DNA of 64,000 bases from Candidatus Harrisonbacteria bacterium. GTDB lineage: Bacteria > Patescibacteriota > Minisyncoccia > UBA6257 > 1-14-0-10-40-38. Location of the stretch: the NCBI GenBank assembly GCA_023245035.1, contig JAHFLD010000003.1:55736-119735 (forward strand), read 5' to 3'. This document shows positions 1 to 64,000 of this stretch, one piece after another (position 1 is the stretch's first letter; the number at the start of each line of letters is the position of its first letter). A program made the translations under genes and the position numbers. Under the pieces are notes generated by a model. The model was given only the letters and a program-made list of their open reading frames with translations, was not told where the DNA came from and did not search any database.

Positions 1-2
1 GC

Positions 3-206
3 GTGAGTAGTGTGACGGCAACTAAGGCGACTTGTGAGTTGGGCAAGGATTTTGATCAGCGCTCCCATTGCGTAATCGGGGCGGTCAAGGATTTTATTTC
101 TTATTTTCACTCGGATAGCCAGGCATTGCAGTTGTGCGCGGCACTCAATCCCGAGGTTCAAGAGACTTGTCGCGCTACGACCGTGGCCTACGCCAAGATT
201 CTTTGA
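3..206 (+). CDS. C-terminal fragment of a Cys-containing hypothetical protein; the start lies upstream of the window
   Basis: Open frame from the window edge to a TGA at 204-206. No recognisable motif. Confidence 0.3.
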   Translation: MSSVTATKATCELGKDFDQRSHCVIGAVKDFISYFHSDSQALQLCAALNPEVQETCRATTVAYAKIL

Positions 207-221
207 GCCGCTTTTGATCGC

Positions 222-245
222 ATAAAAACACCCGCGAGGCGGGTG
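222..245 (-). terminator. Rho-independent terminator for the minus-strand GT39 gene
   Basis: Perfect hairpin cacccgc-gag-gcgggtg (229-245) preceded on the plus strand by an A-run, which is a T-run on the minus strand, just downstream of the stop at 473. Confidence 0.5.
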
Positions 246-472
246 CTAGTGGTAAATAGCGTAAACAACGATGGAGGCGATAACGCAGGCAAAGATAAGG
301 AATATGTAGAAGGTGTTCAGGAGAGTTTCGCGATTACCGAGAATGCGGTCCAGAATGTTTTCCTTGCTTGGGCGGCGAGACATACGAATCTCCTTTCGAG
401 ATAGAACAGGAAGGAACTGTTTTTGAGTTTGCTCCAGTAGGGATTTTTTGGCAAGAGTTTTGCTTGATTATT

Positions 473-2176
473 TTAGGGGGTGAAGCGATAAACGCGAAAG
501 ACCACGGAATTGTTTTGGTTTTTGAGACTGGCATAAGGACTGCGATTTAGATCCAAATATGCGGCGAAGTTTTTTCCTTCGTTGCTCACACTATTCAACT
601 TAAGGGGCAGGCCTGGTTTGGGCAGGACGAAATAGGCCATTTTAAAACCACCGGCGGAAAAATAGTTTTTGCCATTTTGGGCCAGGATAGTTTGATAATT
701 TGATAGTTTAAGTACCGGCCAGGCTCGGTAGACCTGCAGACGATCCAGATACCAGAGTTGAGCAAAACTTTGCAGGTTGTCGTCGTAGACGATCATCCGC
801 GGGGCGAGTTTGTATTTTGCGGAGCGATTTTGCTTCAGGGTTTTCTTTTGAAGCTCGTCTAGAAATTTATAGCGCGGTTCTAAAGTCAGCGCCGGGGTCA
901 GATTTTTGAGTTCGTGTTCAAAATACTTTTCCAGCACCTGATAGCCGTAGGCGCGAGTCTCTTCGACGGTGGCGGCATAGGTCCAGGGGATGATGCCGCG
1001 AGGCAAGGAGACGTGATTAGTGTTTATGGAGTAGAGAAGTTCCATCGCGATGATTGATAGAAAAAAACCGAGAATGATTTTTTGGGTTTTTGGTTTGGCG
1101 CCGTTTATAAAACCGGCAATGGCGAGACCGATGACAAGTGCCATCGGGGGAGTGAGTATTGTTAAGAAGCGATAAGATGGGCCGATTAAGACAATAAGCA
1201 GAGTTAGAAATATCAGGGACAAAAACAAGAGAGGATTTGTGGGAGCGAATGGGTGACTTAATGAGTTTCTTTTTTTTAAGGTGGCAGAAATGAGCCAACC
1301 GAGACTGCCGAAGAATAAGATTAAAAAAATCGGCGAGTTGGTTAGAAAAAGTCGAGTCGGGAAAACGGCGAGACGATAGAGGAGGCTGCCGATTTCTTTG
1401 CCGGGGGTTTCGCTCCAGACTTGCGGGTGTTGGCCAAAAATATAGGACAGTTGAAAATCAAAATGACCGACCGTGCGATAGAGCATTAAGTTATAAATAA
1501 TTACGGGACTCGTGATTATGACTGTAAGCACAAGACTTTGCCAAAAAAAGCGAGATCTAAAAAGTTTTCGGTTGTAGATCGCAAGATAAACAAGGCAAAT
1601 CGGAATTAAGACAGCCGTGGTGTATTTGGTTAGCAGTCCAAGGCCAAGGCTTGCGCCGACAAGCAATAAAAAACGCGGATTTTTTCCGCTCCGCAGGAGA
1701 CCGTAGAGAGTGAGCAGGATGAAAAAAATAACATAAGATTCTTGCAGGCCGATGCGGGAGATGTATATATGATTGGTGTTCACCGCCAAAAATACAGCGG
1801 CGAGGAGACCAGTAGCCCTACCCATGATTTGCCGGCCGAGAAGGTAGATGAGATAAATTGAAGCGATGCCGAAGACGGCCGAGGGGAGGCGGAAGGCCCA
1901 AGTTGTTTGACCGAACGCGGACAGGAAGAGGTGCTGGATTATAAAAACGAGCGGCGGATGGTCGTGAAATGAAAGTTTGGTCCACCATGGAATGTTGCCG
2001 TCAAGCCATTCAAGCGGGGTGGTTTGTTTTGGCGCTTCGTCGAAATCAATCAGTTCCACGGAGCGAAAAGCGAGGAGGGATTCATCACCCAAGACATCGC
2101 CCTGATTCAGGCGATAAACGCGCAGGAATGAGCCAAGAAGAAGAATCAGAATTAAAACCAAATATTTAAACCGCAT
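473..2176 (-). CDS. Polytopic membrane glycosyltransferase, family 39 (ArnT/PMT-like, 4-amino-arabinose or mannosyl transferase fold)
   Basis: 567 aa with more than 10 predicted TM helices in the N-terminal two-thirds and a C-terminal soluble domain. The architecture is typical of the GT39/ArnT proteins common in CPR genomes. Confidence 0.7.
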   Translation of the reverse strand: MRFKYLVLILILLLGSFLRVYRLNQGDVLGDESLLAFRSVELIDFDEAPKQTTPLEWLDGNIPWWTKLSFHDHPPLVFIIQHLFLSAFGQTTWAFRLPSAVFGIASIYLIYLLGRQIMGRATGLLAAVFLAVNTNHIYISRIGLQESYVIFFILLTLYGLLRSGKNPRFLLLVGASLGLGLLTKYTTAVLIPICLVYLAIYNRKLFRSRFFWQSLVLTVIITSPVIIYNLMLYRTVGHFDFQLSYIFGQHPQVWSETPGKEIGSLLYRLAVFPTRLFLTNSPIFLILFFGSLGWLISATLKKRNSLSHPFAPTNPLLFLSLIFLTLLIVLIGPSYRFLTILTPPMALVIGLAIAGFINGAKPKTQKIILGFFLSIIAMELLYSINTNHVSLPRGIIPWTYAATVEETRAYGYQVLEKYFEHELKNLTPALTLEPRYKFLDELQKKTLKQNRSAKYKLAPRMIVYDDNLQSFAQLWYLDRLQVYRAWPVLKLSNYQTILAQNGKNYFSAGGFKMAYFVLPKPGLPLKLNSVSNEGKNFAAYLDLNRSPYASLKNQNNSVVFRVYRFTP

Positions 2177-2212
2177 GGCGTTGTTACGGATTTTGAATTA
2201 ATCATAGCTTAT

Positions 2213-2238
2213 ATAAAAACCCCTCGGTGAGGAGGGGT
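2213..2238 (-). terminator. Rho-independent terminator after tmk
   Basis: Hairpin cccctc-ggtgag-gagggg flanked on the plus strand by an A-run, which is a T-run on the minus strand, immediately 3' of the tmk stop. Confidence 0.5.
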
Positions 2239-2246
2239 TGGACTTG

Positions 2247-2888
2247 CTAGGCGACTAAATGGTCGGCGCGGGTTTTGATTTGGACTTGCACTTCGGCGAT
2301 CGGCGGCCCGCCGTCGATGCGGGCAAATCGGTGGCGATCTTTGTAGAGATCAAAGTAAGCCTTGAATCCTTCACGCACTTTTTCGTGAAAGGAGAGATCT
2401 TTGCCTTCAAACCGGTCACGCTTGCCGTTTACGCGATTCCGTTCCAGACCGATTCGGGGATCGATATCAATCCAGAAGGTGAAATCCGGAGTGAGGCCTC
2501 CCCGGGCGAATTTTTCCATTTCCATAAATTCGCTAGGCGTACAGGCTTCGCCGGTAAAACATTGGTAGGCGAATGTGCTGGCGGTGAATCGATCGCAGAT
2601 AACGATGTTTCCTTCTTCGAGCGCGGGTCGGATGACTCGTTCTACGTGATCTGTTCGGTCAGCGAGAAAGAGCAGCAGTTCCGTTCGCGGCAACATGGTC
2701 TCGTGATGCCTTGGATCCAGTAAAACATTCCGAATGTCGGTGCCAATGTTGGGCGTTCCACCCGGTTCCCGGGTGAGTACTACCGGATGTCCTTGACTGC
2801 GCAGATGTTGTGCCAGTAGTTTGGCCTGTCCGCTCTTGCCACTGCCTTCACCGCCCTCGAAGACGATGAAGGTTCCCTTTTTCTTCAT
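2247..2888 (-). CDS. tmk: Thymidylate (dTMP) kinase
   Basis: N-terminal FIVFEGGEGSGKSGQ P-loop, DRF motif and LID region. Length 213 aa is typical of Tmk. Confidence 0.9.
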   Translation of the reverse strand: MKKKGTFIVFEGGEGSGKSGQAKLLAQHLRSQGHPVVLTREPGGTPNIGTDIRNVLLDPRHHETMLPRTELLLFLADRTDHVERVIRPALEEGNIVICDRFTASTFAYQCFTGEACTPSEFMEMEKFARGGLTPDFTFWIDIDPRIGLERNRVNGKRDRFEGKDLSFHEKVREGFKAYFDLYKDRHRFARIDGGPPIAEVQVQIKTRADHLVA

Positions 2889-3011
2889 CTGACACTCCTT
2901 TTAAAATGAGCTTTTAAAAAACTGTTTTAAGTATAACAAAAACCGAGGGATTTTCCAGCGATGTTTTTATTTTGGATCCAAAGCGAGGTTAATTCTGATG
3001 CTAATCAATTT

Positions 3012-3085
3012 TGGTGGACCTAGCCGGGATCGAACCGGCGCCTCGGCAATGCGAATGCCGCGTAATACCACTTTACTATAGGCCC
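3012..3085 (-). tRNA. tRNA-Ala (anticodon CGC), CCA encoded
   Basis: The reverse complement folds as a cloverleaf: acceptor GGGCCUA with G3:U70 (the Ala identity element), anticodon loop UUCGCAU, T-loop GGTTCGATCC, 3' CCA. Confidence 0.85.
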
Positions 3086-3207
3086 GAAGCGAGGAGCGAA
3101 GCGAAGGCGTTAGTTTGCACTTCGTCCGAGCTAGGGAGATATATCGCTAGATATAGGCCCTATCGCAACCTAAAAATCCTAATCGTTTTTAACCGTAAAG
3201 ACAAATT

Positions 3208-3783
3208 CTATTTCATTCCCCTCAAGAGTTCACTCGTTGGTTCTTGAGGTGGACGCCATTCGCGAATTTCCAAATTGTGAAAACCTTCGTCGGCTGTCGG
3301 CTCTTCAAACAACTGAACCATTTTAAGAAATGTTCCTTCATTAAATGCTTCTTGGTTAAAACTACCTTCGCGTTTTTTGGAGGCGTAATCTTCGCGGGCG
3401 CGGCGGATGATTTCTTCGATCGGGGTTTTAAGGTAGACGGCGTCAACTTCTATTCCTTCATTTTTTAATCGCAACACACCCTCACGAGTTTGGCGTTGCA
3501 GGTTGGTTCCATCATAGAAAATGTTGTTAGTGTCTTTTGTTCTCACGACTTCCGCGAGTTTGCGGTTAAGCATGGTTGTGGCCAGTTCATTGCGGGCCGC
3601 AAAAAGTTCTTTGGCTTGATCTGGTTTGGAGTGGCGTTCCTTAATCAAGGCGTCCGCTTGTTTGAATTCTTCACTGGCGATGATTTCCGCAAGTAAGTTA
3701 TCGCGGCTGATAACACCATAACCTCGCGCGGCATATTCTTGAGCTAGGGTAGACTTGCCGGAGAAGGGGAGGCCGATAGACAT
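3208..3783 (-). CDS. P-loop kinase (AAA_33, polynucleotide-kinase or zeta-like ATP-binding protein)
   Basis: Walker A GLPFSGKST right after the Met at 3783. The longer ORF reaching 3855 starts with GTG and adds 24 aa of unlikely leader. Weak similarity to the T4 Pnk kinase-domain fold. Confidence 0.55.
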   Translation of the reverse strand: MSIGLPFSGKSTLAQEYAARGYGVISRDNLLAEIIASEEFKQADALIKERHSKPDQAKELFAARNELATTMLNRKLAEVVRTKDTNNIFYDGTNLQRQTREGVLRLKNEGIEVDAVYLKTPIEEIIRRAREDYASKKREGSFNQEAFNEGTFLKMVQLFEEPTADEGFHNLEIREWRPPQEPTSELLRGMK

Positions 3784-4236
3784 TGTCAGATGTTTGACGG
3801 GCATAGATTTACCATAGCACGTGGCTGGTTTGAGTAGAAAATATTTTTTACTCACAAGCGAGATCTTTGATTGATCTTCTATATATGAAGTTGAATGTGG
3901 TGGATAGATCCGGTCTGTGGGTCATCATTTTTGCGATAAAAAAAAGGGCGCAACGGGGAGCGTTGCGCCAAATACGGGTGAGGATATTAAGTTGTGTGGC
4001 AGGTCTAGGACATGCCGCTTTCCGGTTGTGGCCGGATTTGCCGATCTATTCTGCTTTCGATGAGCTGTTTCTATTTTAACGCCTTCAAGTTTTCCGTCAA
4101 TGCGAGTTATCCACATAGATCATAAAATGATATATCTGGCGAATGGTATACTGGTCAGATGTAAGCGCGTGCAGAAGGGCTTGCACCAAAGGTCGAAGGG
4201 AGTGAATGTTAGTAATTATTTAGTCTATAAAAAAAT

Positions 4237-4923
4237 ATGTTAGTTCAAAGTTGGGTTGATGTGTTGGTTGGTTCGCTTCAGGGATTGTATATTCAGGTGA
4301 TTAGTTTTTTGCCGTCGCTTCTCGGGGCCTTGGTGATTTTTGTCATCGGACTCGTGGTGGCTTACGGTTTGGAAAAGCTCGTGGAGCAAATCATCTACCA
4401 CTTGAAACTGGACAGCTTTTTGAAGCGGTTGGGTTTGGGGGTCTATTTTGAGCGCGCCAATTTGGAACTTAATGCCGGGCATTTTTTTGGAAAGCTCGTG
4501 TATTGGTTTATTTTGGTGGCATTCCTTTTGGCCTCATCCGACATTTTGGGTTTTTTCGCTCTTTCCGACTTCTTGAAGCAAGTCCTCGCGTACATCCCCA
4601 ATGTGGTGATTGCGGCGATGATTCTGCTCGCCTCGTTCGTGGTGGCTAAGTTCTTGCGCGGTTTGGTGCGCGCTTCGGTTTTGAGCGCGCGACTTCACGC
4701 GGCTAAGAGTCTTGGTACCGTGGCGTGGTGGGGAGTCATCGTTTTTGGATTTTTGTCGGCGCTCATCGAGCTTGGTGTGGCGGTGCCAATCATTCAAACT
4801 TTGATCACCGGTTTGGTGGCGATGCTCGCCTTGGCCGGAGGTTTGGCTTTCGGTTTGGGCGGCCGCGAACAAGCGGCGAATTTCTTGGAGAAGGTTCACG
4901 AAGAAATTCATCACAAGGAATAG
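4237..4923 (+). CDS. Hypothetical polytopic membrane protein with repeated conserved TM helices
   Basis: 228 aa, 5-6 hydrophobic helices, a glycine-rich C-terminal helix (GLAFGLGG). An ATG start with an AT-rich upstream region. Confidence 0.55.
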   Translation: MLVQSWVDVLVGSLQGLYIQVISFLPSLLGALVIFVIGLVVAYGLEKLVEQIIYHLKLDSFLKRLGLGVYFERANLELNAGHFFGKLVYWFILVAFLLASSDILGFFALSDFLKQVLAYIPNVVIAAMILLASFVVAKFLRGLVRASVLSARLHAAKSLGTVAWWGVIVFGFLSALIELGVAVPIIQTLITGLVAMLALAGGLAFGLGGREQAANFLEKVHEEIHHKE

Positions 4924-4945
4924 TTTTTTTTAAGCAGTGAAAAAT

Positions 4946-5009
4946 TAAAAAACCGCCAGTTTCGTTTTTCTCTGTGAGGGAGAGCGGCGAAACAAGGGGC
5001 GGTTTTTTA
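4946..5009 (+). terminator. Intrinsic terminator-like hairpin after the membrane protein gene
   Basis: aaaaaaccgcc ... ggggcggtttttt: GC-rich inverted repeat followed by a T-run. Confidence 0.45.
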
Positions 5010-5265
5010 ATTTGGTGGGCGGACGAGGTGCCGGTTGCTGAGGGGACCGATACATCATCTGGCGCCTTTCTGTATTTTAAAACCCTGGAGAGTGGGGAAA
5101 GGTTACGCGTATTACGAATGTACGAATCTGTACGAAAATACGAATAATAAATCCTTGAATTTAAGAGAATTCTGTTCTATTGACGGAAGAACTGCCATAT
5201 TTTATAATGCTTTTGTGTTCGTTCGGGTTCTTTGAAAATGTTCTCCATGTTGAAAAGGGGATTGT

Positions 5266-5892
5266 ATGAAGAAGTCTTTGCGTTCTTCCGATAGCAAGCT
5301 TCCTACGAAAGAACGATTAGCGATTATCGAGGGGATGATTCTTTGCGCTTGCAGGCCACAGTGGCTTTCTATCTCTTCGCGTCCACTATCTGTCCCGGGT
5401 GGTTATGGGTGTCAATCTTGTGGTGAGAGATTTGAATTTGATGCGCGTTTACATTCGCGTCGATTTCGCGCTAAAAGCCGTGTTTCGATGTCATTATCAA
5501 GTTCGACATCATATTCGCCTAGCGAGTTAGAAAAATTAATGAAAGAGGTAGAAACTGTCATAGAGTTAATGAAGCGGGATAAAGAGATGACCAGGGCGAG
5601 ATTTGACAGGCATAATTGTGATGTGGGACCTATGCATTCTTTGAGCTTGTTGAAAAAGCATGGGGTGACCATGGCCCTGATTGATGCGTTAGTGCTCGAG
5701 GTTGGAAGTGAAGATAACCCGCCGACTACTAGTGGCGGAGGGGCGATAAACTGTAATCTTTGCCGAGCGGGCGCGGAAAGGCCAGCTTGGATGGCGGTTG
5801 GCTATTACCCTCCCATTCGTCACAGAGAGACTTGTCCAATTTCTTTGCTCACTAGATTTTTTCCCGAGAAAATTCGAACACGATGTAGTTAG
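5266..5892 (+). CDS. Hypothetical protein, low-complexity and Cys-containing; may not be expressed
   Basis: A 208-aa ORF in a 1.6-kb region upstream of 23S that otherwise lacks convincing genes. No motif recognised. Confidence 0.25.
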   Translation: MKKSLRSSDSKLPTKERLAIIEGMILCACRPQWLSISSRPLSVPGGYGCQSCGERFEFDARLHSRRFRAKSRVSMSLSSSTSYSPSELEKLMKEVETVIELMKRDKEMTRARFDRHNCDVGPMHSLSLLKKHGVTMALIDALVLEVGSEDNPPTTSGGGAINCNLCRAGAERPAWMAVGYYPPIRHRETCPISLLTRFFPEKIRTRCS

Positions 5893-6829
5893 AGGATTTT
5901 GGTAAATTCCGTGGAGAGTTTTTCCGATTTACTTGCCCACTGATTGTGGGCATTTTTATTATTTCCCCGTCTAGCGTATCTATTGCTTGTGAGCCTATTG
6001 GCATAATGTGATTAGGCGCTATAATTTGTTTATTGAGCGTGAGATTTTAGGGTTATATGAGGTGGGGCCTTCCAAGAAGGTCCAAGCACTGCATCCCAAC
6101 AAAATCCCGCGCTCTTTTTTTTCATCTCTTGGGCGTAGAGACTGTTTCGGTCTATGCCCACAGGGGAGTTGCGAGGGTGTTGACATGCTTTTTGATCTGG
6201 CTATACTTACTTTTACCTAATGAAGATTTTGCGACATACCAGGTGCGGCTCCTGACGTCTGTCTTTTGTTCTCTTCGAGAACTAGCCGCCCGCGAGGCGG
6301 TTTTTCATTAGGGCAATGCGAATGACGCGAAAAGGTTTACGAAATCATTTTTCTGCCTCATACTTCGTGACTCATATATAGGAAGTTCTGCGCTATCTGG
6401 ACTGGAGGATCTCGAGAACAGATAGTGCGGCGCTTAGTCGCACAATTTAAAAACGACTGAACTTTGATAATTTTAGATTGGGTCTTTTGTGTTTTGAAGA
6501 AGAGAGTGATTATATCCGATGCTTTAGTCGGCATCTGGATGATCAATTTGGGATTTGTGGTTAAACGCGCCCGGGATTTATTCCGGGTGTTAAGGGCGTA
6601 TGGTGGATGCCTAGACACAAAGTAGCGATGAAGGACGTGGCGTGGCTGCGATAAGCTTCGGGGAGGTGCTTAGCAACCTTTGATCCGGAGATTTCCGAAT
6701 GGGAAAACCCAATGCGGTAAACCCGCATTACTTCGACCTTGAGTCGAAGTGCTTACCCGCTGAAGTGAAACATCTCAGTAGGCGGAGGAAAAGAAAACAA
6801 TGCCGTTGTGGAACAACGGCGATTCCCTT

Positions 6830-6863
<34 letters not shown>

Positions 6864-6876
6864 TGGTTGTGCTTCG

Positions 6877-6976
6877 CACACTATCAACGAATAGCGAATA
6901 AAAAACCGAATGTACGAATGGATTAAATCCTCATTCGTAAATTCGCAATAGATTCGTAATTCGCTGATGAGCGTGC
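6877..6976 (+). repeat. 100-nt hairpin insertion copy 1 in 23S (helix 9/10 region), IVS-like
   Basis: Identical over 100 nt to the copies at 7475 and 8109. Internally four CGAAT units followed by four ATTCG units, giving a long imperfect hairpin. Flanked by a short copy-specific inverted repeat. Confidence 0.8.
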
Positions 6977-7236
6977 GGAGCGTAGCTGGGGGTTGTAAGG
7001 TAGAGACTTCTTGCTCATCGCCCAGTTCTTGAATAGTCGAGGACTTGGCGATCCGCAGGAAAAGAGTAAAAAATTCGCTAGTTAGCCGAGGCCGTTGGAA
7101 AGCGGCGCCAGAGCGGGTGATAGCCCCGTAGGCGAAAACATGCGAACTCTTGTTTCTATTCTTGAGTACCTCGAGGCAAACAAACCTTGAGGGAATCCGG
7201 GAGTACTATCTCCTAAGGCTGAATATACTTTGTGAT

Positions 7237-7267
<31 letters not shown>

Positions 7268-7474
7268 AAAAAGAACCCCGGAAGGGGAGTGAAATAGAAC
7301 CTGAAACCATATGCTTACAAGGAAGTGGAGCCCAATCTCGTAGCAATACGAGCCGGGTGACGCTGTGCCTATTGAAGAATGAGCCAACGACTTATTCTGT
7401 ACTGCTCATCTAAGCCATCTCTGATGGTGAAGGTAAAGCGAAAGCGAGTCTTAATAGGGCGATGTCGTGCTTCG

Positions 7475-7574
7475 CACACTATCAACGAATAGCGAATAAA
7501 AAACCGAATGTACGAATGGATTAAATCCTCATTCGTAAATTCGCAATAGATTCGTAATTCGCTGATGAGCGTGC
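7475..7574 (+). repeat. 100-nt hairpin insertion copy 2 in 23S at the helix-25 position (E. coli about 540-550), a classical IVS site
   Basis: Inserted between ...TCTTAATAGGGCGATGTC and AAGCAGTACGGGATAGACCCGAAGCC, corresponding to E. coli ...TCTTAACTGGGCG / GGGTATAGACCCGAAACC. Confidence 0.8.
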
Positions 7575-8108
7575 GGGGCACGCACAAGCAGTACGGGATA
7601 GACCCGAAGCCAGACGAGCTTACCCTGGGCAGGATGAAGTCCCGAGAAATCGGGATGGAGGTCCGAACTGGTGGGTTGTGCAAAACCCTCGGATGACCTG
7701 GGGTAGGGAGTGAAAAGCTAATCGAGTTTGGTAATAGCTGGTTCTCTCCGAAATAGTTTTAGGACTAGCGCTTCGTAAAAAGTCGTGAGGGGTAGAGCTA
7801 CTGGTTCGGGGGTATAGGGCGAAAGCTCGACCTTCGAGTCAAACTCCGAATACTCACGATTACGCGAAGTAGTCAGTACGTGGGGGCCAAGCTCCATGTA
7901 CGCAAGGGGAACAGCCCAGATCGCAGTCTAAGGTCCCTAAATTCTTACTAAGTGTTAAAGGTAGTCATCACCCATAGACAGATAGGAGGTTGGCTTAGAG
8001 GTAGCCATCCTTTAAAGAGTGTGTAACAACTCACTATTCGACGGTTGGTGGCGCCAAAAATGTACCGGGGCTAAGTAAGATACCGAAGACGCGGGTGTGT
8101 GTGCGTAG

Positions 8109-8208
8109 CACACTATCAACGAATAGCGAATAAAAAACCGAATGTACGAATGGATTAAATCCTCATTCGTAAATTCGGAATAGATTCGTAATTCGCTGAT
8201 GAGCGTGC
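8109..8208 (+). repeat. 100-nt hairpin insertion copy 3 in 23S at the helix-45 position (E. coli about 1170), a classical IVS site
   Basis: Inserted between ACCGAAGACGCGGG and GGTAGGAGAGC, corresponding to E. coli CACCGAAGCTGCGG ... GGGTAGGGGAGCG. One substitution relative to copies 1 and 2. Confidence 0.8.
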
Positions 8209-8968
8209 TACGCGTACACGCGGTAGGAGAGCATTTCTAGTGCGCTGAAGCGTGAGCCGCGAGGCCGCGTGGAGCGCTAGGAAGAGAGAATGTTGGTATG
8301 AGTAACCACATTTCCTATGAGAAATAGGAACCCCGAAAATCCAAGGTTTCCGTGGCAATGACAATCAACCACGGGTTAGGCGATCCTAAGGCGATGGTGA
8401 AAACCGCAGCTGACGGGAAGCCGGTTAATATTCCGGCCCATGCATATTTGTGCGATGGAGTGACGGAGGAAAAAAGATTGAGCGCCTTAATGGTTTGGCG
8501 TCGGGCGTGTTAAGGGACGTACCCCTGGAAAATCCGGAGTACTGTGTTTAATCACGAGTTCCGCGCACGTACGTAAGGTGAAGTTTTTACTTCGCTAATT
8601 CAATCGAAGAGCCTTCCGAGAAAAACTTCTAAGTTTAGAATATGGATTTCGTACCGTAAACCGACACAGGTGGATAGGGCGAGTAGCCCAAGGGGAACGA
8701 GTGATTCTTCGTTAAGGAACTCGGCAAAAAAGCGGCCGTAAGTTAGCGATAAGGCCTGCCCTTCGCAAGAAGGGCCGCAGCGAAAGTATCTCTGGCGACT
8801 GTTTACCAAAAACACAGCTCCCTGCTAACTCGCAAGAGGATGTATAGGGGGTGACGCCTGACCGATGCGAGAAGGTCAACGGTGGCTGTGCCAGGTAGTT
8901 TACTCTGTCTGGTGCGGACTGCCCGAAGCCCTCGTCAATGTCAGCGATAACTATAATCGTTCTAAGGT

Positions 8969-9167
8969 TCTGTATTGGATTTCGATCTAATGCAGAAGGA
9001 TTGGGACGATTATGGTCTGGTAAAAAGTTTAATATTACATTGGTGCAAAATATAGCTACCTCATCATGCAGTAATGCGTGAATGATCCTACGCGACTCCA
9101 AGAGACTATACGTCGTGCCCCCGTAATTCGGGGTGAAGATATAGTCCTTCGCATAAAGGAAGTGAAG
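8969..9167 (+). other. ORF-less group-I-like intron in 23S near E. coli position 1917
   Basis: Removing 8969-9167 restores CTAAGGT|AGCGCAATTCC, matching E. coli CTAAGGTAGCGAAATTCC. The upstream exon ends in U and the insert ends in G. It contains the group I core segment GAAGATATAGTCC and a GCAGTAATGCGTG block shared with the second intron. Confidence 0.7.
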
Positions 9168-9828
9168 AGCGCAATTCCTTTTCGGGTAAGTTCCGAAGCG
9201 CACGAATGGCGTAACGACTGGAGAACTGTCTCAACGAAGAGCTCGGTGAAAATGCGATACCCGTGAAGACGCGGGTTACCTGCAGCAAGACGAAAAGACC
9301 CCGGAAGCTTTACTGTAGCTTGGTATTGTCTTTAGGATTTATATGCGTAGTGTAGTGGCGAGGATTTGAAGCGTTGATTTCGGTTGACGTGGATCCGACA
9401 ATGAAACAGCCATCTTATGAATTTTAAAGTCTAACCCCGGCGGAAAAAACGCCGCGGGACAGTGCCTGGTGGGCAGTTTTAATGGGGCGTTATCCTCCAA
9501 AAAAGTAACGGAGGAGTTTATTAAGGTTGGCTTAGCCCGGATGGAAATCGGGCCGGACGTGTAAATGCACAAGCCAGCTTAACGGCAAGACCTACAAGTC
9601 GCGCCGGTGCGAAAGCAGAAATTAGTGACCCGACCACTCGTCATAGAAGGGTGGAAGACAACGGATAAAAGTTACTCCGGGGATAACAGGCTAGTCTCCT
9701 CCGAGCGTCCACAGCGACGAGGAGGATCGGCACCTCGATGTCGGCTCGCCCTAGCGCGGGGGTGGAGAAGCTCCCAAGCGTGTGGCTGTTCGCCACTTAA
9801 AAGGGCACGTGAGCTGGGTTCAAACCGT

Positions 9829-10143
9829 TGATGTGCTAATTACACGCCATAGAAGCGTGAATTTATTGGCGCATGAGCGGTTTGAGTCCAGATCCACACA
9901 TCGATTATTGTTTTAGTCTTTTCGTTTCTGAAAAAGTATAGTCATCAATCAAATCACGGCGGTCTTAAGAAGTAATTTTTAAGAACCCAGTTAACTTATT
10001 TCGGTGAAACCCAATGTGGGCAATACCGAGGGAATTCTTTGCGAAGCAAAGATGCCCGTAGAGACTACACGTTAACCCCCTAAATCGCGTAAGCGATCGG
10101 GTGAAGATATAGTCCAATGCACGCAGTAATGCGTGGAAACATG
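9829..10143 (+). other. ORF-less group-I-like intron in 23S near E. coli position 2593
   Basis: Removing 9829-10143 restores GGGTTCAAACCGT|CGTGAGACAGG, matching E. coli GGGTTTAGAACGTCGTGAGACAG. The insert ends in G after a U-ending exon and contains GGGTGAAGATATAGTCC plus GCAGTAATGCGTG. Confidence 0.7.
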
Positions 10144-10260
10144 CGTGAGACAGGTTGGTCTCTATCTGTTGTAGGCGTTAAACACTTGAAGGGAGTCGAC
10201 CCTAGTACGAGAGGACCGGGTTGAACGAACCGCTGGTCGGCCGGCTTTGGTACCAACTGA

Positions 10261-10319
<59 letters not shown>

Positions 10320-10847
10320 ACCCTAAGATGAGGTGTTTTTGCGTGGCGCAAGCTGCGCGAGCGATCGGTCGTAGACCACGACCTTGATAGGCTCTCGGTG
10401 TACGCACAGCAATGTGTTTAGCCATGGAGTACTAATGATCGCAGTTACCCATTTCCCAAATTGATCATCCAGATGCCCATTAGATAAGAGTTCCGCTGGA
10501 ACTTATGTAATGCGGTGTCAGTAAACTTCTTTAAAAAAACAAAAGACAAACCGAGATCCGGAGAAGGGTCTGGCGCGCAAATGCTCTTGTCGGGATAGAT
10601 AATCCGACATCAGTCATCACTTGCCGACTGGCTTCGTCTGTCTAGCGAAGTTTGGTTTTGGCGGTGGCGTTCGGTTTTGGCTCCAGTCTGGTACTGTTAA
10701 TACCATGGCTGTCCGGCCCGAATGTAGCTAAGCATTGAGCACGGTTTTCCTTCTGCGGAGCTTGGTCGTTCCAATCAAACGACCGAGCTCCGCCCTTTCT
10801 CCGGGTTTCGGTGTTAACCTTACGAAAAAGATTTTCTTCAGCGATTT

Positions 10848-10962
10848 CCTGGTGATCTAGCGAAACGTGACCCACCTCTTCCCATTCCGAATAGAGAAGT
10901 GAAAGCGTTTCACTCCGATGATACTTGGCCTTTCGGGGCTCGGGAAAGTAGGATTTGCCGGG
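10848..10962 (+). rRNA. rrf: 5S rRNA
   Basis: CCTGGTGATCTAGCG...CCCACCTCTTCCCATTCCGAATAGAGAAGTGAAAGCG...GGGAAAGTAGGATTTGCCGGG aligns over its whole length to the bacterial 5S consensus (CCCATGCCGAACTCAGAAGTGAAAC...GAGAGTAGG). Lies 400 nt downstream of 23S. Confidence 0.85.
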
Positions 10963-11032
10963 AATTCATTGCAGAAAATTTTTTCCGATATACAGATTTT
11001 TTTATATATCATCATCGTGATAAGATTTGGCA

Positions 11033-11360
11033 TATGGAAAAGTTTTCCGGTGAACGGGGTGGCGAAAAGAATAAACTTATGGAGACGGAGGTTTTTAGTC
11101 GAATATGCCGAGTTCTTGTTTCCGAATTACATACTTTATATGCCGATATGGCTTTTGGGGCGACCGTCGAGGAAGTGAGGTCGGTTTTTAAATTTAAGGA
11201 TGGGGAAAAATTGCCGGCGAGCCGAATTGTTTTGGATAAAATCGCCAGAATCGTGGGTGAGCAGACGATTTCTTATACCATTAAGGATTTGCGTGAACTT
11301 TACGATGAGCTAACTGTCGGTTGGGAGAAGTTTGTGGCACCTCTTGAGGAGGGGAATTAA
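11033..11360 (+). CDS. Hypothetical small protein
   Basis: ATG-initiated sub-ORF of the listed 10899 ORF, whose 5' end overlaps 5S rRNA. No motif recognised. Confidence 0.3.
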
Positions 11361-11363
11361 AAT

Positions 11364-12233
11364 TTGACATTTGCACTTTTATGTGCGAGACTCGATGTAG
11401 CTCTTTTGATTGAATGGTGTGGTGGGAAGAGCGGCATATCTCTGCGACGGCTCTTTAATCGGGGAGACCCGACAGCTTACCGGACAATCAATTCTTTAGA
11501 TTTCTCCAAAGGTGCTGGCTTAGAAATAAGTCAGCATTTTTTTTGCGCGACTTTTATACGAGGAAAAATTGACTTTGGCGAGCTGTCGTTTTATTATTGC
11601 CACGGAACTTTGAAATCCAAAAACTTTTTTCTGGAGAAAAAGATGGCATGGATTGCTAAACTTTTCCTGTCTACTGATCAATTTATCCTTCGCTTTTGTA
11701 CTCGCTTGGCTCATTTACTTCAGCGGACGATGGGCATTACGAGCTACTTGCTGGCGAAAAACTTCGTGGTTTTGTCTCTAGTAGTGTTTGCCCTAGATAT
11801 TCTCAATTTTTTTCTGCCGATTCTTAGCCAGCCAACAGAGCTTTTGGCTTTGGTTGGTCTTGCGGGCATGCTCATTCTCACATTCCCGCAAACACTTTCT
11901 TTTATCAGTGAAATGAACAAGGTGCATGATGCTTTTTGTCGCGGAGAAATTCCTAATATTGCGATTGAGCGAGAGCAACCAAGTAGTCCTTTTGCCGTTG
12001 TTCGCGTTTACTTTCTGATGATGCAATGCCTAAGGTATTGGTCTTTCTTTTCGGATTTGAAAGCTTATCGCAGTTTTTTTCTTGAATTTTTTGACCGCTC
12101 TCTTTTTTTGTTTGTCGCTCTAGCCCTTTACTTTATGCTGGTCAGGCCACTGCCGCCGGGGACGACCAAGGTTGGCGAATGGGTCAAGGGATTCAGGTTG
12201 AGAGGCCAAAAGTTGGCGAGTCAGAAGGGTTAA
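11364..12233 (+). CDS. Hypothetical membrane protein
   Basis: 289 aa with several hydrophobic helices in the C-terminal half. No recognisable catalytic motif. Confidence 0.4.
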   Translation: MTFALLCARLDVALLIEWCGGKSGISLRRLFNRGDPTAYRTINSLDFSKGAGLEISQHFFCATFIRGKIDFGELSFYYCHGTLKSKNFFLEKKMAWIAKLFLSTDQFILRFCTRLAHLLQRTMGITSYLLAKNFVVLSLVVFALDILNFFLPILSQPTELLALVGLAGMLILTFPQTLSFISEMNKVHDAFCRGEIPNIAIEREQPSSPFAVVRVYFLMMQCLRYWSFFSDLKAYRSFFLEFFDRSLFLFVALALYFMLVRPLPPGTTKVGEWVKGFRLRGQKLASQKG

Positions 12234-12308
12234 ACATTTTGTTTAGCCACTTAGCGGGGTTTTAGACCCCGCTTTTTTTTGCGCGGTTTTTGCGATAGTA
12301 TTCAAGCA

Positions 12309-13070
12309 ATGGCTTCGCGCGGTTTGAAACAACTGATTTACGGTGTTTTGTATTTGGTGGTTTTTGGCGGACTGGCTTTTAGTATTTATTTTTTTAATTT
12401 CCGCGTAGGCGGAACTTGCGTTGACCTGCAACAAAACCAGCACGAGACGGGCGTTGATTGCGGAGGAGAGTGCGTTTCGTGCGAGATAAAAAATTTAGTG
12501 CCCATCAAGGTTGGATCGGTTTCGATTTTTAATTCCGGTTCGGTGGTTAACACGCTGACTCAAGTTTGGAATTTGAATTCCTCCTATGGCGCCCGCCGTT
12601 TTAATTATACGCTGTCTCTCTACGATGAAAGTGGGAATCTTTTGAAATCTTTTGAAAAGGTTTCTTTGGTTTATCCGGCGGAGTTTAAATATGTGCTGGA
12701 TACGGGCCTTGATTTTGGGGGTGTGATTCCGACGCGCGCGACTTTTAGGGTTAAAGAGGTTTTCTGGGAACCAATTGCCACCCTGGCTAGACCAAGAGTC
12801 AGTTATCGCGGAATAAAAGTCGAGACTCAAGCCTCCAAGATTGCCGTTTCCGGCCTGGTGGTAAACGAGAACCCCTTCGCGTTGCGTTCGGTGGCGGTGC
12901 AGGCGATTATTTTTGCTTCCAGTACCCACCCCGATCTTTTTTCGAAAACCGCGATTAATGATTTGATTCCCGGAGAAGAGCGCCCGTTTACAGTCTTTAT
13001 TCCGATTACGGCCTCGGTCGCTCCCATAGCACCGGATGAGGTTTCGCTGGCTTTAGAGCCCGCGAGATAG
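12309..13070 (+). CDS. Hypothetical membrane-anchored or secreted protein with Cys-rich CVDLQ...CGGECVSC motif
   Basis: N-terminal TM or signal-anchor (LIYGVLYLVVFGGLAFSIYFF) followed by a Cys cluster and a beta-rich domain. ATG at 12309 in frame with the listed 12279 ORF. Confidence 0.5.
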   Translation: MASRGLKQLIYGVLYLVVFGGLAFSIYFFNFRVGGTCVDLQQNQHETGVDCGGECVSCEIKNLVPIKVGSVSIFNSGSVVNTLTQVWNLNSSYGARRFNYTLSLYDESGNLLKSFEKVSLVYPAEFKYVLDTGLDFGGVIPTRATFRVKEVFWEPIATLARPRVSYRGIKVETQASKIAVSGLVVNENPFALRSVAVQAIIFASSTHPDLFSKTAINDLIPGEERPFTVFIPITASVAPIAPDEVSLALEPAR

Positions 13071-13078
13071 CTTGTATT

Positions 13079-14155
13079 ATGCTTTTGCATCTTCGCCGCC
13101 AGGATTGGATGCTGACCGGCGCCATTGTGCTCTTGGCGATGATGAGTTTGGCGGCTATTCGGAGCGCTAACGCCGCCTTGTTTTGGACCCAACTTATTTG
13201 GTTTGTGGTCGGTTTTTTGGCCGTCGTGCTTTTTTCTTTGGTTGATTGGCGGCCGCTGGTTAATTATCGTTGGGTGGTTTTTGGGTTTTACGCCCTGGCA
13301 GTGGTGCTTTTGATTGTGACGCTGATTGCCGCCCCAACGATTCGCGGGACCAAAGGTTGGCTAGTGCTCGGCAGTTTGCGCTTTCAAGTTTCGGAGTTGG
13401 CCAAAATTACCGTTCTGATCGTGTTGGCGCATTTTTTTGCCCGCCAGCATGTTTGGATCGCCAATATTCACACGATTATCCGCTCTTTTATTTACGTGGC
13501 CTTGCCGGCTTTGATTGTTATTAATGAGCCGGATTGGGGGTCGGCTCTGATTTTTTGGGCGCTCTGGGTTGGTTTTTTGCTAATCGCCGGTTTGCGGGTT
13601 CGCCATGTGATTATCGGTTTGGTGGCGCTGGCCGCGCTTTCTTTTGTTGGCTGGAACTTGGTGCTGCAAGATTATCAAAAGGAGCGGATCCTGGGATTTT
13701 GGCAGCCGGCTTATGATCCGCTCGGCGTGAATTACAATGTTATTCAATCCAAGATAGCGATTGGTTCGGCGGGACTTTTGGGGAAAGGCTTCGCCCAGGG
13801 AACTCAGGTGCGCCTGGGTTTTTTGCCCGAAGCATCAACCGATTTTATTTTCGCGGCGTTCACGGAGGAGTGGGGAATCTTGGGCGCGTTATTCTTGCTC
13901 ATGGTTTTTTTCTTTATTATTTTTAGGATTTTGCTCATTGGCTGGCGCGCGCCGGACAATTTTTCTCGCTTTGTGTGCCTGGGGACGGTGCTGGTATTTC
14001 TGGTGGAATTTTTTTTGAACATCGGTTCCAATCTCGGCTTGGTGCCGGTTATCGGCGTAACCTTTCCTCTTTTTAGTTACGGCGGTTCCAGTCTTTTGAC
14101 CAAGATGATGCTCATTGGTATCATCCAGAGCATCGTCCGACGTTCTTCGTTTTAA
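13079..14155 (+). CDS. rodA: SEDS-family peptidoglycan glycosyltransferase (RodA/FtsW)
   Basis: 10 TM helices and the conserved SEDS blocks (SELAKI..VLAHFF; AIGSAGLLGKGF..G; TDFIFAAF; FPLFSYGGSSLL). Confidence 0.85.
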   Translation: MLLHLRRQDWMLTGAIVLLAMMSLAAIRSANAALFWTQLIWFVVGFLAVVLFSLVDWRPLVNYRWVVFGFYALAVVLLIVTLIAAPTIRGTKGWLVLGSLRFQVSELAKITVLIVLAHFFARQHVWIANIHTIIRSFIYVALPALIVINEPDWGSALIFWALWVGFLLIAGLRVRHVIIGLVALAALSFVGWNLVLQDYQKERILGFWQPAYDPLGVNYNVIQSKIAIGSAGLLGKGFAQGTQVRLGFLPEASTDFIFAAFTEEWGILGALFLLMVFFFIIFRILLIGWRAPDNFSRFVCLGTVLVFLVEFFLNIGSNLGLVPVIGVTFPLFSYGGSSLLTKMMLIGIIQSIVRRSSF

Positions 14156-14164
14156 TTTTTAAAC

Positions 14165-15142
14165 ATGCGAGATCGCCGTTTATTTTTTTTGGCCACCGGA
14201 ATCTTTTTATTTTTTGTTTTGATTTTATTGGGTTCGGTTCAAGCAGAAAGCAAGCCCGATTTTTTTTCCGTAAGTTCCGGCGAAAGCTTGCATGAGATTG
14301 CCGGCAGGCTCAAGGAGCAAGATCTGATTCGTTCGCGGCTGATGTTTGAGATTTACGCCCATCTTTCGGGAGCGGCTTCCGGTGTTAAGTCTGGCGGATA
14401 TTTTTTGGACGCCGCATCAACGACGCCGGAGATCGCGCGAATGCTTAGGAATGGACCCGAAACTCGCGAGATTTTGGTTGTGGAAGGAGCTACGCTTGGC
14501 GAAGTTGATAAGATGCTAGCGGGGGCTGGTGTTATCGTCGCTCATTCTTTGCAGGCGTTGTTGCCCGTCGAGCTCATGGGTGAATTTCCATTTATTTCAG
14601 GCGCCACTTCTCTGGAGGGTTTTCTTTTTCCGGATACTTACCGTTTTTTGATGGGAACCTCGCCACGCGAGGTGGCGAGGATTTTTTTGCGTAATTTTGA
14701 ACGGCGGGTCGCCGATCTGATTTCGCTCAAATCGCCAAAACTTTACGCGACAATTATCAAGGCTTCGCTTTTGGAGAAGGAGGCGATTCGGTTTAAAGAC
14801 CGGGCTTTGATCTCGGGAGTAATTGACGCGAGAATCGCGGCGCGGATTCCGTTGCAGATTGACGCGACTGTTGGCTATCTCCGTTGCGCCGGTGTCTTTT
14901 TGGATTGCCCGCCGCTTCGCCGCGCCGATTATTCAGTTAATTCTCCTTTTAATACTTACAAAGTTTTGGGCTTGCCCCCGGCGCCAATCGCTAATCCGGG
15001 ACTGGAAGCTATTCGAGCGGCCTTGCATCCGGAGGGTTCCGGCTTTTGGTACTATCTTTCCGATCCGAAAACAGGCAAGATATTTTTTTCCGAGACGTTT
15101 GACGAGCACAATGAAAAAAGAGCCAAATATCTCGGTCTTTAG
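14165..15142 (+). CDS. mltG: Endolytic murein transglycosylase MltG (YceG family)
   Basis: N-terminal TM anchor plus the YceG-like domain. The gene follows rodA. Confidence 0.75.
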   Translation: MRDRRLFFLATGIFLFFVLILLGSVQAESKPDFFSVSSGESLHEIAGRLKEQDLIRSRLMFEIYAHLSGAASGVKSGGYFLDAASTTPEIARMLRNGPETREILVVEGATLGEVDKMLAGAGVIVAHSLQALLPVELMGEFPFISGATSLEGFLFPDTYRFLMGTSPREVARIFLRNFERRVADLISLKSPKLYATIIKASLLEKEAIRFKDRALISGVIDARIAARIPLQIDATVGYLRCAGVFLDCPPLRRADYSVNSPFNTYKVLGLPPAPIANPGLEAIRAALHPEGSGFWYYLSDPKTGKIFFSETFDEHNEKRAKYLGL

Positions 15143-15261
15143 TCTGTTTTGCGGGGGTTGTGGGTAGGGTATTGACACGCATAACCCTTCTCGTGTTAAA
15201 TGACAGGTATACTTATAAAAACGGACAGAGCCACGTCGCGCGGCGTTTTTTTGTTCTAAAA

Positions 15262-18200
15262 ATGTCTAAACTACCGACGAAATCGTTTTCATCTCACCCG
15301 GGCGCATTTATAAACATTCCTAATCTCGTCGAAATTCAAACCACCTCTTATCGGTGGTTTCTGACCGATGGGTTGAAGGAGCTTTTGGCCGAGGTTTCTC
15401 CGGTCAAGGATTTTACCGGCAAGGATCTGGAGCTTTACTTCCTTGATTACTACTTTGATGAGCCAAAGTATGACGAGGAGTTTTCTAAAACCAAGGCTTT
15501 GACCTATGAGGCTCCGTTGCGGGTCAAGTTGAAGCTGGTCAATAACCGATTAAAAGAAGAAAAGGAGCAGGAGGTATACTTTGGCGATTTTCCGCTCATG
15601 ACGGAGCGGGGAACCTTTATTATTAACGGCGTTGAACGGGTGGTTGTTTCCCAGCTTATCCGGTCATCGGGAGTTTATTTCACCGCCAACTTGTGGCGCG
15701 GTAAGAAGTTGTTCGGAGCCAAGATTATTCCCAACCGCGGAGCTTGGCTTGAATTTGAAACCGACAGCGATGGTACCATCGGAGTTAAGATTGATCGCCG
15801 CCGCAAGGCCTACGCGACCAGCTTGTTGCGGGTTTTCGGCCTGACTACGGACGCGCAAATTTTAGACGCGTTTAAAGATCTTGATCCACAGGCGTTTGAA
15901 TATATTTCGGCGACGCTTAAAAAGGATCCGGCGAAGGAGGCCGATGAGTCTTATTTTGAGATTTATAAGAGAATTCGTCCGGGAGATTTGGCGTCCATTG
16001 AAAACGTGCGGGCGCTCATTGATGCCATGTTCCAACGGTTGGATCGCTACGATCTTTCGGTAGTTGGCCGTTTTAAACTTAATCAACGACTTCATATTGC
16101 CGACAAGCGAAAGAAGGATGCGCGGCTTTTGGATGCCGAGGACATGATTTTGATTCTTAAAGAAATCGCCCGACTTAATGCCGAGCAGACTGCCGAGCCG
16201 GATGATATTGACCATTTGGGTAATCGGCGGGTGCGTCCGGTGGGGGAGTTATTGCAAGGAAGATTGCGGGTCGGTTTTGCCCGCCAGCGCAGGATTATTC
16301 AGGATCGGATGTCGACGCTTGACATCAACACTCTGACGCCGGTGCAGTTGGTCAATATTAAGCCGCTGATTTCCGTGGTCAAAGAATTTTTCTCGTCTTC
16401 CCAGCTTTCGCAATTCATGGATCAGGTCAATCCGCTGGCGGAAATTGAGCATAAGCGGCGTATTTCGGCGATGGGTCCCGGAGGATTGGCTCGCGAGCGA
16501 GCGGGGTTTGAGGTTCGCGACGTGCATCGATCTCATTATGGCCGGATTTGCCCAATCGAAACTCCGGAGGGATCTAACATCGGATTGATTAACCATTTGG
16601 CGAACTTTTCCCGCTTGAACAGTCTTGGTTTTTTGGAGACTCCTTACGCGGTGGTTAAAGATGGCAAGATTACCAAGGAAATTGTTTGGTTGAATGCACT
16701 AGAGGAAGAGCGGTTTAACATTGCTCACGCGGGAGTGCCTTTTACCGCCGAGGGAGAACTTATCGGCGAGGTGATTGAGGCGCGAATCAACGGCGAACCC
16801 GGAACCTGTTTTCGAGCGGAGGTTAATCTTATTGACGTAGCGCCGCACCAGGCGATTAGTTTGGCGACGGCTCTTATTCCATTTTTGGAACATGACGATG
16901 CCGCTCGGGCGTCCATGGGTTCCAACATGCAACGTCAAGCCGTCGTTTCGGTGCACCCGCAGGCGCCCTATGTCGGTACCGGCATGGAGGAGCGGGCGGC
17001 CCTGGACTCCGGTTATATCGTTCGAGCTCCGCAGGAGGGCGTGGTGACTTCGGTTTCCGCAAGCGAAGTAGTGCTTAAAACCAAGTCGGATACTATCCGC
17101 TACCCGCTGATGAATTTTAAGCGCTCCAACCAATTTACCTCCATTTCTCAGCGACCGCTGGTAGAAAAAAATCAGAAGGTAAAGAAGGGCGATATGTTGG
17201 CCGATGGGCCGGCGATTGACAATGGCGTGCTGGCGCTCGGACAGAACTTATTAGTGGCTTTTGTTTCGTGGGGCGGCGGAAACTTTGAAGACGCTATCGT
17301 GCTTTCGGAGCGCGTGGTTCAGCAAGACCGCTTTACTTCAATTCACATTGAGGACTTTGATATCGATGTTCGTGATACCAAGCTGGGACCGGAGATGACG
17401 ACGCCGGACATCCCGAATGTTTCCGAAGAAAAACTTAAGAATCTTGACGAAGAGGGAATTATTAGAGTTGGCGCCGAGGTGAAGGCGGGCGATATTTTGG
17501 TCGGTAAGATTTCACCAAAAGGCGAGAGTGATCTGACCTCCGAGGAGCGTTTGTTGCGCGCCATCTTTGGCGAGAAGGCGAGAGACGTTAAGGATACGTC
17601 GCTCACAGTGCCTCACGGCAAGTATGGCCGAGTGGTCGGGATTAAGATTTTTTCCCGAGATCGGGGAGACAAGCTGGATCCAGGAGTTATCAGTCGAATT
17701 CAGGTGCAGGTGGCCCAGTTGCGCAAGGTGCGAGCCGGTGACAAGCTGGCCGGGCGACATGGAAACAAGGGTGTCATTTCCCAGGTTCGGCCGGTGGAAG
17801 ATATGCCCTATCTGGAGGATGGGACGCCGGTTGATGTGGTACTGAATCCTTTGGGCGTGGCTTCGCGTATGAACCTGGGCCAGATTTTGGAAACACACTT
17901 GGGTTGGGCGGCCTACACTCTTGGTTATCGGGCGGTAACGCCGGCGCTCGCGGGAGCCACCGAAGAACAGATTCGTGGCGAGTTATTGAAGGCTGGTTTG
18001 CCGGAGGATGGCAAGGTTACGCTATATGACGGCCGAACGGGTCAATCATTTCATCGCAAGGTGACGGTTGGAGTTATTTATGTAATGAAGCTGAACCACT
18101 TGGTGGAAGATAAGATTCACATGCGATCCATCGGCCCGTATTCTTTGATTACGCAACAGCCATTGGGCGGTAAGGCGCAGTTTGGCGGTCAGCGCTTTGG

Positions 18201-18435
18201 CGAAATGGAGGTCTGGGCGCTTGAGGGTTATGGCGCGGCTTATACTCTGCAGGAAATGCTGACCAACAAGTCGGACGACATTATGGGACGATCTTCAACC
18301 TATGAATCAATCATTAAAGGTGAAGCCATTAAGACGCCGAATATTCCGGCTTCGTTTAATGTGCTAATGAGCGAGCTCAAGGCTTTGGGATTGAGCGTTG
18401 AATTGGTCGACCATCAAGAGCCGCCGGAGAGGTAA
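15262..18435 (+). CDS. rpoB: DNA-directed RNA polymerase subunit beta
   Basis: Hallmark RpoB blocks throughout (TSYRWF; GRFKLNQRL; NPLAEIEHKRRISAMGPGGL; FGEMEVWALEGYGAAY). ATG at 15262; the listed ORF begins earlier at a non-ATG codon. Confidence 0.95.
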   Translation: MSKLPTKSFSSHPGAFINIPNLVEIQTTSYRWFLTDGLKELLAEVSPVKDFTGKDLELYFLDYYFDEPKYDEEFSKTKALTYEAPLRVKLKLVNNRLKEEKEQEVYFGDFPLMTERGTFIINGVERVVVSQLIRSSGVYFTANLWRGKKLFGAKIIPNRGAWLEFETDSDGTIGVKIDRRRKAYATSLLRVFGLTTDAQILDAFKDLDPQAFEYISATLKKDPAKEADESYFEIYKRIRPGDLASIENVRALIDAMFQRLDRYDLSVVGRFKLNQRLHIADKRKKDARLLDAEDMILILKEIARLNAEQTAEPDDIDHLGNRRVRPVGELLQGRLRVGFARQRRIIQDRMSTLDINTLTPVQLVNIKPLISVVKEFFSSSQLSQFMDQVNPLAEIEHKRRISAMGPGGLARERAGFEVRDVHRSHYGRICPIETPEGSNIGLINHLANFSRLNSLGFLETPYAVVKDGKITKEIVWLNALEEERFNIAHAGVPFTAEGELIGEVIEARINGEPGTCFRAEVNLIDVAPHQAISLATALIPFLEHDDAARASMGSNMQRQAVVSVHPQAPYVGTGMEERAALDSGYIVRAPQEGVVTSVSASEVVLKTKSDTIRYPLMNFKRSNQFTSISQRPLVEKNQKVKKGDMLADGPAIDNGVLALGQNLLVAFVSWGGGNFEDAIVLSERVVQQDRFTSIHIEDFDIDVRDTKLGPEMTTPDIPNVSEEKLKNLDEEGIIRVGAEVKAGDILVGKISPKGESDLTSEERLLRAIFGEKARDVKDTSLTVPHGKYGRVVGIKIFSRDRGDKLDPGVISRIQVQVAQLRKVRAGDKLAGRHGNKGVISQVRPVEDMPYLEDGTPVDVVLNPLGVASRMNLGQILETHLGWAAYTLGYRAVTPALAGATEEQIRGELLKAGLPEDGKVTLYDGRTGQSFHRKVTVGVIYVMKLNHLVEDKIHMRSIGPYSLITQQPLGGKAQFGGQRFGEMEVWALEGYGAAYTLQEMLTNKSDDIMGRSSTYESIIKGEAIKTPNIPASFNVLMSELKALGLSVELVDHQEPPER

Positions 18436-18468
18436 TTTTTTGCCGAATATCTTTAATTTAACTTCACT

Positions 18469-21400
18469 ATGAATTTTAACGCCATCAAATTAAAAATTGC
18501 TTCTCCGGATGAAATCTTGCAGTGGTCTCACGGCGAGGTGATTAAACCCGAGACAATTAACTATCGCACCCAGCGGCCGGAGAAGGATGGGCTTTTTTCC
18601 GAGCGTATTTTTGGTCCAACCAAGGATTGGGAATGTTATTGCGGTAAGTATCGCCGTTCGCGATACAAGGGTATTGTTTGCGATAAGTGCAATGTTGAAG
18701 TTACTCGTTCCGCGGTGCGCCGCGAGCGGATGGGACACATTATGCTAGCCGCGCCGGTAGCGCATATTTGGTTTTTAAAAAATGCTCCTTCAAAGATTAG
18801 TCTCTTCTTAGATGTCTCGGTTCCTAAGTTGGAGCGAGTTATCTATTACACGGCTTACATTGTGACCGGAGTTAATGAGGCCAACAAAAAGAAGATTGCC
18901 GAAGAGTTGGAGCGGGAGTTTAAGTCGCGCAAAAAGAATATCGCCGAAGAGGGGGTGAATCTGGAGACTCTTCGCTCGGCCATGAGCGATGTGGAGGAGC
19001 AGTTGGAAAAATTGGCGGTGGGAACTATTTTGACCGAGGCCGAATTTCACTCCTTGTCTTTGCGTTTTGCGAATGCTTTTGAGGCTGGGACCGGCGCGGA
19101 GGCGGTGCGCAAGATTTTGGCGGCCATTGATTTGAAATCTTTAGTGCAGGCTCTTTTGAAGGAGCTGGTTATCCAAAAAGATTCTTTGCGGGAGGTGCGG
19201 ATCTTACGCCGACTCAAACTGGCGCAATCAATGTTGCGCAATAATTTGCGACCCGAGTGGATGATTCTTTCGGTCTTGCCGGTTCTGCCGCCAGATTTGC
19301 GCCCGATGGTGGCGCTCGACGGGGGACGCTATGCCACTTCGGACTTGAACGATCTTTATCGCCGAGTCATCAACCGCAATAACCGTTTAAAAAAGTTGAT
19401 GGAGCTCAAGGCGCCCGAAGTTATCGTGACCAATGAGAAGAGAATGCTTCAGGAGGCGGTGGACGCGCTGGTAGACAACTCGGCGCGATTCGGCACGCAA
19501 CAGATGTCGGCGCAAAAGCGGCCACTCACATCGCTAGCGGATCAGCTGAAGGGCAAACAGGGGCGTTTCCGGCAGAACCTGCTTGGAAAGCGAGTGGATT
19601 ATTCCGGGCGTTCGGTGATTGTGATCGGGCCGGAGCTGAAACTGGGCCAGTGCGGGTTGCCAAAGCGGATGGCTTTAGAGCTGTTCAAACCCTTTGTTAT
19701 CAGCAAGATTATTGAACGCGGTTTGGCGCATAACATTCGCAATGCTAACCGTTTAATTGAGCAGACAACTCCGGAAGTTTGGGAAATTTTGGAGGAGGTG
19801 ATTCAAAACCGCAAGGTGCTTTTGAATCGCGCTCCGACGCTGCATCGGCTGGGTATTCAGGCTTTTCAGCCTCTTTTGATTGAAGATTTGGCAATTCGGA
19901 TTCCACCGATGGTTTGCCAGGCTTTTAACGCTGACTTTGATGGCGACCAGATGGCGGTTCATTTGCCGCTTTCTGAAGATGCCCAGCGGGAAGCTTCGGA
20001 GATCATGCTTTCCAGCCGCAACCTCTTAAAGCCGGCGAGCGGCGATCCAATCGCGACTCCCAGCCAAGATATTGTTTTGGGTTGCTATTTTTTGACCAAA
20101 ATTGACGAAGCCGGGTTTGGAACCGGTCGGCGTTTTTCCGATAACAACGAGGCCTTGTTGGCGCACGAAAACGCCATAGTTGAGATTAATGCCCTAATTA
20201 AGATCGGACCGGCGCGAGCGGAATTGGAGACTTCGGTCGGGCGACTGATATTTAATGCCGTTCTTCCCACTGGGTTTCGTTATGTAAATGAACTGATGAA
20301 TAAAAAAACCCTCTCACGCTTGGTGGGAGAAATTATCAACGCCTATGGCATTGAGGCGTCGGCTGACGTGCTCGACAACATCAAAAAAGTTGGTTTTGAA
20401 TATGCCACTAAGTCCGGAACGAGCTGGGGTATGGCCGATTTGCAGACGCCGCCGGAGAAGGAGTTGTTGGTTAAGGGCGCGGAGGTGGAGATTGGTATTA
20501 TTCGCCAACAGTTTGCCGAGGGTTTGCTGACCGATTCCGAACGCCGGAGCCGGGTAGTGGCGGCCTGGAAAAAAGTGGTGGACAAGCTTAACAAAGAGAT
20601 CGTTCCCAAAACACTTTCGGCGCATAGTTCGGTTTATTCCATTATTGATTCCGGCGCCCGTGGTTCCTGGTCACAGCCGGGACAGATGATGGGTATGAAA
20701 GGATTGGTGCAAAATCCAAAGAACGAAGTTATTGAGTTGCCGGTGCGCTCGTCTTTTAAACAGGGCTTGGGTGTGCTGGAATACTTTATTTCCACGCACG
20801 GGTCGCGAAAAGGTTTGACCGATACGGCTCTTAAGACCGCGTCGGCCGGTTATTTGACCCGCCGCTTGGTAGATGTCGCGCAAGATGTGATTGTTCAAGA
20901 AAATGATTGTAAGACCGATAAGGGCGTTGAGATACGGCGCGCGGACGGATTGTCTTTCGGCAGTTCTTTCGCGAGCAGACTTTTTTCTCGCACCTTGTTG
21001 CAGGATGTTAAGATTGAACGCAAGATTTTGGCGCGAGCGGGGGAGATTGTCGATCGGCAGATGTCTTATGATATAGAAAAAGCGGCGGTTGATTCGGTTT
21101 GGGTTCGTTCGCCGATGACTTGCGAGACCCTATTCGGCGTTTGTTCGCAGTGTTATGGCTATGATTTGGGGACCAACAAAAAAGTGGCGATTGGGTCGGC
21201 TGTCGGTATTGTGGCCGCGCAATCAATCGGTGAACCGGGAACCCAGCTAACCATGAGAACTTTCCACATCGGTGGTGTTGCCGGCGCGGACATTACGCAT
21301 GGCTTGCCTAGAATTGAGGAGTTATTTGAAGCTCGACCGCCCAAGGGTAAGGCCTTGTTGGCCGATGAAGATGGCGTGGTGGCGGCCATTGAAAACAAGG

Positions 21401-22032
21401 GCGCCTTTAATATAGTCCGGTTTGCTCCCAAGGATGCGACCAAAAAAGCCAAGCCGGTGGAATACCAAGTTCCCCGCAATGTTGAGATTTTTGTTAAAGA
21501 GGGCGAAGAGGTGGCCAAGGGCACGATCTTGTCGGAGGGACACGTTGATCTCAAAGAACTTTTTGAGCTCAAAGGGCGGATTGAAGTGGAGCGTTACGTA
21601 GTGGATGAGGTACAGAGGATTTATTTAAGCGAGGGCGCGAGTATCAGCAACAAGCACATTGAGCTAATTATTCGCCAAATGTTTTCGCGGGTGAAGATTA
21701 AAGAATCCGGCGATACTAATTTTGTTGAGGGAGACGTGGTGGAGAAGTCGGTATTTTTCGAGATTAACCGCCGGATGCGTCGCGCCGAAAAACTTCCGGC
21801 TAAGGGCAAGACGATGTTGCTGGGTATTACCAAGGTTGCCCTGTCTACCGAGAGCTTCTTGTCCGCCGCCTCATTTATTGAAACCGCCAAGGTTTTAATT
21901 AACGCGGCCATCGAAAGCAAGGTTGATAAGCTCCGTGGACTTAAAGAGAATGTGATTATTGGTCGTCTGATTCCGGCTGGCACCGGTTACGGAGTGGATC
22001 GCGATACGGGAGCGCGAAGCCAGGCGGAATAG
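18469..22032 (+). CDS. rpoC: DNA-directed RNA polymerase subunit beta-prime
   Basis: Zn-finger CYCGKYRRSRYKGIVCDKC, catalytic NADFDGDQMAVH, bridge helix and trigger loop blocks. 1187 aa. Confidence 0.95.
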   Translation: MNFNAIKLKIASPDEILQWSHGEVIKPETINYRTQRPEKDGLFSERIFGPTKDWECYCGKYRRSRYKGIVCDKCNVEVTRSAVRRERMGHIMLAAPVAHIWFLKNAPSKISLFLDVSVPKLERVIYYTAYIVTGVNEANKKKIAEELEREFKSRKKNIAEEGVNLETLRSAMSDVEEQLEKLAVGTILTEAEFHSLSLRFANAFEAGTGAEAVRKILAAIDLKSLVQALLKELVIQKDSLREVRILRRLKLAQSMLRNNLRPEWMILSVLPVLPPDLRPMVALDGGRYATSDLNDLYRRVINRNNRLKKLMELKAPEVIVTNEKRMLQEAVDALVDNSARFGTQQMSAQKRPLTSLADQLKGKQGRFRQNLLGKRVDYSGRSVIVIGPELKLGQCGLPKRMALELFKPFVISKIIERGLAHNIRNANRLIEQTTPEVWEILEEVIQNRKVLLNRAPTLHRLGIQAFQPLLIEDLAIRIPPMVCQAFNADFDGDQMAVHLPLSEDAQREASEIMLSSRNLLKPASGDPIATPSQDIVLGCYFLTKIDEAGFGTGRRFSDNNEALLAHENAIVEINALIKIGPARAELETSVGRLIFNAVLPTGFRYVNELMNKKTLSRLVGEIINAYGIEASADVLDNIKKVGFEYATKSGTSWGMADLQTPPEKELLVKGAEVEIGIIRQQFAEGLLTDSERRSRVVAAWKKVVDKLNKEIVPKTLSAHSSVYSIIDSGARGSWSQPGQMMGMKGLVQNPKNEVIELPVRSSFKQGLGVLEYFISTHGSRKGLTDTALKTASAGYLTRRLVDVAQDVIVQENDCKTDKGVEIRRADGLSFGSSFASRLFSRTLLQDVKIERKILARAGEIVDRQMSYDIEKAAVDSVWVRSPMTCETLFGVCSQCYGYDLGTNKKVAIGSAVGIVAAQSIGEPGTQLTMRTFHIGGVAGADITHGLPRIEELFEARPPKGKALLADEDGVVAAIENKGAFNIVRFAPKDATKKAKPVEYQVPRNVEIFVKEGEEVAKGTILSEGHVDLKELFELKGRIEVERYVVDEVQRIYLSEGASISNKHIELIIRQMFSRVKIKESGDTNFVEGDVVEKSVFFEINRRMRRAEKLPAKGKTMLLGITKVALSTESFLSAASFIETAKVLINAAIESKVDKLRGLKENVIIGRLIPAGTGYGVDRDTGARSQAE

Positions 22033-22084
22033 ACTTTTTGAGTTGACTTATCTCAATTGATTCTATAGATTACAGTTATATTTT

Positions 22085-22513
22085 ATGGATGTTATAGATG
22101 ATGTTCGCAAAGAATATGAGTTGGCTTTTATGTTGGCTCTGCCCGAAGAGGAGGCGGAGCTGGAAAAGGCCTTGCTTGAAGCCAAGGTAGAGATTCGCGC
22201 TCGGCGTCCTTTGGCGGCGGTGCGACTGGCGTACCCGATAAAAAAACAAAACACCGCCCATTTTGGCGCTTGGAAGTTTGTGGCTTTGCCGAATTCGGTG
22301 CAGGCAATACGGCTTTCGCTGGGATTGCGTTCAAAAGTAATTCGCTTCTTGATTACGGCGGTTGCTCCGGAGCGGCAGGTTCCGGCACCGGTGAAACCGG
22401 AAGTTAAAGAGGCCGCCACGCCGGCAAAGCCGACGAAAGCTCGAGCGCGAGTTAAGCCTCAAGTTTTGAGCAACGAGGCGCTTGAGGAAAAGCTAGTAGA
22501 AATTTTGAAGTAG
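22085..22513 (+). CDS. rpsF: 30S ribosomal protein S6
   Basis: YELAFML...RLAYPIKK...HFGAW matches the S6 signature. Canonical rpsF-ssb-rpsR order. Confidence 0.8.
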   Translation: MDVIDDVRKEYELAFMLALPEEEAELEKALLEAKVEIRARRPLAAVRLAYPIKKQNTAHFGAWKFVALPNSVQAIRLSLGLRSKVIRFLITAVAPERQVPAPVKPEVKEAATPAKPTKARARVKPQVLSNEALEEKLVEILK

Positions 22514-22517
22514 CTCC

Positions 22518-22979
22518 ATGAATCTCAACAAAGTTTTTATCTTGGGCAGACTGACCGCCGATCCGCAGTTGCGTTCAACGCCAAGCGGCCAGCAAGTTGG
22601 ATCTTTTGCCGTGGCGACTAACCGCGTGTGGAATGACAAGAGTGGCCAGAAGCAGGCGGCAACCGAGTATCACAGCATTGTGGTGTGGGGAAGACAGGCG
22701 GAGGTTGCCTCCAAGTTCTTGCGAAAAGGCGGACTGGTGCTGGTTGAGGGCAGGATGCAGACCCGTTCTTGGGATGACGCTCAGGGCCAGAAGCGCAAGA
22801 CCACAGAGATTGTCGCCGAGCGGATTCAGTTGGGACCCCGACCAACCGGCTCTCAAGGCAATTTTGGCGCTGAAACTCCGACTGCCGATCCATTTGCTTC
22901 GCCGACCGATGACAAGAAAGAAGATATTCCAATTATTAGCGTTGACGAGGAGACCTCGAAGGATGACCTACCGTTTTAA
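22518..22979 (+). CDS. ssb: Single-stranded DNA-binding protein
   Basis: OB-fold blocks (VFILGRLTADPQLR; HSIVVWGRQAE; LVLVEGR) and the acidic C-terminal tip DDLPF. Confidence 0.9.
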   Translation: MNLNKVFILGRLTADPQLRSTPSGQQVGSFAVATNRVWNDKSGQKQAATEYHSIVVWGRQAEVASKFLRKGGLVLVEGRMQTRSWDDAQGQKRKTTEIVAERIQLGPRPTGSQGNFGAETPTADPFASPTDDKKEDIPIISVDEETSKDDLPF

Positions 22980-22984
22980 CTTCT

Positions 22985-23191
22985 ATGACTATGCACCAAT
23001 GTTATTTCTGTTCGCAAAATATAAACACGATTGATTACAAGGAGGCCGAGTTGTTGCGCAAGTTTATTTCTTCGCAGGCTAAAATTATTGATCGCCGTTA
23101 TACTAATACTTGCGCTAAGCACCAGCGAGCGCTGGCTCAGGCGATTAAGCGGTCGCGTTTTTTGGGTCTTTTGCCGTACGTGCGGCGATAG
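22985..23191 (+). CDS. rpsR: 30S ribosomal protein S18
   Basis: IDYKEAELLRKFIS...KHQRALAQAIKRSRFLGLLPY matches S18. Confidence 0.9.
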   Translation: MTMHQCYFCSQNINTIDYKEAELLRKFISSQAKIIDRRYTNTCAKHQRALAQAIKRSRFLGLLPYVRR

Positions 23192-23210
23192 TTTTTAGAC
23201 GTTGTTTGTC

Positions 23211-23747
23211 ATGCCATCCGATGTCGTTTTTTCAGGTTTACTTCGAACCATCGTTAGCGGAAACGTTGTTTTTGAATCGCTGACGGTTTTTTTTGCCGCT
23301 TATTTACCGTACGTTACCATTTTGGCGGCGGTTTTTCTTTTGTTTCGGGAGACGCTTTGGCGGCGGCGGCTTTACAACATATTGCTGGTTGGGCTTTCGG
23401 GTATCTTGGCCTACGGCGTGGTGACCCCGATTTTTCGTTTCTTTTTACCCCGTCCTCGCCCATTTGTCGCGCTTGATTTTACCCCGCTTGTCGCGGTAGA
23501 TATTACTCCGTCTTTTCCCTCCGGACACGCTATTTTCTTTTTTGCCATAGCGACCGCTTTTTATTTTTTGCGCCCGCGCGCCGGTTTTTGGTTTTTGATA
23601 GTTGCTGGAATTATCAGCGTGGCTCGGGTGGCGGCCGGAATTCATTGGACATTTGATATTATCGGCGGCGCTTTATTGGGAATCTTGTGCGGTTATGCCG
23701 CTAAACTTATTTTGCCTCATTTGAACTTTCCTAAGAGCGAGTCTTAA
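23211..23747 (+). CDS. PAP2-family phosphatase (undecaprenyl-diphosphatase-like)
   Basis: PAP2 motifs PSGH (..PSFPSGHAIFFF) and SRxxxxxHxxxD (SVARVAAGIHWTFDI) in a 6-TM protein. ATG at 23211 is preferred over the TTG at 23202. Confidence 0.7.
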   Translation: MPSDVVFSGLLRTIVSGNVVFESLTVFFAAYLPYVTILAAVFLLFRETLWRRRLYNILLVGLSGILAYGVVTPIFRFFLPRPRPFVALDFTPLVAVDITPSFPSGHAIFFFAIATAFYFLRPRAGFWFLIVAGIISVARVAAGIHWTFDIIGGALLGILCGYAAKLILPHLNFPKSES

Positions 23748-23753
23748 AAATAT

Positions 23754-25532
23754 ATGAGCGCTAGATCGGCTGATCAAATTCGTACAGCTTTTCTGGAATT
23801 TTTTAAAGCGCGGGCTCACGCGGTGGTGCCGTCTTCGTCTTTGATACCCGACGATCCGTCGGTGCTTTTGACCACCGCCGGCATGCAACAGTTTAAAAAA
23901 TATTACACCGGCGAAGCGGATCCGGTGCGGGACTTTGGGAGTCACAACACCACTTCGGCGCAAAAATCTTTTCGGACTTCGGATATTGACGAGGTGGGGG
24001 ATGAGCGACACCTGACTTTTTTTGAAATGCTGGGAAATTTTTCGTTCGGCTATAAGGCGGGTGAACGGCGTTTGCCAAAGGACGGATATTTTAAGCGCGA
24101 GGCGATTGCTTACGCGCATGAGTTTCTCACCAAGACTCTCGGACTTCATATTTCTTACGTGACGGTTTTTCAGGGAATGCCCGGCGTGCCCAAAGACGAA
24201 GAGTCTATAGCCATCTGGAGAGCGCTTGGCGTGACTGATATTCGCGAGGAGTTGTGGGATGTTTTTTGGGGGCCAACGGGATCGGCCGGTCCCTGCGGGC
24301 CAACGACCGAGATCTATTGCAAAAACGGCGCCGGAGACGATATTGAAGTTTGGAACATAGTTTTCAATCAGTTCTTTTTCTCCGGATCGCGCGAGGAGTT
24401 GCAGGCCGGAAGTTCCGGTAAGATTTTGGAGCCTCTTAAAACACCCGGTGTGGATACGGGCATGGGTTTGGAGCGCTTGGCGATGATCGCGCAGGGAACA
24501 AAAACTATTTTTGAGACGGATTTATTTAAGTCAATAATTTCTTTGCTGCCCCAAGGGATGGACGAGCGGATTGGGCGTATTTTTGCGGATCACTTGAGGG
24601 CCGTGGCGTTTTTGATTGGCGACGGGGTGCGACCTTCCAACAGAGATGCTGGTTATGTTTTGCGGAGACTCTTACGGCGGCTGATGGTCTATGGAGTTGG
24701 ATGGGAGATTGAACCGCTTTTCCGCGCTGTGGTAGCGCAATACAAGCAAGCTTATCCAGAACTTTCATTGGAAATTATCAACGAGGTTTATCGTTTGGAG
24801 AGGGATAAGTTTTCGAAAACTTTGTCGCAGGGACTTCGTGAACTCGATCGTTTGCAAAAAATAAATGCCGCCTCGGCTTTTAAACTCTACGAGAGTTTTG
24901 GTTTGCCCTACGAGATTATTAAGGAAAAAGCAGGGGCTCGCGGCGAAGAGCTTCGGCGAGATCTTTTTGATGCCGAGTTTAAGAAGCACCAAGAAATTTC
25001 GCGGGCAGGCAGTCAAAAAAAATTCGGCGGGCACGGACTTTTGCTTGATACCGGCGAACTAAAGGCGGGGAATGAGGAGGAGCTAAAAAAAGTAACGCGA
25101 TTGCACACGGCAACGCACATGCTTCAACAGGCTTTGCGCGTCGTTTTGGGGAACGAGGTGCGTCAAGCGGGTTCGGATATCACCGCGGAGCGAACGCGTT
25201 TTGATTTTACCTTTTCGCGCAAGCTGACTTTGGAGGAGGTGAAAAAAGTGGAGGAGCTGGTTAATCAAAAGATCGGCCAGGCCTTACTGATGCAAAAGGT
25301 GATTTTGCCGAAGGCGGAGGCGGAAAAAACCGGAGCGCTTTATTCCTCTAAGGAAAAGTATCCCGATCCGGTAAATGTTTATTTTTTGGGTGAATCTTTG
25401 GGTACGGCGTGGAGCAAGGAGTTTTGCGGGGGGCCGCATGTTGCAAACAGCCGCGAAATTGGGCGGTTCAGGATTTTAAAGGAAGAGGGCGTGGCCGCTG
25501 GCGTTCGCCGGATTCGAGCCACGGTCGGTTGA
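23754..25532 (+). CDS. alaS: Alanyl-tRNA synthetase, short form with catalytic and editing domains but no C-Ala domain
   Basis: Class II AlaRS motifs (FKARAH; GNFSFGYK; GPCGPTTEIY; GVDTGMGLERL), editing-domain HTATHMLQ and CGGPHV. Only 592 aa. Confidence 0.9.
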   Translation: MSARSADQIRTAFLEFFKARAHAVVPSSSLIPDDPSVLLTTAGMQQFKKYYTGEADPVRDFGSHNTTSAQKSFRTSDIDEVGDERHLTFFEMLGNFSFGYKAGERRLPKDGYFKREAIAYAHEFLTKTLGLHISYVTVFQGMPGVPKDEESIAIWRALGVTDIREELWDVFWGPTGSAGPCGPTTEIYCKNGAGDDIEVWNIVFNQFFFSGSREELQAGSSGKILEPLKTPGVDTGMGLERLAMIAQGTKTIFETDLFKSIISLLPQGMDERIGRIFADHLRAVAFLIGDGVRPSNRDAGYVLRRLLRRLMVYGVGWEIEPLFRAVVAQYKQAYPELSLEIINEVYRLERDKFSKTLSQGLRELDRLQKINAASAFKLYESFGLPYEIIKEKAGARGEELRRDLFDAEFKKHQEISRAGSQKKFGGHGLLLDTGELKAGNEEELKKVTRLHTATHMLQQALRVVLGNEVRQAGSDITAERTRFDFTFSRKLTLEEVKKVEELVNQKIGQALLMQKVILPKAEAEKTGALYSSKEKYPDPVNVYFLGESLGTAWSKEFCGGPHVANSREIGRFRILKEEGVAAGVRRIRATVG

Positions 25533-25642
25533 CAATTATAGTATTTAGCAGATATAATTTGGCCAGTTCTTTGAGAGATGAGCCTTAGGTTCCGCAGTGT
25601 TTGCGGAATAAGGGGCGGGTTAATCAAAGACGGGAGAGTCTT

Positions 25643-26254
25643 ATGTCTCGGCCAAAGAGTCAGTTTTTGTCATCGCTGGGAGTTCTTTTTGAACTCTTCA
25701 AGGCGGTGACTGATAGGGTGTTGGAGAAGGGCGGTAGTGACGAGGACATTGCTCGGATTGGGAAAGATCCCGAACTCGCGGAGGGGATTGCGAAGATGAT
25801 TCTCGCCTCCTGCGCCGAGACGAAGCCTTATAAAATCGCTTTCATCGTTGAATCATCCCGGACTCTCAAAAAGATGATTGTGGATGGCAGATACGACGGT
25901 GGTAGCTCAGGCATCATCGCGGAAGAGTTTCCGATCGAAGCTACGGGAAAGCAGGAGGTTGTACTCGAGCTTCTTCACTTTAACCGTCGCATTTCCACCG
26001 AAGATGCACTTATTGAGATCGAGCGGCGTGGCCTGGAGCCTGCTAAGTTTATACACTTGCTTGCTTTTGGTAAGCACCATCCCGAGCTTCAGCTTCAGTT
26101 TTCGATCGTTGCTCTGGGTTCTGTGTTGCCACCACTCGGTGGTTTTCGCGTACCTTGTCTTAACGCGTGTTCCGGTCGACGCTGCTTGATTCTGGAATGG
26201 GGAGATTGCGTCTGGGACGAGAATTACCGTTTTCTGGTTGTGCACAAGTCCTAG
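25643..26254 (+). CDS. Hypothetical protein
   Basis: ATG at 25643 with a GGGAGAG Shine-Dalgarno-like sequence upstream. No motif recognised. Confidence 0.4.
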   Translation: MSRPKSQFLSSLGVLFELFKAVTDRVLEKGGSDEDIARIGKDPELAEGIAKMILASCAETKPYKIAFIVESSRTLKKMIVDGRYDGGSSGIIAEEFPIEATGKQEVVLELLHFNRRISTEDALIEIERRGLEPAKFIHLLAFGKHHPELQLQFSIVALGSVLPPLGGFRVPCLNACSGRRCLILEWGDCVWDENYRFLVVHKS

Positions 26255-26282
26255 GATTGGACCCTTGGTAGCTTAGTTCTTT

Positions 26283-26313
26283 TCGCCCGACATTACGCCG
26301 GGCGATTTTTTTA
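26283..26313 (+). terminator. Rho-independent terminator
   Basis: tcgcccg-acattacgc-cgggcga followed by TTTTTTTATTTT. Confidence 0.6.
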
Positions 26314-26355
26314 TTTTCACTAGGTTTGGGTTGGCGAAGAGTTTATACTTGTTGA

Positions 26356-27567
26356 GTGAGATTTTGGCCTTCAGTTCTACCTTTAGTTTTTGGCGCTAAT
26401 CACGGAGAGCGGTTTTTTGTAATTTGCTTTGAAGCCTCGGGCGTGCGCCTGTATCGCCTGGAGGCGAGGCGAGAAACAAAAACACTCAAGGTGCTTAGCG
26501 CTCTATATACGCCGGTTGCTTCACCCACATATTCCGTTTTGGTTGCGGCGGCGCGACAGATGAGTCGCCGGTTTTTGGATTTTAAAACTTCGCGGGTGTT
26601 GGTGCTTACCGGGGCGCGTTTGGCGACGGTTATTTTGGGAGGCGCGAGCATGGCCCGGGAAGATGCCGAACGCGAAATTGACGAGACGGAGTTGGAGAAC
26701 TCTTTTGTGCAGGCGCTCTGGCAGGCTTTTGACCGCGAGCGAGCCTCGGCGGGCATTAAGATGCGAGTCCATGACTTGGAGGTGGCGGTGGCGGATGTGA
26801 GGTTGCTACGCACCGTGCTTGATGGGCACGCCGTTCCTAATCCAATCGGTTTTTCGGCCAAAGAAATTTCTTTTTCTTTTGAAATTGTTTTGAGCCCCAA
26901 GTATTTTTTGCGCCAGCTTTATGAGTTTATTTCCGAGGAGCAATTGGTTTTTATCTCCGATCGGGGGGCGGTTTACGCGCAGTTTCTTACGCGATCCACG
27001 GAGAAGCTACCGGAGTTTTCTTTATTGTATGCCGACCTGCGACACGGCGATTTATATGCTGGCGGTCTTCAAGGTTTGCGTTTTTTGGGCGAGGTGGCGT
27101 GGGGGAGGGAGGCGATCGGGCAATCTTTGCAAAACGATTTTTGTTTGCCGCTGTCTTCGGTTGAGGCGTTTTATCGCCGTTTGGTGGCGGCTGATTTTGG
27201 GCCCGGGGTTTTGCGCGGCGCTAAAAAATCTTTTTCGGGGGCGCTCGCAAAGTGCTTGGCGTCGCTTTACGAACGCGATAGCGGTATTTTTTCCCGTCCC
27301 TTGTTTTTGGCCTCGTCGTTTGATCTTCCCCGCTGGTTTTTTGAGAAGTCGGTGCGTTTAGCCCCCTGGCCGCCGTTGGACATCAAGTTGGCGGAGGTTG
27401 CCGGGTTGCCACTTGCTCCCAAAATCATTCTTGCCTCCGGAGTTAGCGCTCCTTCCCGCGCTCTAGCCGATCTTTTGGTTTTTCATGCCGCTTTTTCTTT
27501 GACGCCGTCTCGTGATAAAATTGACAGAGTGGCAAGGAGGCACGCTCGCTGGCTTCTAGCTTCATAA
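26356..27567 (+). CDS. Hypothetical protein, possible actin-fold ATPase (FtsA/PilM-like)
   Basis: 403 aa. An N-terminal FFVICFEASGVRLYRL beta-hairpin resembles the phosphate-1 motif of actin-fold proteins, and a C-terminal LASGVSA segment resembles the adenosine motif. Starts at a GTG. The stop lies 4 nt before the next gene, suggesting an operon. Confidence 0.45.
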   Translation: MRFWPSVLPLVFGANHGERFFVICFEASGVRLYRLEARRETKTLKVLSALYTPVASPTYSVLVAAARQMSRRFLDFKTSRVLVLTGARLATVILGGASMAREDAEREIDETELENSFVQALWQAFDRERASAGIKMRVHDLEVAVADVRLLRTVLDGHAVPNPIGFSAKEISFSFEIVLSPKYFLRQLYEFISEEQLVFISDRGAVYAQFLTRSTEKLPEFSLLYADLRHGDLYAGGLQGLRFLGEVAWGREAIGQSLQNDFCLPLSSVEAFYRRLVAADFGPGVLRGAKKSFSGALAKCLASLYERDSGIFSRPLFLASSFDLPRWFFEKSVRLAPWPPLDIKLAEVAGLPLAPKIILASGVSAPSRALADLLVFHAAFSLTPSRDKIDRVARRHARWLLAS

Positions 27568-27570
27568 CCC

Positions 27571-29124
27571 ATGGCTTTGATTAAAAGAATTTTTGCCCGA
27601 CCGGAAGAAGACTCCGCCGCTCTGATTGAGCGCTTGGCGGAAATTGAAGCGCGGCAAGTTGTGATAAGCATTCCGCGCTCTTCGGTCTTACTTGAATCTC
27701 GTTCTTCGTTTACGCTCTTGAGGCGCGAAGCTCTCGGACTCAAAAAAACAATTTTGATTGAATCGGTTGATTCGGAGGTTCTTACCGCCGCTCGTGGCGC
27801 CCGTCTTAGGGCCCGCAATCCATTTGGAGAGAGAAGAGGCAAGCGTTTGGCCGATATTGTTGCCGCCACCGCTTCGCGAGCCGCCGAGGTTTCGGCGCGG
27901 GATTTTTTTGAAGACGAAGAAGAAGAGGAAGTCTCAAGACCAGCGCGGCGCGGCGGATCTGTCAACGCTAAAATTCCAACTCGCCGCTTCTGGGCTAGAT
28001 TGGTTTTTTGGACAACCGGAATTTTGGCGCTTCTTGGCGCGATTTATTTGGTAATGGTTGTTCTGCCTAAGGCGGAGATTAAGATTACGGCGCGACGAGT
28101 GCCGTGGAAGTTTGACGGCTCGGTTACGGTGGATAAAAATTTGTCGCGTCTGACCGCGGAGACTGTTTCCGTTCCCGGGCAGCTTTTTGTTCAAAAGAAA
28201 AATTTTGATTCGGCGTATCCGGCGAGCGGCAAAAAAGAAGTTTCCCGCGCCGCGAGCGGGCAGATTACTATTTATAATACCTACTCATCCGAGCCCCAGG
28301 CTTTGGTTCTGCGAACTCGTTTTCGGGCGCCGGATGGAAAAATTTTCCGTTTAGCCAAGAGCTTGGTAGTTCCCGGGGCGAAGGTGGTGAATGGCAAGAT
28401 CGTGCCTTCAAGCATTGAGGCGGAAGTTGTGGCCGATAAAACCGGAGCGGATTACAACATCGGCCCGATAGAAAAATTCGTCATTCCGGGTTTTGAGGGG
28501 ACGCCGAAGTTTGCCGCTTTTTACGCGGAGTCCAAAACCGCGATGAGTGGCGGAGTGGTGGGGGTGGTTCCGTTTCCTACTTCGGCCGATATTGAAAATG
28601 CCAAGACGGCGGCGCTGACGACTATTCGCGATGCTCTGACCGCGGCCTTGCTGACTCAAGCCCCCAAGGATTTGAAGGTGGTTAGCGGGGCGACTGATTT
28701 TAAGCTGATTACCCAAAGAATTAGGGATACGGTCGATGCCGACGGGCGTTTTTCGATTTTTACCGAGGCTCAAATGACGATGATGGCTTTTCGTGAAAAA
28801 GATCTGGTGACAATGTTGCAAGCCAAGGCCGAAAAAGAGGCCGGTCAGGGACTTTTTTTGAAGCATTATTCTCTGGAGTACGGCACGCCGAGGTTTGTTG
28901 TTTCTGCTGGACGGCTGGAGCTCTTGGTGGTTTATCGCGCGGAGTTGGTTCGGGATGTGGATCTGGCGGCTTTGCGGCGGCTGGTTCTGGGGAAGTCGGA
29001 GACCGAGCTTAAGGTGGCAGTGCTGGCTTTGCCGGGGTTAGAGAGCGCCCAAATTTCGCTTTGGCCCTTTTGGGTGAGAAGCGTTCCGAACCGCGAGGAG
29101 CGGGTGGCGATTAATATCCAGTAG
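27571..29124 (+). CDS. Hypothetical bitopic membrane protein with an acidic stretch (EDEEEEE) before a single TM helix and a large extracytoplasmic domain
   Basis: 517 aa: a cytoplasmic N-terminal region of about 150 aa, a TM helix (LVFWTTGILALLGAIYLVMVV), then a beta-rich C-terminal domain. Confidence 0.5.
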   Translation: MALIKRIFARPEEDSAALIERLAEIEARQVVISIPRSSVLLESRSSFTLLRREALGLKKTILIESVDSEVLTAARGARLRARNPFGERRGKRLADIVAATASRAAEVSARDFFEDEEEEEVSRPARRGGSVNAKIPTRRFWARLVFWTTGILALLGAIYLVMVVLPKAEIKITARRVPWKFDGSVTVDKNLSRLTAETVSVPGQLFVQKKNFDSAYPASGKKEVSRAASGQITIYNTYSSEPQALVLRTRFRAPDGKIFRLAKSLVVPGAKVVNGKIVPSSIEAEVVADKTGADYNIGPIEKFVIPGFEGTPKFAAFYAESKTAMSGGVVGVVPFPTSADIENAKTAALTTIRDALTAALLTQAPKDLKVVSGATDFKLITQRIRDTVDADGRFSIFTEAQMTMMAFREKDLVTMLQAKAEKEAGQGLFLKHYSLEYGTPRFVVSAGRLELLVVYRAELVRDVDLAALRRLVLGKSETELKVAVLALPGLESAQISLWPFWVRSVPNREERVAINIQ

Positions 29125-29196
29125 GTTCCATAAATCGCTGTTTTTTCGGGTTGGAGTTGACTTCGGTTGGGCTTTTTTGTTAATATCCCTACTTGC

Positions 29197-29409
29197 ATGC
29201 TTGATCGGAATATTCCCGCTCGCGAGGGGCGTGTCGAAGAATCGCTTCCCGGAACTATGTTTCGGGTGAAACTTTATGATGGCAATGTCGTCTTGGCCCA
29301 TCTTGCGGGCAAGATGCGTCTCCATTATATTAAGATACTTCCCGGAGATCGCGTGCTTTTGGAATTGAGTCCCGATGGCGAGCGTGGCAGAATTATCCGC
29401 CGATTATAA
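29197..29409 (+). CDS. infA: Translation initiation factor IF-1
   Basis: S1-like OB signature ([32 protein letters not shown]...[21 protein letters not shown]). ATG at 29197; the listed ORF starts at a TTG 30 nt upstream. Confidence 0.9.
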
Positions 29410-29422
29410 TTAGGTTATTTTT

Positions 29423-29536
29423 ATGAAGGTTCGTTCATCAGTCAAACCAATTTGCAACAAGTGCAAGACGGTTCGCCGCCGCCGCCGGGTTTTGGTTATC
29501 TGTACCATTCCGAAGCACAAGCAACGGCAGGGATAA
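29423..29536 (+). CDS. rpmJ: 50S ribosomal protein L36
   Basis: Translates to [37 protein letters not shown] (37 aa), the L36 zinc-ribbon. Below the 60-aa ORF cutoff, so not in the supplied track. Sits between infA and rpsM as in most bacteria. Confidence 0.85.
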
Positions 29537-29584
29537 AAATTAAATTTTGCCGGAGGACGATCAGCGATTAACCAATCAAACACC

Positions 29585-29968
29585 ATGAGACTTCTAGGTA
29601 TCAACATCCCTGATAACAAGCGCATTATTATCGCGTTGGCTTATCTTTATGGAATTGGGCCTACGAGGGCGGCGGAGATTTTGACGGCGACCAAAATAAA
29701 TCCGGATAAACGCGCCAGCACGCTCGACTTAAACGAGGTGAACAAGATCAAGGAGTATGTAGAAAAGCATTTCAAAATTGAGGGTGAATTGCGGCAAATC
29801 ATTAAACAGAACATCGCTTTGCTTAAGGATCTGCAAACTTATCGCGGGGCGCGCCACGCCCGACGTTTGCCGGTTCGCGGTCAGAGAACTAAGACTAATT
29901 CTCGCACCGTTCGCGGCAATGTTCGCAAGACGGCCGGAAGCGGCAAGCGAAAGGTGGCATTGAAGTAA
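29585..29968 (+). CDS. rpsM: 30S ribosomal protein S13
   Basis: RLLGINIP...YGIGPTRA...YRGARHARRLPVRGQRTKTN matches S13. Confidence 0.95.
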   Translation: MRLLGINIPDNKRIIIALAYLYGIGPTRAAEILTATKINPDKRASTLDLNEVNKIKEYVEKHFKIEGELRQIIKQNIALLKDLQTYRGARHARRLPVRGQRTKTNSRTVRGNVRKTAGSGKRKVALK

Positions 29969-29997
29969 AATCGCCTTTATTGTAGGATTACAAACCC

Positions 29998-30450
29998 ATG
30001 GGAAAGAAAAAAGTTGCCAGTCAAACATCGGATGAGGCCATCAAAGAGAAGGATGCTTTGGATGTGGCTTTTCAAAAAACTGCCGGAAAGTCGGCCAGCA
30101 ACCGCCACGAACGCGGCAAGGTTTTTATTAATTGCTCTTATAACAACACTTTGATTTCCATTACCGATGACAAGGGCGGTGTGGTGGCTTGGAGCTCCGC
30201 CGGCGCCTTGGGTTTTAACGGCCCTAAAAAGGCGACCCCATTCGCGGCTTCAAAGGTGGTGGCGGCGCTAGCCGAAAAGGTTAAAAAGGCAGGTCCTTTT
30301 AACGTGGAAGTTCTGGTTAACGGCATCGGCGGGGGACGGGATTCGGCGGTTAGATCGCTCGCCGCGCGCGGTTTTAATATTCTTTCCATCCGCGATGTGA
30401 CGCCGATTCCGCACAACGGTCCGCGCCCGCCAAAAGTTCGGCGAGTGTAG
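29998..30450 (+). CDS. rpsK: 30S ribosomal protein S11
   Basis: NNTLISITD..GGVVAWSSAGALGFNG..KKATPFAA...GIGGGRDSAVRSLAARGFNI matches S11. Confidence 0.95.
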   Translation: MGKKKVASQTSDEAIKEKDALDVAFQKTAGKSASNRHERGKVFINCSYNNTLISITDDKGGVVAWSSAGALGFNGPKKATPFAASKVVAALAEKVKKAGPFNVEVLVNGIGGGRDSAVRSLAARGFNILSIRDVTPIPHNGPRPPKVRRV

Positions 30451-30471
30451 TCAAGAATTTACAACACTCAA

Positions 30472-31095
30472 ATGTTTAATACTCAAGAAAAAAAAGAACG
30501 CGCTCTCGGAGTTAAGCTTTTTTTAAAGGCTTCGCGTTGCGCTTCGCCAAAATGCGCCACGGTTCGCCGTCCGACTCGGCCGGGAATGCACGGCGCTGCT
30601 CGTCGGCGCGCCCCGTCGGAGTATGGGCGCCAACTTCTGGAGAAGCAAAAATTCCAGTTTGCCTACGGCTTGAGGGAGGCTCAAGTGCGTTCGCTTTTCA
30701 AAAAAGCGCTTAAAGATCCGGCGGCTACCGGAATGACTTTTGCCAACTTATTGGAGGCTCGTTTGGATAATGTTTTGTATCGCCTGGGATTTACCGCCTC
30801 TCGCTCGGTGGCTCGCCAAGTTGTCGGCCATGGCCATATTTTTGTGAAGGGCCGACGGGTTTCCATTTCTTCCTATTCGGTAAGAGTTGGAGACGTTATC
30901 AGTCTGCGCCCGCAGTCCAAGGATCACCCGGTGTTCAAAGAGATAACCGAGCGGCTTAAGAACTATGAACCGCCGGCGTGGCTGAAGCTCAACAAGGATG
31001 CCGTGTCCGGATCGGTGGTTTCCGCTCCTCGGGTTGATGAACCGCCGTTTGACGTCGGGCTCGTAGTCGATTACTATTCAAAAATAGTTAAATAG
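30472..31095 (+). CDS. rpsD: 30S ribosomal protein S4
   Basis: N-terminal zinc-ribbon-like CASPKC and the S4 RNA-binding domain (LEARLDNVLYRLGF..SRSVARQVVGHGHIFVKGRRV). Confidence 0.95.
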   Translation: MFNTQEKKERALGVKLFLKASRCASPKCATVRRPTRPGMHGAARRRAPSEYGRQLLEKQKFQFAYGLREAQVRSLFKKALKDPAATGMTFANLLEARLDNVLYRLGFTASRSVARQVVGHGHIFVKGRRVSISSYSVRVGDVISLRPQSKDHPVFKEITERLKNYEPPAWLKLNKDAVSGSVVSAPRVDEPPFDVGLVVDYYSKIVK

Positions 31096-31111
31096 TTTAT
31101 AATAAAAACTT

Positions 31112-31882
31112 ATGTACGATAAACTCGTTTCGCGGGTTGCTATTAAGACCGTTTCCGAAAGTCCGACCGAGGGGATTTTTGAGATAGAGGGCTTGTATAC
31201 CGGCTATGGTCTGACGGTGGGCAATGCCTTGCGGAGAGCCCTGCTTTCTTCCTTGCCCGGAGGTGCCATTACTTTGATTAAAATCAAAGGCGTCGGCCAT
31301 GAGTTTTCAACCTTGCCGGATGTGATCGAGGATGTAGTGGAGATTACCTTGAATCTTAAGAAAATTCGGTTTCGAATGCACAGCAGAGACCCACAGGTTT
31401 TGAGTCTAAAATTTAAGGGCGAGGGAGCGGTGACTGGCAAGGATATTGAGGCGAATTCAGAGGTTGAGGTGATTACTCCCTTGGCCCACATCGCCACTTT
31501 GACTTCCAAAAATGCCGAGTTGGATATTGAGTTAACAGTGGAAAAGGGATTGGGGTATGTGCCGCTTGAGGCGCGCAAGATGGAAAAATTACCGATTGGA
31601 GTGATTGCCTTGGATGCTATTTTTACTCCGGTTACCAAAGTTAATTTTACGGTGGAAAATATGCGGGTTGAGGACCGGACTGATTTTAACCGTTTGCGTT
31701 TCGTAGTTGAAACCGACGGGAGCATTACGCCTTCAACCGCCATGGCTAAGGCGGCTCATATTTTGCAGGATCATTTTAAGGTAGTGGCAGAAATGCCTCG
31801 CATGGAGGTTCAACCGATGGCGGTTGTTCCAAAGTCCGCGGAAGCTAAAAAGCCTCGGGCTAAAAAGACGGCCAAAAAGTAA
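31112..31882 (+). CDS. rpoA: DNA-directed RNA polymerase subunit alpha, N-terminal domain only, lacking alpha-CTD
   Basis: GNALRRALLSSLPGGAI...GVGHEFST matches the alpha-NTD. 256 aa ending in a Lys-rich tail, with no helix-hairpin-helix CTD. Confidence 0.85.
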   Translation: MYDKLVSRVAIKTVSESPTEGIFEIEGLYTGYGLTVGNALRRALLSSLPGGAITLIKIKGVGHEFSTLPDVIEDVVEITLNLKKIRFRMHSRDPQVLSLKFKGEGAVTGKDIEANSEVEVITPLAHIATLTSKNAELDIELTVEKGLGYVPLEARKMEKLPIGVIALDAIFTPVTKVNFTVENMRVEDRTDFNRLRFVVETDGSITPSTAMAKAAHILQDHFKVVAEMPRMEVQPMAVVPKSAEAKKPRAKKTAKK

Positions 31883-31898
31883 GCGCTATAAGATATTT

Positions 31899-32231
31899 AT
31901 GAGGAAATTCAACCGGGTTACAAGTCGTCGAAAGTTGTTTCGCAAGAGCTTACTCACCAGCTTAATTGATCATAAGCGGATTGAGACGACGGTGGCTCGG
32001 GCCAAAGAAATCCGGCCGTTGGTTGAAAAAATGGTGACGATGGCTAAGCGCAAGGATGTGGCTCATTTTCGCTTGCTTTGCGCTAAGCTGCCCAAACATG
32101 CCGCGGAGCGTCTTTATCACGACATCGCCCCGCTCTATGTAAAACGAGATGGCGGTTATACCAGAATTATCAAACAGGCGACTTCGCGCAAACGAGATGC
32201 CGCGCCGCTCGCCGTGATTGAATTTGTTTAA
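31899..32231 (+). CDS. rplQ: 50S ribosomal protein L17
   Basis: RKLFRKSLLTSLIDHKRIETTVARAKEIRPLVEKMVTMAK...GGYTRIIK matches L17. ATG at 31899 within the listed ORF. Confidence 0.9.
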   Translation: MRKFNRVTSRRKLFRKSLLTSLIDHKRIETTVARAKEIRPLVEKMVTMAKRKDVAHFRLLCAKLPKHAAERLYHDIAPLYVKRDGGYTRIIKQATSRKRDAAPLAVIEFV

Positions 32232-32239
32232 TTTTTTTT

Positions 32240-32590
32240 ATGAACAACGTTATTGATGCCAGCAAGCAAAGTCTCGGTCGGCTCGCTTCCCAGATCGCGG
32301 TGACGCTTCAGGGAAAGCATGGTCCGGACTATAATCCGCGTCTACCCGGCGCCGTTAAGGTGGTGGTTAAAAATATCGCCAAGATGCGGGTGACCGGTGA
32401 CAAGGCTAAAAATAAGATATATTATCGGCACACCGGCTACATGGGGCATCTGCGAAAACTTTCGTATGAGCAAAAGTTTGCCAAGTCGCCGAGTCAGGTT
32501 TTGCGAGAGGCGGTTTACAACATGTTGCCTAAAAATCGTTTGCGGAGAGTTCGTCTAAATAGACTTCATCTTTATGACCACGAAAATTAA
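32240..32590 (+). CDS. rplM: 50S ribosomal protein L13
   Basis: SLGRLASQIAVTLQGKH..YYRHTGYMG...MLPKNRL matches L13. Confidence 0.9.
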   Translation: MNNVIDASKQSLGRLASQIAVTLQGKHGPDYNPRLPGAVKVVVKNIAKMRVTGDKAKNKIYYRHTGYMGHLRKLSYEQKFAKSPSQVLREAVYNMLPKNRLRRVRLNRLHLYDHEN

Positions 32591-32981
32591 ATCCCAGCGT
32601 TATTATGAAGCTTTGGGTGGCAGAAAGACCGCTCACGCCAGAGTTCGCATTGCGGAAGGAGTTCCGGGCATGTCGGTTAATGGCGCCGACTATACTCTTT
32701 ATTTTAAGACTCCTAAACAACGGGCGGCGTTGCTGGCTCCCTTTAAAATGCTCAATATTGCCGAGAGGTTTAATGCCTCGGTAATGGTTCACGGCGGTGG
32801 AATTAACGCTCAAGCCGAGGCGGCCCGCAACGCCATCGCCAAGGCGATTATTAAGTTTGATGAATCGCTCAAGAAGCGATTGCGCCGTTTTGGCTATGTG
32901 ACTCGCGACGCGCGCATGGTGGAGCGGAAGAAGTATGGGCATAAGAAGGCCAGACGCGCCCCGCAGTGGAAGAAGCGGTAA
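32574..32981 (+). CDS. rpsI: 30S ribosomal protein S9
   Basis: GGRKTAHARVRI..G...VNG...YVTRDARMVERKKYGHKKARRAPQWKKR matches S9. Overlaps the rplM stop by 17 nt. Confidence 0.9.
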   Translation: MTTKIKSQRYYEALGGRKTAHARVRIAEGVPGMSVNGADYTLYFKTPKQRAALLAPFKMLNIAERFNASVMVHGGGINAQAEAARNAIAKAIIKFDESLKKRLRRFGYVTRDARMVERKKYGHKKARRAPQWKKR

Positions 32982-33079
32982 GTTCGGCTCGTCTTTTGCT
33001 CGAACTTCTTTGCCGGAAAAACAGCGCATGTCATTCCAGCTTCGTGTATCCGGCTTTCTGTTTTCTGTTAAAATGCGGT

Positions 33080-33529
33080 ATGCTCACTCGAATGAAGCGC
33101 TTCTCATTGTTTATTCTCTCTCGCCATTTTTTTGTAGCGGCACTTTTGGGGCTGTTGGGATTTCACCTGATCGCGCTTTCGTTTCATTGGTATTGGATTT
33201 ATCGATTTGCCTTGATTGATGTTATTCCCCATTTTTTGGGAGGTTTTGTGGTGGCTAACTTTTTCTATCTGTTTTTTATGAGCTCGCCATCGCCTCGGAT
33301 TTTCGCCCCAAGTATTTTGATCCGAGGCCTGCTTATTTTTCTTTTTGCCTTGGGAGTCGGTGTCTTTTGGGAATTTTTTGAATTTTTGGTGGATCGTTGC
33401 TTGGTTAGCTTGCCGTCATATCGCAACCAGCTGGGACTTACGGATACCATGAAGGATCTCGCGGTTGATGCTTGGGGCAGTTTGGTGTTTATCGGCCTTT
33501 ATATTTTGGCTTGGAGGGGACGAGAATAA
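33080..33529 (+). CDS. Hypothetical small membrane protein
   Basis: ATG at 33080 gives a protein of about 149 aa with 4 hydrophobic helices. Confidence 0.4.
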   Translation: MLTRMKRFSLFILSRHFFVAALLGLLGFHLIALSFHWYWIYRFALIDVIPHFLGGFVVANFFYLFFMSSPSPRIFAPSILIRGLLIFLFALGVGVFWEFFEFLVDRCLVSLPSYRNQLGLTDTMKDLAVDAWGSLVFIGLYILAWRGRE

Positions 33530-33582
33530 GGCGGCTATTTTCTTTGCCAGAGTTTTTGCCTATACTGGGAACACCTTTGATT

Positions 33583-34590
33583 ATGTTTACCCGCAAAATT
33601 GGTATTGATTTAGGTACTGCCAATACGATTGTTTTTGTGCCCGGCAAGGGATTTATCATCAACGAGCCGACAATTGTGGCTTTGAGTTTGCCGGAAAACA
33701 GCGTGCTAGCCGTTGGCCAGGAGGCCAAGGAAATGATTGGTCGAACACCGGACGATATTTCCGCCTATCGCCCCCTAAAGGATGGAGTAATCGCCGATTA
33801 TTACATTACCAAGGCGATGCTCAAGTATTTTATCAGTCGCGCGGTTGGCAGGTTTAATATTTTTCGGCCGGAGGTGGTGATTTCGGTTCCGGCTGGTATC
33901 ACGCCCACCGAGCGGCGAGCGGTGGTCAACGCCGCCCGCGAGGCTGGAGCCAAAGAGGCCTTTGTCGTCAAAGAGCCGATTTTGGCGGCGCTGGGTGCCG
34001 GCATTCCAATTAATGCCCATGTTGGCAATATGATTATCAACATCGGTGGAGGCACGGCGGAGGTGGCCGTGGTTTCGCTTGGCGGTATTGTTTCCTGGTC
34101 CAGTTTGCGGGTGGCCGGAAACAAGTTTGATCAAGCGATTATAGATTACGTGAAGCGCAAACATTCGCTCGCGATTGGAGAGCAGACAGCGGAAACCGTG
34201 AAGATAGAAGTTGGTTCGGCGCTGGCTACCAAGGAGCAGTTGCAGTTTGAACTTCGCGGACGAGATCTGGTTTCCGGTCTGCCACGCGATATAAGCATCA
34301 AGTCCAACGAAATCGCCGAAGCGCTCACGCCGTTTTTACTGGAAATCGCCTCGTCGGTGCAAAATGTTTTTAACTCAACGCCGCCGGAATTGGTGGCCGA
34401 CATCATGGAGAAGGGAATAATTCTTTCCGGCGGCGGCAGTCAGCTTCGGCACCTGGATGAATTTTTTCATAGGCTTACCGGAGTGCCGACTTATCTGGCT
34501 GAGGATCCTCTTTTTTGTGTGGCCAAGGGCGCCGGTTTGATTTTGAATCATTTGGATGTTTATAAGCGGACCTTGCTTACCAAGAGATAA
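33583..34590 (+). CDS. mreB: Rod shape-determining protein MreB (paralog 1)
   Basis: Actin-fold motifs IGIDLGTANT, DGVIADY, NIGGGTAEVAV, ILSGGGSQL. ATG at 33583. Confidence 0.9.
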   Translation: MFTRKIGIDLGTANTIVFVPGKGFIINEPTIVALSLPENSVLAVGQEAKEMIGRTPDDISAYRPLKDGVIADYYITKAMLKYFISRAVGRFNIFRPEVVISVPAGITPTERRAVVNAAREAGAKEAFVVKEPILAALGAGIPINAHVGNMIINIGGGTAEVAVVSLGGIVSWSSLRVAGNKFDQAIIDYVKRKHSLAIGEQTAETVKIEVGSALATKEQLQFELRGRDLVSGLPRDISIKSNEIAEALTPFLLEIASSVQNVFNSTPPELVADIMEKGIILSGGGSQLRHLDEFFHRLTGVPTYLAEDPLFCVAKGAGLILNHLDVYKRTLLTKR

Positions 34591-34634
34591 ATGCGACGCA
34601 TCCAAATGCATAAGTCCGTGCTAAACTGGGTCTT

Positions 34635-35348
34635 ATGGCTTTGGTTAACGAATTGCGCCAAGATTTTGAGAAGCTGATTTCCCGTTCACGATTGGCCCAT
34701 GGCTATCTTCTTTTTGGACAGTCGCTGGTTCGCCAGCGGGATTTTGCCCACAGTCTGGCGCGATTTTTGGAGACTGGCGCTTGGGATGGCAAGGATCCAT
34801 TGCTTGATTTTTTGGCCTTCAACGCCGCCGATCAGGATGAGGGCGGCATTGATAGGGTTCGTTTATTTCGCGCCGAAGTTTTTGTGAAGCCGTTTCGCGC
34901 TTCACGGCGAGTTATTTTGATTGACGCCGCGCACAAACTTACCCAGATTGCCCAGCAAGCTTTGCTTAAAGTCCTGGAAGAGCCACCGGAGCACGCCGTG
35001 ATTTTTTTGAGCGTTCATGATCCGCAGACACTTTTTCCGCCAGTTGTATCGCGGTTGCAGAGATTGTATCTAAGCGGGGAGCCGGAGTTTGCCGATAAGC
35101 ACCATTTTCGCGAAGAGGTTCCCTTGTTCTTGCGCGCCGATTCCAAAGGACGAAAGGAAATGCTTAAGGCGTTTACCGAGGAGGAGCGTCCGCTCATGGA
35201 TTTTGCCGTGGCTCTTTTGGAGCATCTGCGAGCCGATGCCGCGAAGAATTTTCGGGTGCTTGGAGCCCTCTCCTATAGACTCATGCAAATGCATCGGTAT
35301 ACTACTAATCAACGGTTGCAAATTGAAGCCGCCGTTTTACATGTTTAA
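34635..35348 (+). CDS. holB: DNA polymerase III delta-prime subunit (HolB-like clamp-loader subunit)
   Basis: AAA+ fold with a degenerate Walker A, a Walker-B-like VILIDAAHKL, and the sensor motif LKVLEEPP characteristic of delta-prime/tau. Confidence 0.7.
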   Translation: MALVNELRQDFEKLISRSRLAHGYLLFGQSLVRQRDFAHSLARFLETGAWDGKDPLLDFLAFNAADQDEGGIDRVRLFRAEVFVKPFRASRRVILIDAAHKLTQIAQQALLKVLEEPPEHAVIFLSVHDPQTLFPPVVSRLQRLYLSGEPEFADKHHFREEVPLFLRADSKGRKEMLKAFTEEERPLMDFAVALLEHLRADAAKNFRVLGALSYRLMQMHRYTTNQRLQIEAAVLHV

Positions 35349-35448
35349 TCTTTATATGGATAAAGCCTTCGGTCTCTTTATGGTCTTGCTTTTCGTTGGT
35401 TTGGTGATTTATTTCTTGCCGCTTGTTTGCCGAGTCGGTTAATTTTTC

Positions 35449-36000
35449 ATGGAACTACTTCTTACAACTTTTGAAAATCGGACTAAGGATTTTTTGAGTG
35501 TTTTGCGAACCGAACTGGGTGGAATCCGCACCAATCGTCCCAACGCGCAATTGGTGGAAGATCTTAAAGTTGATTATTTTGGTCAGCTGTTGCCGGTCAA
35601 ACAACTGGGATCCATCGGCATCAATCCGCCGCGCGAGGTGGTGGTGACGGCTTGGGATCGCAACGCGGCGGCGGCCATCGCCAAGGCGGTTCAAAATTCT
35701 TCACTTGGCATCACGCCGACGGTTGATGGCGGTGCCGTCCGCTTTCAGTTGCCGCCGCTAACAGCCGAACGTCGAGAAGAGTTGGCCAAACTCGCCAAGG
35801 CGATTGCCGAGAAAATCCGGATTCGTCTGCGTGGCGCCAGAGACGAGGCGAACAAAGAAGTCGCGGCTCTTTTTGACGCCAAGGAGCTGAGCGAGGATCA
35901 GAAGTTCAAGGCCAAGAAACAAGTTCAGGAGATTACCGATGCCACGAATCAAGCCATTGAAGATTTGGTCGCGAAAAAAATCACCGAAATACACGAATGA
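35449..36000 (+). CDS. frr: Ribosome recycling factor
   Basis: LRTELGGIRTNRPNAQLVEDLKVDYFGQ..PV.QL matches RRF. 183 aa. Confidence 0.9.
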   Translation: MELLLTTFENRTKDFLSVLRTELGGIRTNRPNAQLVEDLKVDYFGQLLPVKQLGSIGINPPREVVVTAWDRNAAAAIAKAVQNSSLGITPTVDGGAVRFQLPPLTAERREELAKLAKAIAEKIRIRLRGARDEANKEVAALFDAKELSEDQKFKAKKQVQEITDATNQAIEDLVAKKITEIHE

Positions 36001-37034
36001 CTATTTTTCTATTGCTTATTGGAATTTCGGTTTTAATTTTTATTCATGAGCTCGGGCATTTTTTGTGCGCCAAGGCATTCGGGTTGTACGTGGAGGAGTT
36101 CGGTTTTGGATTTCCGCCACGGTTGTTTGGCAAAAAAATAGGGGAGACCGTCTATAGCTTTAATCTTTTGCCGTTTGGCGGATTTGTGAAGATTTTTGGC
36201 GAGCGGGCGGATTTGAACGACGAAGAAGGGAAGCAGCCGCAAATTCCACCGGAGCGCAATTTTTCGCGCCAAAGCATTTGGAAGCGTTTTGTGATTATCG
36301 CGGCCGGAGTGGTGATGAACTTTTTTTTGGGCTGGGTTTTGCTGTCGTTCCTTTTCTTTACCGGTCTTTCTGGTCCGGTGATAGTTTCCGATGTTGCAGT
36401 CGGTTCGCCGGCGGAGGCGGCGGGTTTTAAAACCGGCGACGGCTTGGTTGATTTTCGGAGTTCCACGGCCTTTGTTGATTTCGTAGCTCAACATCGCGGC
36501 GAGGCGGTGACTTTTTCGATACTTCGAGCGACGACCACCTTGTCGGTTGTCGCTACTCCGGATTTGAATCCCGCAGTGGGGCGCGGCGCCTTGGGTGTGG
36601 CGGTTTCGGAATCCGGCTTTCCCGAACTTGGTTTTTTTGGCGCCATCAAGGCTGGACTATTTACCGCGGCGCAGACGATTTGGCTGATTATCTCATCGCT
36701 TGGCGTTTTGATTGCCGGTTTGTTTGTTGGTCGGGCGCCGGCGCAGGCCTTTGTCGGACCGATTGGTATTTTTCAAATTGCCGCGCAGAGCGCGCGGTTT
36801 GGTTTACTGCACTTGGTACAACTGGTGGCGCTAATTTCTTTGAATCTTGCCGTCTTAAACGCGGTGCCGTTCCCGGCGCTTGACGGCGGGCGGATGCTTT
36901 TTTTACTGATTGAAAAAATAAAGGGGAGCGCTCTTTCGGCCAAGCGGGAGATGATAGCGAACGCCATTGGGTTCTGGTTGCTTATCTTGCTTATGATTTT
37001 TGTGACGGCGCGGGATGTGATTAAGCTGTTTTAG
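35997..37034 (+). CDS. rseP: Site-2 protease, M50 family zinc metalloprotease (RseP-like)
   Basis: HELGHF zinc motif in the first TM helix, LLPFGGFV, a PDZ-like middle region, and a C-terminal LDGG motif. Start overlaps the frr stop. Confidence 0.85.
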   Translation: MTIFLLLIGISVLIFIHELGHFLCAKAFGLYVEEFGFGFPPRLFGKKIGETVYSFNLLPFGGFVKIFGERADLNDEEGKQPQIPPERNFSRQSIWKRFVIIAAGVVMNFFLGWVLLSFLFFTGLSGPVIVSDVAVGSPAEAAGFKTGDGLVDFRSSTAFVDFVAQHRGEAVTFSILRATTTLSVVATPDLNPAVGRGALGVAVSESGFPELGFFGAIKAGLFTAAQTIWLIISSLGVLIAGLFVGRAPAQAFVGPIGIFQIAAQSARFGLLHLVQLVALISLNLAVLNAVPFPALDGGRMLFLLIEKIKGSALSAKREMIANAIGFWLLILLMIFVTARDVIKLF

Positions 37035-37109
37035 AGATAAAAAATATGGAGTAAGAGGTGGGGAAAACGGTGTCCCGATTGTCATGCCAGCGAAGGCTGG
37101 CATCTTAGT

Positions 37110-37150
37110 GTTATCCCTTGACGGATTTGGATATAATATGCTATATTAGC
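37110..37150 (+). promoter_or_regulatory. Putative sigma-70-type promoter for the GC-rich inserted gene
   Basis: TTGACG (37118-37123) followed by TATAAT and TATATT hexamers in an AT-rich stretch. Spacing to either -10 element is non-ideal (8 or 19 nt). Confidence 0.3.
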
Positions 37151-37267
37151 AAATGTTCGTTAGGGCTCTTTTAAAACCGAAAACTGGTCTTTCGAAACAC
37201 TGTGTTTCCGCCAGATTTTGCCATAAAAGAGCTTCGTTTCCGCTCAAACCGGAAGGGTGTGGATTTC

Positions 37268-38023
37268 ATGTCTACGCAAGATTCAAGTCCGTGGGAAAGG
37301 CTGATGAAGCTCATCGCCTCCATCGTTCTTCTGGTCCAAGAGGGGAGTCGGAACCTCAAGGAGGTCATGGAGTTTGCCGACTTCTTTCAGATCGTGAAGG
37401 ACAGGTCGGGATTCTTCGCCGACTTCAAGGCCTTCCTCGCCTCGCGCGCCCTTGGCGCAAAGTCCGAGACGGCTCCCTTCGTCAACTTCGCCTCCATCTG
37501 GAGGCAAGTCTACGTCAAGCTCGGCATCAAAGCCGACTTCTGGGATCTGGCCATTGAATACCGTCCCGGATACTGGCCAATCGTAGTATACGAGGACATG
37601 ACTCCGCAGAAGGTGATGAACGCCATCAAGGGGGCCAATCTCTTCCTCACATGGCAATACGCCACCGATCTTGATGCCGCTATCACCAAGAATGACCGAG
37701 ACCCCAAGACTGGATTCTACGTGGTCTACGTGAAAGCAAGCCAAGAAGCCGACCCCGAGTTCAAGAATCTCTCGGCCAACCAGCTCAAGAAGCAGAACAT
37801 CAAGGGAATCACCCTCCTTGAGCGGATTCTCCTTGAGGTCTTCCACTTCATCCTCTCGGATGGCCAGCATCTAGACATCCAGAGCTTCACGCTCTGCTCC
37901 GGTTCGTGGAACTCCTACGGTAATGTGCCGCACGTGAGCTGGCACGATGGTAAGATGGATGCCAGTTGGCACAATCCTGAGCGTCGGGCTGACTGGCTGC
38001 GGTCTCGAGTAGTAGTTTCGTAG
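37268..38023 (+). CDS. Hypothetical protein with atypical GC-rich codon usage, likely horizontally acquired
   Basis: About 251 aa from the ATG at 37268 (a GTG alternative at 37202). Third codon positions are strongly C/G-biased, unlike neighbouring genes. GGAAGG Shine-Dalgarno-like sequence 12 nt upstream. No recognised motif. Confidence 0.6.
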   Translation: MSTQDSSPWERLMKLIASIVLLVQEGSRNLKEVMEFADFFQIVKDRSGFFADFKAFLASRALGAKSETAPFVNFASIWRQVYVKLGIKADFWDLAIEYRPGYWPIVVYEDMTPQKVMNAIKGANLFLTWQYATDLDAAITKNDRDPKTGFYVVYVKASQEADPEFKNLSANQLKKQNIKGITLLERILLEVFHFILSDGQHLDIQSFTLCSGSWNSYGNVPHVSWHDGKMDASWHNPERRADWLRSRVVVS

Positions 38024-38044
38024 CCCTTCGCTCTTTTCCACTTA

Positions 38045-38076
38045 CGCCCCACACAAATGTGTGGGGCGTTTTCTTA
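38045..38076 (+). terminator. Rho-independent terminator
   Basis: cgccccacac-aaat-gtgtggggcg perfect 10-bp stem followed by TTTTCTT. Confidence 0.7.
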
Positions 38077-38121
38077 TCTTTGTTATTTGCAGAAGCACTT
38101 TTAAATCTATAGAATAACCAC

Positions 38122-39402
38122 ATGTTGCAGTCGGAACTTTTTACTAAAACTCGCAAGGAGGCGCCAAAGGACGAGGAGGCGATTAATGCCCAGCTTTTAG
38201 CACGCGGTGGGTTTGCGCGAAAAATGTCGGCCGGAGTTTATACCTATTTGCCGCTGGGTTTTCGGGTACTGCAGAAAATAGCCCAGGTGGTGAGAGAGGA
38301 GATGAATGCCATCGGAGGCGAGGAGCTGTTGTTTCCCGCGCTTATCGCGAGGGAGCACTGGGAAAAATCCAAGCGCTGGGGATTGAGGGTCGGCTACGAG
38401 TTCAAGTCGCCGGCGGGCGATGAGGTTGGTTTGGGCTGGACGCACGAAGAGGCGTCGGCTTTTGCCGCGGCGCAGTTTATAGAATCCTATAAGGACTTGC
38501 CCCGAGCCGTGTACCAGATCCAAAATAAGTTTCGGGCCGAGGCTCGCGCCAAGAGCGGACTATTGCGCGGGCGGGAGTTTTTAATGAAAGATCTTTACAG
38601 TTTTCATGCCGATAAGGCGGATCTGGATTTGTATTATCAAAAAGTTATCGCGGCTTATAAAAAAGTTTTTGTGCGACTCAATGTTCCGGTGCGATTGACC
38701 GAGGCCGGAGGCGGAGCCTTTACCGACGAGTATACCCACGAGTTTCAAGCTCTTTCTCCAGCGGGCGAGGACACGGTTTATTATTGCCCAAAGTGTGATT
38801 GGTCGCAGAACGAGGAGGTCGCGAAGGTTAAGGATGGCGAGAGGTGTCCCGCCTCTACGGCGGGCGAGCCCGCTTCTTCGGCTAACGAGCCTGCTTCTTC
38901 AGTTTGCGGTGGGACGGTTGCGATTGCTCGTGGAATTGAAGTCGGCAACGTTTTCAAACTTGGCACCAGGTATAGCGAGGCTTTTGGCGTGCAATTCACC
39001 GATCAGACCGGAAGCAAAAAACCGGCGGTGATGGGCTCTTACGGTATTGGCGTGAGTCGATTGCTCGCGACGCTGGTGGAATTACATCACGACGAAAGAG
39101 GTATTATCTGGCCAAAGGAGGCTTCGCCTTTTGCGGTTCATCTTCTGGTTCTGGGCGCCGAAGATACGGCAGTTGAGGCGCGGGGCCGAAAGGTGTACGA
39201 TTCGCTAACCAAGCGGGGAGTGGAGGTGCTTTATGATGATCGCGCCGTTTCGGCTGGAGAAAAGTTTGGCGATGCCGATTTGTTGGGCATAAGTCTTCGG
39301 GCGGTGGTTAGCGCTAAAACCGGAGACAAGATTGAGCTCAAGCGGAGGGACTCCAAAGAGGTTAAGCTTGTAACGCTTGAGGAGGCGATGGAGATGTTGT
39401 AG
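38122..39402 (+). CDS. proS: Prolyl-tRNA synthetase (class II), with a Cys-containing insertion
   Basis: ProRS signature (YTYLPLGFRVLQKI..REEM; motif 2 FRAE.R...GLLRGREFLMKDLYSFH; motif 3 region GGGAFT). Carries an insertion CPKCDWSQ...ERCPAS..(GEPASSA NEPASS)..CGG between motifs 2 and 3. Confidence 0.88.
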   Translation: MLQSELFTKTRKEAPKDEEAINAQLLARGGFARKMSAGVYTYLPLGFRVLQKIAQVVREEMNAIGGEELLFPALIAREHWEKSKRWGLRVGYEFKSPAGDEVGLGWTHEEASAFAAAQFIESYKDLPRAVYQIQNKFRAEARAKSGLLRGREFLMKDLYSFHADKADLDLYYQKVIAAYKKVFVRLNVPVRLTEAGGGAFTDEYTHEFQALSPAGEDTVYYCPKCDWSQNEEVAKVKDGERCPASTAGEPASSANEPASSVCGGTVAIARGIEVGNVFKLGTRYSEAFGVQFTDQTGSKKPAVMGSYGIGVSRLLATLVELHHDERGIIWPKEASPFAVHLLVLGAEDTAVEARGRKVYDSLTKRGVEVLYDDRAVSAGEKFGDADLLGISLRAVVSAKTGDKIELKRRDSKEVKLVTLEEAMEML

Positions 39403-39465
39403 ATGTTCTAGGCGCGGCGCTACTATACTTAAAAAAATTAAAACACTTAGAACTTTTTAGTCACT

Positions 39466-40512
39466 ATGTCGCGATTCGGACTTATCAGAAAAAATATCGG
39501 AATTGATCTTGGCACCAGCAATGTTCTGGTTTATTTGGATAAGCGGGGAATTGTAATCAATGAGCCGTCGGTCGTGGCGCTTAACACCAAGACCAATCAG
39601 GTGGTGGCAGTGGGCACCGAGGCGAGGGATATGCTGGGGAGGACGCCGAGCCACATTACCGTGGCGCGTCCCTTGGTTAATGGCGTCATTGCCGATTTTG
39701 AAGTTACGCAGGAAATATTGCGGCATCTTTTGCGGCGAGTAAGCAAGGATAGTATTTTTGTGAACTATCGCCGGGCGGTGGTCGGGGTGCCGAGTAATTT
39801 AACGGAGGTGGAACGCAAATCGGTAGAGGACGCGGTTATCGGCGCCGGAGTCTTTCAGGCTTTGTTGATTGAAGAGCCGCTGGCGGCCGCCTTGGGCGCT
39901 CGGTTGCCAATCAACGAGCCGACGGCCAACATGGTGGTGGATATCGGCGGGGGCACCACCGAGGTGGCGATTATCTCCATGGGCGGTATCGTAACCGCCA
40001 AGAGTCTCAAAATAGCCGGAGATAAGTTTAACGACGATATTATTCGTTTTGTGCGCGATGAGTTTAAGATCGCGATTGGTGAGCCGACCGCGGAAGAGGT
40101 CAAGATCGCGGTTGGTTCGGTTTTGCCGGTTGAAGAGCGTTTGGAAATTTCGGTTCGCGGACGGGATTTGACGACCGGTTTGCCGCGCGAGATTTTAATC
40201 AAAGACCCACACGTGCGCGCCGCCATCGGCAAGTCTTTTAAAGTTATTGTGGACGCGATTCGGGAGGTAATTGAGTCCGCGCCGCCGGAGTTGGCCGGCG
40301 ATATTCTAAAGCGGGGCGTTTATCTTTGCGGCGGCGGCAGTTTGTTGCGCGGAGTTGCCGAATATATTTCCAAAGATTTGATGGTGATGGCCACCGTGGT
40401 GGATGATCCGCTGACTTGCGTGGTGCGGGGAACCGGAGTAGCGATTGAGCACTTTGCCAAGTATCGTCCAGTCTTGCAGGATCCTTCGGAGCCACGTACG
40501 ATAAGATTGTAA
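39466..40512 (+). CDS. mreB: Rod shape-determining protein MreB (paralog 2, in the mreBCD-PBP2 cluster)
   Basis: IGIDLGTSNV, NGVIADF, DIGGGTTEVAI, YLCGGGSLL. About 50% identical to paralog 1 by eye. Confidence 0.9.
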   Translation: MSRFGLIRKNIGIDLGTSNVLVYLDKRGIVINEPSVVALNTKTNQVVAVGTEARDMLGRTPSHITVARPLVNGVIADFEVTQEILRHLLRRVSKDSIFVNYRRAVVGVPSNLTEVERKSVEDAVIGAGVFQALLIEEPLAAALGARLPINEPTANMVVDIGGGTTEVAIISMGGIVTAKSLKIAGDKFNDDIIRFVRDEFKIAIGEPTAEEVKIAVGSVLPVEERLEISVRGRDLTTGLPREILIKDPHVRAAIGKSFKVIVDAIREVIESAPPELAGDILKRGVYLCGGGSLLRGVAEYISKDLMVMATVVDDPLTCVVRGTGVAIEHFAKYRPVLQDPSEPRTIRL

Positions 40513-40569
40513 AGGCCGATATTTTCGGCGATTGACCGCGTTTAAAATCTTCGCCGACTGTTTTAACTT

Positions 40570-41286
40570 GTGGTACGAAAATTTTTTCAACTTACATTAT
40601 TGATTCTTTTGGCTTACGCTGCTTTTTTTGGCGTGGCTCGGCTGATGCCGCGGAGCGGTTTGGGCGCGTTGATTTCCGACGCGGCACTGTTGCCGGTGGC
40701 CGTAGTCAAAAACTTTTCCACGACTTCTTCGATCTATCGCGATCTTTTGGACTTGCTGCGGGAGAATCAGAGTTTGCGGGCTCAACTGGCGGCGAATACT
40801 TTGACGACGCCCCTCCTATTGCCGTCGGATCGCAGGGTTATCCTGGCCAGAGTTTATTCGGCTTACCCGTTTAACGATCGCGGACTTTTGAGCATTAATG
40901 TCGGGAGTTTAGAGGGGGTGCGGGAAAAGACGCCGGTGACGATTGACGGCACCTTGTTGTTTGGGGTGGTGGAGCAGGTTTTTAAGGACTATAGCCTAGT
41001 GAGGACGATGTACGATCCGGAGTGGAAGTCGGCAGTCAAACTTGGTTCTCGACGCGTGGATGCCTTGCTTAAGGGCGGACGCGAGCCACGGCTTACTTTG
41101 ATAGTTAAGGGCAAGCCGGTCGCGGAGGGCGACTCAATTTATTCCGCTAGCCGCGATTTTCCCTATGGCTTGGCGGTTGGAGAGGTTGGCAAGCTGCAAT
41201 CCGGTCAGGCCGATGCTTTTGATGAAGCTCCGGTAGTTTTCCCGTACGAACTTTCCGACATTAACGAAGTTTATCTCTTGCTATGA
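40570..41286 (+). CDS. mreC: Rod shape-determining protein MreC
   Basis: N-terminal TM, coiled-coil (LLRENQSLRAQL), then two beta-barrel-like repeats. Immediately downstream of mreB. Confidence 0.75.
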   Translation: MVRKFFQLTLLILLAYAAFFGVARLMPRSGLGALISDAALLPVAVVKNFSTTSSIYRDLLDLLRENQSLRAQLAANTLTTPLLLPSDRRVILARVYSAYPFNDRGLLSINVGSLEGVREKTPVTIDGTLLFGVVEQVFKDYSLVRTMYDPEWKSAVKLGSRRVDALLKGGREPRLTLIVKGKPVAEGDSIYSASRDFPYGLAVGEVGKLQSGQADAFDEAPVVFPYELSDINEVYLLL

Positions 41287-41350
41287 TGGTTTACCCGGTT
41301 TCTGATTTGTGTCGCGAACCCCGCCAAGCACAGAAGTTAAATATTTATTT

Positions 41351-41833
41351 ATGAGATCTTTTTGGCCATGGCTCCTATTGGGAATTGTCTTTGTTTTTTT
41401 GGTTTTTCTACAGACAACTTCCTGGCTGATGGTTTTTGGCATTAGACCAAATTGGACCTTGTTGTTACTGACGACTCTTTCCTTTTTTGTCGGCAATTTC
41501 TTTTTGTTTATCGCGGCGGTAATTTTTACCGGATTGGTCATTTTTTCAGCTTCATCTTTTTTGCCGGTATTGGTGATTTCTGTTTTGGGTCTCTTGGCTT
41601 TTTGGCTGGGACATAGTTTGCCCGGAAAGCCATTTTTCAATAATTCCTTTATACTCGTCTTAGGAACATTTGTTTTTTATGGGTTAACCAATGCGGTTTT
41701 TTTGTCGGGCCATCCTTCGTTGGTCGCGGCCGAGGCTTTGATAAATGCTTTCTTTGGTTCTTTGTTTTTTTTGTCGCTTCGGTTTTTATTTAGAGACTCT
41801 CATGAAAAAAAGGCGCGAGTTGCAATTCGATGA
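41351..41833 (+). CDS. mreD: Rod shape-determining protein MreD (putative)
   Basis: 160-aa polytopic membrane protein (5 hydrophobic helices) located between mreC and PBP2. Identified by position and topology only. Confidence 0.5.
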   Translation: MRSFWPWLLLGIVFVFLVFLQTTSWLMVFGIRPNWTLLLLTTLSFFVGNFFLFIAAVIFTGLVIFSASSFLPVLVISVLGLLAFWLGHSLPGKPFFNNSFILVLGTFVFYGLTNAVFLSGHPSLVAAEALINAFFGSLFFLSLRFLFRDSHEKKARVAIR

Positions 41834-43667
41834 AGTTGTTTTTGGCGGTTCGGATGCCGATCGAGCGCGGTCGCTGGAGTTGCCGCCGTCAAAAGCTACT
41901 TTTGTTTTAGTCGCTGTTTTTATAGCGGCGCTTTTACTCTTGGTGTTGGGACGAATTCTTTTTCTTTATCCGGCCCAAGCGGCTTTTTATGCCGCCAGAG
42001 CCAATGCTAACGCGCATGAGGCGGTTATAGTTCCGGCGCGGCGCGGGGTTATTACCGACCGTTTTGGAGCGGTTTTGGCCAAGAGTAAGAGCTCTTTTTC
42101 GGTGGTGATGGATGTTACTCGTTTGCCCAGAGGCGAGCATCCCGAGGTTTATCTTGCGCAATTGGCGGAGATTTTAGGGTTGGATCCGGCGGTGTTAACC
42201 GAGGCTTTTTACAAGACTGATTTTGAAAAATCCAGCGTAGTGCCTTTGGCGAGGAACATCACCTCCGAAGAGGCTATTGCCGTCGACGGATTAAATATTC
42301 CGGTATTCAAGGTTATAGACGATTTTGAAAGAGAGTATGTTAAAGGTCCGATCTACGCTTCTGTTTTAGGGTATGTCGGCGCGGACACGGTGACTAAACT
42401 GCCGGTTGGTAAGACTGGCGTGGAGGCGGTTTACGACGATGTTCTGCGTGGGTTGGATGGGACTTCGCTTTTGTACCGCGACGCGCGGGGAAAGGTTTTT
42501 GACAGTCGGGTAACTCAAGATCCGGAGCCGGGCGCGACTTTGAAATTAACAATTGACGCCGACTTACAGGAGTATTTTTATGACCGAATGCGGGCTGGAT
42601 TGCGATCCTTGGGTAAAACTTCCGGCGTTGGTTTGGCGATTGATCCTAAGACCGGCGAGATTTTATCTTTAATAAGCCTGCCTTCTTTTGACAGTAACGT
42701 TTTCGCGCAGAAGGCTTTGAGCGATGATCGGACTGCCTTGTTGCGCGATCCGCTGAAGCCGCTTTTTAATCGGGCGGTTTCCGGAGCCTACAACCCCGGT
42801 TCGGCGATTAAGCCGTTGGTGGCTCTGGCCGCGCTCAAGGAGGGGATTGTGACACCAGAGGAGCAATTTTTTTCCGCGGGGTTTATTGAAGTTGCCAATC
42901 CTTATAACCCCGACCAGCCGAGTCGTTTTGTTGATTGGAAGGCCCACGGATGGGTGGATGTTAAATCAGCCCTGGCTCGTTCCAGCAATATTTATTTTTA
43001 TGCCGTTGGCGGAGGGCTCTTAAATGGGCAAAAAAATTATCGCGGACACGCTGGTTTGGGAATTGCTAAACTTCGGGAGTATTGGCAGAAGTTTGGTTTT
43101 GGCCAAAAGACCGGCGTTGATTTGACCGCGGAAAACAGCGGTTTTTTACCAGACCCGGATGAAAAAGAAAAGCGTACCGGGCAGATTTGGCGGATTGGCG
43201 ATACTTATAACGCCAGTATCGGTCAGGGGGATTTGTTGGTAACACCGCTTCAACTTATCGCGTTTACGGCTTCTATAGCGAGCGGAGGCAGGCTTTATCG
43301 ACCCCATTTGGTGGCTTCGGCGGAGAGTACTTCGCCGGTTTTGGATTATTCTTCTTGGACTAACGAGTTGGCTTTGGTGCGCGAGGGAATGGAGGACGCG
43401 GTTCGCAAACCATATGGCACGGCTTCGTTGCTTTATGATTTGCCGATGTTTGTCGCCGGCAAGACCGGCAGTGCGCAGTTTGCCAACAATACCAAGACCA
43501 ATGCTTTTTTTGTGGGCTATGCTCCGGCGCATGATCCGCGGATCGCGCTGTTGGTATTGGTTGAAGACGCCAAAGGGGGCAGTTTGAACGCGGTGCCAAT
43601 CGCCAAGGAGGTTTTGGCGTGGTATTATGAGCATAGAATTGCGAGTTCTCCTGATATTAAGAATTAA
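41802..43667 (+). CDS. mrdA: Penicillin-binding protein 2, class B transpeptidase
   Basis: N-terminal TM, a dimerisation domain, and transpeptidase motifs SAIKP (SxxK), SSN, KTGSAQ (KTG). ATG at 41802. Confidence 0.9.
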   Translation: MKKRRELQFDEVVFGGSDADRARSLELPPSKATFVLVAVFIAALLLLVLGRILFLYPAQAAFYAARANANAHEAVIVPARRGVITDRFGAVLAKSKSSFSVVMDVTRLPRGEHPEVYLAQLAEILGLDPAVLTEAFYKTDFEKSSVVPLARNITSEEAIAVDGLNIPVFKVIDDFEREYVKGPIYASVLGYVGADTVTKLPVGKTGVEAVYDDVLRGLDGTSLLYRDARGKVFDSRVTQDPEPGATLKLTIDADLQEYFYDRMRAGLRSLGKTSGVGLAIDPKTGEILSLISLPSFDSNVFAQKALSDDRTALLRDPLKPLFNRAVSGAYNPGSAIKPLVALAALKEGIVTPEEQFFSAGFIEVANPYNPDQPSRFVDWKAHGWVDVKSALARSSNIYFYAVGGGLLNGQKNYRGHAGLGIAKLREYWQKFGFGQKTGVDLTAENSGFLPDPDEKEKRTGQIWRIGDTYNASIGQGDLLVTPLQLIAFTASIASGGRLYRPHLVASAESTSPVLDYSSWTNELALVREGMEDAVRKPYGTASLLYDLPMFVAGKTGSAQFANNTKTNAFFVGYAPAHDPRIALLVLVEDAKGGSLNAVPIAKEVLAWYYEHRIASSPDIKN

Positions 43668-43686
43668 ATTTAGTTAAGCACGATTT

Positions 43687-44658
43687 ATGATGCACGGACC
43701 CGAACTGCGCCAGGATTTAGTTTCTCATGATTGGATTGTTATCTCCGATTTTAAAGGCAAGCCGCACGAGTTTAATCGCGATAAGGCGCGGAGCGTGACC
43801 TCTTTGGACAAGTGCCCTTTTGAGGAGCGACATACTTCGCCCTTGTTGCTTTTTCCCAAAGACAGCGACTGGTCATTGCAGGTTTTTGAAAACAAGTTTC
43901 CGGCTTTTATTCCGAGCGGCACCTGTTCCCATATTTTTTCTCGTGGCCCCTACCGGGTGGCGCAGGGGATTGGACATCATGAGCTGGTGGTAACTCGGAA
44001 TCATCAGGCTGATTTTGGCGATCTGCCACAACAAGCGGCCGAGGAGGTTTTTCAGGCTTTTCAGGAGCGTTATCGGAAGTTTCTAAAGAATCGCTGTATT
44101 TCTTACGTGGCCATGTTTCACAATTGGGGACCGCTTGCCGGGGCGTCGGTTTACCATCCGCATTATCAGATTATTGCCATTCCTATCGTTCCGCCGGATG
44201 TGGAGCATTCGCTCGTCGGTTCAACGAGTTATTTTAAAAAACATCGGGAGTGCGTGCATTGCGCCATGATCCGTTGGGAATTGGAGCAGAAGTCGCGGAT
44301 AGTCTACGAAAACGAAGAGGCGGTCGTGTTTGCTCCTTTTGCTTCGCGCAGCAGTTTTGAGTTGCGGATTTTTCCCAAGGAGCATTTGCCGTATTTTGAA
44401 ACAACCCAGGAGCGCACGCTTGGTTATGTGGCCGAGGCTTTGCGCGAGGCGATCCACCGCTTGAAAACCAAGCTTCACGATCCGGATTACAATTTTTTTA
44501 TTCACACTTCACCGGTGCGCAATCGCAAACGCTACGGGCATTACCATTGGCACATTGAGATTTTGCCCAAGCTTAGTACCTTTGCCGGTTTTGAGCTTGG
44601 CACCGGAATAGATATTAATCCCACCGATCCGGATTATGCCGCGCAGGCTTTGCGCTAA
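43687..44658 (+). CDS. galT: Galactose-1-phosphate uridylyltransferase-like HIT-family nucleotidyltransferase (GalT family)
   Basis: CPFEER zinc-site Cys, catalytic HPHYQI (HxHxQ), a second half-site HWHIEILP. 323 aa. Confidence 0.8.
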   Translation: MMHGPELRQDLVSHDWIVISDFKGKPHEFNRDKARSVTSLDKCPFEERHTSPLLLFPKDSDWSLQVFENKFPAFIPSGTCSHIFSRGPYRVAQGIGHHELVVTRNHQADFGDLPQQAAEEVFQAFQERYRKFLKNRCISYVAMFHNWGPLAGASVYHPHYQIIAIPIVPPDVEHSLVGSTSYFKKHRECVHCAMIRWELEQKSRIVYENEEAVVFAPFASRSSFELRIFPKEHLPYFETTQERTLGYVAEALREAIHRLKTKLHDPDYNFFIHTSPVRNRKRYGHYHWHIEILPKLSTFAGFELGTGIDINPTDPDYAAQALR

Positions 44659-44663
44659 AACTT

Positions 44664-45176
44664 ATGAATCAAGAGTTGCTGACCATATTGCTCGCTATGT
44701 CGCCGATTTCTGAGCTGAACGGATCTATTCCGATCGCGGTTTTGGGTTTTAAATTTTCTTTAGTGAAGGCCTACGTTTTAAGTGTTTTGGGCGGGGTGAT
44801 CTTGGTCTTGCCGCTCTCTTTTGTTTTGCGCCATCTGACCGGTTTTTTTCGCCGACACTTGCCGATAGCTGATCGTTTTTTTGGCTGGCTGTTTGAGTAT
44901 ACGCGCGCCAAGCACGCGCGGGATTTTTCCCCCAAAGAAGAAATGACTCATGAGTTTAGCCATGGTTTTTTTAACCGGCGCGAATTTTATAAGGTTCTGG
45001 CCTTGTTCGGCTTTGTGGCTTTGCCGGGGCCGTTTTCCGGTGTGTGGAGCGCCTCGCTCGCGGCCTTTGTCTTTGGCATACCTTTCTGGCAATCAATCGT
45101 GGCGATTACTTTGGGCAATATTATTTCCGGCATTTTTCCGGCACTCGTGGTGGCGGGAGTTATTCATTTTTTATAA
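44664..45176 (+). CDS. Small multidrug-export-family membrane protein (COG2426-like)
   Basis: 170 aa, 4 TM helices, conserved LNGSIPIA and GxxSG segments typical of that family. Confidence 0.55.
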   Translation: MNQELLTILLAMSPISELNGSIPIAVLGFKFSLVKAYVLSVLGGVILVLPLSFVLRHLTGFFRRHLPIADRFFGWLFEYTRAKHARDFSPKEEMTHEFSHGFFNRREFYKVLALFGFVALPGPFSGVWSASLAAFVFGIPFWQSIVAITLGNIISGIFPALVVAGVIHFL

Positions 45177-45184
45177 TTGATACC

Positions 45185-45904
45185 ATGAGGCCAATTCTTG
45201 CTTTTAACTGGAAGATGAATCCGCAGACCGAGGAGGAGGCGGCGAGGCTTGCCGCGGCGAGCGACGAGACTGGGGTTATTGTTTTTCCGCCCTTTCCGTT
45301 AATTCACGTGGTGCGAAACCAACTCACGAAGGCAATGCTTGGCGCGCAGGATGTTTCGGCGGCGGATGGCGGGGCTCATACCGGCGAGGTTTCTCCGGAG
45401 ATGCTTAAGGCCTTGAATGTAAGTTCGGTAATCGTCGGTCATTCCGAGCGGCGTAAGCTGGGGGAGGACGACGCGCTGGTGGCCAGCAAAGCTTTGCAAG
45501 CGGCACGGCAGGGCATTTCGCCCTTGCTTTGTGTGGGAGAAAGTGAGGCGGAGCGAAGCGATGGACTAGAAGTTGAGGTTGTAACCCGTCAGCTTAAGAC
45601 CGTTTTTGACCTGCTTGGGCGTGAAGGTCTCGGATCGCGACTGATGGTGGCTTATGAGCCGATCTGGGCGATTGGAACCGGGGAGAATGACGCGCCCGAG
45701 GATGCCAACCGCGTGGCGGAGATAATCCTTAAGGTGGCCGAAGGTTTTAACTTATTCCCGCGGGTTTTATATGGAGGGTCTGTAACTTCAGCTACGGCCG
45801 GACGTTATATTGGAAAGCATTCTACTTTGAGCGGTTTTTTGGTTGGCGGGGCGAGTCTTAAGCCAGAAGAGGTGCGGAATATGATTACCGAGTTTCTGCT
45901 ATAA
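45185..45904 (+). CDS. tpiA: Triosephosphate isomerase
   Basis: NWKMN, GHSERR, AYEPIWAIGTG and GGS motifs. ATG at 45185 within the longer listed ORF. Confidence 0.9.
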   Translation: MRPILAFNWKMNPQTEEEAARLAAASDETGVIVFPPFPLIHVVRNQLTKAMLGAQDVSAADGGAHTGEVSPEMLKALNVSSVIVGHSERRKLGEDDALVASKALQAARQGISPLLCVGESEAERSDGLEVEVVTRQLKTVFDLLGREGLGSRLMVAYEPIWAIGTGENDAPEDANRVAEIILKVAEGFNLFPRVLYGGSVTSATAGRYIGKHSTLSGFLVGGASLKPEEVRNMITEFLL

Positions 45905-45927
45905 TTTTGTATTTTATAAAAAATATT

Positions 45928-46689
45928 ATGGACAAAAAAAACTTTAGCGAGGGAGTGGGTCAGTTTCTAGTTCGGGTTTTGCTGGTAGTTTTAATTGTGG
46001 TTGGGTTCAATCTCTTTTATTTTTTGAAGAGTCGGGCGGTAGCGGTGGTGCCGGCGCGGAGTATTGTGGTTTCGGCCGAGGGCAAGGCGGTAGTTTCGCC
46101 GGATATAGCCAAAATTTCTTTTTCGGCGGTGACGGAGGGCAAGGATCCGGCGGTTTTGCAGAAAGAGAATACCAAGAAGATGAACGATGCCATAGCGTAT
46201 TTGAAATCTCGGGGCATTGAAGCCAAAGACATAAAAACATCGCAGTATAATCTTTCGCCGAGATATGATTATCGCGCTTCGGATGGTGGTCGGCCGGTTT
46301 TGTCGGGCTATGTGCTGACCCAATCCGTTTTGGTTAAGGTTCGTAAATTAGAGCAGGCGGGGGAGGTGTTGGCAGGTCTTACGCCTTTGGGCATAAATGA
46401 GATTAACAGTCTTCAGTTTGACATTGATGATCCGGAGATTTTTATTCAGGAGGCCAGAGCGCAGGCGTTTGCCAAGGCTCGCGCCAAAGCCAAAGAGATG
46501 GCGCGGGAAAACGGCGTGCGTTTGGGCAAGGTGATAACCTTCACCGAGTCGCAGGGCGGGTATCCGCGACCTTATTATGACTTGAAGGCGGGAGCGATCT
46601 CGCAGGAGAGTCTGCCGCCGGTGCCGACACTTGAGGCCGGAACACAGGAGGTGACGGTGCAGGTGAGCGCGACCTACGAGTTACGGTAA
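45928..46689 (+). CDS. SIMPL-domain (DUF541) periplasmic protein
   Basis: Signal-anchor plus the characteristic SIMPL architecture (S.EG.A......A.ISF.V........A...N......I...L...GI....I.T....L.P.Y). ATG at 45928. Confidence 0.75.
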   Translation: MDKKNFSEGVGQFLVRVLLVVLIVVGFNLFYFLKSRAVAVVPARSIVVSAEGKAVVSPDIAKISFSAVTEGKDPAVLQKENTKKMNDAIAYLKSRGIEAKDIKTSQYNLSPRYDYRASDGGRPVLSGYVLTQSVLVKVRKLEQAGEVLAGLTPLGINEINSLQFDIDDPEIFIQEARAQAFAKARAKAKEMARENGVRLGKVITFTESQGGYPRPYYDLKAGAISQESLPPVPTLEAGTQEVTVQVSATYELR

Positions 46690-46772
46690 AAACTTTCCGT
46701 TTATACAAGTCATCTACTTTGTTGCTCGCTCCGCTTCTCCTGCGCTGTAGCGACAATGCTACAGCTTAGTCG

Positions 46773-46995
46773 CTGCTCGTTCGCGCCGCGTAGCTGAGCT
46801 TGCATAAACGGAAAGGAAACTTATTTATCTTTCGGTCGTGTGCTCGCGAGTGCCTTGCATCTCATCTTTTTTAGGAAGAAAATGAAACATAACTACCTTT
46901 TGATTCTGTGTACGTTCTTTTTCGCTCGCGCCGCGTAGCTGAGCTCGTATAAACGGAAAGGAAACTTATTTATCTTTCGGTCGTGTGCTCGCGAC
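46773..46995 (+). repeat. Two direct copies of a 72-nt element separated by about 75 nt in a 760-bp non-coding region
   Basis: Copy A (about 46774-46850) and copy B (about 46923-46995) share CGCGCCGCGTAGCTGAGCT(T/C)G(C/T)ATAAACGGAAAGGAAACTTATTTATCTTTCGGTCGTGTGCTCGCGA. An inverted partial (CTTTCCGTTTATAC, 46694-46707) and a perfect hairpin (GCTGTAGC-GACAAT-GCTACAGC, 46744-46765) lie upstream. Confidence 0.8.
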
Positions 46996-47451
46996 CTTTT
47001 TCCTATCTCTTATCTCGTACTTCATGTTTCTTTCCCAAAGCTTCTTGACTTTATAAGTCCACCTGTGCTAGGGTCTTTAGGAATGGGTGTTGGTATTCCC
47101 CGACGATGATATCGATGGAGGAATGCTTGATTTACCGATCTATTTGTGGCATTGGCCCCGCGCAAGCGGGGCTTTTGCTTTTTTGGCATATCCAACTTGT
47201 CTTTTCGTGATTTTTTTCGGCGAGGCTACCGCGCGTATTCGTCTTCTTTTCCAATTCCGCAAAAAATCCAGCGTTTTTAAAAAAACTTCTTACTTCTCCA
47301 CTGTGAACGATTTGCGCTTAGACCAGAGCTAATCTAAAATTATTGCAGTGTGCGCTTCGTTAGGCTTTCTTGAGGACTGCTAGGACGCGCACTCATTCAT
47401 TACAAATAGAATTGGAGGTCACCCCTAACAGTCCTCAAGGTAGCGTAGCGT

Positions 47452-48399
47452 TTGGCGAGTATTAATTTTATGTTTGAAGAACATGTTCCTTTGGCGCGTT
47501 ATAGTTATTATAAGATCGGCGGCCCGGCCCGCTATTTTTATCGTCCGAGCACGATAGAGCAACTGACCGAGGGGGTGGAAACTGCCGGTCGGATGGGTTT
47601 GCCGATTTTTGTTTTGGCTGGAGCCACCAATCTTTTGATTCATGACCAGGGTTTTGCCGGGCTGGTTCTAAAGCCGGAGTTATTGGGTATTACCCGTGTG
47701 GGCTATGCGCTTGAGGTCGGCGCCGGAGTGCCAATGCACGATGTTCTGGAATTTGCCGCGGAGCACGGTCTTGCCGGACTGGAATGGGCCGGTGGTTTGC
47801 CGGGAACTTTGGGCGGCGCGATTCGTGGCAATGCCGGCGCTTTTCGTGGCGAGATAAAAGATGCGGTGGCGACGGTGACGAGTGTCGCGACTAATGAGCC
47901 ATATGTTAACTTGCGGACCAGAACCGCTTCCGAGTGCGAGTTCGGTTACCGAACCAGCGTTTTCAAAGGGGCGGCGCGCAAGGAGATTATTATCGGCGCG
48001 ACTTTGGTTTTGCGTCCGGGGGATCCGGCTTTGATTCGCGAGCAAATGAAGGAAAAAATAACCTATCGCGCTCTGCGACATCCGCTAGAGTATCCGAATA
48101 TCGGAAGTATTTTTAAAAATGTTGACTGGCGGGCGGTGCCGTTGGAGCATCAGGAGTTGCTCCGGCCGCATCTTAAAACCGATCCTTTTCCGGTGGTGCC
48201 GGTGGCGTATTTGATTTCGCAGACCGGTTTGCGTGGTGTGGCGAACGGGGGAGTGATGATCTCGCCAAAACATCCTAATTTTATTGTGAATGTTTTAAAT
48301 GGTCGCGCCGCCGAAGTTCGCGGTCTGATTCAGTTGGTAAAGGAATCGGTAGGTGAAAAATTCGGAATTCAACTTGAAGAGGAGGTTGTGTCGGTTTAG
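47452..48399 (+). CDS. murB: UDP-N-acetylenolpyruvoylglucosamine reductase
   Basis: FAD-binding YKIGGPA...FVLAGATNLL and the MurB C-terminal domain. 315 aa. Confidence 0.85.
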   Translation: MASINFMFEEHVPLARYSYYKIGGPARYFYRPSTIEQLTEGVETAGRMGLPIFVLAGATNLLIHDQGFAGLVLKPELLGITRVGYALEVGAGVPMHDVLEFAAEHGLAGLEWAGGLPGTLGGAIRGNAGAFRGEIKDAVATVTSVATNEPYVNLRTRTASECEFGYRTSVFKGAARKEIIIGATLVLRPGDPALIREQMKEKITYRALRHPLEYPNIGSIFKNVDWRAVPLEHQELLRPHLKTDPFPVVPVAYLISQTGLRGVANGGVMISPKHPNFIVNVLNGRAAEVRGLIQLVKESVGEKFGIQLEEEVVSV

Positions 48400-48430
48400 A
48401 AGCGGAGCAAGGGGAGCGGGTGGAGGGCTA

Positions 48431-48475
48431 AACCCGACCCGCTCCGCGGGTCGGGGGAGCACGGGTTGTTTTTTG
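48431..48475 (+). terminator. Terminator-like GC-rich hairpin plus T-run after murB
   Basis: aacccgacccgctccgcgggtcggg...cgggtt inverted repeats followed by GTTTTTTG. Confidence 0.45.
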
Positions 48476-48529
48476 AATTTTGGCGGCGCTTCCCGCAACT
48501 TTTTATCATGGCTAGCTGGTATTAATAAT

Positions 48530-48883
48530 ATGAACATCAACATTAAGGCGACGCAGGTGGATTTAACACCGGCACTCAAAGAGTATGTGGAAGAAAAGTT
48601 TGGATCATTAGCCAAGTTTCTTAAGCGATGGGAGGCCGAGTCTCCGGTGGAGGTCTGGGTGGAGGTGGCGCGAACCACGCGACATCATCACAAGGGCGAG
48701 GTATTCCGAGCGGAGGGGGATGTTAAAGTTCCGGGATATATCTTTCGGGCGACGGAGGAGGATTCGGATATTCGTTCGGCGGTTGATCGGGTTCGTGACA
48801 AGTTGCAGGCGGAGATTGTTAAGTATAAGGAGATGCATACCGACTCTAAGCGGGGTGTGTCGACAGATCCTGGCCAAAAATAG
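48530..48883 (+). CDS. hpf: Ribosome hibernation-promoting factor (RaiA/HPF, short form)
   Basis: MNINIKATQVDLTPALKEYVEEKF..L..........V.V.....HHHKGEVFRAE..V matches the HPF/YfiA signature. ATG at 48530; the listed ORF has a spurious N-terminal extension. Confidence 0.85.
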   Translation: MNINIKATQVDLTPALKEYVEEKFGSLAKFLKRWEAESPVEVWVEVARTTRHHHKGEVFRAEGDVKVPGYIFRATEEDSDIRSAVDRVRDKLQAEIVKYKEMHTDSKRGVSTDPGQK

Positions 48884-49011
48884 TAAATTTTTAGTTCTTG
48901 GGATTAGTTTTCCACAGCCCTTGACATGGCTTGAAGTCTAGTGCTACTATTGCCAAGTACCTTGAAATCGTTTTTTGTACTTTTTTCCATTCCAATGGGA
49001 GGCGGTTCTTT

Positions 49012-49854
49012 ATGCTGGCTGATCGCAGGGAAAAGTTCTGGATGCTGGGAGTATTGGTTCTTATGGGCTTGGCCGCTTGGCTGTGCCTCAAGTCCAATAA
49101 TGTCTCTAATAACTCTCCGGTTTCGGTGCTTACGGGCGACGAGTCGCGGCAAAAGATTGCCGCTCCGGTTTGCGGACACGAGTCGCTGATCGGTGAGTTG
49201 CGCGGCAAGATCGCTGATCTTGAGCGCCAGCTCGCTGAAGAAAAGGCGTTGACTCGCAAGTTCCTTCTCGAGAGCCTTGAGGCCAAGAAGGAGCGCGATG
49301 AGGCGCTTGCGGCATTGAAGGCCGTTCGGAATGCCGAGGGTGAACGAACAGAAAAGACAAAAGATCGCTTCCGCGATCTCTTGGACGGCTTGAACGCGAT
49401 TAAGGATCCCGCCGAGCGCGAAGTCGCAAGATTTCGTTTGAAGCGTGATCTGGAGGAGCAGTTCTGGCCGTTGCTCGTGGCGTACGGTGATCCCCTCAAA
49501 GCTCTCGATGTCTTTGGGCTTGTAACGAGCATCAGAGATTCGGGAGAGGTTGGGGGAATCACGGTGGAGAGTCTGGCAAAGGCCGAGGGTGTTACCGCCC
49601 AGCCGGAGACTCAAAGCCCGCTTGTGGCCGACATCCGCCGTGTTGGCGGTGTCCGGCAGTACTGGGAGAAACGGATGGACGAGATCTTCGAAGGCCGAGG
49701 CGCGAAAGCGATTTCGGATATGAGGAACCTCTATCCACTCCCCGAGGGAATCAAAAGCCCCAGCGAAATGATTCCCCTCGAAGACCCAAGGAGCATCGCG
49801 AGACGGGATTGGCAATTGCGCAATCCATTCCCGCCTTGCTTCTGGGAGGACTGA
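49012..49854 (+). CDS. Hypothetical membrane-anchored coiled-coil protein, GC-rich with atypical codon usage
   Basis: ATG at 49012 with GGAGGCGG upstream. TM helix (WMLGVLVLMGLAAWLCL), then coiled-coil (IADLERQLAEEKALTRKF...), then a C-terminal globular part. Confidence 0.5.
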   Translation: MLADRREKFWMLGVLVLMGLAAWLCLKSNNVSNNSPVSVLTGDESRQKIAAPVCGHESLIGELRGKIADLERQLAEEKALTRKFLLESLEAKKERDEALAALKAVRNAEGERTEKTKDRFRDLLDGLNAIKDPAEREVARFRLKRDLEEQFWPLLVAYGDPLKALDVFGLVTSIRDSGEVGGITVESLAKAEGVTAQPETQSPLVADIRRVGGVRQYWEKRMDEIFEGRGAKAISDMRNLYPLPEGIKSPSEMIPLEDPRSIARRDWQLRNPFPPCFWED

Positions 49855-49871
49855 ACCTGAGGAGGTTCTTC

Positions 49872-50216
49872 ATGAGGATCCTTTCCGCTCTTCTCGTCGT
49901 GGGATTGCTCGCGTCGTTCGCGAGCGCCCAAACCTCGTCCATCCGCATCGCTGGATCCAACGGTGGCCACACCGCCACCTTCTCCGGGTCCACCAGCACG
50001 ACTCCGGGGAGCGCGCTCCTCGGCGTGAGTGGGACGGTCACCATCGATGGCACCGTCTACACCCTTGGCACGCAGCTGCCGGGGATGGGCGGCAGCAACC
50101 CCGAACGCGGTATTTGGTGCTACAAGTGGAAGCTCTCCAATGGAGAGACGTTTACCTTGTGGCGAGGTTGCTCCGGCGGAACCGGCGGGTTCGTCGGTAC
50201 CATCAAGCTGACCTAA
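49872..50216 (+). CDS. Small secreted Gly/Thr/Ser-rich protein, GC-rich with atypical codon usage
   Basis: Strong Shine-Dalgarno GAGGAGG 8 nt upstream of the ATG. Signal peptide MRILSALLVVGLLASFASAQ, a 114-aa mature part rich in G/T/S with 2 Cys. Confidence 0.55.
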   Translation: MRILSALLVVGLLASFASAQTSSIRIAGSNGGHTATFSGSTSTTPGSALLGVSGTVTIDGTVYTLGTQLPGMGGSNPERGIWCYKWKLSNGETFTLWRGCSGGTGGFVGTIKLT

Positions 50217-50263
50217 GGGTTGGCTGACGCTCTCTTGGAGACGTCCAGGAGTAGCGACACAGG

Positions 50264-50304
50264 CCCCCGACGCGATAAAATCGCGTCGGGGGTGTTCTTT
50301 TTTT
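50264..50304 (+). terminator. Rho-independent terminator
   Basis: cccccgacgcgat-aaaa-tcgcgtcggggg 13-bp stem followed by TGTTCTTTTTTT. Confidence 0.75.
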
Positions 50305-50385
50305 AAAAGTGCGGTGGACTTGGCGAGATTTTCTGAAATAAATGACAATTTGCGATTTGCCTGAATTAAAGTAGAATATACCCAC

Positions 50386-52746
50386 ATGTTGCGACGATTG
50401 TTGGGGATTTTTGGTACCCGGCCGACCGGACAGGCCGATGTTTCTTTGATTAACGCCCTGGAGCCCGAGTTGCGGGATTTTTCCGGTGAGCGTTTACGGG
50501 ATGAGAGTAAGAAGTTGGCTGATGAAATCAAGGGTGTTGCCGAAGAAGGTTTGTTTGCCGAACTCACGCGACATTTGCCGCGAGCTTTTGCCTTGGTCCG
50601 CGAGGCGGCGCGACGAACGCTCAATCAGCGTCATTTTGATGTTCAACTCATGGGCGGCATGGCTTTGTTTGAGGGAAAGATTGTGGAGATGCGAACCGGC
50701 GAGGGAAAGACTTTGGCCGCCACCGCGCCAGCTTATCTGCATGCCTTGGCTGGTCGCGGAGTTCACGTGGTAACCGTCAATGAGTATTTGGCCAAACGTG
50801 ACGCGGTTTGGATGGGACAGGTTTATCACGCGCTTGGCCTTTCGGTGGCTTGCTTGGTGCACGAGGGAGCTTTGATGTATGACCCGCATTATCGGATCGC
50901 CGATGCCGAGGCCCGAGCCGCGGATGTCGCGCGGGACGCGACCGGAGCTTTTTTGGTTCACCAGGAGTATCTGCGCCCGGTTTCTCGGCGCGAGGCTTAT
51001 CTGGCGGATATTACTTATGGCACCAATCATGAGTTTGGTTTTGATTATTTGCGAGACAATTTGGCATATTCGCCGCAGGCGCAGGTTCAGCGCGGACACC
51101 ATTACGCGATTATTGACGAGGTGGATAGTATTTTGATTGATGAGGCGAGAACGCCGCTTATAATTTCCGCGCCGGATCAAGAATCAAGTTCTTACTACAA
51201 GACCTTTGCCCGCTTGGTGGCTAACTTGGCGCCGGCAGAGGATTACACGGTGGACGAAAAACTTCGTTCGGCCGACATTACCGAATCGGGAATCAATAAA
51301 GTTGAGCGAGCGCTCAATTTAAAAAATATTTTTGATCCGGAAAATTTGCGCCTGACGCACTATTTGCAGGAAAGTTTGCGCGCCAAGGCCTTGTTTTTAA
51401 AGGATCGGGATTATGTAGTTAAGGACGGACAGATTGTGATTGTCGATCAATTCACAGGACGATTGATGGTTGGCCGGCGTTATTCGGGCGGTTTGCATCA
51501 GGCGATTGAGGCCAAAGAGGGCGTTTTGGTTCAACAGGAATCCCGAACTTACGCTCAAGTTTCCATTCAGAATTATTTTCGTCTTTACCGCAGGTTGGGC
51601 GGCATGACCGGCACGGCGCAAACCTCGGCCGAAGAGTTTGATAAGGTTTACAAGTTGGAGGTGGTGACCGTCCCGACTCATCGCCCAATGGTTCGTAAAG
51701 ACGAGCCGGATCTGATTTATAAAAATTTAGAGGCGAAGTACGCGGCGATTATCGCCGACATTCGCGCGCGACACGAAAAGGGCCAACCGGTTTTAATCGG
51801 CACGGTGTCCATCGAAAAAAATGAAGAACTTTCAAGGCGGTTAACTCGAGCCGGTTTGCCCCACGAAGTTTTGAACGCCAAAAATAACGAGCGCGAGGGT
51901 TCGATTATTGCTCAGGCGGGGCGAGCGGGAGCGATTACGGTCGCGACCAACATGGCCGGGCGGGGAGTGGATATTATTTTGGGCGGTAATCCACCGGAGG
52001 CGCAATCGGCGGAAAAAGTTAAAACTGCCGGTGGCTTGCATGTGGTGGGCACGGAGCGGCACGAGTCGCGGCGTATTGATAACCAGTTGCGGGGGCGCGC
52101 GGGGCGGCAGGGCGATCCGGGCTCGTCGCAATTCTTCCTTTCGCTCGAAGATGACTTGATGCGAATTTTTGGCGGTGGACGCATTAAGGGACTAATGGAG
52201 CGGCTTAACGTGCCGGAAGATATGCCAATTCAGGCGAATCTTCTGAATCGGGCTATTTCACAGGCGCAGGCCAAGGTGGAGGGGGCTAACTTTGATTCAC
52301 GAAAGCATTTACTGGATTATGACGATGTCTTAAACAAGCAAAGGACGGCGATTTATAAGAAGCGACAGGAGTTGCTTTCGGCCAACGTTCCCCAGCCGGT
52401 ACTGGGCGCTTTGGATATGTTTTGGATGAATCACCTGGAGGATATGGAGGCGCTGGCGGAGTCGGTGCGGCTTCGGGCTTATGGCCAGCATGATCCACTG
52501 GTGGAATATCGACGCGAAGGGCATGGATTTTATCAGACCATGTTGCGAAATTTTGAGGAGTGGCAAATAGAAAACGCGGAAAAACTCGCGGGGTTACCAA
52601 CGAATAACGAATCTGGCGCGAACCTTTCTCTTGCGTCAACCCTAAACCCTTTACCCTCAACCCCGAAATCAGATACAAAGCGCAACGATCCTTGCCCCTG
52701 CGGGAGCGGGAAAAAGTTCAAGAAGTGCCATGGGCTAAACCAATAA
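50386..52746 (+). CDS. secA: Preprotein translocase ATPase SecA
   Basis: DEAD-motor blocks (MRTGEGKTL; HVVTVNEYLAKRD; DEVDSILIDEARTPLIIS; TGMAGRGVDI), C-terminal zinc finger CPCGSGKKFKKCHG. 786 aa. Confidence 0.95.
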   Translation: MLRRLLGIFGTRPTGQADVSLINALEPELRDFSGERLRDESKKLADEIKGVAEEGLFAELTRHLPRAFALVREAARRTLNQRHFDVQLMGGMALFEGKIVEMRTGEGKTLAATAPAYLHALAGRGVHVVTVNEYLAKRDAVWMGQVYHALGLSVACLVHEGALMYDPHYRIADAEARAADVARDATGAFLVHQEYLRPVSRREAYLADITYGTNHEFGFDYLRDNLAYSPQAQVQRGHHYAIIDEVDSILIDEARTPLIISAPDQESSSYYKTFARLVANLAPAEDYTVDEKLRSADITESGINKVERALNLKNIFDPENLRLTHYLQESLRAKALFLKDRDYVVKDGQIVIVDQFTGRLMVGRRYSGGLHQAIEAKEGVLVQQESRTYAQVSIQNYFRLYRRLGGMTGTAQTSAEEFDKVYKLEVVTVPTHRPMVRKDEPDLIYKNLEAKYAAIIADIRARHEKGQPVLIGTVSIEKNEELSRRLTRAGLPHEVLNAKNNEREGSIIAQAGRAGAITVATNMAGRGVDIILGGNPPEAQSAEKVKTAGGLHVVGTERHESRRIDNQLRGRAGRQGDPGSSQFFLSLEDDLMRIFGGGRIKGLMERLNVPEDMPIQANLLNRAISQAQAKVEGANFDSRKHLLDYDDVLNKQRTAIYKKRQELLSANVPQPVLGALDMFWMNHLEDMEALAESVRLRAYGQHDPLVEYRREGHGFYQTMLRNFEEWQIENAEKLAGLPTNNESGANLSLASTLNPLPSTPKSDTKRNDPCPCGSGKKFKKCHGLNQ

Positions 52747-53024
52747 TTTATTTCTAAATTATTGGTCGCTCGAACATTTTGTGGGACGTTTATCAGAATT
52801 TTTTAGGGAGAAATATGAATATTGTTATGGGAAGCAAGGACGAGAAGTTTTATAGAATTGTCGTGAGCGACGTCGGAATCTATTCGGCAGTTGATCGTGG
52901 CGATACGGCGCGAGAGGGGGAGTTACGCCAAAAACTTGAGCAGTGGAGTTTTTGAAATCCCTATAGTAGAAATCAGGGAGTGAATTTTACCTTCCTTTAG
53001 GATTGGTGGCGCTCGCCTTGTAGT

Positions 53025-53903
53025 CTAATCGCAGAAGCAGAATTCCGGCTGGACGGCTGTTTGACCGCAGGTGACTGGAATGGAGGTGTTGGCAACTGTG
53101 ACGCCGCCGGTGGAGCACTGCAGGCCGTGCGCCGAACAGACGCTGGTACAGGAGGTCGCGCCGAAGATGGCAATGACTTGATAACCGCGGCCGCCGCCGT
53201 CGTAATTGGCGGCTTCGTTTACTTGACCGTTAACAATGGAGTAATTATTCAAATAGAGACTTTTCCATTGGGTGCCCGAGCTGCCAAGATCGTAAAGCGG
53301 CGGGGTGCCGGCTGGAATAAGATTGGAATCAAAAGTTGCGGCCGAGACACGGGTGGCGGCGGAGGTTACTTGGCGCTGGGCGCTGTAGGCGGGATTGGTG
53401 GTGTTGTATTGCAGGGTGATGTTGATTTGCACCAGGTCGTGTCCGGGAGGGGAGCTGAACTTGGTATAGACCAAACCTCCGGCTGGAACGGTAACCGCGT
53501 CGGTGGTAAGTACTCTGGCGGCGGGGAAATTACATTGAGCCGGATCGGTTAGCGAGGCGCCTTCGGCGATCTTGATGGCGCCAAGCTCGGCGTAAACGCA
53601 GGTTGGATCCTTGAGGCGATCCTTCATCCGAAGTTTGAGGACGTTGCGAGTCGTTCCGGTCTGGGCGTCATTGTTGCTAAAATCGTCGTTAACAATGACC
53701 GCGCTTGATTCGCGCACCAACTGTTGGATTCGTTGCATAGACAAGTTCAGCTGGCTGGTGACTTCGCTTGACGAAGATTGGCGAACTTGCACTTTGGTTG
53801 CCGTGCTTAAAATATTGGCGAAGAGAGTTGCCATCACGGTTGTGATGCCCATGTAGATTAATAGTTCCAGCAAACTAAAACCGCTTTGGTGGTTGGGCCT
53901 CAT
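53025..53903 (-). CDS. Type IV pilin-like protein with prepilin N-terminal cleavage/methylation domain
   Basis: N-terminus MRPNHQSG|FSLLELLIYMGI is a class III signal peptide with the G-F-x-x-x-E motif. C-terminus carries 8 Cys in 40 aa. Confidence 0.7.
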   Translation of the reverse strand: MRPNHQSGFSLLELLIYMGITTVMATLFANILSTATKVQVRQSSSSEVTSQLNLSMQRIQQLVRESSAVIVNDDFSNNDAQTGTTRNVLKLRMKDRLKDPTCVYAELGAIKIAEGASLTDPAQCNFPAARVLTTDAVTVPAGGLVYTKFSSPPGHDLVQINITLQYNTTNPAYSAQRQVTSAATRVSAATFDSNLIPAGTPPLYDLGSSGTQWKSLYLNNYSIVNGQVNEAANYDGGGRGYQVIAIFGATSCTSVCSAHGLQCSTGGVTVANTSIPVTCGQTAVQPEFCFCD

Positions 53904-53930
53904 GGGGTTTGGCTATTATTGTAGCATATT

Positions 53931-54542
53931 TCAGACGGCTGTCGGATCAAAAAAGAGGATGCTGATGGTTTTAGCCAGAATTTTCCAGTCAAGGGCGAGC
54001 GACTGTCTTTGCAGATAATGCTGGTCGAGGGTTAACTCTTCCAAAAATTTTAGTTTTGAGGCGCCGTTGACTTGAGAGAGTCCGGTCACGCCGGCTTTGA
54101 CCAGGACCAAGTGGGCGTATTGCTTGGGGTAGTGGACGACTTCTTCCGGTTCGTGGGGTCGGGGGCCAACCAGAGAGAGTTCACCGCGCAGAACATTCCA
54201 AAGTTGAGGAAATTCGTCCAGGCGGAATTTACGAATTAGTTTTCCGGTCTTGGTAAGACGAGGATCGTTTCTGATTTTGAAGAAGGGCCCGTCCCCGCGT
54301 TCGTTTAAGTGGCGCAGAGATGGCTTTAGCAGTTCGGCGCCGTCTACCATGGAGCGGAATTTTAATATCCGGATGGTTTTCCCGCGACTGACTCGATTTA
54401 GTTTCACCAAAATCGGGCCGGGAGATTCAATTTTTATGGCCAGGGCGATGAAGGGAGTCAGCGGTGCTATGGCGAGCAATCCCACGATGGCGCCAGCAAT
54501 GTCGGTTAGCCGTTTTAGGGTGTGATACATCTTTCGGTTCAT
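53931..54542 (-). CDS. Bacterial sugar transferase (undecaprenyl-phosphate hexose-1-phosphate transferase, WbaP/PglC family)
   Basis: Single N-terminal TM then the conserved PF02397 core (KFRSM....E; RDPR.T..G...R...LDELPQL.NVL.G.MSLVGPRP). ATG at 54542, or 54530. Confidence 0.8.
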   Translation of the reverse strand: MNRKMYHTLKRLTDIAGAIVGLLAIAPLTPFIALAIKIESPGPILVKLNRVSRGKTIRILKFRSMVDGAELLKPSLRHLNERGDGPFFKIRNDPRLTKTGKLIRKFRLDEFPQLWNVLRGELSLVGPRPHEPEEVVHYPKQYAHLVLVKAGVTGLSQVNGASKLKFLEELTLDQHYLQRQSLALDWKILAKTISILFFDPTAV

Positions 54543-54562
54543 CACATGGTATCCTATTTTGC

Positions 54563-55681
54563 ATGAAAGTGGCACTCCTGCATGATTATCTAAATCAATA
54601 TGGCGGGGCCGAGCGGGTTCTTGCTGAATTGTTAAAAATCTTTCCCCGGGCCTCGGTTCATACGTTGTTGCATGACCCAGAGCGGGTGGGGAACGATCTA
54701 GCGGAGCGCGTTTTTTTGCGCCGAGGCCGAGCCAGTTTGCTTGATTTTGCCTGGATTCGTTCACATCACCGACTTTTTATTCCTTTGATGCCGTCTGTGG
54801 CGGAGCGGATGCCGCTTGCCACGGATTTGGATTTGCTCGTTTCTGACAGCGCCGGATTTGCCAAGGGGATTGGCGCCCGCGCCATCGCTCGACTAGGGCG
54901 CAAGCCTTTTCATGTTTTGTATTGCCACACGCCTTTGCGTTATGCCTGGGAGGCCAGATCTTATTTCGCAAACCGATTTTTTACCGGGGTTTTTGCTCCG
55001 GCTTTTAATTTTTTGCGAGAGTGGGACTTGGCGATGGCGCAGAGGCCGAATGTTATTTTGGCTAATTCCAATTTTATTGCCGGTAAGATTCAAAATTATT
55101 ACCGGCGCGAGGCGGTTACGCTGTATCCGCCTTATGACCCGGAGCGTTTTTATTTTGATTCCACGGCAACTCGCGGAGATTATTTTTTAGCAGCGGGGCG
55201 ACTTTTGGCTTATAAGCGCTTTGATTTGGTTCTGCGAGCTTTTGAACTTTTGCCGTTTCCGCTCGTGATTGCCGGAGCCGGACCGGAGCTTGGAGCTTTA
55301 CGAAAGTTGGCTTATAAGAATTCGCGAGTCAGCTTCGCGGTTTCTCCGACCGACAATGAGTTGCGCGGACTTTATGCCGGAGCCAGAGGCTTAATCTTTC
55401 CTAATGTTGAAGATTTTGGCTTGATACCGGTGGAGGCTCACGCGTGTGGGACGCCGGTTTTAGCTTTTGCCGGCGGTGGCGCCTTGGAAACCGTCATCCC
55501 AGAATTGAACGGTCTGTTTTTTAAGGAGCAGACGGCGAAGTCGCTCGCTCAAGCGGTGCGGGATTTGGCGCTAATTGATTTTTCGGCCAAGGAAATCGCT
55601 AGAACGGCCAATCGTTTTACGCCGGAGCGTTTTAGGGCCGAATTTACGGCTCGTTTGCCTCGGGATTTGCGTTCCAACTAG
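54563..55681 (+). CDS. Glycosyltransferase family 4 (GT-B, RfaG-like)
   Basis: MKVALLHDYLNQYGGAERV N-terminus and EDFGLIPVEAHACGTPVLA (E-x7-E-like GT4 motif). Transcribed divergently from the sugar transferase. Confidence 0.8.
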   Translation: MKVALLHDYLNQYGGAERVLAELLKIFPRASVHTLLHDPERVGNDLAERVFLRRGRASLLDFAWIRSHHRLFIPLMPSVAERMPLATDLDLLVSDSAGFAKGIGARAIARLGRKPFHVLYCHTPLRYAWEARSYFANRFFTGVFAPAFNFLREWDLAMAQRPNVILANSNFIAGKIQNYYRREAVTLYPPYDPERFYFDSTATRGDYFLAAGRLLAYKRFDLVLRAFELLPFPLVIAGAGPELGALRKLAYKNSRVSFAVSPTDNELRGLYAGARGLIFPNVEDFGLIPVEAHACGTPVLAFAGGGALETVIPELNGLFFKEQTAKSLAQAVRDLALIDFSAKEIARTANRFTPERFRAEFTARLPRDLRSN

Positions 55682-55705
55682 CTTTTGTGTACAATTGCCT
55701 CTCGT

Positions 55706-56518
55706 ATGACCGAGAACCCAACTACTACTTCGCTCAAGACGGAGGCCGCCGATCAAGCCGTGCTTCAGGACTTTGAGTTGATGGCCAAGGCTGGTATGAT
55801 TTACGGCCGAAAAAAATCCAAAACCAACCCCAAGATGGCGCGGTATATTTTTGGCATTCGAAATGGAGTCCAGATTATTGACATCGCCCAAACCGCTCAT
55901 TTAATCAAAAAAGCCGGAGAATTTTTGCAAACTGCTCTTAAAGATGGCGGATCGGTGATGCTGGTCGGAACCCGGCCGGCTTCCAAAGATATTGTTAAGG
56001 CCTTTGGTTTGAAATTTGGCTTGCCTTACGTTGAGGAGCGATGGCTCGGCGGGACGCTGACTAATTTTGAGGCGATTTCCAAACGATTGAATTATTATCT
56101 CGGATTGAAACAGGATAGCGCTTCCGGTCGTCTGGAAAAGTATACGAAGAAGGAGCGGATTTTGCTGGAGAAAAAAATTGAGAAGCTGACCAAGTTTTTT
56201 AGCGGACTGGAAAAATTTACCGAAAAACCCAAGGCCCTTTTGGTGGTTAATCCGGTTTATCATATAACCGCTGTTCGCGAGGCTAATCGTTTGAATATTC
56301 CGGTGGTGGCGCTAATGAACACCGATGCGGATCCGGATCGGGTTGTTTTTCCGATTCCGGTTAACGACAACTCCAAGGCCAGCATCCAGATGGTTTTTGA
56401 TCGGCTGGAGACTTTTGTGGCGGCTGGAATTCGCGAACGAGCGGCGCGTCCGGTCATGGCGAATTTGACCAAGCCCTCAGGCGGAGCCGTTGGTATGGCC
56501 GGAGGTTTAAAACTTTAG
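55706..56518 (+). CDS. rpsB: 30S ribosomal protein S2
   Basis: AGMIYGRKKSKTNPKMARYIFG.RNG..IID..QT, ..GG..LFVGT, EERWLGGTLTNF matches S2. ATG at 55706. Confidence 0.9.
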   Translation: MTENPTTTSLKTEAADQAVLQDFELMAKAGMIYGRKKSKTNPKMARYIFGIRNGVQIIDIAQTAHLIKKAGEFLQTALKDGGSVMLVGTRPASKDIVKAFGLKFGLPYVEERWLGGTLTNFEAISKRLNYYLGLKQDSASGRLEKYTKKERILLEKKIEKLTKFFSGLEKFTEKPKALLVVNPVYHITAVREANRLNIPVVALMNTDADPDRVVFPIPVNDNSKASIQMVFDRLETFVAAGIRERAARPVMANLTKPSGGAVGMAGGLKL

Positions 56519-56594
56519 CGGTTTTTGTTTTGCGAGGCGGTTTTGCTATGATTGATTCGGTTGCCGGAGTTTTATAATTTTTTTATATTAAGGC

Positions 56595-57035
56595 ATGACA
56601 AATCAAGTTCAAGAATTGCGGACACAGACCGGAGCCGGAGTGATGGATTGCAAGAAGGCGCTTGAGGATGCCGGTGGAGATCTAGCTAAGGCTTTGGTTT
56701 TAATTAAACAGCGCGGTTTGCTTAAGGCCGAGAAAAAAGCGGAAAGAGTTACCAGCGCCGGTTTGTTGGAGTCTTATATTCACAACGGACGGGTTGGTGT
56801 TTTACTGGAATTGCGTTGCGAAACGGATTTTGTGGCGCGAACGGATTCGGTTAAAGAGCTGGCTAAAAACTTGACTATGCAAGTTGCGGCGATGGGTGCC
56901 ACGAGTGTCGGTGAACTTTTACTCCAGCCGTTTATTCGCGATGCCTCAATGACGGTGGAGATGTTAGTTAAAGGCGTGGTGGCCAAGGTGGGGGAGAATA
57001 TTCGGATAGAGCGTTTTACGCGTTACGAACTTTAG
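56595..57035 (+). CDS. tsf: Elongation factor Ts (short form)
   Basis: LRTQTGAGVMDCKKALEDAGGDLAKA...LLKAEKKA.R.TSAGL matches the EF-Ts N-terminal UBA-like domain plus a single core subdomain. 146 aa, directly after rpsB. Confidence 0.85.
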   Translation: MTNQVQELRTQTGAGVMDCKKALEDAGGDLAKALVLIKQRGLLKAEKKAERVTSAGLLESYIHNGRVGVLLELRCETDFVARTDSVKELAKNLTMQVAAMGATSVGELLLQPFIRDASMTVEMLVKGVVAKVGENIRIERFTRYEL

Positions 57036-57041
57036 CACCCC

Positions 57042-57371
57042 ATGTACGAATTCATTCTTCAGCTTCTAGTTTTTTCCAGTTTGAGTTTTGCTATCTATAT
57101 TTTGGCGCGCGCTTTGCCGCGAGTAAATTCAGAGGAGGATCGGGCGGCCGCTTCCGGGAGGCTTGATCGAATTGTCGCTAAGATTCCGTTTCATAAGATC
57201 GACGTTCAACTGACCTCTTTTTTGGAGAAATTTTTGCGGCGGGTTAGGGTGGTTTTGCTTAAAGTGGATAACCTGCTTTCGCATCATGTCCGCCGTTTAC
57301 GGGCGAGCAAGGAGGAGCAATCTTCGGAGAAGCGTTCCGGTCTTTTTGGCGGTGATAACAAGTCGGAGTAG
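57042..57371 (+). CDS. Hypothetical small membrane protein
   Basis: 109 aa with one N-terminal TM helix. No motif recognised. Confidence 0.35.
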   Translation: MYEFILQLLVFSSLSFAIYILARALPRVNSEEDRAAASGRLDRIVAKIPFHKIDVQLTSFLEKFLRRVRVVLLKVDNLLSHHVRRLRASKEEQSSEKRSGLFGGDNKSE

Positions 57372-57415
57372 CTTGCTGTTTTGGTTATTTTTTCTTACAC
57401 TGGTTACTGTTCTCT

Positions 57416-57499
57416 GGGCAGGTGGCAGAGCGGTCAAATGCACGTGGCTGTAGACCACGCGCCCTTGTGGCTACGGGGGTTCGAATCCCTCCCTGCCCA
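57416..57499 (+). tRNA. tRNA-Tyr (anticodon GTA), long variable arm, no encoded CCA
   Basis: Acceptor GGGCAGG/CCTGCCC, anticodon loop CTGTAGA, long extra arm, T-loop GGTTCGAATCC. Confidence 0.85.
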
Positions 57500-57795
57500 C
57501 ATCTTTCTTGTTTTTTTGTGCGTACCTTTGTTGCTCGTTGTGTTTCCTGCTAAGCAGGATATGCCTTGATACTGCTTAGCAGATTACTCACTCGCGCCTC
57601 GGTTCGCGCAAAAAAATATCAAGAAATCTTCGGGGTTAAAATAAAATTTATCTAGTTGGATTGGGAGGGTGTTTTTCGCTTCGGCTGGATGTTGTCCGGC
57701 GAGCTTGCCTTTCTCTGCTTATTTAACTTACTATTGGCCTAGTTCTTTTAGCTCGTTCTTTGACACGATTCTTTTTACTAAGGAGATCTTTTCGA

Positions 57796-59466
57796 ATGTT
57801 CATACCGGAGTTCAAACCCCAGCCGGGAGTCGCCCTGCTGTCGGTTTACGACAAGACTGGAATTGTGGAGTTTGCCAATGGCCTGATTGCCATGGGCTGG
57901 AAGATTATCGCTTCCGGCGGTACCGCCAAGGTTTTGCGCGAAGCCGGTTTGTTGATCGGGGACGTGTCGGAACTGGTTCATGGCGAGCCGATTCTCGGTC
58001 ATCGCGTGGTAACGCTTTCGCGCGAGATTCATGCCGGACTCTTGGCGCAAGACACTCACGAGCACGCGCTGGAACTTAAGAAGCTGGGAATTCCGCGGAT
58101 TGACTTGGTTTGCGTGGACTTGTACCCGCTTAGGGAGGCGATTGAAGCTCCGAATCGAACGATTCACTCGGTGATTGAGATGACCGATATTGGCGGGCCG
58201 ACGCTTTTGCGGAGCGCCGCCAAGGGTAACCGGATTGTGATTTCCCGAAGCATCGACCGGAGCGCCGTGCTTAGATGGCTTCAAAAAGGGATGCCAAACA
58301 AGGAGCAGATGCTGCGCCATTTGGCCGCCAGAGCGGAAGATGAAGTGGCAAGGTATTGCACCTGGTCGGCTTGGTTTCTTAGCGATGGGCGTTTTGATGG
58401 GTTGCTAGGCGAGCGGGCATTGAATTGCAAGTATGGCGAGAATCCTTGGCAGGAGGGGGCGGCGTTCTATACCGCCGGCAAGAAGGTTGACCATCTGGCG
58501 CTTGATAAGTTTATGGCCAGGCTCGGAACCGATCCGAGTTACAACAATTTGTGCGACTTGGATCGCGCGTTGCAGACCATGACGCACATGGCTGTCGCTC
58601 TTAATGCCGGGCCTTTAGCCATATCCGAGAAGAGTATCAAGCTGGCTTTGGCCGTTAAGCATGGTAATCCGTGCGGCGCGGCTTGGGGTTTTGGTTTGAC
58701 TGAAGAGGCGGATGTCGTTCGGCGAATGGTAGCGGGTGATCCGCGGGCAATCTTTGGCGGCCTGGTGATGACTAACTTTGTTTTGACGGATGCTTGCGTT
58801 GAGTTGCTTTTGCATCACGGCTTGCCTAGGGGACAGAAGCGGGTTTTGGATGTTGTGGCCGCGGCGGGTATTACTGAGGAAGCTCTTAAGCTATTGGAGC
58901 GTAAAAACGGCAAGTGTCGAGTGATGATTAATTCTGATTTGGATGACTGGTCATTGCTTGCTCGCTTGGACGATGCTCCGCGTTTTAGGATGGTGCGCGG
59001 CGGGTTCTTGGCGCAACCGAACTACGTCTTCGCGCTTCGCGATTGGGACCAGTATCAATTTGCTTGGCCAAAGAAGACTACTTCCGAAGAAAAGCTTCGC
59101 CTGATAGAAGATATGTTTATGGCGTGGGCGATCGGATCTACAAGCAACAGCAATACCGTGACATTGGTTCGCGACCGGACTTTGATTGGCAATGGAGTCG
59201 GTCAGCAAGATCGGGTTAGCTGTGCTGAACTGGCCGTGAAGCGAGCGCGGTCGGCGGGACACGCTACCAAGGGTGCCGTAGCTTACAGTGACAGCTTCTT
59301 CCCGTTTGTTGACGGTCCAGAGGTTTTGATCAAGGCCGGTATTGCCGCCATTATGGTATCAAGCGGTTCGGTGAACGATGAGAAGGTGGTGAAGTTGTGC
59401 GCGAGACGGGGGATTGGGTTGCTGATGCTTCCGGATGCCGAGTGCAGGGGTTTCTTTGGTCATTGA
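57796..59466 (+). CDS. purH: Bifunctional AICAR transformylase / IMP cyclohydrolase
   Basis: MGS-like N-terminal domain (ALLSVYDKTGIVEFA; IASGGTAKVL) and AICARFT domain blocks (DIGGPT; YGENPWQ; SYNNL.D; KHGNPCG; FGG; YSDSFFPF). AGGAG ribosome-binding site 10 nt upstream. Confidence 0.9.
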   Translation: MFIPEFKPQPGVALLSVYDKTGIVEFANGLIAMGWKIIASGGTAKVLREAGLLIGDVSELVHGEPILGHRVVTLSREIHAGLLAQDTHEHALELKKLGIPRIDLVCVDLYPLREAIEAPNRTIHSVIEMTDIGGPTLLRSAAKGNRIVISRSIDRSAVLRWLQKGMPNKEQMLRHLAARAEDEVARYCTWSAWFLSDGRFDGLLGERALNCKYGENPWQEGAAFYTAGKKVDHLALDKFMARLGTDPSYNNLCDLDRALQTMTHMAVALNAGPLAISEKSIKLALAVKHGNPCGAAWGFGLTEEADVVRRMVAGDPRAIFGGLVMTNFVLTDACVELLLHHGLPRGQKRVLDVVAAAGITEEALKLLERKNGKCRVMINSDLDDWSLLARLDDAPRFRMVRGGFLAQPNYVFALRDWDQYQFAWPKKTTSEEKLRLIEDMFMAWAIGSTSNSNTVTLVRDRTLIGNGVGQQDRVSCAELAVKRARSAGHATKGAVAYSDSFFPFVDGPEVLIKAGIAAIMVSSGSVNDEKVVKLCARRGIGLLMLPDAECRGFFGH

Positions 59467-59574
59467 AAGTGGTTTCAAAGCTCGGGTTTTTACCCGGGCT
59501 TTTTTATTGGCGCATCACTTTCTATTTATCGTTTTTTGTGGTATTTTTTTTCTGTTCTGTGAGAGATTTTTTTT

Positions 59575-59645
59575 GCCCCTTTAGCTCAATGGCAGAGCGA
59601 TGCTTTTGTAAAGCATGGATGTCAGTTCGATTCTGACAAGGGGCT
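59575..59645 (+). tRNA. tRNA-Thr (anticodon TGT), no encoded CCA
   Basis: Acceptor GCCCCTT/AAGGGGC, D-arm GCTCAATGGCAGAGC, anticodon stem ATGCT/AGCAT with loop TTTGTAA, T-loop GTTCGATTC. Confidence 0.85.
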
Positions 59646-59684
59646 CAAATTTATTAGTTTTGAGTACCTTCACCAAAGGGGGTA

Positions 59685-60128
59685 TTGTGGTATTATGTAG
59701 AATGCATGGATACTTGTATGGGTTGCAGAAAAACTCTTTCTGAGCGTCATCAAGTTAAATATTGTTCGAATAAATGTCAGACTGATTATCAATATAAATA
59801 CTGGGTGAAGCGCTGGAAGAATGGTTTTGTGAGTGGGGGTGTCGGAATTACTGTAAGAACTGTTTCTTCTCATTTAAAGCGGTACTTGAGCGAAAAATTT
59901 AATGATCGCTGTTCTATGTGTTGTTGGAATAAAAGACATCCAATAACTGGCGTTGTCCCTTTAGAAATTGATCACATCGATGGGAATGCAGAGAATAATA
60001 TTGAAAGAAATTTGAGACTACTTTGTCCGAATTGCCATGCCTTGACCCCTTTTTATAAGAATCTTAATAAGGGCAATGGGAGAAAATGGCGTATGGATAA
60101 ATATCTTCGCAACAAACCTACTAAATAA
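59685..60128 (+). CDS. HNH endonuclease
   Basis: Two CxxC pairs and the HNH core EIDHIDGN...N...NLRLLCPNCHA. The gene is markedly AT-rich relative to its surroundings and starts 40 nt after tRNA-Thr(UGU). Confidence 0.75.
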   Translation: MWYYVECMDTCMGCRKTLSERHQVKYCSNKCQTDYQYKYWVKRWKNGFVSGGVGITVRTVSSHLKRYLSEKFNDRCSMCCWNKRHPITGVVPLEIDHIDGNAENNIERNLRLLCPNCHALTPFYKNLNKGNGRKWRMDKYLRNKPTK

Positions 60129-60173
60129 TACTTAAGATTTGAGAGCCGACTCCAGGTTTAGCTTGGTCTCTCT

Positions 60174-60719
60174 TTGTCTCTGTTCAATATTCATATGAAC
60201 CAGCCCCTTGTAATCAAAACTTTTGTGGCGATAAAAAATATCCGCTATTTGAATGTTTTTAACCGCCCAGCGCGAGGCCAGGCGATGGTCGGTATAATTA
60301 TATTTTCATTTTCGATTTGGTTTCTTGCTAATTCGGAGTTGGGGATCGGATTATATCTTTTTTTTGGTGTGGTTTTTGCGGTGACTTTTTATATCGCGGT
60401 GGTCCAGGTAATTAGGTTAAGACCCGGAATTATTGAGGCCACGGCCCGGGGGAATCTATTTGAGACCGAGAGATCTTACGATGGAACCAAAACTTTTTCT
60501 TCAAAAATACCCTCCATTGGCGGAGTTGTTGGCGTGGCTTTGTACGCCTTTCTTTCGCGTTTTGAGAATTCTGTTGTGGCTGGAGCCTTGCTTGGAATTA
60601 TTATGACCATAGGGCCTGCTTTGATTTTAGGCGTTAGTCTTGCCTATATTTATCTGGAACATAAGATTCAACGCCAGATATTGGTGCAGAGATATGAGGT
60701 TCTGAAAGTTAAGGAGTGA
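60174..60719 (+). CDS. Hypothetical membrane protein
   Basis: 181 aa with 4 hydrophobic helices. No motif recognised. Confidence 0.4.
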   Translation: MSLFNIHMNQPLVIKTFVAIKNIRYLNVFNRPARGQAMVGIIIFSFSIWFLANSELGIGLYLFFGVVFAVTFYIAVVQVIRLRPGIIEATARGNLFETERSYDGTKTFSSKIPSIGGVVGVALYAFLSRFENSVVAGALLGIIMTIGPALILGVSLAYIYLEHKIQRQILVQRYEVLKVKE

Positions 60720-60816
60720 GCTCGGGGAATAACTTGGAGCTATCAAGCGAGTGCGCTCATTGAAAGATTTGGCTATTTTACCTATACTCTCTGGAGTTCT
60801 TTGTGATTGCTGTTTT

Positions 60817-60871
60817 GCCAATGTAGCTCAGATGGTAGACCCGCCTGCCGGACGGGCAGGGCAACTCCATG
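60817..60871 (+). pseudogene. Partial 5' copy of tRNA-Thr(GGU): nt 1-34 interrupted by a 21-nt palindromic insert
   Basis: 60817-60839 is identical to nt 1-23 of the intact tRNA at 61120, and 60861-60871 is identical to nt 24-34 (GCAACTCCATG). The 21-nt insert CCCGCCTGCCGGACGGGCAGG (60840-60860) forms a hairpin. The sequence then diverges into the GIY-YIG ORF. Confidence 0.8.
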
Positions 60872-61129
60872 TATTATGTTTATGTTCTTAAAAGCTTAAG
60901 TGATCAAAAGCATTACACTGGAATGTCTATTGATCTTGAAAAAAGACTACGAAAGCATAATCGCGGCGCCAAGGGAACTCCATCAACTCGATCTCGCGGC
61001 CCGTTCTCATTAGTTTATTGCGAGAGAGTAGCTACTAGGGTAGAAGCAAGAAGAAGGGAGAAGTTTTTGAAATCAGGATTTGGCAGGGAGTTTATAAAGA
61101 ATTTTGTTGAAAAAGATTTGCCAATGTAG
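60869..61129 (+). CDS. Minimal GIY-YIG nuclease-domain protein (86 aa)
   Basis: MYYVYVLKS...HYTGMS.DLEKRLRKHN matches the GIY-YIG catalytic core (GIY..YIG..R..H.N). The start codon is the ATG of the tRNA anticodon-loop copy, and the stop TAG lies inside the first 10 nt of the intact tRNA-Thr. AT-rich. Confidence 0.7.
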   Translation: MYYVYVLKSLSDQKHYTGMSIDLEKRLRKHNRGAKGTPSTRSRGPFSLVYCERVATRVEARRREKFLKSGFGREFIKNFVEKDLPM

Positions 61130-61195
61130 CTCAGATGGTAGAGCAACTCCATGGTAAGGAGTAGGTCGCCGGTTCAATTCCGGCCATTGGCTCCA
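61120..61195 (+). tRNA. tRNA-Thr (anticodon GGT), CCA encoded
   Basis: GCCAATG TA GCTCAGATGGTAGAGC A ACTCC ATGGTAA GGAGT AGGTC GCCGGTTCAATTCCGGC CATTGGC T CCA. Confidence 0.9.
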
Positions 61196-61394
61196 AGATC
61201 AGCGCCGTAATTTCACCGGTTCCCGGTTGCCGCTTTGGGGCGGCATTGCGATTTCTAAACGCTCAAGCCTTCGCGTAGAAATCGGGAACAATTCCGGCCA
61301 TTGGCTCCACCGGAAATGAAAGAAGGATGGGTCGGAGGGGTCGTTTTTTGTTTTTCTTGCTTTTTTGATCCCGATGTTTTAGAGTGTTCTAACT

Positions 61395-61565
61395 ATGTCC
61401 GAATCCAAGTTTTCTAAAAATCTCATTAAATTGCGCTGTGGCACCTGTAAGCGATTTAATTATTACACGCGCAAGAATGTGAAGCTGGTAACGCGCAAAA
61501 TTGAGTTGAGTAAGTTTTGCAAGTTTTGCCGGAAACATACCACCCACAAGGAGGCGAAGAGGTAG
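61395..61565 (+). CDS. rpmG: 50S ribosomal protein L33
   Basis: Translates to MSESKFSKNLIKLRCGTCKRFNYYTRKNVKLVTRKIELSKFCKFCRKHTTHKEAKR, the L33 CxxC...CxxC zinc ribbon. 56 aa, below the ORF-track cutoff. Confidence 0.8.
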   Translation: MSESKFSKNLIKLRCGTCKRFNYYTRKNVKLVTRKIELSKFCKFCRKHTTHKEAKR

Positions 61566-61681
61566 GATTTTTATTAAGTCTAGAAATATAGCGAGTTAGT
61601 TATCGCGGATTTTTTTTAGGGTCTTGGTTGCCTAGCTTTTTTGTTTGGGTTAGGCTTGTTATTGGGTATCTTTTATAGTCT

Positions 61682-61752
61682 GGGAGCTTAAGTAAGTGGC
61701 ATACTGGCGGTCTCCAAAACCGCACTCGGGGGTTCGATTCCCTCAGCTCCCG
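61682..61752 (+). tRNA. tRNA-Trp (anticodon CCA), no encoded CCA end
   Basis: Acceptor GGGAGCT/AGCTCCC, anticodon stem GCGGT/ACCGC with loop CTCCAAA, T-loop GGTTCGATTCC. Confidence 0.85.
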
Positions 61753-61760
61753 CAGTAGAT

Positions 61761-61964
61761 ATGAATTTCATTTGCTCAATTCTAGATGTTTTTATTATAC
61801 CGCTTAGCTATCTATTTATCATCCCTCTATCTTTGGGCATTGCGTATGATAGTCTAAAATCTAAAGATGAATCAAAACGAGAGAAGTTTTTTATTTTTGG
61901 CTTATTAGCTTGGTTTGTCGGTGGGCTGTCCTATGGTGAGTCGCCCGTTAGTTTTTGTTCTTGA
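61761..61964 (+). CDS. Hypothetical small AT-rich membrane protein
   Basis: 67 aa, two hydrophobic segments, AT-rich. Possibly spurious. Confidence 0.25.
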   Translation: MNFICSILDVFIIPLSYLFIIPLSLGIAYDSLKSKDESKREKFFIFGLLAWFVGGLSYGESPVSFCS

Positions 61965-62264
61965 TTTTTTTCTATTTGGCGTCCAGGTCTTATTTACTTT
62001 TTTTCTTATGGCGTGTTAGCTTTAATATAGCTTTTATTCTTATGAACAAAAAAACTAAAGTTGCTCGGAAGAAGCATCGCAGAAAGCAGGGGAGGAAAGT
62101 TCCTTCTTTGCGACATCGATAAACTAAGACCGCCCTATTGTGTTGGGGCGGTTTTAGTTTGGGATTAAAAAAAATTGTGCTGTTCCGTTTTTTAGGAAGC
62201 TCCGATGTTGCAATCGGAGCACTTGTTGTTTCTAAACTCGCTACGTTCGTTAAGAAAAACTAAG

Positions 62265-62336
62265 TGCGCGTGGAAGGAATCGAACCTTCGACCCCAGTCT
62301 TATCAGGACTGTGCTCTACCACTGAGCTACACGCGC
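62265..62336 (-). tRNA. tRNA-Ile (anticodon GAT)
   Basis: Reverse complement GCGCGTG TA GCTCAGTGGTAGAGC A CAGTC CTGATAA GACTG GGGTC GAAGGTTCGATTCCTTC CACGCGC A. Confidence 0.85.
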
Positions 62337-62378
62337 GTTATTTTTTTATGCTTTGCGTATTACGGGTGCTTGGTGGAT

Positions 62379-62597
62379 CTATTGTGGCGTAACATGATCC
62401 ACGGCCTGTTTGAGAGCCGAGACGTCCAAAGTTTCACCAATTTGGGTTTTTGGGGTTTTTCCCGAGAGTGCGTCGCTCGTTTCTCGCATGAGTGTTCGCA
62501 CTGATTGGATAGTATATCCCAGGAGAATTAAAAGTAAAATACTGGCGATTACCCAGAGTATGGTTTCGTTTCGCTTGGGCGTGATGTCTTTAAGCAT
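62379..62597 (-). CDS. Hypothetical small bitopic membrane protein
   Basis: 72 aa, one TM helix (ILWVIASILLLILLGYTI). Lies directly downstream of the PilO-like gene. Confidence 0.4.
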   Translation of the reverse strand: MLKDITPKRNETILWVIASILLLILLGYTIQSVRTLMRETSDALSGKTPKTQIGETLDVSALKQAVDHVTPQ

Positions 62598-62600
62598 AGA

Positions 62601-63191
62601 TTAATTTTTGGAAAAGAGTTTTCCGCTTACGGCCAACGAGGACTTATTTTCTTCGCCGCTCACATTGACGGAATCAAGACTCATAAGGTAGGGGAGTTTT
62701 TTTAACTTGTCCATAAAAGAGATCAAGGTTTCTATGGCGCCGTCGGTGGTTAATTGAAAGGCGATGCCGGGAAGCGAATTGTCTTCGGCTTCAAACTCGG
62801 TGCCTAAGGTCATCACGGCGTTCACTCCCAGCTTTTGCGCTTCCAGGCGAATTTCTTTGGGAACTTTTAAGAGGCGGTCGCGGGTTGGCAGAATTTGATT
62901 GAGAGTTGCCCGTTCTATTTCAGTTCCCCCAAAGGCTTTCTTTAGTTCCGCGAGATTGTTTACCGAATCCCCATAGGCGCCAATGGCGCGATTTTTTTCC
63001 ACAACCAGACTGATTTTATTGGCGGTTCCGGTTCGCAGAAAGATGGTGGCGGTAATAATCAGAATACCGACAAAAAAAGTGATGCCGATATGTGTCAGCA
63101 AGCGCATGCCAAAACTTGAGGCGCTTTTTTCGTTGGGCATTTTTTTTGAATAAGCCTTCCGCCGGATTAACTTTTCATAAAATCCAGTCAC
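62601..63191 (-). CDS. Hypothetical bitopic membrane protein, possible type IV pilus assembly PilN/PilO-like
   Basis: 196 aa: a short cytoplasmic N-terminus, one TM helix, then a periplasmic alpha/beta domain. Called from architecture only. Confidence 0.4.
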   Translation of the reverse strand: MTGFYEKLIRRKAYSKKMPNEKSASSFGMRLLTHIGITFFVGILIITATIFLRTGTANKISLVVEKNRAIGAYGDSVNNLAELKKAFGGTEIERATLNQILPTRDRLLKVPKEIRLEAQKLGVNAVMTLGTEFEAEDNSLPGIAFQLTTDGAIETLISFMDKLKKLPYLMSLDSVNVSGEENKSSLAVSGKLFSKN

Positions 63192-63252
63192 GGGGGTGAA
63201 AAGGATTAGGTAAAGAATTAGGCGGCGGGTCTAGTGAATGATAGCATATTTT

Positions 63253-64000
63253 TATGGAGGCTAATGAGGAGCGTTATTTTCACGCGCTCGCCGTCGCGCT
63301 TGACGGGAGCTATCGCGCCTTGCAGTCTTTGTCGGAAAAGCACGCTTCTTGGAAGAAGGCTTGGCTTGCGCTCGGACGACCGCATCAAGAAGTTGAGAAG
63401 TTGTGGCGCGAGGTTGCTCACACCGGAACGCGCTTGATATTGCGCAATGATCCGGAATTTCCGTCTTCTCTGTCGCAGATTCCCCAGCCGCCGTTGGCGC
63501 TTTACATTCGCGGGAAGCTTCCTGATTTTTCGAAGGCCATAGCGATTGTCGGGACTCGCCGAGCGACTGCGGAGGGCAGGGCGCTGGCTTCGTCTTTGGC
63601 CGAGGATTTTGTCCGCGCGGGTTTTGTGGTGGTAAGCGGATTGGCGTTGGGAATTGACGCCGCCGCTCATGAGGGCGCGGTCCGCGTCCAAGGTTCAACG
63701 GTGGCGGTGATCGCGAGCGGGGCGGATGTTATTTCTCCGCGACAAAATGAGCGTTTGGGCGAGTCGTTGCTCGCGCGAGGCGCCATTGTTTCGGAATATC
63801 CCTGCGGGTCTGAAGCCATTGCATATCGTTTTTTGGAGAGAAATAGGATTGTAAGCGGACTCGCTTTGGGAGTGGTGGTGATTGAAGCTCCGGAGTCTTC
63901 GGGGGCGCTCGTAACCGCGAGATTTGCCCTGGAGCAGGGAAGGGATGTTTTTGTGGTTCCGGGGAGCGTGAGACATCCGAATTACCGAGGTTCTCACGCT
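63253..64000 (+). CDS. dprA: DNA processing protein DprA (Smf), 3'-truncated by the window end
   Basis: In-frame ATG at 63253 with no stop to the window end. Translation contains the DprA Rossmann-fold blocks (LYIRG....AIVGTRRAT..G; GFVVVSGLALGIDAAAHEGA; STVAVIASG; RNRIVSGLALGVVVIEA.ESSGALVTARFALEQGRDVF.VPG). Not in the supplied ORF track because it lacks a stop. Confidence 0.75.

Follow-up and report, generated by a model that had tools for sequence, protein, structure and literature searches.

Two predicted group I-type introns in a Candidatus Harrisonbacteria 23S rRNA gene, one canonical and one lacking the P4-P6 domain

The 23S rRNA gene found in the window (the whole stretch of 64,000 nucleotides analyzed here) is interrupted by two short inserts that are probably both group I-type introns, with guanosine-initiated splicing predicted for each. 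The downstream one (intron 2) is canonical, and the upstream one (intron 1) belongs to a family, here called class A, in which P4-P6 is missing. The P4-P6 domain makes up half of the group I core and is treated as obligatory. Class A, in which the U.G wobble and the L9 tetraloop are also gone, offers a natural test of what catalysis requires of the fold, and it shows how evolution might replace a scaffold domain.

The gene spans positions 6585 to 10452 of the window on the forward strand (RF02541, 2241.9 bits). Alignment with the E. coli rrl gene using MAFFT revealed exactly two large insertions in its 3' half, 8969-9167 (199 nt) and 9829-10143 (315 nt), flanked by CTAAGGT|AGCG(C)AATTCC and GGGTTCAAACCGT|CGTGAGACAGG, respectively. 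Taking them out restores conserved 23S sequence, as the original prediction had stated, and the predicted ligated junctions read CTAAGGT|AGCGCAATTCC and AAACCGT|CGTGAGACAGG. Its statement that each insert is preceded by an exon U and has G as its last nucleotide was likewise borne out. The insertion points lie after U1931 for intron 1 and after U2593 for intron 2 in canonical E. coli numbering, which correspond to 1930 and 2592 in the annotated rrl copy, this being 1 nt short. The second site is the one that had been predicted. The first had been placed near position 1917 and has to be moved to 1931, L1917 being a different known intron site.

The same 23S gene contains three further hairpins, 116-nt repeats that fit the description of a simple-hairpin IVS. 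Such an IVS forms one long, simple hairpin on the tip of a variable-region helix and is removed by RNase III without ligation. A hammerhead reading of CTGATGAG within these repeats was discarded, since they gave no Rfam ribozyme match and matched only generic long hairpins.

Neither intron is a mobile intron bearing a homing endonuclease. The open reading frames are all of 62 aa or fewer, with the exception of one antisense frame of 163 aa, and comparison of every frame overlapping either intron with Pfam returned no match, and no LAGLIDADG, GIY-YIG or similar domain. The description of both introns as ORF-less therefore holds. LAGLIDADG_1 frames were found in the 23S loci of two relatives, L012 (at a site near 2657) and L015 (at L2593). 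L012 is the nearest relative and comes from Hainich groundwater samples.

The original prediction had proposed a search with the Rfam group I model and an inspection of the pairing between guide and exon. For intron 2, RF00028 scored 58.0 bits over 9936-10136, exceeding the gathering score of 50. Its P1, formed by guide and 5' exon, includes a U.G wobble, and a P10 joins it to the 3' exon. The elements of this intron are as follows.

9829-10143, + strand: intron 2, 315 nt, after E. coli U2593; canonical ORF-less group I intron (RF00028, 58.0 bits).
9829-9883, + strand: P1 extension and guide (sequence and fold).
9831-9874, + strand: extended P1/P1a stem (sequence and fold).
9872-9875, + strand: P10 guide CAUG, pairing with 3' exon CGUG.
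9877-9883, + strand: guide GCGGUUU, pairing with exon AAACCGU, with the U.G wobble.
9960-9986, + strand: P2 hairpin with GUAA loop (RF00028 alignment, fold).
9990-10076, + strand: from the 5' to the 3' strand of P3 (RF00028 alignment; P3 to P7 with high posterior probability).
9990-9995 with 10071-10076, + strand: P3 (RF00028 alignment).
10001-10006 with 10024-10029, + strand: P4 (RF00028 alignment, folds).
10010-10020, + strand: P5 (RF00028 alignment, folds).
10030-10057, + strand: P6/P6a (RF00028 alignment, folds).
10063-10067, + strand: P7 5' strand (RF00028 alignment).
10078-10143, + strand: 3' part of the intron (RF00028 alignment, shared-block search, fold).
10078-10101, + strand: P8.
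10102-10114, + strand: J8/7 and P7 3' strand.
P9.0, + strand: AUG with CAU.
10120-10135, + strand: P9 hairpin with GUAA loop, holding the second copy of GCAGTAATGCGTG.
10143, + strand: terminal G.

The Rfam alignment and the folds together give a complete core, with the P3/P7 pseudoknot, P4-P5-P6, P8, J8/7, P9 and the terminal G, and the minimum-energy and centroid folds are concordant from P4 to P6. At L012 the same site holds an intron with 91% identity to intron 2 between exons that are 98.6% identical, and the changes in the P1 extension and guide region preserve pairing. Intron 2 would act as an ordinary ORF-less group I ribozyme, in which GCGGUUU and AAACCGU form P1, CAUG aligns the 3' exon in P10, and P3 to P9 make up a standard core. 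It is known biology, as is the general occurrence in CPR 23S genes of short introns without an ORF at L1931 and L2593, and neither is surprising by itself.

The elements assigned to intron 1 are listed in order of their 5' ends.

8969-9167, + strand: intron 1, 199 nt, after E. coli U1931; class A, P4-P6-less L1931 family.
8969-8996 (8969-8980 with 8985-8996), + strand: H1, 12-bp hairpin with UUCG loop; 12 of 12 pairs covary across 12 homologues; single-sequence fold.
8997-9001, + strand: helix X 5' strand AGGAU, pairing with 9085-9089.
9002-9054, + strand: region R, variable in sequence, weakly structured, 29-61 nt in homologues.
9055-9061, + strand: internal guide GCUACCU; ACCU with 5' exon AGGU (P1, U-1:A), GCU with 3' exon AGC (P10).
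9062-9084, + strand: P2 hairpin with GUAA loop; 6 of 9 pairs covary; holds the shared block GCAGTAATGCGTG.
9085-9089, + strand: helix X 3' strand AUCCU, pairing with 8997-9001.
9091-9096, + strand: P3 5' strand CGCGAC, pairing with GUCGUG at 9112-9117.
9104-9110, + strand: P7 5' strand GACUAUA, pairing with UAUAGUC at 9140-9146; guanosine-binding helix, in a pseudoknot with P3.
9112-9117, + strand: P3 3' strand GUCGUG, pairing with 9091-9096.
9119-9133, + strand: P8 hairpin; covaries, with two invariant C-G pairs (CC:GG) at its base.
9134-9146, + strand: J8/7 (UGAAGA) and P7 3' strand; core of the shared 17-mer GGGTGAAGATATAGTCC, RF00028 consensus gAAGAUAUAGUC; invariant in the family.
9147-9167 (9147-9151/2 with 9162/3-9167), + strand: extended P9.0-type helix, ending in the terminal G at 9167.

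Class A comprises 12 distinct members, namely intron 1 and 11 homologues, all at L1931 and 176-215 nt long. Five of the homologues come from named genome records (labelled Saccharibacteria, Blackburnbacteria or Vogelbacteria, all CPR) and six from metagenome contigs that carry no organism label; the viral contigs scanned contained none. A covariance model of the family (R1) gave intron 1 a score of 192.7 bits, and true members score 150-201 bits. On this sequence evidence class A appears to be a separate site-specific lineage, with its known occurrences to date in metagenome contigs and in genomes labelled CPR.

The fold is supported by comparison across the 12 sequences. In the proposed pairs 96.7% of cells are paired, versus 32-46% when the partners are slid, and 29 of 48 pairs show compensatory changes, values reached by none of 500 shuffles, although the homologues represent few clades, so that independent compensatory events are fewer than the cell counts suggest. 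Helix X occurs as AGGAU:AUCCU, UAACU:AGUUA, GACU:AGUC or AGGACU:AGUCCU, with two of its five pairs changing on both sides and all cells paired. Similarly, in P3 CGCGAC:GUCGUG covaries with CAUGGC:GCCAUG (compensatory in 3 of 6 pairs, all cells paired), and in the P9.0 helix 4 of 5 pairs are compensatory (CUUCGC:GUGAAG, CUUCU:AGAAG, CUUAU:AUAAG, CGAG:CUUG). The latter closes a loop with an invariant AGGAA (9157-9161). The P2 loop is GUAA or GCAA in all 12 members, and GAAGAUAUAGUC and the terminal G are invariant. H1 begins at the first nucleotide of the intron, so that the 5' splice site is the base of H1. Region R together with the 5-nt 5' strand of X yields weak predicted folds, of −0.3 to −8.4 kcal/mol. 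Compared with its counterpart in L012, intron 1 differs by 13% and the exons by 1.4%, and pairing is kept.

Several other pairings were considered and set aside. A long-range helix proposed by RNAalifold, AAGGAUUG:UAGUCCUU, would compete with P7, which is invariant, and is disrupted in L003, and the alternative helix X covaries. The Rfam threading that uses the 3' strand of P2 as P3 was ruled out by the covarying P2 hairpin. None of the other P3/P4-like pairings (GACG:CGUC, GGAC:GUCC, UUGGA:UCCAA, AGG:CCU) is kept in the second subclade, and a short helix in region R (GGAC:GUUU or GAAC:GUUC) fits most sequences and is unproven.

Over all of its 7 nt the guide GCUACCU is exactly complementary to the ligated junction AGGU^AGC; it is invariant in the 12 members and lies just 5' of P2, where canonical small L1931 introns carry GCUAGCCU. 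P7 is also invariant and fits the RF00028 consensus AGACUA...UAGUC. Since P7, guide and exons never vary, these pairings rest on complementarity: covariation speaks neither for nor against P7, and the invariant exons admit no covariation test of P1 and P10. The expected pairing of the guide with the exons was thus found at both exon ends of intron 1, with one departure, in that U-1 faces A and not G. No G is available for a U.G wobble in any of the 12 members.

Intron 1 carries a P3/P7 pseudoknot, P8, a consensus J8/7, P9.0 and a terminal G, and P4-P5-P6 is absent between the 5' strands of P3 and P7. The P3 5' strand is followed by 6 nt (UCCAAG, 9097-9102) and then by the block AGACUA, which includes the 5' strand of P7, a spacing of 6-7 nt in all 12 members, which leaves no room for P4-P6. 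Indeed, RF00028 gives intron 1 16.8 bits (E = 0.18) against the gathering score of 50 and two of its homologues 16.5 and 16.8 bits, and its alignment to intron 1 places 17 nt where the model has 81 P4-P6 positions. The proposal that both inserts are introns of group I type is supported, but intron 1 cannot be threaded on the full fold. In group I introns the receptor of the U.G wobble is J4/5, and that of the L9 GNRA loop is P5. Both of these P4-P6-contacting features are lost in class A as well: the U.G is now U-A, and intron 1 has no GNRA-capped P9. The L2 loop (GUAA) and the CC:GG pairs of P8 are retained.

The boundaries, the helices, their covariation and the lack of P4-P6 are observed; that intron 1 splices, and the way in which a rod would substitute for P4-P6, we infer. 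Both introns would be removed from pre-23S rRNA by guanosine-initiated two-step transesterification. Intron 1 keeps the catalytic half of a group I intron (P3/P7 pseudoknot, P8, J8/7, P9.0 and the terminal G, with P7 as the helix that binds guanosine), and its guide GCUACCU would base-pair with both exon ends. The P4-P5-P6 scaffold would have been deleted, with J3/4 and J6/7 fused to a 6-nt linker, and about 86 nt gained between the 5' splice site and the guide. In this arrangement H1, helix X and P2 would stack as a rod, one end of which is covalently tied to P3 and the other probably docked through the P2 GUAA loop on the P8 CC:GG pairs. These pairs are, from the way in which GNRA loops generally dock, the likely receptor of that loop. 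P1 would be positioned by its two strands, which continue into H1 and into P2, and the rod would in this way assume the scaffolding and P1-positioning jobs of P4-P6.

Intron 1 may splice slowly, or may depend on help from a protein or another RNA. Since P4-P6, which is counted in the group I core, and the near-universal U.G wobble are both missing, autonomous self-splicing may be impossible or very slow. We nevertheless advance, tentatively and as a claim more likely to fail than to stand, that the 12 class A introns are the first natural group I-derived ribozymes to splice without P4-P6 and without the U.G wobble, with the rod holding P1 on P3-P7-P8. If this is true, class A introns, at 176-215 nt, would be among the smallest self-splicing introns.

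A rather unlikely alternative is that intron 1 has group I chemistry and is non-autonomous, the function of P4-P6 being provided in trans by a protein or by the P4-P6 of another group I intron of the same pre-rRNA, e.g., intron 2. The Tetrahymena core can reportedly be complemented in trans by a separate P4-P6 RNA, in work attributed to Doudna and Cech in 1995. Moreover, additional rRNA insertions are present at most class A loci that were examined, located at L2593 in L012 and L015, near 2657 in L012 and L017, and just downstream near 1951 in several. The partner introns vary by host, however, with no L2593 intron in L017, L020 and L003, and the analysis yielded no candidate protein. The conserved and covarying 5' rod (H1-X-P2) also suggests that the replacement is built in. 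The rate of the td ribozyme without P4-P6, about 1000-fold lower by the account given in PMC2879505, would fit a need for such help.

Alternatively, intron 1 could be a decayed group I relic devoid of splicing chemistry, either kept as an expansion segment or excised by RNases to give a fragmented 23S rRNA. We consider this unlikely. It would explain the lack of P4-P6 and of the U.G wobble and the RF00028 score of 16.8 bits, both splice sites are flush with the bases of H1 and P9.0 and would be usable by nucleases too, and the same gene holds three IVS-like hairpins. The L1931 site also tolerates a retained insert, an unspliced intron in Simkania being cited in PMC11270868. A relic, however, would not hold an invariant 7-nt guide to both exon ends, nor an invariant terminal G, J8/7 and P7. 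The compensatory changes in P3, P2, X and P9.0 over several CPR-labelled lineages speak against decay, as does the pairing kept in spite of the divergence from L012, which is 13% in the intron and 1.4% in the exons.

Quite improbable, in our assessment, is a core that is rearranged rather than reduced, in which the 5' region (H1, X, R) is a permuted P4-P5-P6 at a non-canonical place. The gain of about 86 nt occurs in the same family as the loss of P4-P6, and a stack of H1, X and P2 could give a rod of P4-P6-like length. However, no sequence similarity to P4-P6 was found, region R is 29-61 nt long and weakly structured, there is no J4/5-like internal loop, and neither the U.G recognized by J4/5 nor the L9 GNRA loop, with its docking site on P5, is present.

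The original prediction had also considered the two introns evidently related, which suggested that an intron had been duplicated or transposed inside the gene, and it had noted two sequence blocks in common. These blocks are present as an exact 17-mer, GGGTGAAGATATAGTCC (9131-9147 and 10099-10115), and an exact 13-mer, GCAGTAATGCGTG (9068-9080 and 10123-10135), and since only 0.1% of shuffles give any shared 13-mer, the sharing goes beyond chance. Such a paralogous origin is nonetheless hardly credible, given that the 17-mer is the generic J8/7-P7 core, identical in introns of Vogelbacteria, Planctomycetia and others; that the 13-mer, a GUAA-capped hairpin, belongs to P2 of intron 1 but to P9 of intron 2, two non-homologous positions; that GCAGTAATGC hairpins recur in 7 other loci and the two hairpins of L012 are not alike; that intron 2 has P4-P6 and intron 1 has not; that other genomes hold orthologues of each intron at the corresponding site; and that the class A model gives intron 2 30.3 bits, versus 8-39 for unrelated group I introns and 150-201 for members, scores that argue against the two being sisters.

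The preferred reading, of a canonical intron 2 and a P4-P6-less intron 1, can be set against several known systems. ORF-less introns in CPR 23S genes are said to have been first noted by Brown et al. in 2015. Tsurumaki et al. (2024, PMC11270868) reported 433 group I introns in these genes, 222 of them ORF-less, so that the assertion of homing endonuclease genes in the majority of reported cases is outdated. The same survey lists 1931 and 2593 as insertion hot spots. Both introns share with its introns the host group, the gene, the sites, the short length and the lack of an ORF, and intron 2 fits fully; LAGLIDADG-bearing versions exist at the same sites, as L015 and L012 illustrate here. The lack of P4-P6 is a class A feature that is not described there. 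The survey defined introns by an Rfam match with E ≤ 1e-5 (PMC11270868), and the family of intron 1 reaches about 16.7 bits on RF00028, with E = 0.04-0.18 even when only a few hundred bases are searched. It would accordingly fall among the survey's "uncharacterized short insertions." For annotation this means that RF00028 misses class A (~17 bits), that surveys of CPR rRNA insertions would file it under short inserts of unknown kind, and that rRNA gene models would retain a 200-nt insert in the middle of domain IV.

The L1931 group I introns of Thermotoga, Simkania and Synechococcus (Haugen et al. 2007, PMC1995217) occupy the same U1931 site in bacterial 23S genes. They are 654-700 nt long and encode a LAGLIDADG endonuclease of 143-167 aa, and their core is complete, with an elaborate P5 region but lacking P2, whereas intron 1 has 199 nt, no ORF, a P2 and no P4-P6. 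A search for ORF-bearing relatives of intron 1 that started from the I-ShaI protein in the supplement of PMC11270868 was abandoned, as it led to homologues inserted after position 1923 (...AACTGT|TCTAAGGT). This is one site upstream, where the intron is canonical and its ORF extends into P7/P3, with no link to L1931.

Closer in form are canonical miniature L1931 introns of 192-204 nt (class B), found in Omnitrophota, Planctomycetia and others. They resemble class A in site, in size, in the order of guide (GCUAGCCU), P2 and P3, and in the AGAGACUA...GAAGAUAUAGUCC core. Class B alone has P4-P5-P6 between P3 and P7, the U.G wobble and a GUAA-capped P9, whereas class A adds the 5' rod. A class B intron of 194 nt, with P4-P6, scores 43 bits on RF00028. 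An IVS resembles both introns in being a short ORF-less 23S insert. Unlike an IVS, both introns lie in universally conserved sequence and have a group I core, a guide and a terminal G.

Among group I introns in the literature, the search for natural examples without P4-P6 turned up the engineered case alone, and the natural architecture appears to be undescribed. That case is a T4 td ribozyme without P4-P6 that is active at a level reduced about 1000-fold (Ikawa, Shiraishi and Inoue 2000, "Minimal catalytic domain," as related in PMC2879505). The td construct is a laboratory deletion that keeps the P3-P7 domain, whereas class A is natural and conserved and has an extra structured 5' domain. 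Class A would, if the proposed splicing is true, be in nature what the engineered "minimal catalytic domain" is in the laboratory.

Alignment with the E. coli rrl gene showed exactly two large insertions in the 3′ half of the 23S rRNA gene, coinciding with those of the original prediction; each follows an exon U and ends in G, as had also been predicted. The features of this region are the following:

6585-10452, + strand, 23S rRNA gene (Rfam, 2241.9 bits)
8969-9167, + strand, intron 1, 199-nt insert (rrl alignment)
9829-10143, + strand, intron 2, 315-nt insert (rrl alignment)
10453-10847, 23S-5S spacer, ~395 nt
10848-10963, 5S gene (Rfam)

The first insert lies between CTAAGGT and AGCGCAATTCC, and the second between GGGTTCAAACCGT and CGTGAGACAGG. 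The E. coli reference copy is 1 nt short (the landmark GACGGAAAGACC begins at 2052, not 2053), so the insertion sites are the canonical U1931 and U2593. This agrees with the site 2593 originally assigned to intron 2 and moves intron 1 from 1917 to L1931, since L1917 is a separate known intron site. Neither insert contains an ORF longer than 62 aa, except for one 163-aa antisense ORF, and the intronic ORFs gave no Pfam matches; the description of both inserts as ORF-less and group I-type was borne out. Rfam detected no 16S gene anywhere in the window and, with none adjoining the 23S gene, the rRNA genes appear unlinked. Among relatives bearing an organism name, the nearest are genome bins labelled as CPR.

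Intron 2 is an ordinary group I intron. The Rfam group I model RF00028 matched 9936-10136 with 58.0 bits (gathering score, 50), aligned from P2 to P9. Upstream of the match, a long P1 extension terminates with the guide GCGGUUU (9877-9883); pairing of this guide with exon AAACCGU places the splice-site U opposite G, as expected from the proposed group I nature. Just 5′ of the guide, CAUG can form P10 with CGUG of the 3′ exon. The remaining elements are the following:

9990-9995 / 10071-10076, P3
10001-10006 / 10024-10029, P4
10010-10020, P5
10030-10057, P6/P6a
10063-10067 / 10110-10114, P7
10078-10101, P8
10120-10135, P9, GUAA loop
10143, terminal G

The nearest relative, groundwater contig L012, matches the window at 98.6-100% identity in the 23S exons. 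Its intron 2 occupies the same position, with a length of 373 nt, 91-93% identity, and larger P6a and P8. An AU-rich, weakly structured stretch of ~75 nt between guide and P2 (9884-9959), kept in L012, could be a lost-ORF remnant or a peripheral element. L012 also has an extra ~796-nt insert (1443-2238; window ~10207, E. coli ~2657), absent from the window, with a 174-aa LAGLIDADG_1 ORF. The presence of a homing-endonuclease intron in one of two near-identical rRNA genes, and its absence from the other, marks a recent difference.

Elsewhere in the same 23S gene, a 116-nt element occurs in three copies 93-98% identical (6866-6981, 7464-7579, and 8098-8213), after E. coli ~278, ~654, and ~1169, the last being the classical helix-45 IVS site. 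A long hairpin results when each copy is folded with its flanks (−56 to −64 kcal/mol). There were no further copies in the window or the fetched loci and, although a CTGATGAG motif is present, no Rfam ribozyme match. This resembles the spread of a single IVS-type hairpin to the tips of three helices within one rRNA gene.

Intron 1 belongs to a conserved lineage that has the catalytic half of a group I intron and neither P4-P6 nor the U.G wobble. RF00028 gave it 16.8 bits, with E = 0.18 even in a 1.3-kb search, and aligned 17 nt in place of 81 P4-P6 model positions; intron 1 is no standard group I intron. Relatives were collected by a genome scan (one genome per species, short L1931 inserts with the J8/7 core) and a metagenome scan (3′ half of intron 1 as pattern, no exon anchor). 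Together these gave 12 distinct sequences of 176 to 215 nt, all at L1931, here called class A. Five come from named genome records (labelled Saccharibacteria, Blackburnbacteria, or Vogelbacteria) and six others from metagenome contigs, so that the lineage is so far found in CPR-labelled genomes and metagenome contigs. Besides intron 1, two of the class A members scored 16.5 and 16.8 bits on RF00028.

Class B, a further product of the genome scan, comprises five canonical miniature ORF-less L1931 introns of 192 to 204 nt (L004 4012-4205, L008 547-740, L009 6157-6348, L010 3735-3938, and L011 4404-4603), from Omnitrophota, Planctomycetia, and one other bin (“Undivivens”). These have a full P1-P9 core: a guide GCUAGCCU with a U.G wobble, then P2, P3, P4-P5-P6, P7, P8, and a GUAA-capped P9. 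On RF00028 class B reached 43 bits with P4-P6 aligned, which for the L004 intron is under the gathering score. At this size, all five fall below the Azoarcus tRNA-Ile intron (205 nt), which is often given as the smallest group I intron.

The class A fold was obtained with a covariance model built from the 12 sequences, which were realigned to it before pairs were counted. Standard pairs occupy 96.7% of 569 cells, versus 32-46% when 3′ partners are slid by 1-3 columns; both sides change in 29 of 48 pairs, and none of 500 shuffles reached the observed values. Fitting to the model biases the alignment toward structure, but sequence anchors, used independently, led to the same helices. The elements, numbered within intron 1 (window coordinate = number + 8968), are the following:

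1-12 / 17-28, H1, beginning at intron nucleotide 1; covariation in 12/12 pairs
29-33 / 117-121, X; AGGAU:AUCCU, UAACU:AGUUA, GACU:AGUC, AGGACU:AGUCCU
34-86, R, variable, weakly structured
87-93, guide GCUACCU, invariant
94-102 / 107-116, P2, loop GUAA or GCAA; covariation in 6/9 pairs
123-128 / 144-149, P3; CGCGAC:GUCGUG versus CAUGGC:GCCAUG
129-134, linker, 6 nt
136-142 / 172-178, P7, invariant
151-155 / 161-165, P8
166-171, J8/7
179-184 / 194-199, P9.0-type helix including the terminal G; four sequence variants, each complementary

Within the loop closed by the P9.0-type helix, AGGAA is invariant. The guide lies directly before P2, in the same place as in class B, and over its full length it is perfectly complementary to AGGU^AGC, the ligated junction, with pairing to both exon ends. 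Several other pairings that would recreate P3 or P4 elsewhere in intron 1 were tested, and none survives in the second subclade.

In 12/12 class A sequences, only 6-7 nt separate the P3 5′ strand from the AGACUA block, so P4, P5, P6, J3/4, and J4/5 cannot exist at their normal place. Compared with class B, class A looks as if UCC|AAG had taken the place of J3/4 through J6/7, and an extra ~86 nt (H1, the X 5′ strand, and R) separate the 5′ splice site from the guide. In group I introns, the U.G wobble is read by J4/5, and both this wobble and a GNRA L9 loop contact P4-P6. Class A has lost both: its splice-site U stands opposite A, and the loop after P7 is not GNRA. In class B and intron 2, in contrast, L9 is GUAA and P5 offers CC:GG. 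In class A, the GUAA loop of P2 is kept, as are two C-G pairs of P8, which are invariant. We argue from the linked losses that the P4-P6 domain is really gone, and not merely misaligned.

In several class A hosts, a second insertion follows the L1931 intron by only ~20 nt (E. coli ~1949-1951), after CCTTGTCTGGTAA in L003, L018, and L019 and after TTTTCGGGTAAG in L005, L014, and L021. The two neighboring introns leave a tiny exon between them, an arrangement shared with Coxiella burnetii; the window lacks an insert at this place. Homologues of the characterized endonuclease I-ShaI (L025 1025-2116; also L026-L030) are found in an intron that lies between AACTCTAACTGT and TCTAAGGT, at E. coli ~1923 and not 1931, and the ORF extends into the P7/P3 strands of the ribozyme core.

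The two introns of the window were proposed to be related by duplication or transposition, from blocks that they do share: the 17-mer GGGTGAAGATATAGTCC (9131-9147 and 10099-10115) and the 13-mer GCAGTAATGCGTG (9068-9080 and 10123-10135). The identical 17-mer occurs in five other loci of other lineages, and its 13-nt core in 22/22 fetched introns, 12 of those 13 nt having been required by the scan patterns themselves; it is the generic J8/7-P7 core. The shared 13-mer is improbable by chance (0.1% of shuffles), but it is a GUAA hairpin with a different role in each intron, P2 in the first and P9 in the second. The 10-mer GCAGTAATGC was found in seven other loci, and in L012 the P2 hairpin reads GCGGTAACGCGTG with the P9 hairpin unchanged. 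On the class A model members score 150-201 bits and intron 2 scores 30.3, within the 8-39 bits of unrelated group I introns. Each intron has orthologues at its own site in other genomes. No evidence supports the link, and the introns are not duplicates.

We infer that intron 1 RNA still performs the group I reaction. P1 (AGGU:ACCU) would be directly continuous with H1 through its exon strand and with P2 through its guide strand. Once the first step is complete, AGC of the 3′ exon would pair with GCU (P10), taking the place of H1. H1, X, and P2 could stack into one rod, linked to P3 by X via 1-2 nt and probably to P8 by L2, and this rod may act in the role of P4-P6, as scaffold and in positioning P1. 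The main rivals are that intron 1 needs a trans helper, either a protein or the P4-P6 of another intron, or that it is a relic, which either stays in the rRNA or is cut out by nucleases. Simkania does have an L1931 intron that is not spliced (as cited in PMC11270868), but invariance of the guide and of the terminal G, together with compensation in the helices, would not be maintained by a relic across several CPR-labelled lineages. Divergence between the window and L012 is 1.4% for the exons and 13% for intron 1, yet the changes in H1, P2, and P8 preserve pairing, which makes selection visible.

Short ORF-less introns at L1931 and L2593 in CPR 23S genes are already known, and intron 2 belongs there. 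Tsurumaki et al. 2024 (PMC11270868) found 82% of CPR 23S genes interrupted, with hot spots including 1917, 1931, 1952, 2593, 2604, and 2657; 222 of their 433 group I introns in 23S genes lack an ORF, so this trait is not, as first supposed, unusual. The survey also left a remainder of short “uncharacterized” inserts matching no intron model, and class A, which would fail its threshold of E ≤ 1e−5, probably sits there. The P4-P6-less lineage, unseen in the original prediction, is the interesting part. Full-text searches of the open-access literature found no natural group I intron lacking P4-P6, and the “divergent” Patescibacteria tRNA-Thr introns are reported to have canonical length and fold (PMC13011429). 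Known bacterial L1931 introns share the site of intron 1; however, they span 654-700 nt and possess a full core as well as a LAGLIDADG gene (PMC1995217), whereas intron 1 has 199 nt, no ORF, and no P4-P6. Class A differs from class B in lacking P4-P6, the U.G wobble, and the GUAA-capped P9 and in its added 5′ region. It shares the absence of P4-P6 with a laboratory construct, the engineered T4 td ribozyme, which according to the account in PMC2879505 retains ~0.1% activity (Ikawa et al. 2000). A core of this kind can therefore in principle be catalytic; class A would be its natural counterpart.

Follow-up and report, generated by a model that had tools for sequence, protein, structure and literature searches.

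PilM, an actin-like protein of the cytoplasm that has a 1C domain, binds the conserved cytoplasmic N-terminal peptide of PilN, a bitopic membrane protein of N-in topology. In type II secretion the equivalent of a fused PilM-PilN is GspL (EpsL), whose actin-like domain works without nucleotide. Among actin-fold proteins, the SHS2/1C insert is the mark of FtsA and PilM. Here we compare with these systems a group of genes lying between alaS and infA in a 64 000-nucleotide stretch of Candidatus Harrisonbacteria DNA (the window). Two of them, termed gene 2 and gene 3, are a conserved and uncharacterised two-gene module of the Parcubacteria (CPR), and no description of the pair was found in the literature.

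Layout of the locus

An earlier note, made from the sequence of the window, had placed three ORFs between alaS and infA. All three were recovered there with the same ends (Table 1), and they are real genes rather than chance ORFs, since homologs exist for each of them. The gap between genes 2 and 3 is 3 nt (CCC), not 4 nt as first counted; genes 1 and 2 are separated by 101 nt, with a terminator hairpin inside the gap. Public gene calls for gene 2 differ (335 aa from M69 versus 403 aa). The GTG start of the longer form is the first codon past an in-frame stop, and the 403-aa form is supported both by the homologs, which align from residue about 4-17, and by the structure model, in which residues 18-53 are predicted as three confident beta-strands of the fold. 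The two MreB paralogs reported nearby were both found in the window, whereas the link that had been drawn between them and the module is based on position only.

Table 1. Features of the alaS-infA locus and other window genes mentioned in the text (positions in the window)
Feature	Position	Strand	Remarks
alaS	23754-25532		Upstream flank of the three ORFs
Promoter match TTGACA-18-TATAAT, upstream of gene 1	25529-25558	+	Sigma-70-type, 12/12 positions; predicted, consensus match only
Gene 1	25643-26254	+	203 aa from ATG; ORF opens at TTG 25601; soluble protein
Intrinsic-terminator-like hairpin UCGCCCG...CGGGCGA + U-run, gene 1/gene 2 gap	26283-26313	+	Predicted from sequence
Gene 2	26356-27567	+	403 aa, GTG start; predicted FtsA/PilM-class actin-fold protein, cytoplasmic
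SHS2/1C-type subdomain of gene 2	26617-26898	+	Residues about 88-181; strand-helix-strand-strand insert
C-terminal basic amphipathic helix of gene 2, KIDRVARRHARWLLA	27517-27561	+	Residues 388-402
Gene 3	27571-29124	+	517 aa; N-in bitopic membrane protein
N-terminal alpha/beta domain of gene 3	27571-27825	+	Residues 1-85; cytoplasmic
Disordered charged linker of gene 3	27826-27984	+	Residues 86-138; pLDDT <50 for 88-138
Short linear motif KRLADIV of gene 3	27841-27861	+	Residues 91-97, start of disordered linker
EDEEEEE run of gene 3	27910-27930	+	Residues 114-120
Single TM helix of gene 3	27985-28065	+	Residues about 139-165; AF2 helix 139-164, hydrophobic window from 139
Extracytoplasmic domain of gene 3	28066-29121	+	Residues 166-517, about 350 aa
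GlxA-type beta-barrel of gene 3	28279-28578	+	About residues 237-336; most conserved part
infA	29167/29197-29409		Downstream flank of the three ORFs
Two MreB paralogs	33472-34590 and 39466-40512		MreC and PBP2 come next
Pilin-like gene	53025-53903		Elsewhere in the window

Gene 1 is a separate neighbour

The three genes had been taken for one operon, a view that had to be given up. Gene 1 forms a transcription unit of its own and is an unrelated neighbour outside the gene 2-gene 3 module. A predicted promoter precedes it and a predicted terminator follows it (Table 1); the 65-nt stretch around the terminator hairpin (26262-26326) has an MFE of -17.2 kcal/mol (z-score -2.5), in a structure that also contains an outer 6-bp stem. 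At the alaS-infA locus gene 1 occurs only in loci of the same organism (L001); the related loci L002-L088 all lack it. Of its 14 homologs, two were examined for gene context, and both sit in unrelated surroundings. The family is one of DGR targets: a Buchananbacteria homolog (P0274, locus L092; 43% identical) is a DGR variable protein that adjoins bAvd and a reverse transcriptase (RVT_1), and the mismatches between its C-terminal variable repeat and the template repeat of that locus all fall at template adenines (26/26). For gene 1 itself, a search of the 64-kb window found no template repeat, and the window ORFs that were scanned include no reverse transcriptase.

Gene 2 has a divergent FtsA/PilM-class fold

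As judged by its AF2 model (pLDDT 88.9, pTM 0.88), gene 2 is a cytoplasmic and very divergent actin-fold protein of the FtsA/PilM class, with an SHS2/1C subdomain whose predicted elements run E91-100, H110-136, E143-155 and E170-181. FtsA and PilM structures alone make up the best 29 Foldseek matches against the PDB (E 2.6e-16 to 3e-11), with E-values more than four orders of magnitude better than those of the next tier. The very best of the 29 are FtsA structures (TM 0.59-0.63 versus 0.49-0.57 for PilM); PilM structures are among the best, with E 7e-15. At the sequence level, the family profile gave a marginal match to T. maritima FtsA among PDB sequences (E 0.0065), and a likewise marginal hhalign match to E. 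coli FtsA (E 3.5e-4, probability 37%) lies in the same register. Gene 2 homologs amount to 284 cluster representatives at E <= 1e-3, and a homolog from Harrisonbacteria bears the UniRef name 'SHS2 domain-containing protein'. No Pfam or NCBIfam model, the FtsA/SHS2_FTSA models included, matched gene 2 or any of 59 family members above threshold, and these members also gave no Pfam match to PilM_2 (PF11104). The earlier suggestion of an actin fold in a divergent middle protein is thus borne out by AF2, Foldseek and the weak sequence matches. That note had named the lack of such a fold, or strong homology to a characterised family, as grounds against its proposal; the fold is predicted, and no strong homology of that kind was found.

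The segments of the middle protein that had been likened to phosphate-1 and adenosine motifs fared less well. In the register taken from the T. maritima and E. coli FtsA alignments, the phosphate-1 (DxG), phosphate-2 (DxGGGT) and adenosine (GG) motifs are absent across 58 family members; the consensus at these positions reads xVVEIL, FLLAxLFxxxT and VYLxSFFDLP, with no Gly-rich loop, and one clade of about 300 aa is without beta1-beta3 altogether. From sequence motifs only, we infer that ATP binding has been lost and that gene 2 is a pseudo-ATPase. Loss of the nucleotide motifs makes a nucleotide-independent scaffold the most likely role, rather than an ATP-driven filament.

No motif of the family is more strongly conserved than the C-terminal helix (RRxARWL), W399 being invariant and R395, R398 and L400 conserved at >90%. 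Its hydrophobic moment is 0.74 and its net charge +4 (0.57 and +3 for the membrane-targeting sequence of E. coli FtsA), and it is a candidate membrane-targeting or partner-binding helix. In the AF2 model it packs against the body of the protein, with moderate confidence (pLDDT about 70-80), and a membrane-binding role is uncertain for that reason.

Gene 3 is a bitopic protein with a baseplate-like ectodomain

Homologs of gene 3 number more than 150, and relatives occur in 451 species-level genomes, all annotated as hypothetical. AF2 agrees with the proposal that this last protein is bitopic, with a cytoplasmic N-terminal domain, one TM helix and a large domain outside; there is no signal peptide, and the N-in orientation is assigned because Arg/Lys residues lie on the N side of the helix. 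Across the family the linker measures 40-106 aa and is of mixed charge (about 17% D/E and 21% K/R), whereas the poly-Glu stretch that had been listed as a feature of the protein is present here without being conserved. The short motif at the start of the linker, where AF2 confidence falls sharply, has the family form [KR]-x-[FMV]-x-D-I-[VI], also given as K/R-x-F-S-D-I-V, with D95 and I96 nearly invariant.

The ectodomain consists of a beta-hairpin stalk, a GlxA-type beta-barrel, a long helix and a C-terminal alpha/beta domain. Three independent methods agree on its similarity to baseplate-J/GlxA-barrel proteins, and it resembles the baseplate-J/gp47/gp6 wedge proteins of contractile injection systems. 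Global superposition on the wedge proteins is poor (TM about 0.17-0.24), so that only individual domains are confidently common to both. Pfam Baseplate_J (PF04865) gave weak matches in 3 of 66 family members (best E 0.008) and none for the gene 3 of the window. No POTRA/beta domain, SPOR domain or PilN ferredoxin-like fold was found in the ectodomain. The likeness to FtsQ/PilN that had been proposed for the last protein therefore stands for topology and falls for fold.

Conservation of the pair

When viewed from gene 3, gene 2 was present at 54 of the 75 species-level loci with enough upstream sequence, and the gap between the two was within 50 nt in 42 of these 54. When viewed from gene 2, gene 3 lay directly downstream in 50/50 informative metagenome loci. 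The association is asymmetric: gene 2 never occurred without gene 3, whereas gene 3 stood without gene 2 in 21/75 loci. Most gaps measure 0-25 nt or are overlaps, a spacing suggestive of translational coupling. The genes between alaS and the pair vary among relatives while the pair stays joined, and its constant neighbours are alaS and infA-rpsM; in most of 80 species-level loci examined it occupies a stable chromosomal position beside infA. Conserved linkage from both sides upholds the claim of an uncharacterised pair. Narrow lineage specificity, also suggested, does not agree with how widely the module is spread: it occurs in many lineages of the Parcubacteria (Harrison-, Jorgensen-, Colwell-, Lipton- and Wolfebacteria).

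Evidence for docking and a proposed mechanism

Shared loss, distance tracking, a linear motif in a disordered tail and an amphipathic helix are the observations from which we infer binding between the two proteins. One clade (15 loci) has neither gene 2 nor the gene 3 N-terminal domain; this joint loss is a single evolutionary event, and in at least four further lineages (L019, L032/L037, L054, L058, L087) the N-domain is kept without gene 2 at the locus. Gene 2 pairwise distances correlate with those of the gene 3 N-domain (r = 0.886), the ectodomain (r = 0.834) and RpsM (r = 0.513), and the partial correlation with the N-domain is 0.63 once the ectodomain is controlled for, as against 0.39 for the ectodomain once the N-domain is, values that are confounded by shared ancestry and, for the N-domain, come from a short sequence. 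The clade devoid of the N-domain keeps the linear motif at the extreme N-terminus of gene 3, as KKIKMVDIV. Since the DIV motif survives there without gene 2, its partner may be another protein.

In the mechanism that we propose, gene 2 would dock onto the cytoplasmic tail of gene 3, mainly onto its N-terminal domain, and the basic amphipathic C-terminal helix of gene 2 may add a hold on the membrane, an arrangement like that of PilM holding PilN or FtsA holding FtsN. The gene 2 scaffold would then position or cluster, from inside the cell, a baseplate-J/GlxA-barrel-like module of gene 3 that would be exposed on the cell surface. To this reading as a whole, a conserved transmembrane tether in the style of PilM-PilN or FtsA-FtsN made of a pseudo-ATPase scaffold and a baseplate-like surface module, we give about an even chance. 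A position this constant, next to infA and the ribosomal-protein/rpoA genes, suggests that the envelope uses the pair constitutively, at housekeeping level. A further step, which we offer tentatively and with some doubt, is a transmembrane apparatus of Parcubacteria in which an ATP-independent actin-fold protein organises a surface array of domesticated baseplate-wedge-like modules. If true, model bacteria would have nothing equivalent to this envelope structure, which would be new and might serve division, surface-layer organisation or host attachment, and a baseplate-J-type fold would for the first time be seen in a housekeeping membrane protein.

Alternative explanations

Gene 2 might instead be the true, extremely diverged FtsA of the lineage, with gene 3 a divisome protein in the role of FtsQ/DivIB or FtsN. 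Its best structural and sole sequence-level matches are to FtsA, its C-terminal helix resembles the FtsA membrane-targeting sequence, gene 3, like FtsN, is a bitopic protein whose N-terminal cytoplasmic part carries a conserved peptide, and no canonical ftsA/ftsZ was found in the window, in the 10 kb past its left end or in loci L001-L088. We nevertheless consider this rather unlikely: the ATP motifs are missing, gene 2 is shortened or lost in some lineages, a fate that one would not expect of an essential FtsA, no linkage to ftsZ or dcw genes was ever seen, and the gene 3 ectodomain has no POTRA or SPOR fold. Moreover, annotated ftsA and ftsZ are reported to be expressed in Patescibacteria including Paceibacteria (PMC9938205), so that a canonical FtsA probably coexists with gene 2 in these genomes. 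The order of an actin-like gene and then a bitopic gene with a conserved cytoplasmic motif also mirrors pilM-pilN, and the pair could be a variant type IV pilus or type II secretion-like platform, gene 2 being PilM-like and gene 3 replacing PilN/PilO or the membrane half of GspL. The rank of PilM among the fold matches, the precedent of GspL and the pilin-like gene elsewhere in the window would fit; with no pilB, pilC, pilT, pilO or pilin adjoining the pair (in the window and four gene-annotated relatives), no PilM_2 match, an ectodomain that is baseplate-J-like rather than ferredoxin-like and alaS and infA-rpsM as constant neighbours, such a platform appears improbable.

It is also conceivable that the two proteins act independently and that their adjacency is frozen gene order in a housekeeping region. 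Gene order is indeed kept from alaS to rpsI and mreB, gene 3 persists in the loci where gene 2 is missing, and gene 2 evolves much faster (25% identity to Harrisonbacteria homologs versus 42% for gene 3). However, frozen order alone is unlikely in view of the unfailing presence of gene 3 downstream of gene 2, the short or overlapping gaps, the integrity of the pair while other genes on the alaS side vary, and the loss of gene 2 with the N-domain, whose distances those of gene 2 track. The resemblance of the ectodomain to baseplate wedge proteins of phages, eCIS and bacteriocins raises another origin for gene 3 with gene 2: they might be what remains of a prophage or contractile injection system, or serve in anti-phage defence. 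This has been largely refuted and we give it hardly any credence: there is no PHROG or PADLOC match, no relative in 2.9 million viral contigs and no sheath, tube, gp25-like or other phage gene nearby, the place beside infA is stable, and gene 3 carries a TM anchor and has a domain in the cytoplasm, neither of which baseplate proteins have.

Comparison with known systems

The tether that we favour shares traits with several described systems. With FtsA (T. maritima 4A2A/1E4F, E. coli 7Q6D), gene 2 has in common the predicted actin fold with SHS2/1C replacing 1B, the best structural and only sequence-level matches, a basic amphipathic helix at its end and, as with FtsN, a bitopic partner with a conserved cytoplasmic peptide. 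It differs from FtsA in lacking the three nucleotide motifs, in falling under every Pfam and NCBIfam threshold, in having no ftsZ/dcw linkage (window, L001-L088) and in being truncated or lost in several lineages.

With PilM-PilN of the type IVa pilus (2YCH, 5EOU) the pair shares an actin-like gene directly upstream of an N-in bitopic one, PilM also being one of the best-scoring folds for gene 2, and the peptide [KR]x[FMV]xDI[VI] in the gene 3 tail is a candidate docking site; the N-in bitopic topology is also that of FtsQ/DivIB. Unlike PilN, gene 3 has a further folded domain in the cytoplasm and a long, charged linker, its outer domain is baseplate-J/GlxA-barrel-like instead of ferredoxin-like as in PilN, PilO and GspL, and no pilus or secretion genes lie near the pair. 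From the wedge proteins, gene 3 is set apart by its membrane anchor and cytoplasmic domain and by its chromosomal place beside housekeeping genes, outside viral contigs and with no baseplate, sheath or tube genes nearby; what it shares with Baseplate J, gp47 (Mu), gp6 (T4), Afp11 and Pvc11 is the fold of the barrel and flanking domains, and the barrel itself is like the GlxA beta-barrel domain (PF21110; 4UNM).

Organization of the locus and gene calls

The three ORFs lie between alaS and infA, as the earlier note had placed them (the features are collected in the table), and the gap between gene 2 and gene 3, described there as 4 nt, is actually 3 nt (CCC). In gene 2, the GTG start directly follows an in-frame stop codon. 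Public calls for gene 2 in the same organism differ, since one begins at M69 (335 aa; NCBI/ENA) and another caller gives the GTG form (403 aa). The 403-aa form is correct, because the alignments of homologs begin at residue about 4-17 and because residues 18-53 form three beta-strands with pLDDT >90 in the AlphaFold2 model. The M69 start leaves out 26356-26559 and with it beta-strands 1-3 of the actin fold; the practical consequence is that the public annotation of this gene is too short. Scans of all three proteins with Pfam, NCBIfam, PHROGs and PADLOC gave nothing beyond a sub-threshold GlxA barrel match in gene 3, and an Rfam scan of 22000-31000 gave no match.

Elsewhere in the window, the 23S rRNA gene is 3868 nt long (versus 2925 nt for the model) and therefore contains insertions, one of which is a group I intron. 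A 5S gene is found downstream of it and no 16S gene is present in the window, i.e. the rRNA genes are unlinked. A 292-aa protein matches the N-terminal methylation motif of type IV pilins (PF07963, E = 2.6e-5); its gene has a sugar transferase and a glycosyltransferase as neighbours.

Coordinates of the features discussed (positions in the window unless another contig, locus or protein is named)
Feature	Location	Remarks
23S rRNA gene	6585-10452	
Group I intron	9936-10136	within 23S rRNA gene
5S rRNA gene	10848-10963	
RodA/FtsW-family gene	13079-14155	upstream of rpoB
YceG	14165-15142	upstream of rpoB
alaS	23754-25532	upstream flank
Candidate promoter	25529-25558	TTGACA-18-TATAAT
Gene 1	25643-26254	203 aa
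GC-rich hairpin, then U7	26283-26313	gene 1-gene 2 gap
Gene 2	26356-27567	403 aa, GTG start
Gene 3	27571-29124	517 aa
infA	29197-29409	downstream flank
MreB paralogs	33472-34590, 39466-40512	
MreC	40570-41286	
PBP2	41745-43667	
Pilin-motif gene	53025-53903 (-)	292 aa
Compact alpha/beta domain	gene 3, residues 1-85	AlphaFold2
Disordered segment	gene 3, residues 88-138	AlphaFold2
TM helix	gene 3, residues 139-164	AlphaFold2
Beta-hairpin stalk and barrel	gene 3, barrel at residues about 237-336	AlphaFold2
Long helix, then alpha/beta domain	gene 3, C-terminal part	AlphaFold2
Gene 1 homolog region	L092:4001-6550	Buchananbacteria contig
VR	L092:4528-4671	
TR	L092:5006-5149	
About 300-aa gene 2 clade	L033, L042-L044, L051, L055, L060, L065, L066, L077, L080, L085	L060 ends at contig edge
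Clade of 15 loci lacking gene 2	L038-L041, L047, L052, L053, L057, L061, L067, L068, L070, L076, L081, L088	Wolfebacteria-like

Gene 1 is a separate unit

Gene 1 had been taken as the first member of a three-gene operon, but it falls outside the unit: it has its own candidate promoter (12/12 match to the sigma-70 consensus), it is followed by a terminator hairpin, and it is absent from the locus of the relatives. The closest of these (L003, whose gene 3 is 76% identical) has the same locus without gene 1, others carry different small genes at this position, and no gene 1 homolog was detected in 80 species-level loci. Fourteen homologs were found, and the two that were examined are both in unrelated contexts. 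In a Buchananbacteria contig (L092), the 3' end of the gene 1 homolog consists of a 144-nt repeat, a second copy of which adjoins a bAvd gene and an RVT_1 reverse transcriptase. All of the 26 differences between the two copies (VR and TR) are at TR adenines, and all affect codon positions 1 or 2. Since adenine-only differences beside bAvd and a reverse transcriptase are the signature of a diversity-generating retroelement (DGR), the gene 1 family is a DGR variable protein in this contig. For gene 1 itself, a search of the 64-kb window gave no template repeat, nor was a reverse transcriptase found in the window ORFs scanned.

The interval from the gene 1 terminator to the gene 2 GTG (26314-26355) contains no convincing promoter; a TATACT is present 6 nt 5' of the GTG, without a good -35 element. 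Genes 2 and 3 may depend on read-through transcription or have a leaderless mRNA.

Genes 2 and 3 form a conserved pair

Relatives of gene 3 were collected by scanning one genome per species; 451 genomes had one, and the best 80 loci were examined. The closest named ones (Harrisonbacteria, Jorgensenbacteria, Wolfebacteria, Colwellbacteria and Liptonbacteria) all belong to the Parcubacteria group, and the window is itself from a Patescibacteria (CPR) genome. Downstream of gene 3 come infA and rpsM in about 70 of the 80 loci; on the upstream side there is usually alaS. Upstream sequence was sufficient at 75 loci; 54 of them have a gene 2 relative directly before gene 3, in 42 cases at a distance of 50 nt or less. 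In the reverse search, a metagenome scan starting from gene 2 (60 loci), gene 3 is directly downstream in 50 of the 50 loci with room for it. Gene 3 occurs without gene 2, whereas gene 2 without gene 3 was never seen, as would be expected were gene 2 an accessory of gene 3. The fixed place of the pair, next to infA-rpsM-rpsK-rpsD-rpoA, speaks for constitutive use.

The sequence of gene 2 changes much faster than that of gene 3 (about 25% versus about 42% identity to Harrisonbacteria homologs). For this reason a word-indexed search for gene 2 homologs was nearly empty (2 matches), whereas a full HMMER scan gave 284 cluster representatives, mostly of about 400 aa. The homologs returned with a source name are all labelled 'hypothetical', except for one UniRef 'SHS2 domain-containing protein' (Harrisonbacteria).

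Gene 2 has an FtsA/PilM-type fold without nucleotide motifs

The actin fold suggested earlier for gene 2 was borne out by the AlphaFold2 model (58-sequence alignment; pLDDT 88.9, pTM 0.88). In a Foldseek search of the PDB, each of the top 29 matches is either FtsA (Thermotoga maritima, Staphylococcus aureus, Escherichia coli, Vibrio and Xenorhabdus) or PilM (Pseudomonas aeruginosa, Thermus thermophilus and Myxococcus xanthus), with E-values from 2.6e-16 to 3e-11; the next tier (EutJ, sugar kinases, MreB and ParM) has E-values of 7e-7 or worse. The SHS2/1C subdomain sets FtsA and PilM apart from MreB and ParM, and in the gene 2 model a strand-helix-strand-strand insert at residues about 88-181 corresponds to it. 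At the profile level, the gene 2 family matches T. maritima FtsA marginally (E = 0.0065) and, in hhalign, E. coli FtsA (E = 3.5e-4, probability 37%) in the same register. Among 59 family members, none is matched by a Pfam or NCBIfam model.

The phosphate-1 and adenosine motifs of which segments of gene 2 had seemed reminiscent are missing throughout the family in the FtsA register. The phosphate-1 position reads xVVEIL, without a Gly-Thr/Ser loop, the phosphate-2 position FLLAxLFxxxT instead of DxGGGT, and the adenosine position VYLxSFFDLP instead of a Gly-Gly turn. Since all three motifs are missing, gene 2 is best read as a pseudo-ATPase scaffold, which would lack ATPase activity. In a clade with gene 2 proteins of about 300 aa, beta1-beta3 and the helix that opens subdomain 1A (the N-terminal 70-80 residues) are missing and alaS ends immediately upstream, so that the core of the nucleotide-binding half is dispensable there. 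The most conserved feature of the family is at the C-terminus, A-[KR]-R-[RH]-A-R-W-L, in which the Trp is invariant. The C-terminal helix is basic and strongly amphipathic, with a hydrophobic moment of 0.74 and a charge of +4 (versus 0.57 and +3 for the membrane-targeting sequence of E. coli FtsA), and is a candidate for membrane or partner binding.

Gene 3 architecture and its coupling to gene 2

The single TM helix of gene 3 (about residues 139-165) and its outside domain of roughly 350 aa were confirmed, and the protein was modelled by AlphaFold2 with 66 sequences (pLDDT 88.9). The EDEEEEE run is present (residues 114-120), but was rejected as a functional feature because it is not conserved. 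The tail carries a conserved linear motif (DIV motif; KRLADIV at residues 91-97 here).

In a Wolfebacteria-like clade of 15 loci, gene 2 is absent, alaS abuts gene 3, and the cytoplasmic N-terminal domain of gene 3 (N-domain) is missing as well. These loci are monophyletic in a neighbour-joining tree of the outside parts (ectodomains). The joint loss links gene 2 to the N-domain, as one event only; since the 15 joint absences are one clade, the presence/absence table (52/15/6/2) is not independent evidence. At least four further lineages are counter-examples, lacking gene 2 at the locus yet having the N-domain. The clade of 15 keeps a basic-plus-DIV motif (KKIKMVDIV) at the extreme N-terminus, followed by a long charged linker, which indicates that the partner of this motif may be a protein other than gene 2. 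Among 35 complete loci, pairwise distances of gene 2 correlate with those of the N-domain (r = 0.886), the ectodomain (r = 0.834) and RpsM (r = 0.513); controlling for the ectodomain leaves a partial correlation of 0.63 between gene 2 and the N-domain, versus 0.39 the other way round. These values favour coupling between gene 2 and the N-domain, but are suggestive only because shared ancestry inflates them.

Possible roles of the pair

That the two proteins bind each other is suggested by their gene order, the joint loss, the correlated rates and analogy. In the most likely mechanism, which resembles that of PilM-PilN, FtsA-FtsN and the fused GspL, gene 2 would be an actin-fold scaffold beneath the membrane, where its C-terminal helix may hold it; docking to the cytoplasmic tail of gene 3 would then position or cluster the surface module. 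Of this picture, the analysis established the two folds, the topology and the genetic coupling, and it infers the docking, the attachment of gene 2 to the membrane and the absence of ATPase activity. The alternative of independent functions with frozen synteny is disfavoured by the 50/50 linkage and the tight spacing. A pilus-type platform is likewise disfavoured, by the genomic context and by the fold of gene 3. It is unlikely, though not negligibly so, that gene 2 is a genuine but highly diverged FtsA and has a partner in the divisome: FtsA is its best match and the C-terminal helix fits, but the nucleotide motifs are lost, the gene is repeatedly truncated or lost, and there is no linkage to ftsZ. 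Reports that Paceibacteria express annotated ftsA and ftsZ (PMC9938205) also speak against this reading. A search of the window, of the 10 kb to the left of it and of loci L001-L088 gave no canonical ftsA or ftsZ.

That the pair is a phage remnant or a defence gene is essentially excluded. Gene 3 has no PHROG or PADLOC match and no phage neighbours, and a phage origin is not recognisable, since no relative of gene 3 was found in viral contigs (IMG/VR). As for the proposed link to MreB, two MreB paralogs, MreC and PBP2 do lie downstream, but only proximity ties them to the pair.

Together with the RodA/FtsW-family gene and YceG, these genes provide this CPR genome with most of a gene set for rod shape and peptidoglycan elongation; MurB is also among the peptidoglycan genes of the window. 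In relatives (L007/L008), an MreB gene also follows rpsI.

CPR bacteria represent a large share of bacterial diversity, but almost nothing is known of their cell biology, and for most of their conserved genes no role has been assigned. The pair is shared by hundreds of species of Parcubacteria, at a fixed place by infA and the ribosomal-protein/rpoA genes, and offers a testable handle on the connection between cytoplasm and surface in tiny, probably host-dependent cells. Gene 2 would be a further natural case of an actin-fold protein without nucleotide binding. No description of the pair was found in the literature. Pairs of an actin-like protein and a bitopic partner are already known as a general design, and each fold (FtsA/PilM-type actin; baseplate wedge) is well understood elsewhere, but their combination is undescribed: what is new in comparison with these systems is the family-wide loss of the nucleotide motifs, the surface domain resembling a baseplate wedge, the additional cytoplasmic domain and, in CPR, the setting among housekeeping genes.

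What the first reader, a model, noticed from the sequence alone, without database searches (positions are those of the whole stretch)
37100..38080. GC-rich gene with foreign codon usage, own promoter-like region and strong terminator, wedged between rseP and proS
ORF 37268-38023 uses C/G-ending codons almost exclusively (ctc, ggc, aag, gac, ttc ...), whereas the flanking rseP and proS use T/A-rich third positions. It is preceded by an AT-rich block with TTGACG and TATAAT hexamers and followed by a perfect 10-bp-stem terminator. The 251-aa product has no motif I recognise (W/Y-rich, SWHDGKMDASWHNPERRADW C-terminus). A single-gene horizontally acquired insert in an otherwise housekeeping operon suggests a toxin, immunity or defence-type accessory function.
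Basis: seen in the sequence. Interest (0 to 1): 0.65.

Follow-up and report, generated by a model that had tools for sequence, protein, structure and literature searches.

The report
Solo DGR variable-protein gene in Patescibacteria
The odd-looking gene between rseP and proS is a stand-alone copy of a large, unannotated family of small binding proteins whose tips are rewritten by a diversity-generating retroelement in ultra-small (CPR) bacteria; it is not a toxin or immunity gene, and its unusual codon usage is a trait of the whole family.

Summary
ORF 37268-38023 (+) is real. It has the highest GC3 of 46 long ORFs (0.74 vs 0.54±0.06; C3 0.43 vs 0.23), though overall GC is normal and the neighbours are not AT3-rich. 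It has its own promoter-like site and an 11-bp terminator hairpin. It is inserted in a frr-rseP-proS-mreB array that is uninterrupted in ~30 relatives.

It is not a toxin or defence gene. It belongs to a Patescibacteria-specific family (2,249 clusters, no Pfam model). In 34 of 82 loci, members head a target-TR-Avd-RT cassette in which VR/TR mismatches fall almost only on template adenines. The predicted fold is C-type-lectin/FGE-like, as in TvpA, Mtd and TaqVP.

The window's last ~120 nt carry the DGR footprint: NNY codons at 10 of 11 template-AAY columns. No template or RT lies within about -47/+33 kb, so this is a solo copy. Other solo copies show VR-restricted hypervariation, so trans diversification is plausible. 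Here, however, the VR is identical in three assemblies.

The GC3 excess is family-wide (56 of 61 loci), so it does not show recent transfer. Verdict: new member of a known kind, with two unexplained family-level features.

The parts
37118..37147 (+). Promoter-like site for the inserted gene: TTGACG, 18-nt spacer, TG-extended TATATT
   Evidence: 10 of 12 matches, TG present. Consensus match only; the count in the region does not exceed shuffles.
37165..37267 (+). Conserved 5' leader with a Shine-Dalgarno-like GGAAGGG 10 nt before the ATG, and a possible closing stem GCUCUUUUA / UAAAAGAGC (37165-37173 / 37224-37232)
   Evidence: 81% identical to L003 7900-8033, while the coding DNA is about 70% identical. 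The stem is present in window and L003. The fold z-score is -1.5, not significant. An in-frame TGA at -33 in L003 argues against the upstream GTG 37202 start (sequence).
37268..38023 (+). Coding sequence, 251 aa. Residues 1-75 form a poorly conserved helical N-terminal region. Residues ~76-251 form a confidently modelled C-type-lectin/FGE-like domain.
37898..38020 (+). Variable region (VR) equivalent. The mutable core is about 37910-37996; the constant 3' end (IMH-like) is 37997-38020 (CTGCGGTCTCGAGTAGTAGTTTCG).
   Evidence: in the column-wise map of 31 proven TRs, the window has NNY codons at 10 of 11 AAY columns. It matches the family consensus at 1 of 11 hot columns and 15 of 20 cold columns; model R1, built from proven DGR targets, hits 37984-38042 (33 bits, E 2.3e-9), the only strong hit in 64 kb.
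38024..38043 (+). Pyrimidine-rich non-coding spacer CCCTTCGCTCTTTTCCACTT, a shortened and degenerate version of the family's heptad-CTT spacer
   Evidence: near-identical in L001 and similar in L003 and L072; it is not significant on its own against the spacer-only model R2 (5.2 bits, E 2.7).
38044..38069 (+). GC-rich hairpin (11-bp stem, loop AAAT) followed by a T tract 38070-38083. It is an intrinsic-terminator-like element in the position of the DGR target hairpin/cruciform.
   Evidence: It starts at +21 after the stop. L072 has a hairpin at the same position with a different, compensated stem. Assemblies break here.
37283..37870 (-). Antisense shadow ORF (195 aa) created by the high GC3. 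It is not a gene, but public gene calls on the long contigs annotate it in place of the true gene.

Best explanation
The gene encodes a small, soluble protein with no signal peptide or TM segment. It belongs to a large Patescibacteria-specific family of diversity-generating-retroelement (DGR) variable proteins. The body of the protein is a C-type-lectin/FGE-like scaffold. The last ~40 residues (GSWNSYGNVPHVSWHDGKMDASWHNPERRADW...) form the variable ligand-binding surface.

In the family's canonical cassette (target - template repeat - Avd - reverse transcriptase), the template RNA is reverse-transcribed with adenine-specific errors. The resulting cDNA replaces the VR, rewriting AAY codons into many amino acids. 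The 3' end of the VR and a downstream hairpin mark the target.

Shown: family membership, the fold, the DGR codon footprint in this VR, the retained 3' end and hairpin, the insertion into a conserved housekeeping array, and the absence of a TR or RT within about -47/+33 kb.

Inferred: this VR sequence was written by a DGR, and the copy is either still serviced in trans by a DGR elsewhere in the genome (my estimate about 45%) or is now a frozen former target (about 55%). The ligand and cellular role are unknown. I infer ligand or partner recognition inside the cell or at a cell-cell interface, not toxicity.
For: 1. Homology. There are 67 close and 2,249 cluster-level relatives, all single-domain proteins of about 190-290 aa from CPR MAGs.

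2. Proven DGR linkage of relatives. In L011 the VR (8559-8684) and TR (9013-9138) show 20 of 20 mismatches at TR adenines, with bAvd and RVT_1 adjacent. Of 82 loci, 34 carry the same cassette, with TRs 220-330 nt after the stop and mismatches at A in 15/15, 16/16, 20/20 and so on.

4. Footprint in the window VR. NNY codons occupy 10 of 11 template-AAY columns. The window agrees with the family consensus at 1 of 11 hot columns against 15 of 20 cold columns.

5. 3' element. R1, trained only on cassette-linked targets, hits the window once, at 37984-38042, and hits the 3' end of almost every other solo copy tested. A hairpin of the right size and position follows (benchmark from PMC3240598).

6. 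Solo copies elsewhere are hypervariable only in the VR. For L008 vs L174 there are 31 differences in 117 nt of VR against 15 in 441 nt of scaffold (p 1e-12), 26 of the 31 at codon positions 1-2, and none in the last 13 nt or the 100 nt downstream. Same-genome paralogs L045/L062 and L015/L072 behave likewise.

7. Literature. A CPR-restricted DGR clade has targets that lack TM or other recognisable domains (PMC8144416). Remote targets and one cassette architecture dominant in CPR are documented (PMC5758913).
Against: No cognate template repeat, RT or Avd was found in the 64-kb window. None was found in 10 kb of DNA to the left or in the gene lists 10 kb left and about 7 kb right of the window.

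The VR is identical in three independent assemblies, including a strain whose proS is about 9% diverged, so there is no sign of ongoing diversification here.

The otherwise invariant Arg of 'GSR' is Trp (TGG). One hot column also holds TGG, which adenine mutagenesis of AAC cannot produce.

The spacer alone is not significantly similar to the family's heptad-CTT spacer. The hairpin loop AAAT does not fit the phage-DGR GRNA consensus. The R1 score rests largely on coding sequence, so it is partly a restatement of protein homology.
Confidence: 0.82

Rival explanations
1. Frozen relic. The gene descends from a DGR target but is no longer diversified in this lineage, because the RT/TR was lost or was never co-transferred. 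It now functions as an ordinary fixed-sequence binding protein.
For: No TR, RT or Avd within about -47/+33 kb. The VR is identical across three assemblies including a diverged strain. There are non-canonical substitutions at an invariant column and at one hot column. The spacer is degenerate.
Against: The ORF is intact, with its promoter, a conserved leader, the 3' end and the hairpin all retained. Other solo copies show VR-restricted hypervariation. The source contig is only part of the genome, and DGRs can act on targets more than 100 kb away (PMC5758913).
Confidence: 0.45
2. One reading: a recently acquired foreign gene encoding a toxin, immunity or anti-phage defence function, with the codon bias marking its foreign origin.
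For: It is an insertion in a conserved array and its composition deviates. The junction hosts other accessory ORFs in some relatives. Some DGRs do diversify putative conflict-system sensors (PMC10907252, title and abstract seen).
Against: There is no PADLOC, PHROG or Pfam hit, no partner gene, no effector or toxin domain, and the protein is a single CLec-like domain. The GC3 excess is family-wide and independent of host GC. A related strain carries the same gene at the same place.
Confidence: 0.06
3. The real gene is the antisense ORF 37283-37870 (-), as annotated on the long public contigs.
For: Gene callers chose it on at least two assemblies.
Against: The + strand product has thousands of homologs with conserved motifs, a confident fold and in-frame DGR VR/TR pairs in relatives. 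Long antisense ORFs are expected when GC3 is high, and the same shadow ORFs appear in L011.
Confidence: 0.01

Closest known systems
Variable proteins of the Patescibacteria/CPR-restricted DGR clade (clade 2 of Roux et al. 2021, PMC8144416; 'CPR set', architecture B3, of Wu et al. 2018, PMC5758913)
   Same: Same host group. Small proteins without a TM segment, signal peptide or recognisable domain, with the VR at the extreme C-terminus. Relatives sit in a target-TR-Avd-RT cassette with adenine-specific VR/TR mismatches.
   Different: This copy has no TR, Avd or RT nearby. Published surveys detect only RT-adjacent targets and describe CPR DGRs as mostly single-target. In this family, by contrast, about half of the callable loci are solo copies dispersed in housekeeping neighbourhoods.
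TvpA of Treponema denticola (PDB 2y3c) and its remote paralogous targets
   Different: No detectable sequence similarity. TvpA is a lipoprotein-type surface protein, whereas this family lacks export signals. No cognate TR has been identified here.
Mtd of Bordetella phage BPP-1 (PDB 1yu0) and its target-site elements (IMH plus hairpin/cruciform; Guo et al. 2011, PMC3240598)
   Different: This is a cellular gene, not a phage gene. The stem is 11 bp, the loop is AAAT rather than GRNA, and the hairpin also looks like an intrinsic terminator. The family has a heptad-CTT spacer that was not mentioned in the DGR papers I consulted.
Formylglycine-generating-enzyme / C-type lectin fold superfamily (e.g. 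1y4j, EgtB C-domains)
   Different: No Pfam FGE-sulfatase or Lectin_C match for any of 33 members. No catalytic motif was assessed. The similarity is at fold level only.

Membership tests
DGR variable (target) protein | Homology to proteins whose C-terminal VR is paired with a TR differing only at adenines | tested here: met
   P0053/L011: 20 of 20 mismatches at TR adenines. 34 of 82 family loci have a TR and/or RT. The window protein aligns end to end with them.
DGR variable (target) protein | A cognate template repeat for this gene's own VR | tested here: inconclusive
   None in the 64-kb window, in 10 kb of flanking DNA, or among 31 TRs from other genomes.
DGR variable (target) protein | DGR reverse transcriptase and Avd in the same genome | tested here: inconclusive
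   Absent from the window (tblastn best E 0.5, and that ORF is pilin-like). Absent from gene lists extending 10 kb left and about 7 kb right. The remaining ~43 kb of the contig and the other contigs were not seen.
DGR variable (target) protein | C-type-lectin-type fold carrying the VR | tested here: met
DGR variable (target) protein | Codon footprint of adenine mutagenesis in the VR (NNY codons and AAC-accessible residues at template-AAY positions; conserved elsewhere) | tested here: met
   10 of 11 hot columns are NNY and 10 of 11 hold accessible residues. Consensus match is 1 of 11 hot vs 15 of 20 cold. Exceptions: TGG at column 13 and at hot column 44.
DGR variable (target) protein | Conserved constant 3' end of the VR (IMH-like) | tested here: met
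   R1, built from cassette-linked copies only, scores 33 bits (E 2.3e-9) at 37984-38042, the single strong hit in the window. Caveat: this segment is coding, so it is not independent of protein homology.
DGR variable (target) protein | GC-rich hairpin 4-34 bp downstream of the VR with a 4-nt GRNA loop (phage-DGR consensus, PMC3240598) | tested here: inconclusive
   Geometry is met: 11-bp stem, 8 GC pairs, 4-nt loop, at +21. The loop sequence AAAT does not match GRNA. Only 34% of DGRs have such repeats at all.
CPR family-specific heptad-CTT spacer | TAA-cc-CTTnnnn-CTTnnnn-CTTnnnn-CCTT immediately after the stop codon | tested here: not met
   Spacer-only model R2 gives 5.2 bits (E 2.7) at 38024-38043, rank 9 in the window. 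By contrast, 22 of 34 other solo loci score E < 0.05 at their 3' ends. The window subfamily has a shortened variant shared with L001 and L072.
Pfam FGE-sulfatase / Lectin_C sequence families | Significant HMM match | tested here: not met
   No hit for the window protein or any of 33 family members. The profile against PDB sequences gave no hit.
Toxin-antitoxin / anti-phage defence system | Match to known defence or toxin models, or a conserved partner gene | tested here: not met
   PADLOC gave 0 hits. It is a single gene between rseP and proS. Homolog neighbourhoods share no partner other than the DGR genes.
Intrinsic (rho-independent) terminator | GC-rich stem-loop followed by a T tract | tested here: met
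   38044-38069 followed by TTTTCTTATCT. Consensus match only; function was not tested.

The most novel reading that the evidence does not exclude
Solo copies such as this one may be dispersed promoter-to-hairpin modules that remain trans-targets of a single distant CPR DGR. If so, CPR genomes would run multi-target, genome-wide DGR networks that RT-centred surveys miss. The two family-level signatures seen here would then be undescribed consequences or requirements of the CPR DGR mechanism. These are a GC3/C3 excess over the host in 56 of 61 loci and a heptad-spaced CTT spacer after the VR. Possible explanations include recombination-driven GC-biased conversion around a homing hot spot and a target-marking protein-binding array.
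Probability: 0.25. Interest if true: 0.65.

Novelty: new member of a known kind. Interest (0 to 1): 0.48.

Why it matters
For annotation: a family of more than 2,000 clusters, abundant in Patescibacteria, has no Pfam model. In this locus public gene callers annotate it on the wrong strand, because high GC3 opens an antisense ORF.

For biology: whether CPR DGR targets are truly intracellular, and what they bind, is an open question (Roux 2021). About half of this family's callable loci are solo copies in housekeeping neighbourhoods, and some are hypervariable only in the VR. That suggests trans-acting DGRs in these tiny genomes diversify more genes than cassette-based surveys count.

For genome scanning: it is a caution that 'foreign codon usage' can be an intrinsic trait of a gene family rather than evidence of recent transfer.

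Tried and rejected
1. RT candidate in the window. The best tblastn hit (E 0.5) fell in ORF 53025-53903 (-), which is also C3-rich. Pfam shows only an N-terminal methylation (pilin-like) motif, so it is not an RT.

2. Riboswitch or known RNA in the leader or 3' region. Rfam at E ≤ 10 gave only noise. The leader fold z-score is -1.5.

3. Translational selection as the cause of the C3 bias. The gene's C3 (0.43) lies far above the + strand genes in general (about 0.2). The best-conserved + strand genes in the window, 22085-22513 and 26356-27567, have C3 of 0.11 and 0.20. I took these to be rpsL and tuf from their position, but did not verify that by search.

4. Transposon-like boundaries. There are no terminal inverted repeats. 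The only flanking direct repeat is an imperfect 17-mer (14 of 17), probably chance.

5. Upstream GTG start at 37202. Rejected because the homologous leader in L003 has an in-frame stop.

6. Shared TR for the window and L001/L003 VRs. Rejected because they differ at many third positions and non-A-type sites (45 mismatches to the TR inferred from L015/L072, only 11 of them at inferred A).

7. Cognate TR among 31 TRs from other genomes. None found.

9. My first two gene-end parsers failed. One was fooled by TR hits merged into tblastn matches and the other had a wrong regex. Both were corrected.

Full report
OBSERVATION. The window (GC 0.497) reads as a Patescibacteria/CPR genome. It has a 3.9-kb 23S rRNA with insertions including a group I intron, short rseP and proS genes, two mreB genes and ribosomal operons.

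The flagged ORF is real: 37268-38023 on the + strand, 251 aa. Its overall GC content (0.55) is unremarkable (z 1.3). Its third positions are not: GC3 is 0.738 against 0.544 ± 0.056 for 45 other ORFs of at least 150 aa, above their maximum of 0.645. C3 is 0.433 vs 0.233 and T3 is 0.159 vs 0.298. GC skew turns negative across the gene. The bias spans codons 26-225 and disappears in the last 25 codons.

'Almost exclusively' G/C-ending is really 74%. The neighbours are not A/T-rich at third positions (rseP GC3 0.57, proS 0.59).

A promoter-like TTGACG-18-TGnTATATT lies at 37118-37147. A perfect 11-bp hairpin with a 4-nt loop and a T tract lies at 38044-38069. No Pfam, NCBIfam, PHROG, PADLOC, PDB-sequence or Rfam match exists for the gene or its flanks.

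WHAT THE PROTEIN IS. The large protein database returned 67 relatives, all unannotated and all from Parcubacteria, Magasanikbacteria, Falkowbacteria or Paceibacterota-type MAGs. An exhaustive profile search found 2,249 cluster representatives at 50% identity (1,115 at E ≤ 1e-30). Almost all are single-domain proteins of 190-290 aa.

The alignment shows a variable helical N-terminus. After it comes a strongly conserved core (NDR…EAD.E.KNLSA…ITLLER…HLD…TLC.GSR…VP), and then a C-terminal stretch that alternates invariant and hypervariable columns and ends in LR.R.VVS.

The decisive clue came from genomic context. In L011 the homolog is followed by a 126-nt repeat of its own 3' end, then bAvd and an RVT_1 reverse transcriptase. 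All 20 mismatches between the two repeat copies lie at adenines of the downstream copy: A>G 12, A>T 5, A>C 3. That is the defining signature of a diversity-generating retroelement.

I then fetched 79 more loci from species-representative genomes and parsed 82 family genes in total. Of these, 34 carry the same stereotyped cassette. The template repeat lies 220-330 nt after the stop codon, and Avd and RT follow at about +700-900. The VR/TR mismatches fall almost entirely on template adenines, for example 15/15, 16/16, 20/20 and 23/23. Another 35 loci have no TR or RT despite at least 3 kb of sequence on both sides ('solo'). The remaining 13 cannot be called.

At sequence level the family belongs to no Pfam or PDB family, even when searched with a profile or member by member. 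Only 1 of 33 members has even a marginally hydrophobic 19-residue window, and none has a signal-like N-terminus. This matches published descriptions. Roux et al. [quoted passage not shown] Wu et al. 2018 report one cassette architecture accounting for 90% of CPR DGRs, with targets that have almost no recognisable motifs (PMC5758913).

THE WINDOW COPY. The window contains no template. A permissive blastn of 37800-38080 against all 64 kb finds only the hairpin's own arms. It also has no RT or Avd. The weak RT hit lies in a pilin-like ORF.

Walking the 123.8-kb source contig added two further stretches, neither with an RT, TR or RVT_1. One is 10 kb of DNA and gene calls on the left. The other is about 7 kb of gene calls on the right. 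About 47 kb upstream and 33 kb downstream of the gene are therefore clear.

The VR nevertheless carries the DGR footprint. I mapped 31 proven TRs onto a VR protein alignment. Eleven columns have AAY in at least half of the templates. At those columns the window has NNY codons in 10 and AAC-accessible residues in 10, and it agrees with the family consensus in only 1. At 20 template-invariant columns it agrees in 15.

There are two departures. Trp (TGG) replaces the Arg of 'GSR', which is invariant in all 31 cassette-linked copies. One hot column also holds TGG, which adenine mutagenesis of AAC cannot produce.

CIS ELEMENTS. Across both classes the VR ends …CGYGCAGTAGTTTCNTAA. It is followed by a non-coding pyrimidine spacer in which CTT recurs every 7 nt (TAA-cc-CTTgtan-CTTtttn-CTTttac-CCTT). 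A GC-rich hairpin often begins at about +20 to +35, most often with a 4-nt loop. A stem of at least 7 bp is present in 15 of 34 cassette loci and 20 of 35 solo loci.

A sequence model built only from 30 cassette-linked 3' ends (R1) hits the window once with significance, at 37984-38042 (33 bits, E 2.3e-9; the next hit scores 14 bits). It also lands on the 3' end of almost every other solo copy tested. About half of R1 is coding sequence, however.

A spacer-only model (R2) gives the window's spacer just 5.2 bits (E 2.7), whereas 22 of 34 other solo loci score E < 0.05. The heptad-CTT spacer is therefore a real family feature, but it is shortened and degenerate in the window's subfamily. That subfamily (window, L001, L072) shares …CTCTTTTsCACTTA followed directly by a hairpin starting CGCCCC with an A-rich 4-nt loop. 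The distal stems differ with compensating changes.

The phage benchmark is a 7-10 bp GC-rich stem with a 4-nt GRNA loop, 4-34 bp after the VR, where stem structure rather than sequence matters (PMC3240598). The window's hairpin fits in geometry but not in loop sequence. It also has the form of an intrinsic terminator.

INSERTION. A metagenome scan with ProS returned 80 loci. In about 30 of them, with ProS 41-60% identical, the order frr-rseP-proS-mreB is conserved. rseP typically ends 5-150 nt before proS, and none has a family member at that junction. In a few relatives the junction holds other small accessory ORFs, such as a GIY-YIG-like ORF in L102 and a kinase-like ORF in L124.

Solo relatives sit in unrelated neighbourhoods. 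One lies between ribosomal protein genes S10 and L3 in L010.

The insert consists of a promoter, a ~105-nt leader, the gene and the hairpin. The leader is more conserved with L003 (81%) than the coding DNA is (about 70%). No terminal inverted repeats bound the insert. The only flanking direct repeat is an imperfect 17-mer.

CODON BIAS IS A FAMILY TRAIT. In all 7 loci first examined the family member exceeded its host's GC3 (z 2.1-7.8). Across 61 loci, with the VR excluded, 56 exceed the host mean. The mean excess is +0.16 for cassette copies and +0.20 for solo copies. In 46 loci the gene is the highest-GC3 ORF of its ~20-kb locus. Locus GC ranges from roughly 35% to 59%, and the correlation with host GC3 is only r = 0.43.

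In the one cassette examined for this (L011), no background ORF, the RT included, exceeds GC3 0.53. In the window, the gene's C3 (0.43) lies well above the + strand genes in general (about 0.2). A single recent transfer from a GC-rich donor therefore cannot explain the bias, and I could not explain it. Candidate explanations are biased gene conversion around a recombination hot spot, selection on strand composition, and frequent inter-CPR transfer with incomplete amelioration.

IS THE SOLO COPY STILL DIVERSIFIED? The evidence from other solo copies says it can be. L008 and L174 are orthologous solo loci with the same CofD-RlmN-Dxs-NUDIX-[target]-radical SAM synteny. They differ at 31 of 117 VR positions but only 15 of 441 scaffold positions (odds ratio 10, p 1e-12). 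In the VR, 26 of 31 differences are at codon positions 1-2. There are no differences in the last 13 nt or the next 100 nt.

Same-genome solo paralogs behave similarly. L045/L062 are 97% identical in the scaffold and 83% in the VR, with identical 3' ends. L015/L072 have 17 of 18 VR differences at positions 1-2. L015/L072 come from the genome of P0003, the window gene's second-closest homologue, which shares the conserved leader.

For the window itself the evidence points the other way. Two Logan contigs are 100% identical to it. The ENA contig L013 has only 4 mismatches in 1,196 nt across rseP-3', the leader, the gene and the VR, and then diverges to about 91% immediately after the stop codon. 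The same VR is therefore present in two strains that differ markedly next door. I cannot distinguish a recent sweep or recombination of the gene from an assembly chimera.

No cognate TR for any solo VR was found among 31 TRs from other genomes.

VERDICT. The finding is a genuine, intact, inserted accessory gene. It is a solo member of a known kind, the CLec-fold variable proteins of CPR DGRs, and not a toxin, immunity or defence gene. I put about 0.82 on the statement that it is a DGR-family variable protein whose VR was written by adenine mutagenesis. Within that, the odds are roughly even, slightly favouring a frozen relic, on whether it is still serviced in trans.

The unresolved points that make the locus worth a modest second look are family-level ones. 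They are the high fraction of solo copies, their VR-restricted hypervariation, the host-independent GC3 excess and the heptad-CTT spacer.

Noticed in passing
window 37283-37870 (-): Public gene calls on the long source contigs (ERZ27296333, SRR14366772, SRR14366769) annotate the 195-aa antisense shadow ORF instead of the true + strand gene. Only a 1.5-kb contig has the correct call (P0001, starting at Met13). High GC3 opens the antisense frame.
   Followed up: yes
L013 1-1480 vs window 36825-38298: There is a sharp identity breakpoint exactly at the gene's stop codon. Only 4 mismatches occur in 1,196 nt to the left (rseP 3' end, leader, gene, VR). To the right there is about 9% divergence plus a 6-nt indel (spacer, hairpin, proS). 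This is either recombination or a sweep of the gene between strains, or a chimeric metagenome contig.
   Followed up: partly
window 37165-37267; L003 7900-8033: The ~105-nt 5' leader is more conserved than the coding sequence (81% vs about 70%). It has a conserved 9-13 bp closing stem GCUCUUUUA/UAAAAGAGC. There is no Rfam match, the fold z-score is -1.5, and only three sequences are available.
   Followed up: partly
61 family loci (L001-L093), VR excluded: The DGR-target family is GC3/C3-rich relative to its host in 56 of 61 loci. It is the top-GC3 ORF of its locus in 46 of 61, irrespective of host GC and of cassette or solo status. In the one cassette checked (L011), the RT is not GC3-rich. 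Unexplained.
   Followed up: partly
30 cassette-linked loci, stop codon to +33 (alignment A6); e.g. L043 4484-4519: A non-coding spacer after the VR carries CTT at exact 7-nt intervals, three to four times (CCTTGTA repeated in L043). It is conserved across very divergent CPR genomes and absent from the TR side. It is not mentioned in the DGR papers I consulted.
   Followed up: partly
L001 8001-8748 vs window: L001 (P0002, 60% identical protein) has the closest tetranucleotide signature to the window of any locus (r 0.965, vs 0.979 between the window's halves). Its spacer and hairpin are almost identical. The P0002 gene and a contig of this organism co-occur in sample ERZ27280214. It may be a second solo copy in the same or a sister genome.
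   Followed up: partly
L010 8001-8744: A solo family member is inserted inside the ribosomal protein operon between S10 and L3, with GC3 0.81 against a host value of 0.50. Wu et al. 2018 also noted ribosomal protein genes inside some CPR DGR cassettes.
   Followed up: no
L102, L112, L124, L138 (rseP-proS gap): The rseP-proS junction holds other small accessory ORFs in some relatives (a GIY-YIG-like ORF, a retropepsin-like pair, a kinase-like ORF). It seems to be a permissive insertion site.
   Followed up: partly
window 36978-36994 and 38070-38086: An imperfect 17-nt direct repeat (TTGCTTATCTTGCTTAT / TTTCTTATCTTTGTTAT, 14 of 17) brackets the insert, with one copy inside the 3' end of rseP. 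It is probably chance.
   Followed up: no
window 6585-10452; 9936-10136: The 23S rRNA gene is 3.9 kb long against a 2.9-kb model. It has insertions including a group I intron, and 5S follows at 10848-10963. This is typical of CPR genomes.
   Followed up: no
window 53025-53903 (-): A 292-aa ORF has an N-terminal prepilin methylation motif and very high C3 (0.48). Most of that fits the strand-dependent skew seen in other minus-strand genes of the window.
   Followed up: partly
window 60869-61129 (+): A small GIY-YIG-domain ORF (86 aa) lies among tRNA genes. The identical protein is on at least 10 contigs, including several very short ones, and GIY-YIG ORFs also neighbour family members in L011 and L102. 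It may be a mobile homing-endonuclease-like element.
   Followed up: no
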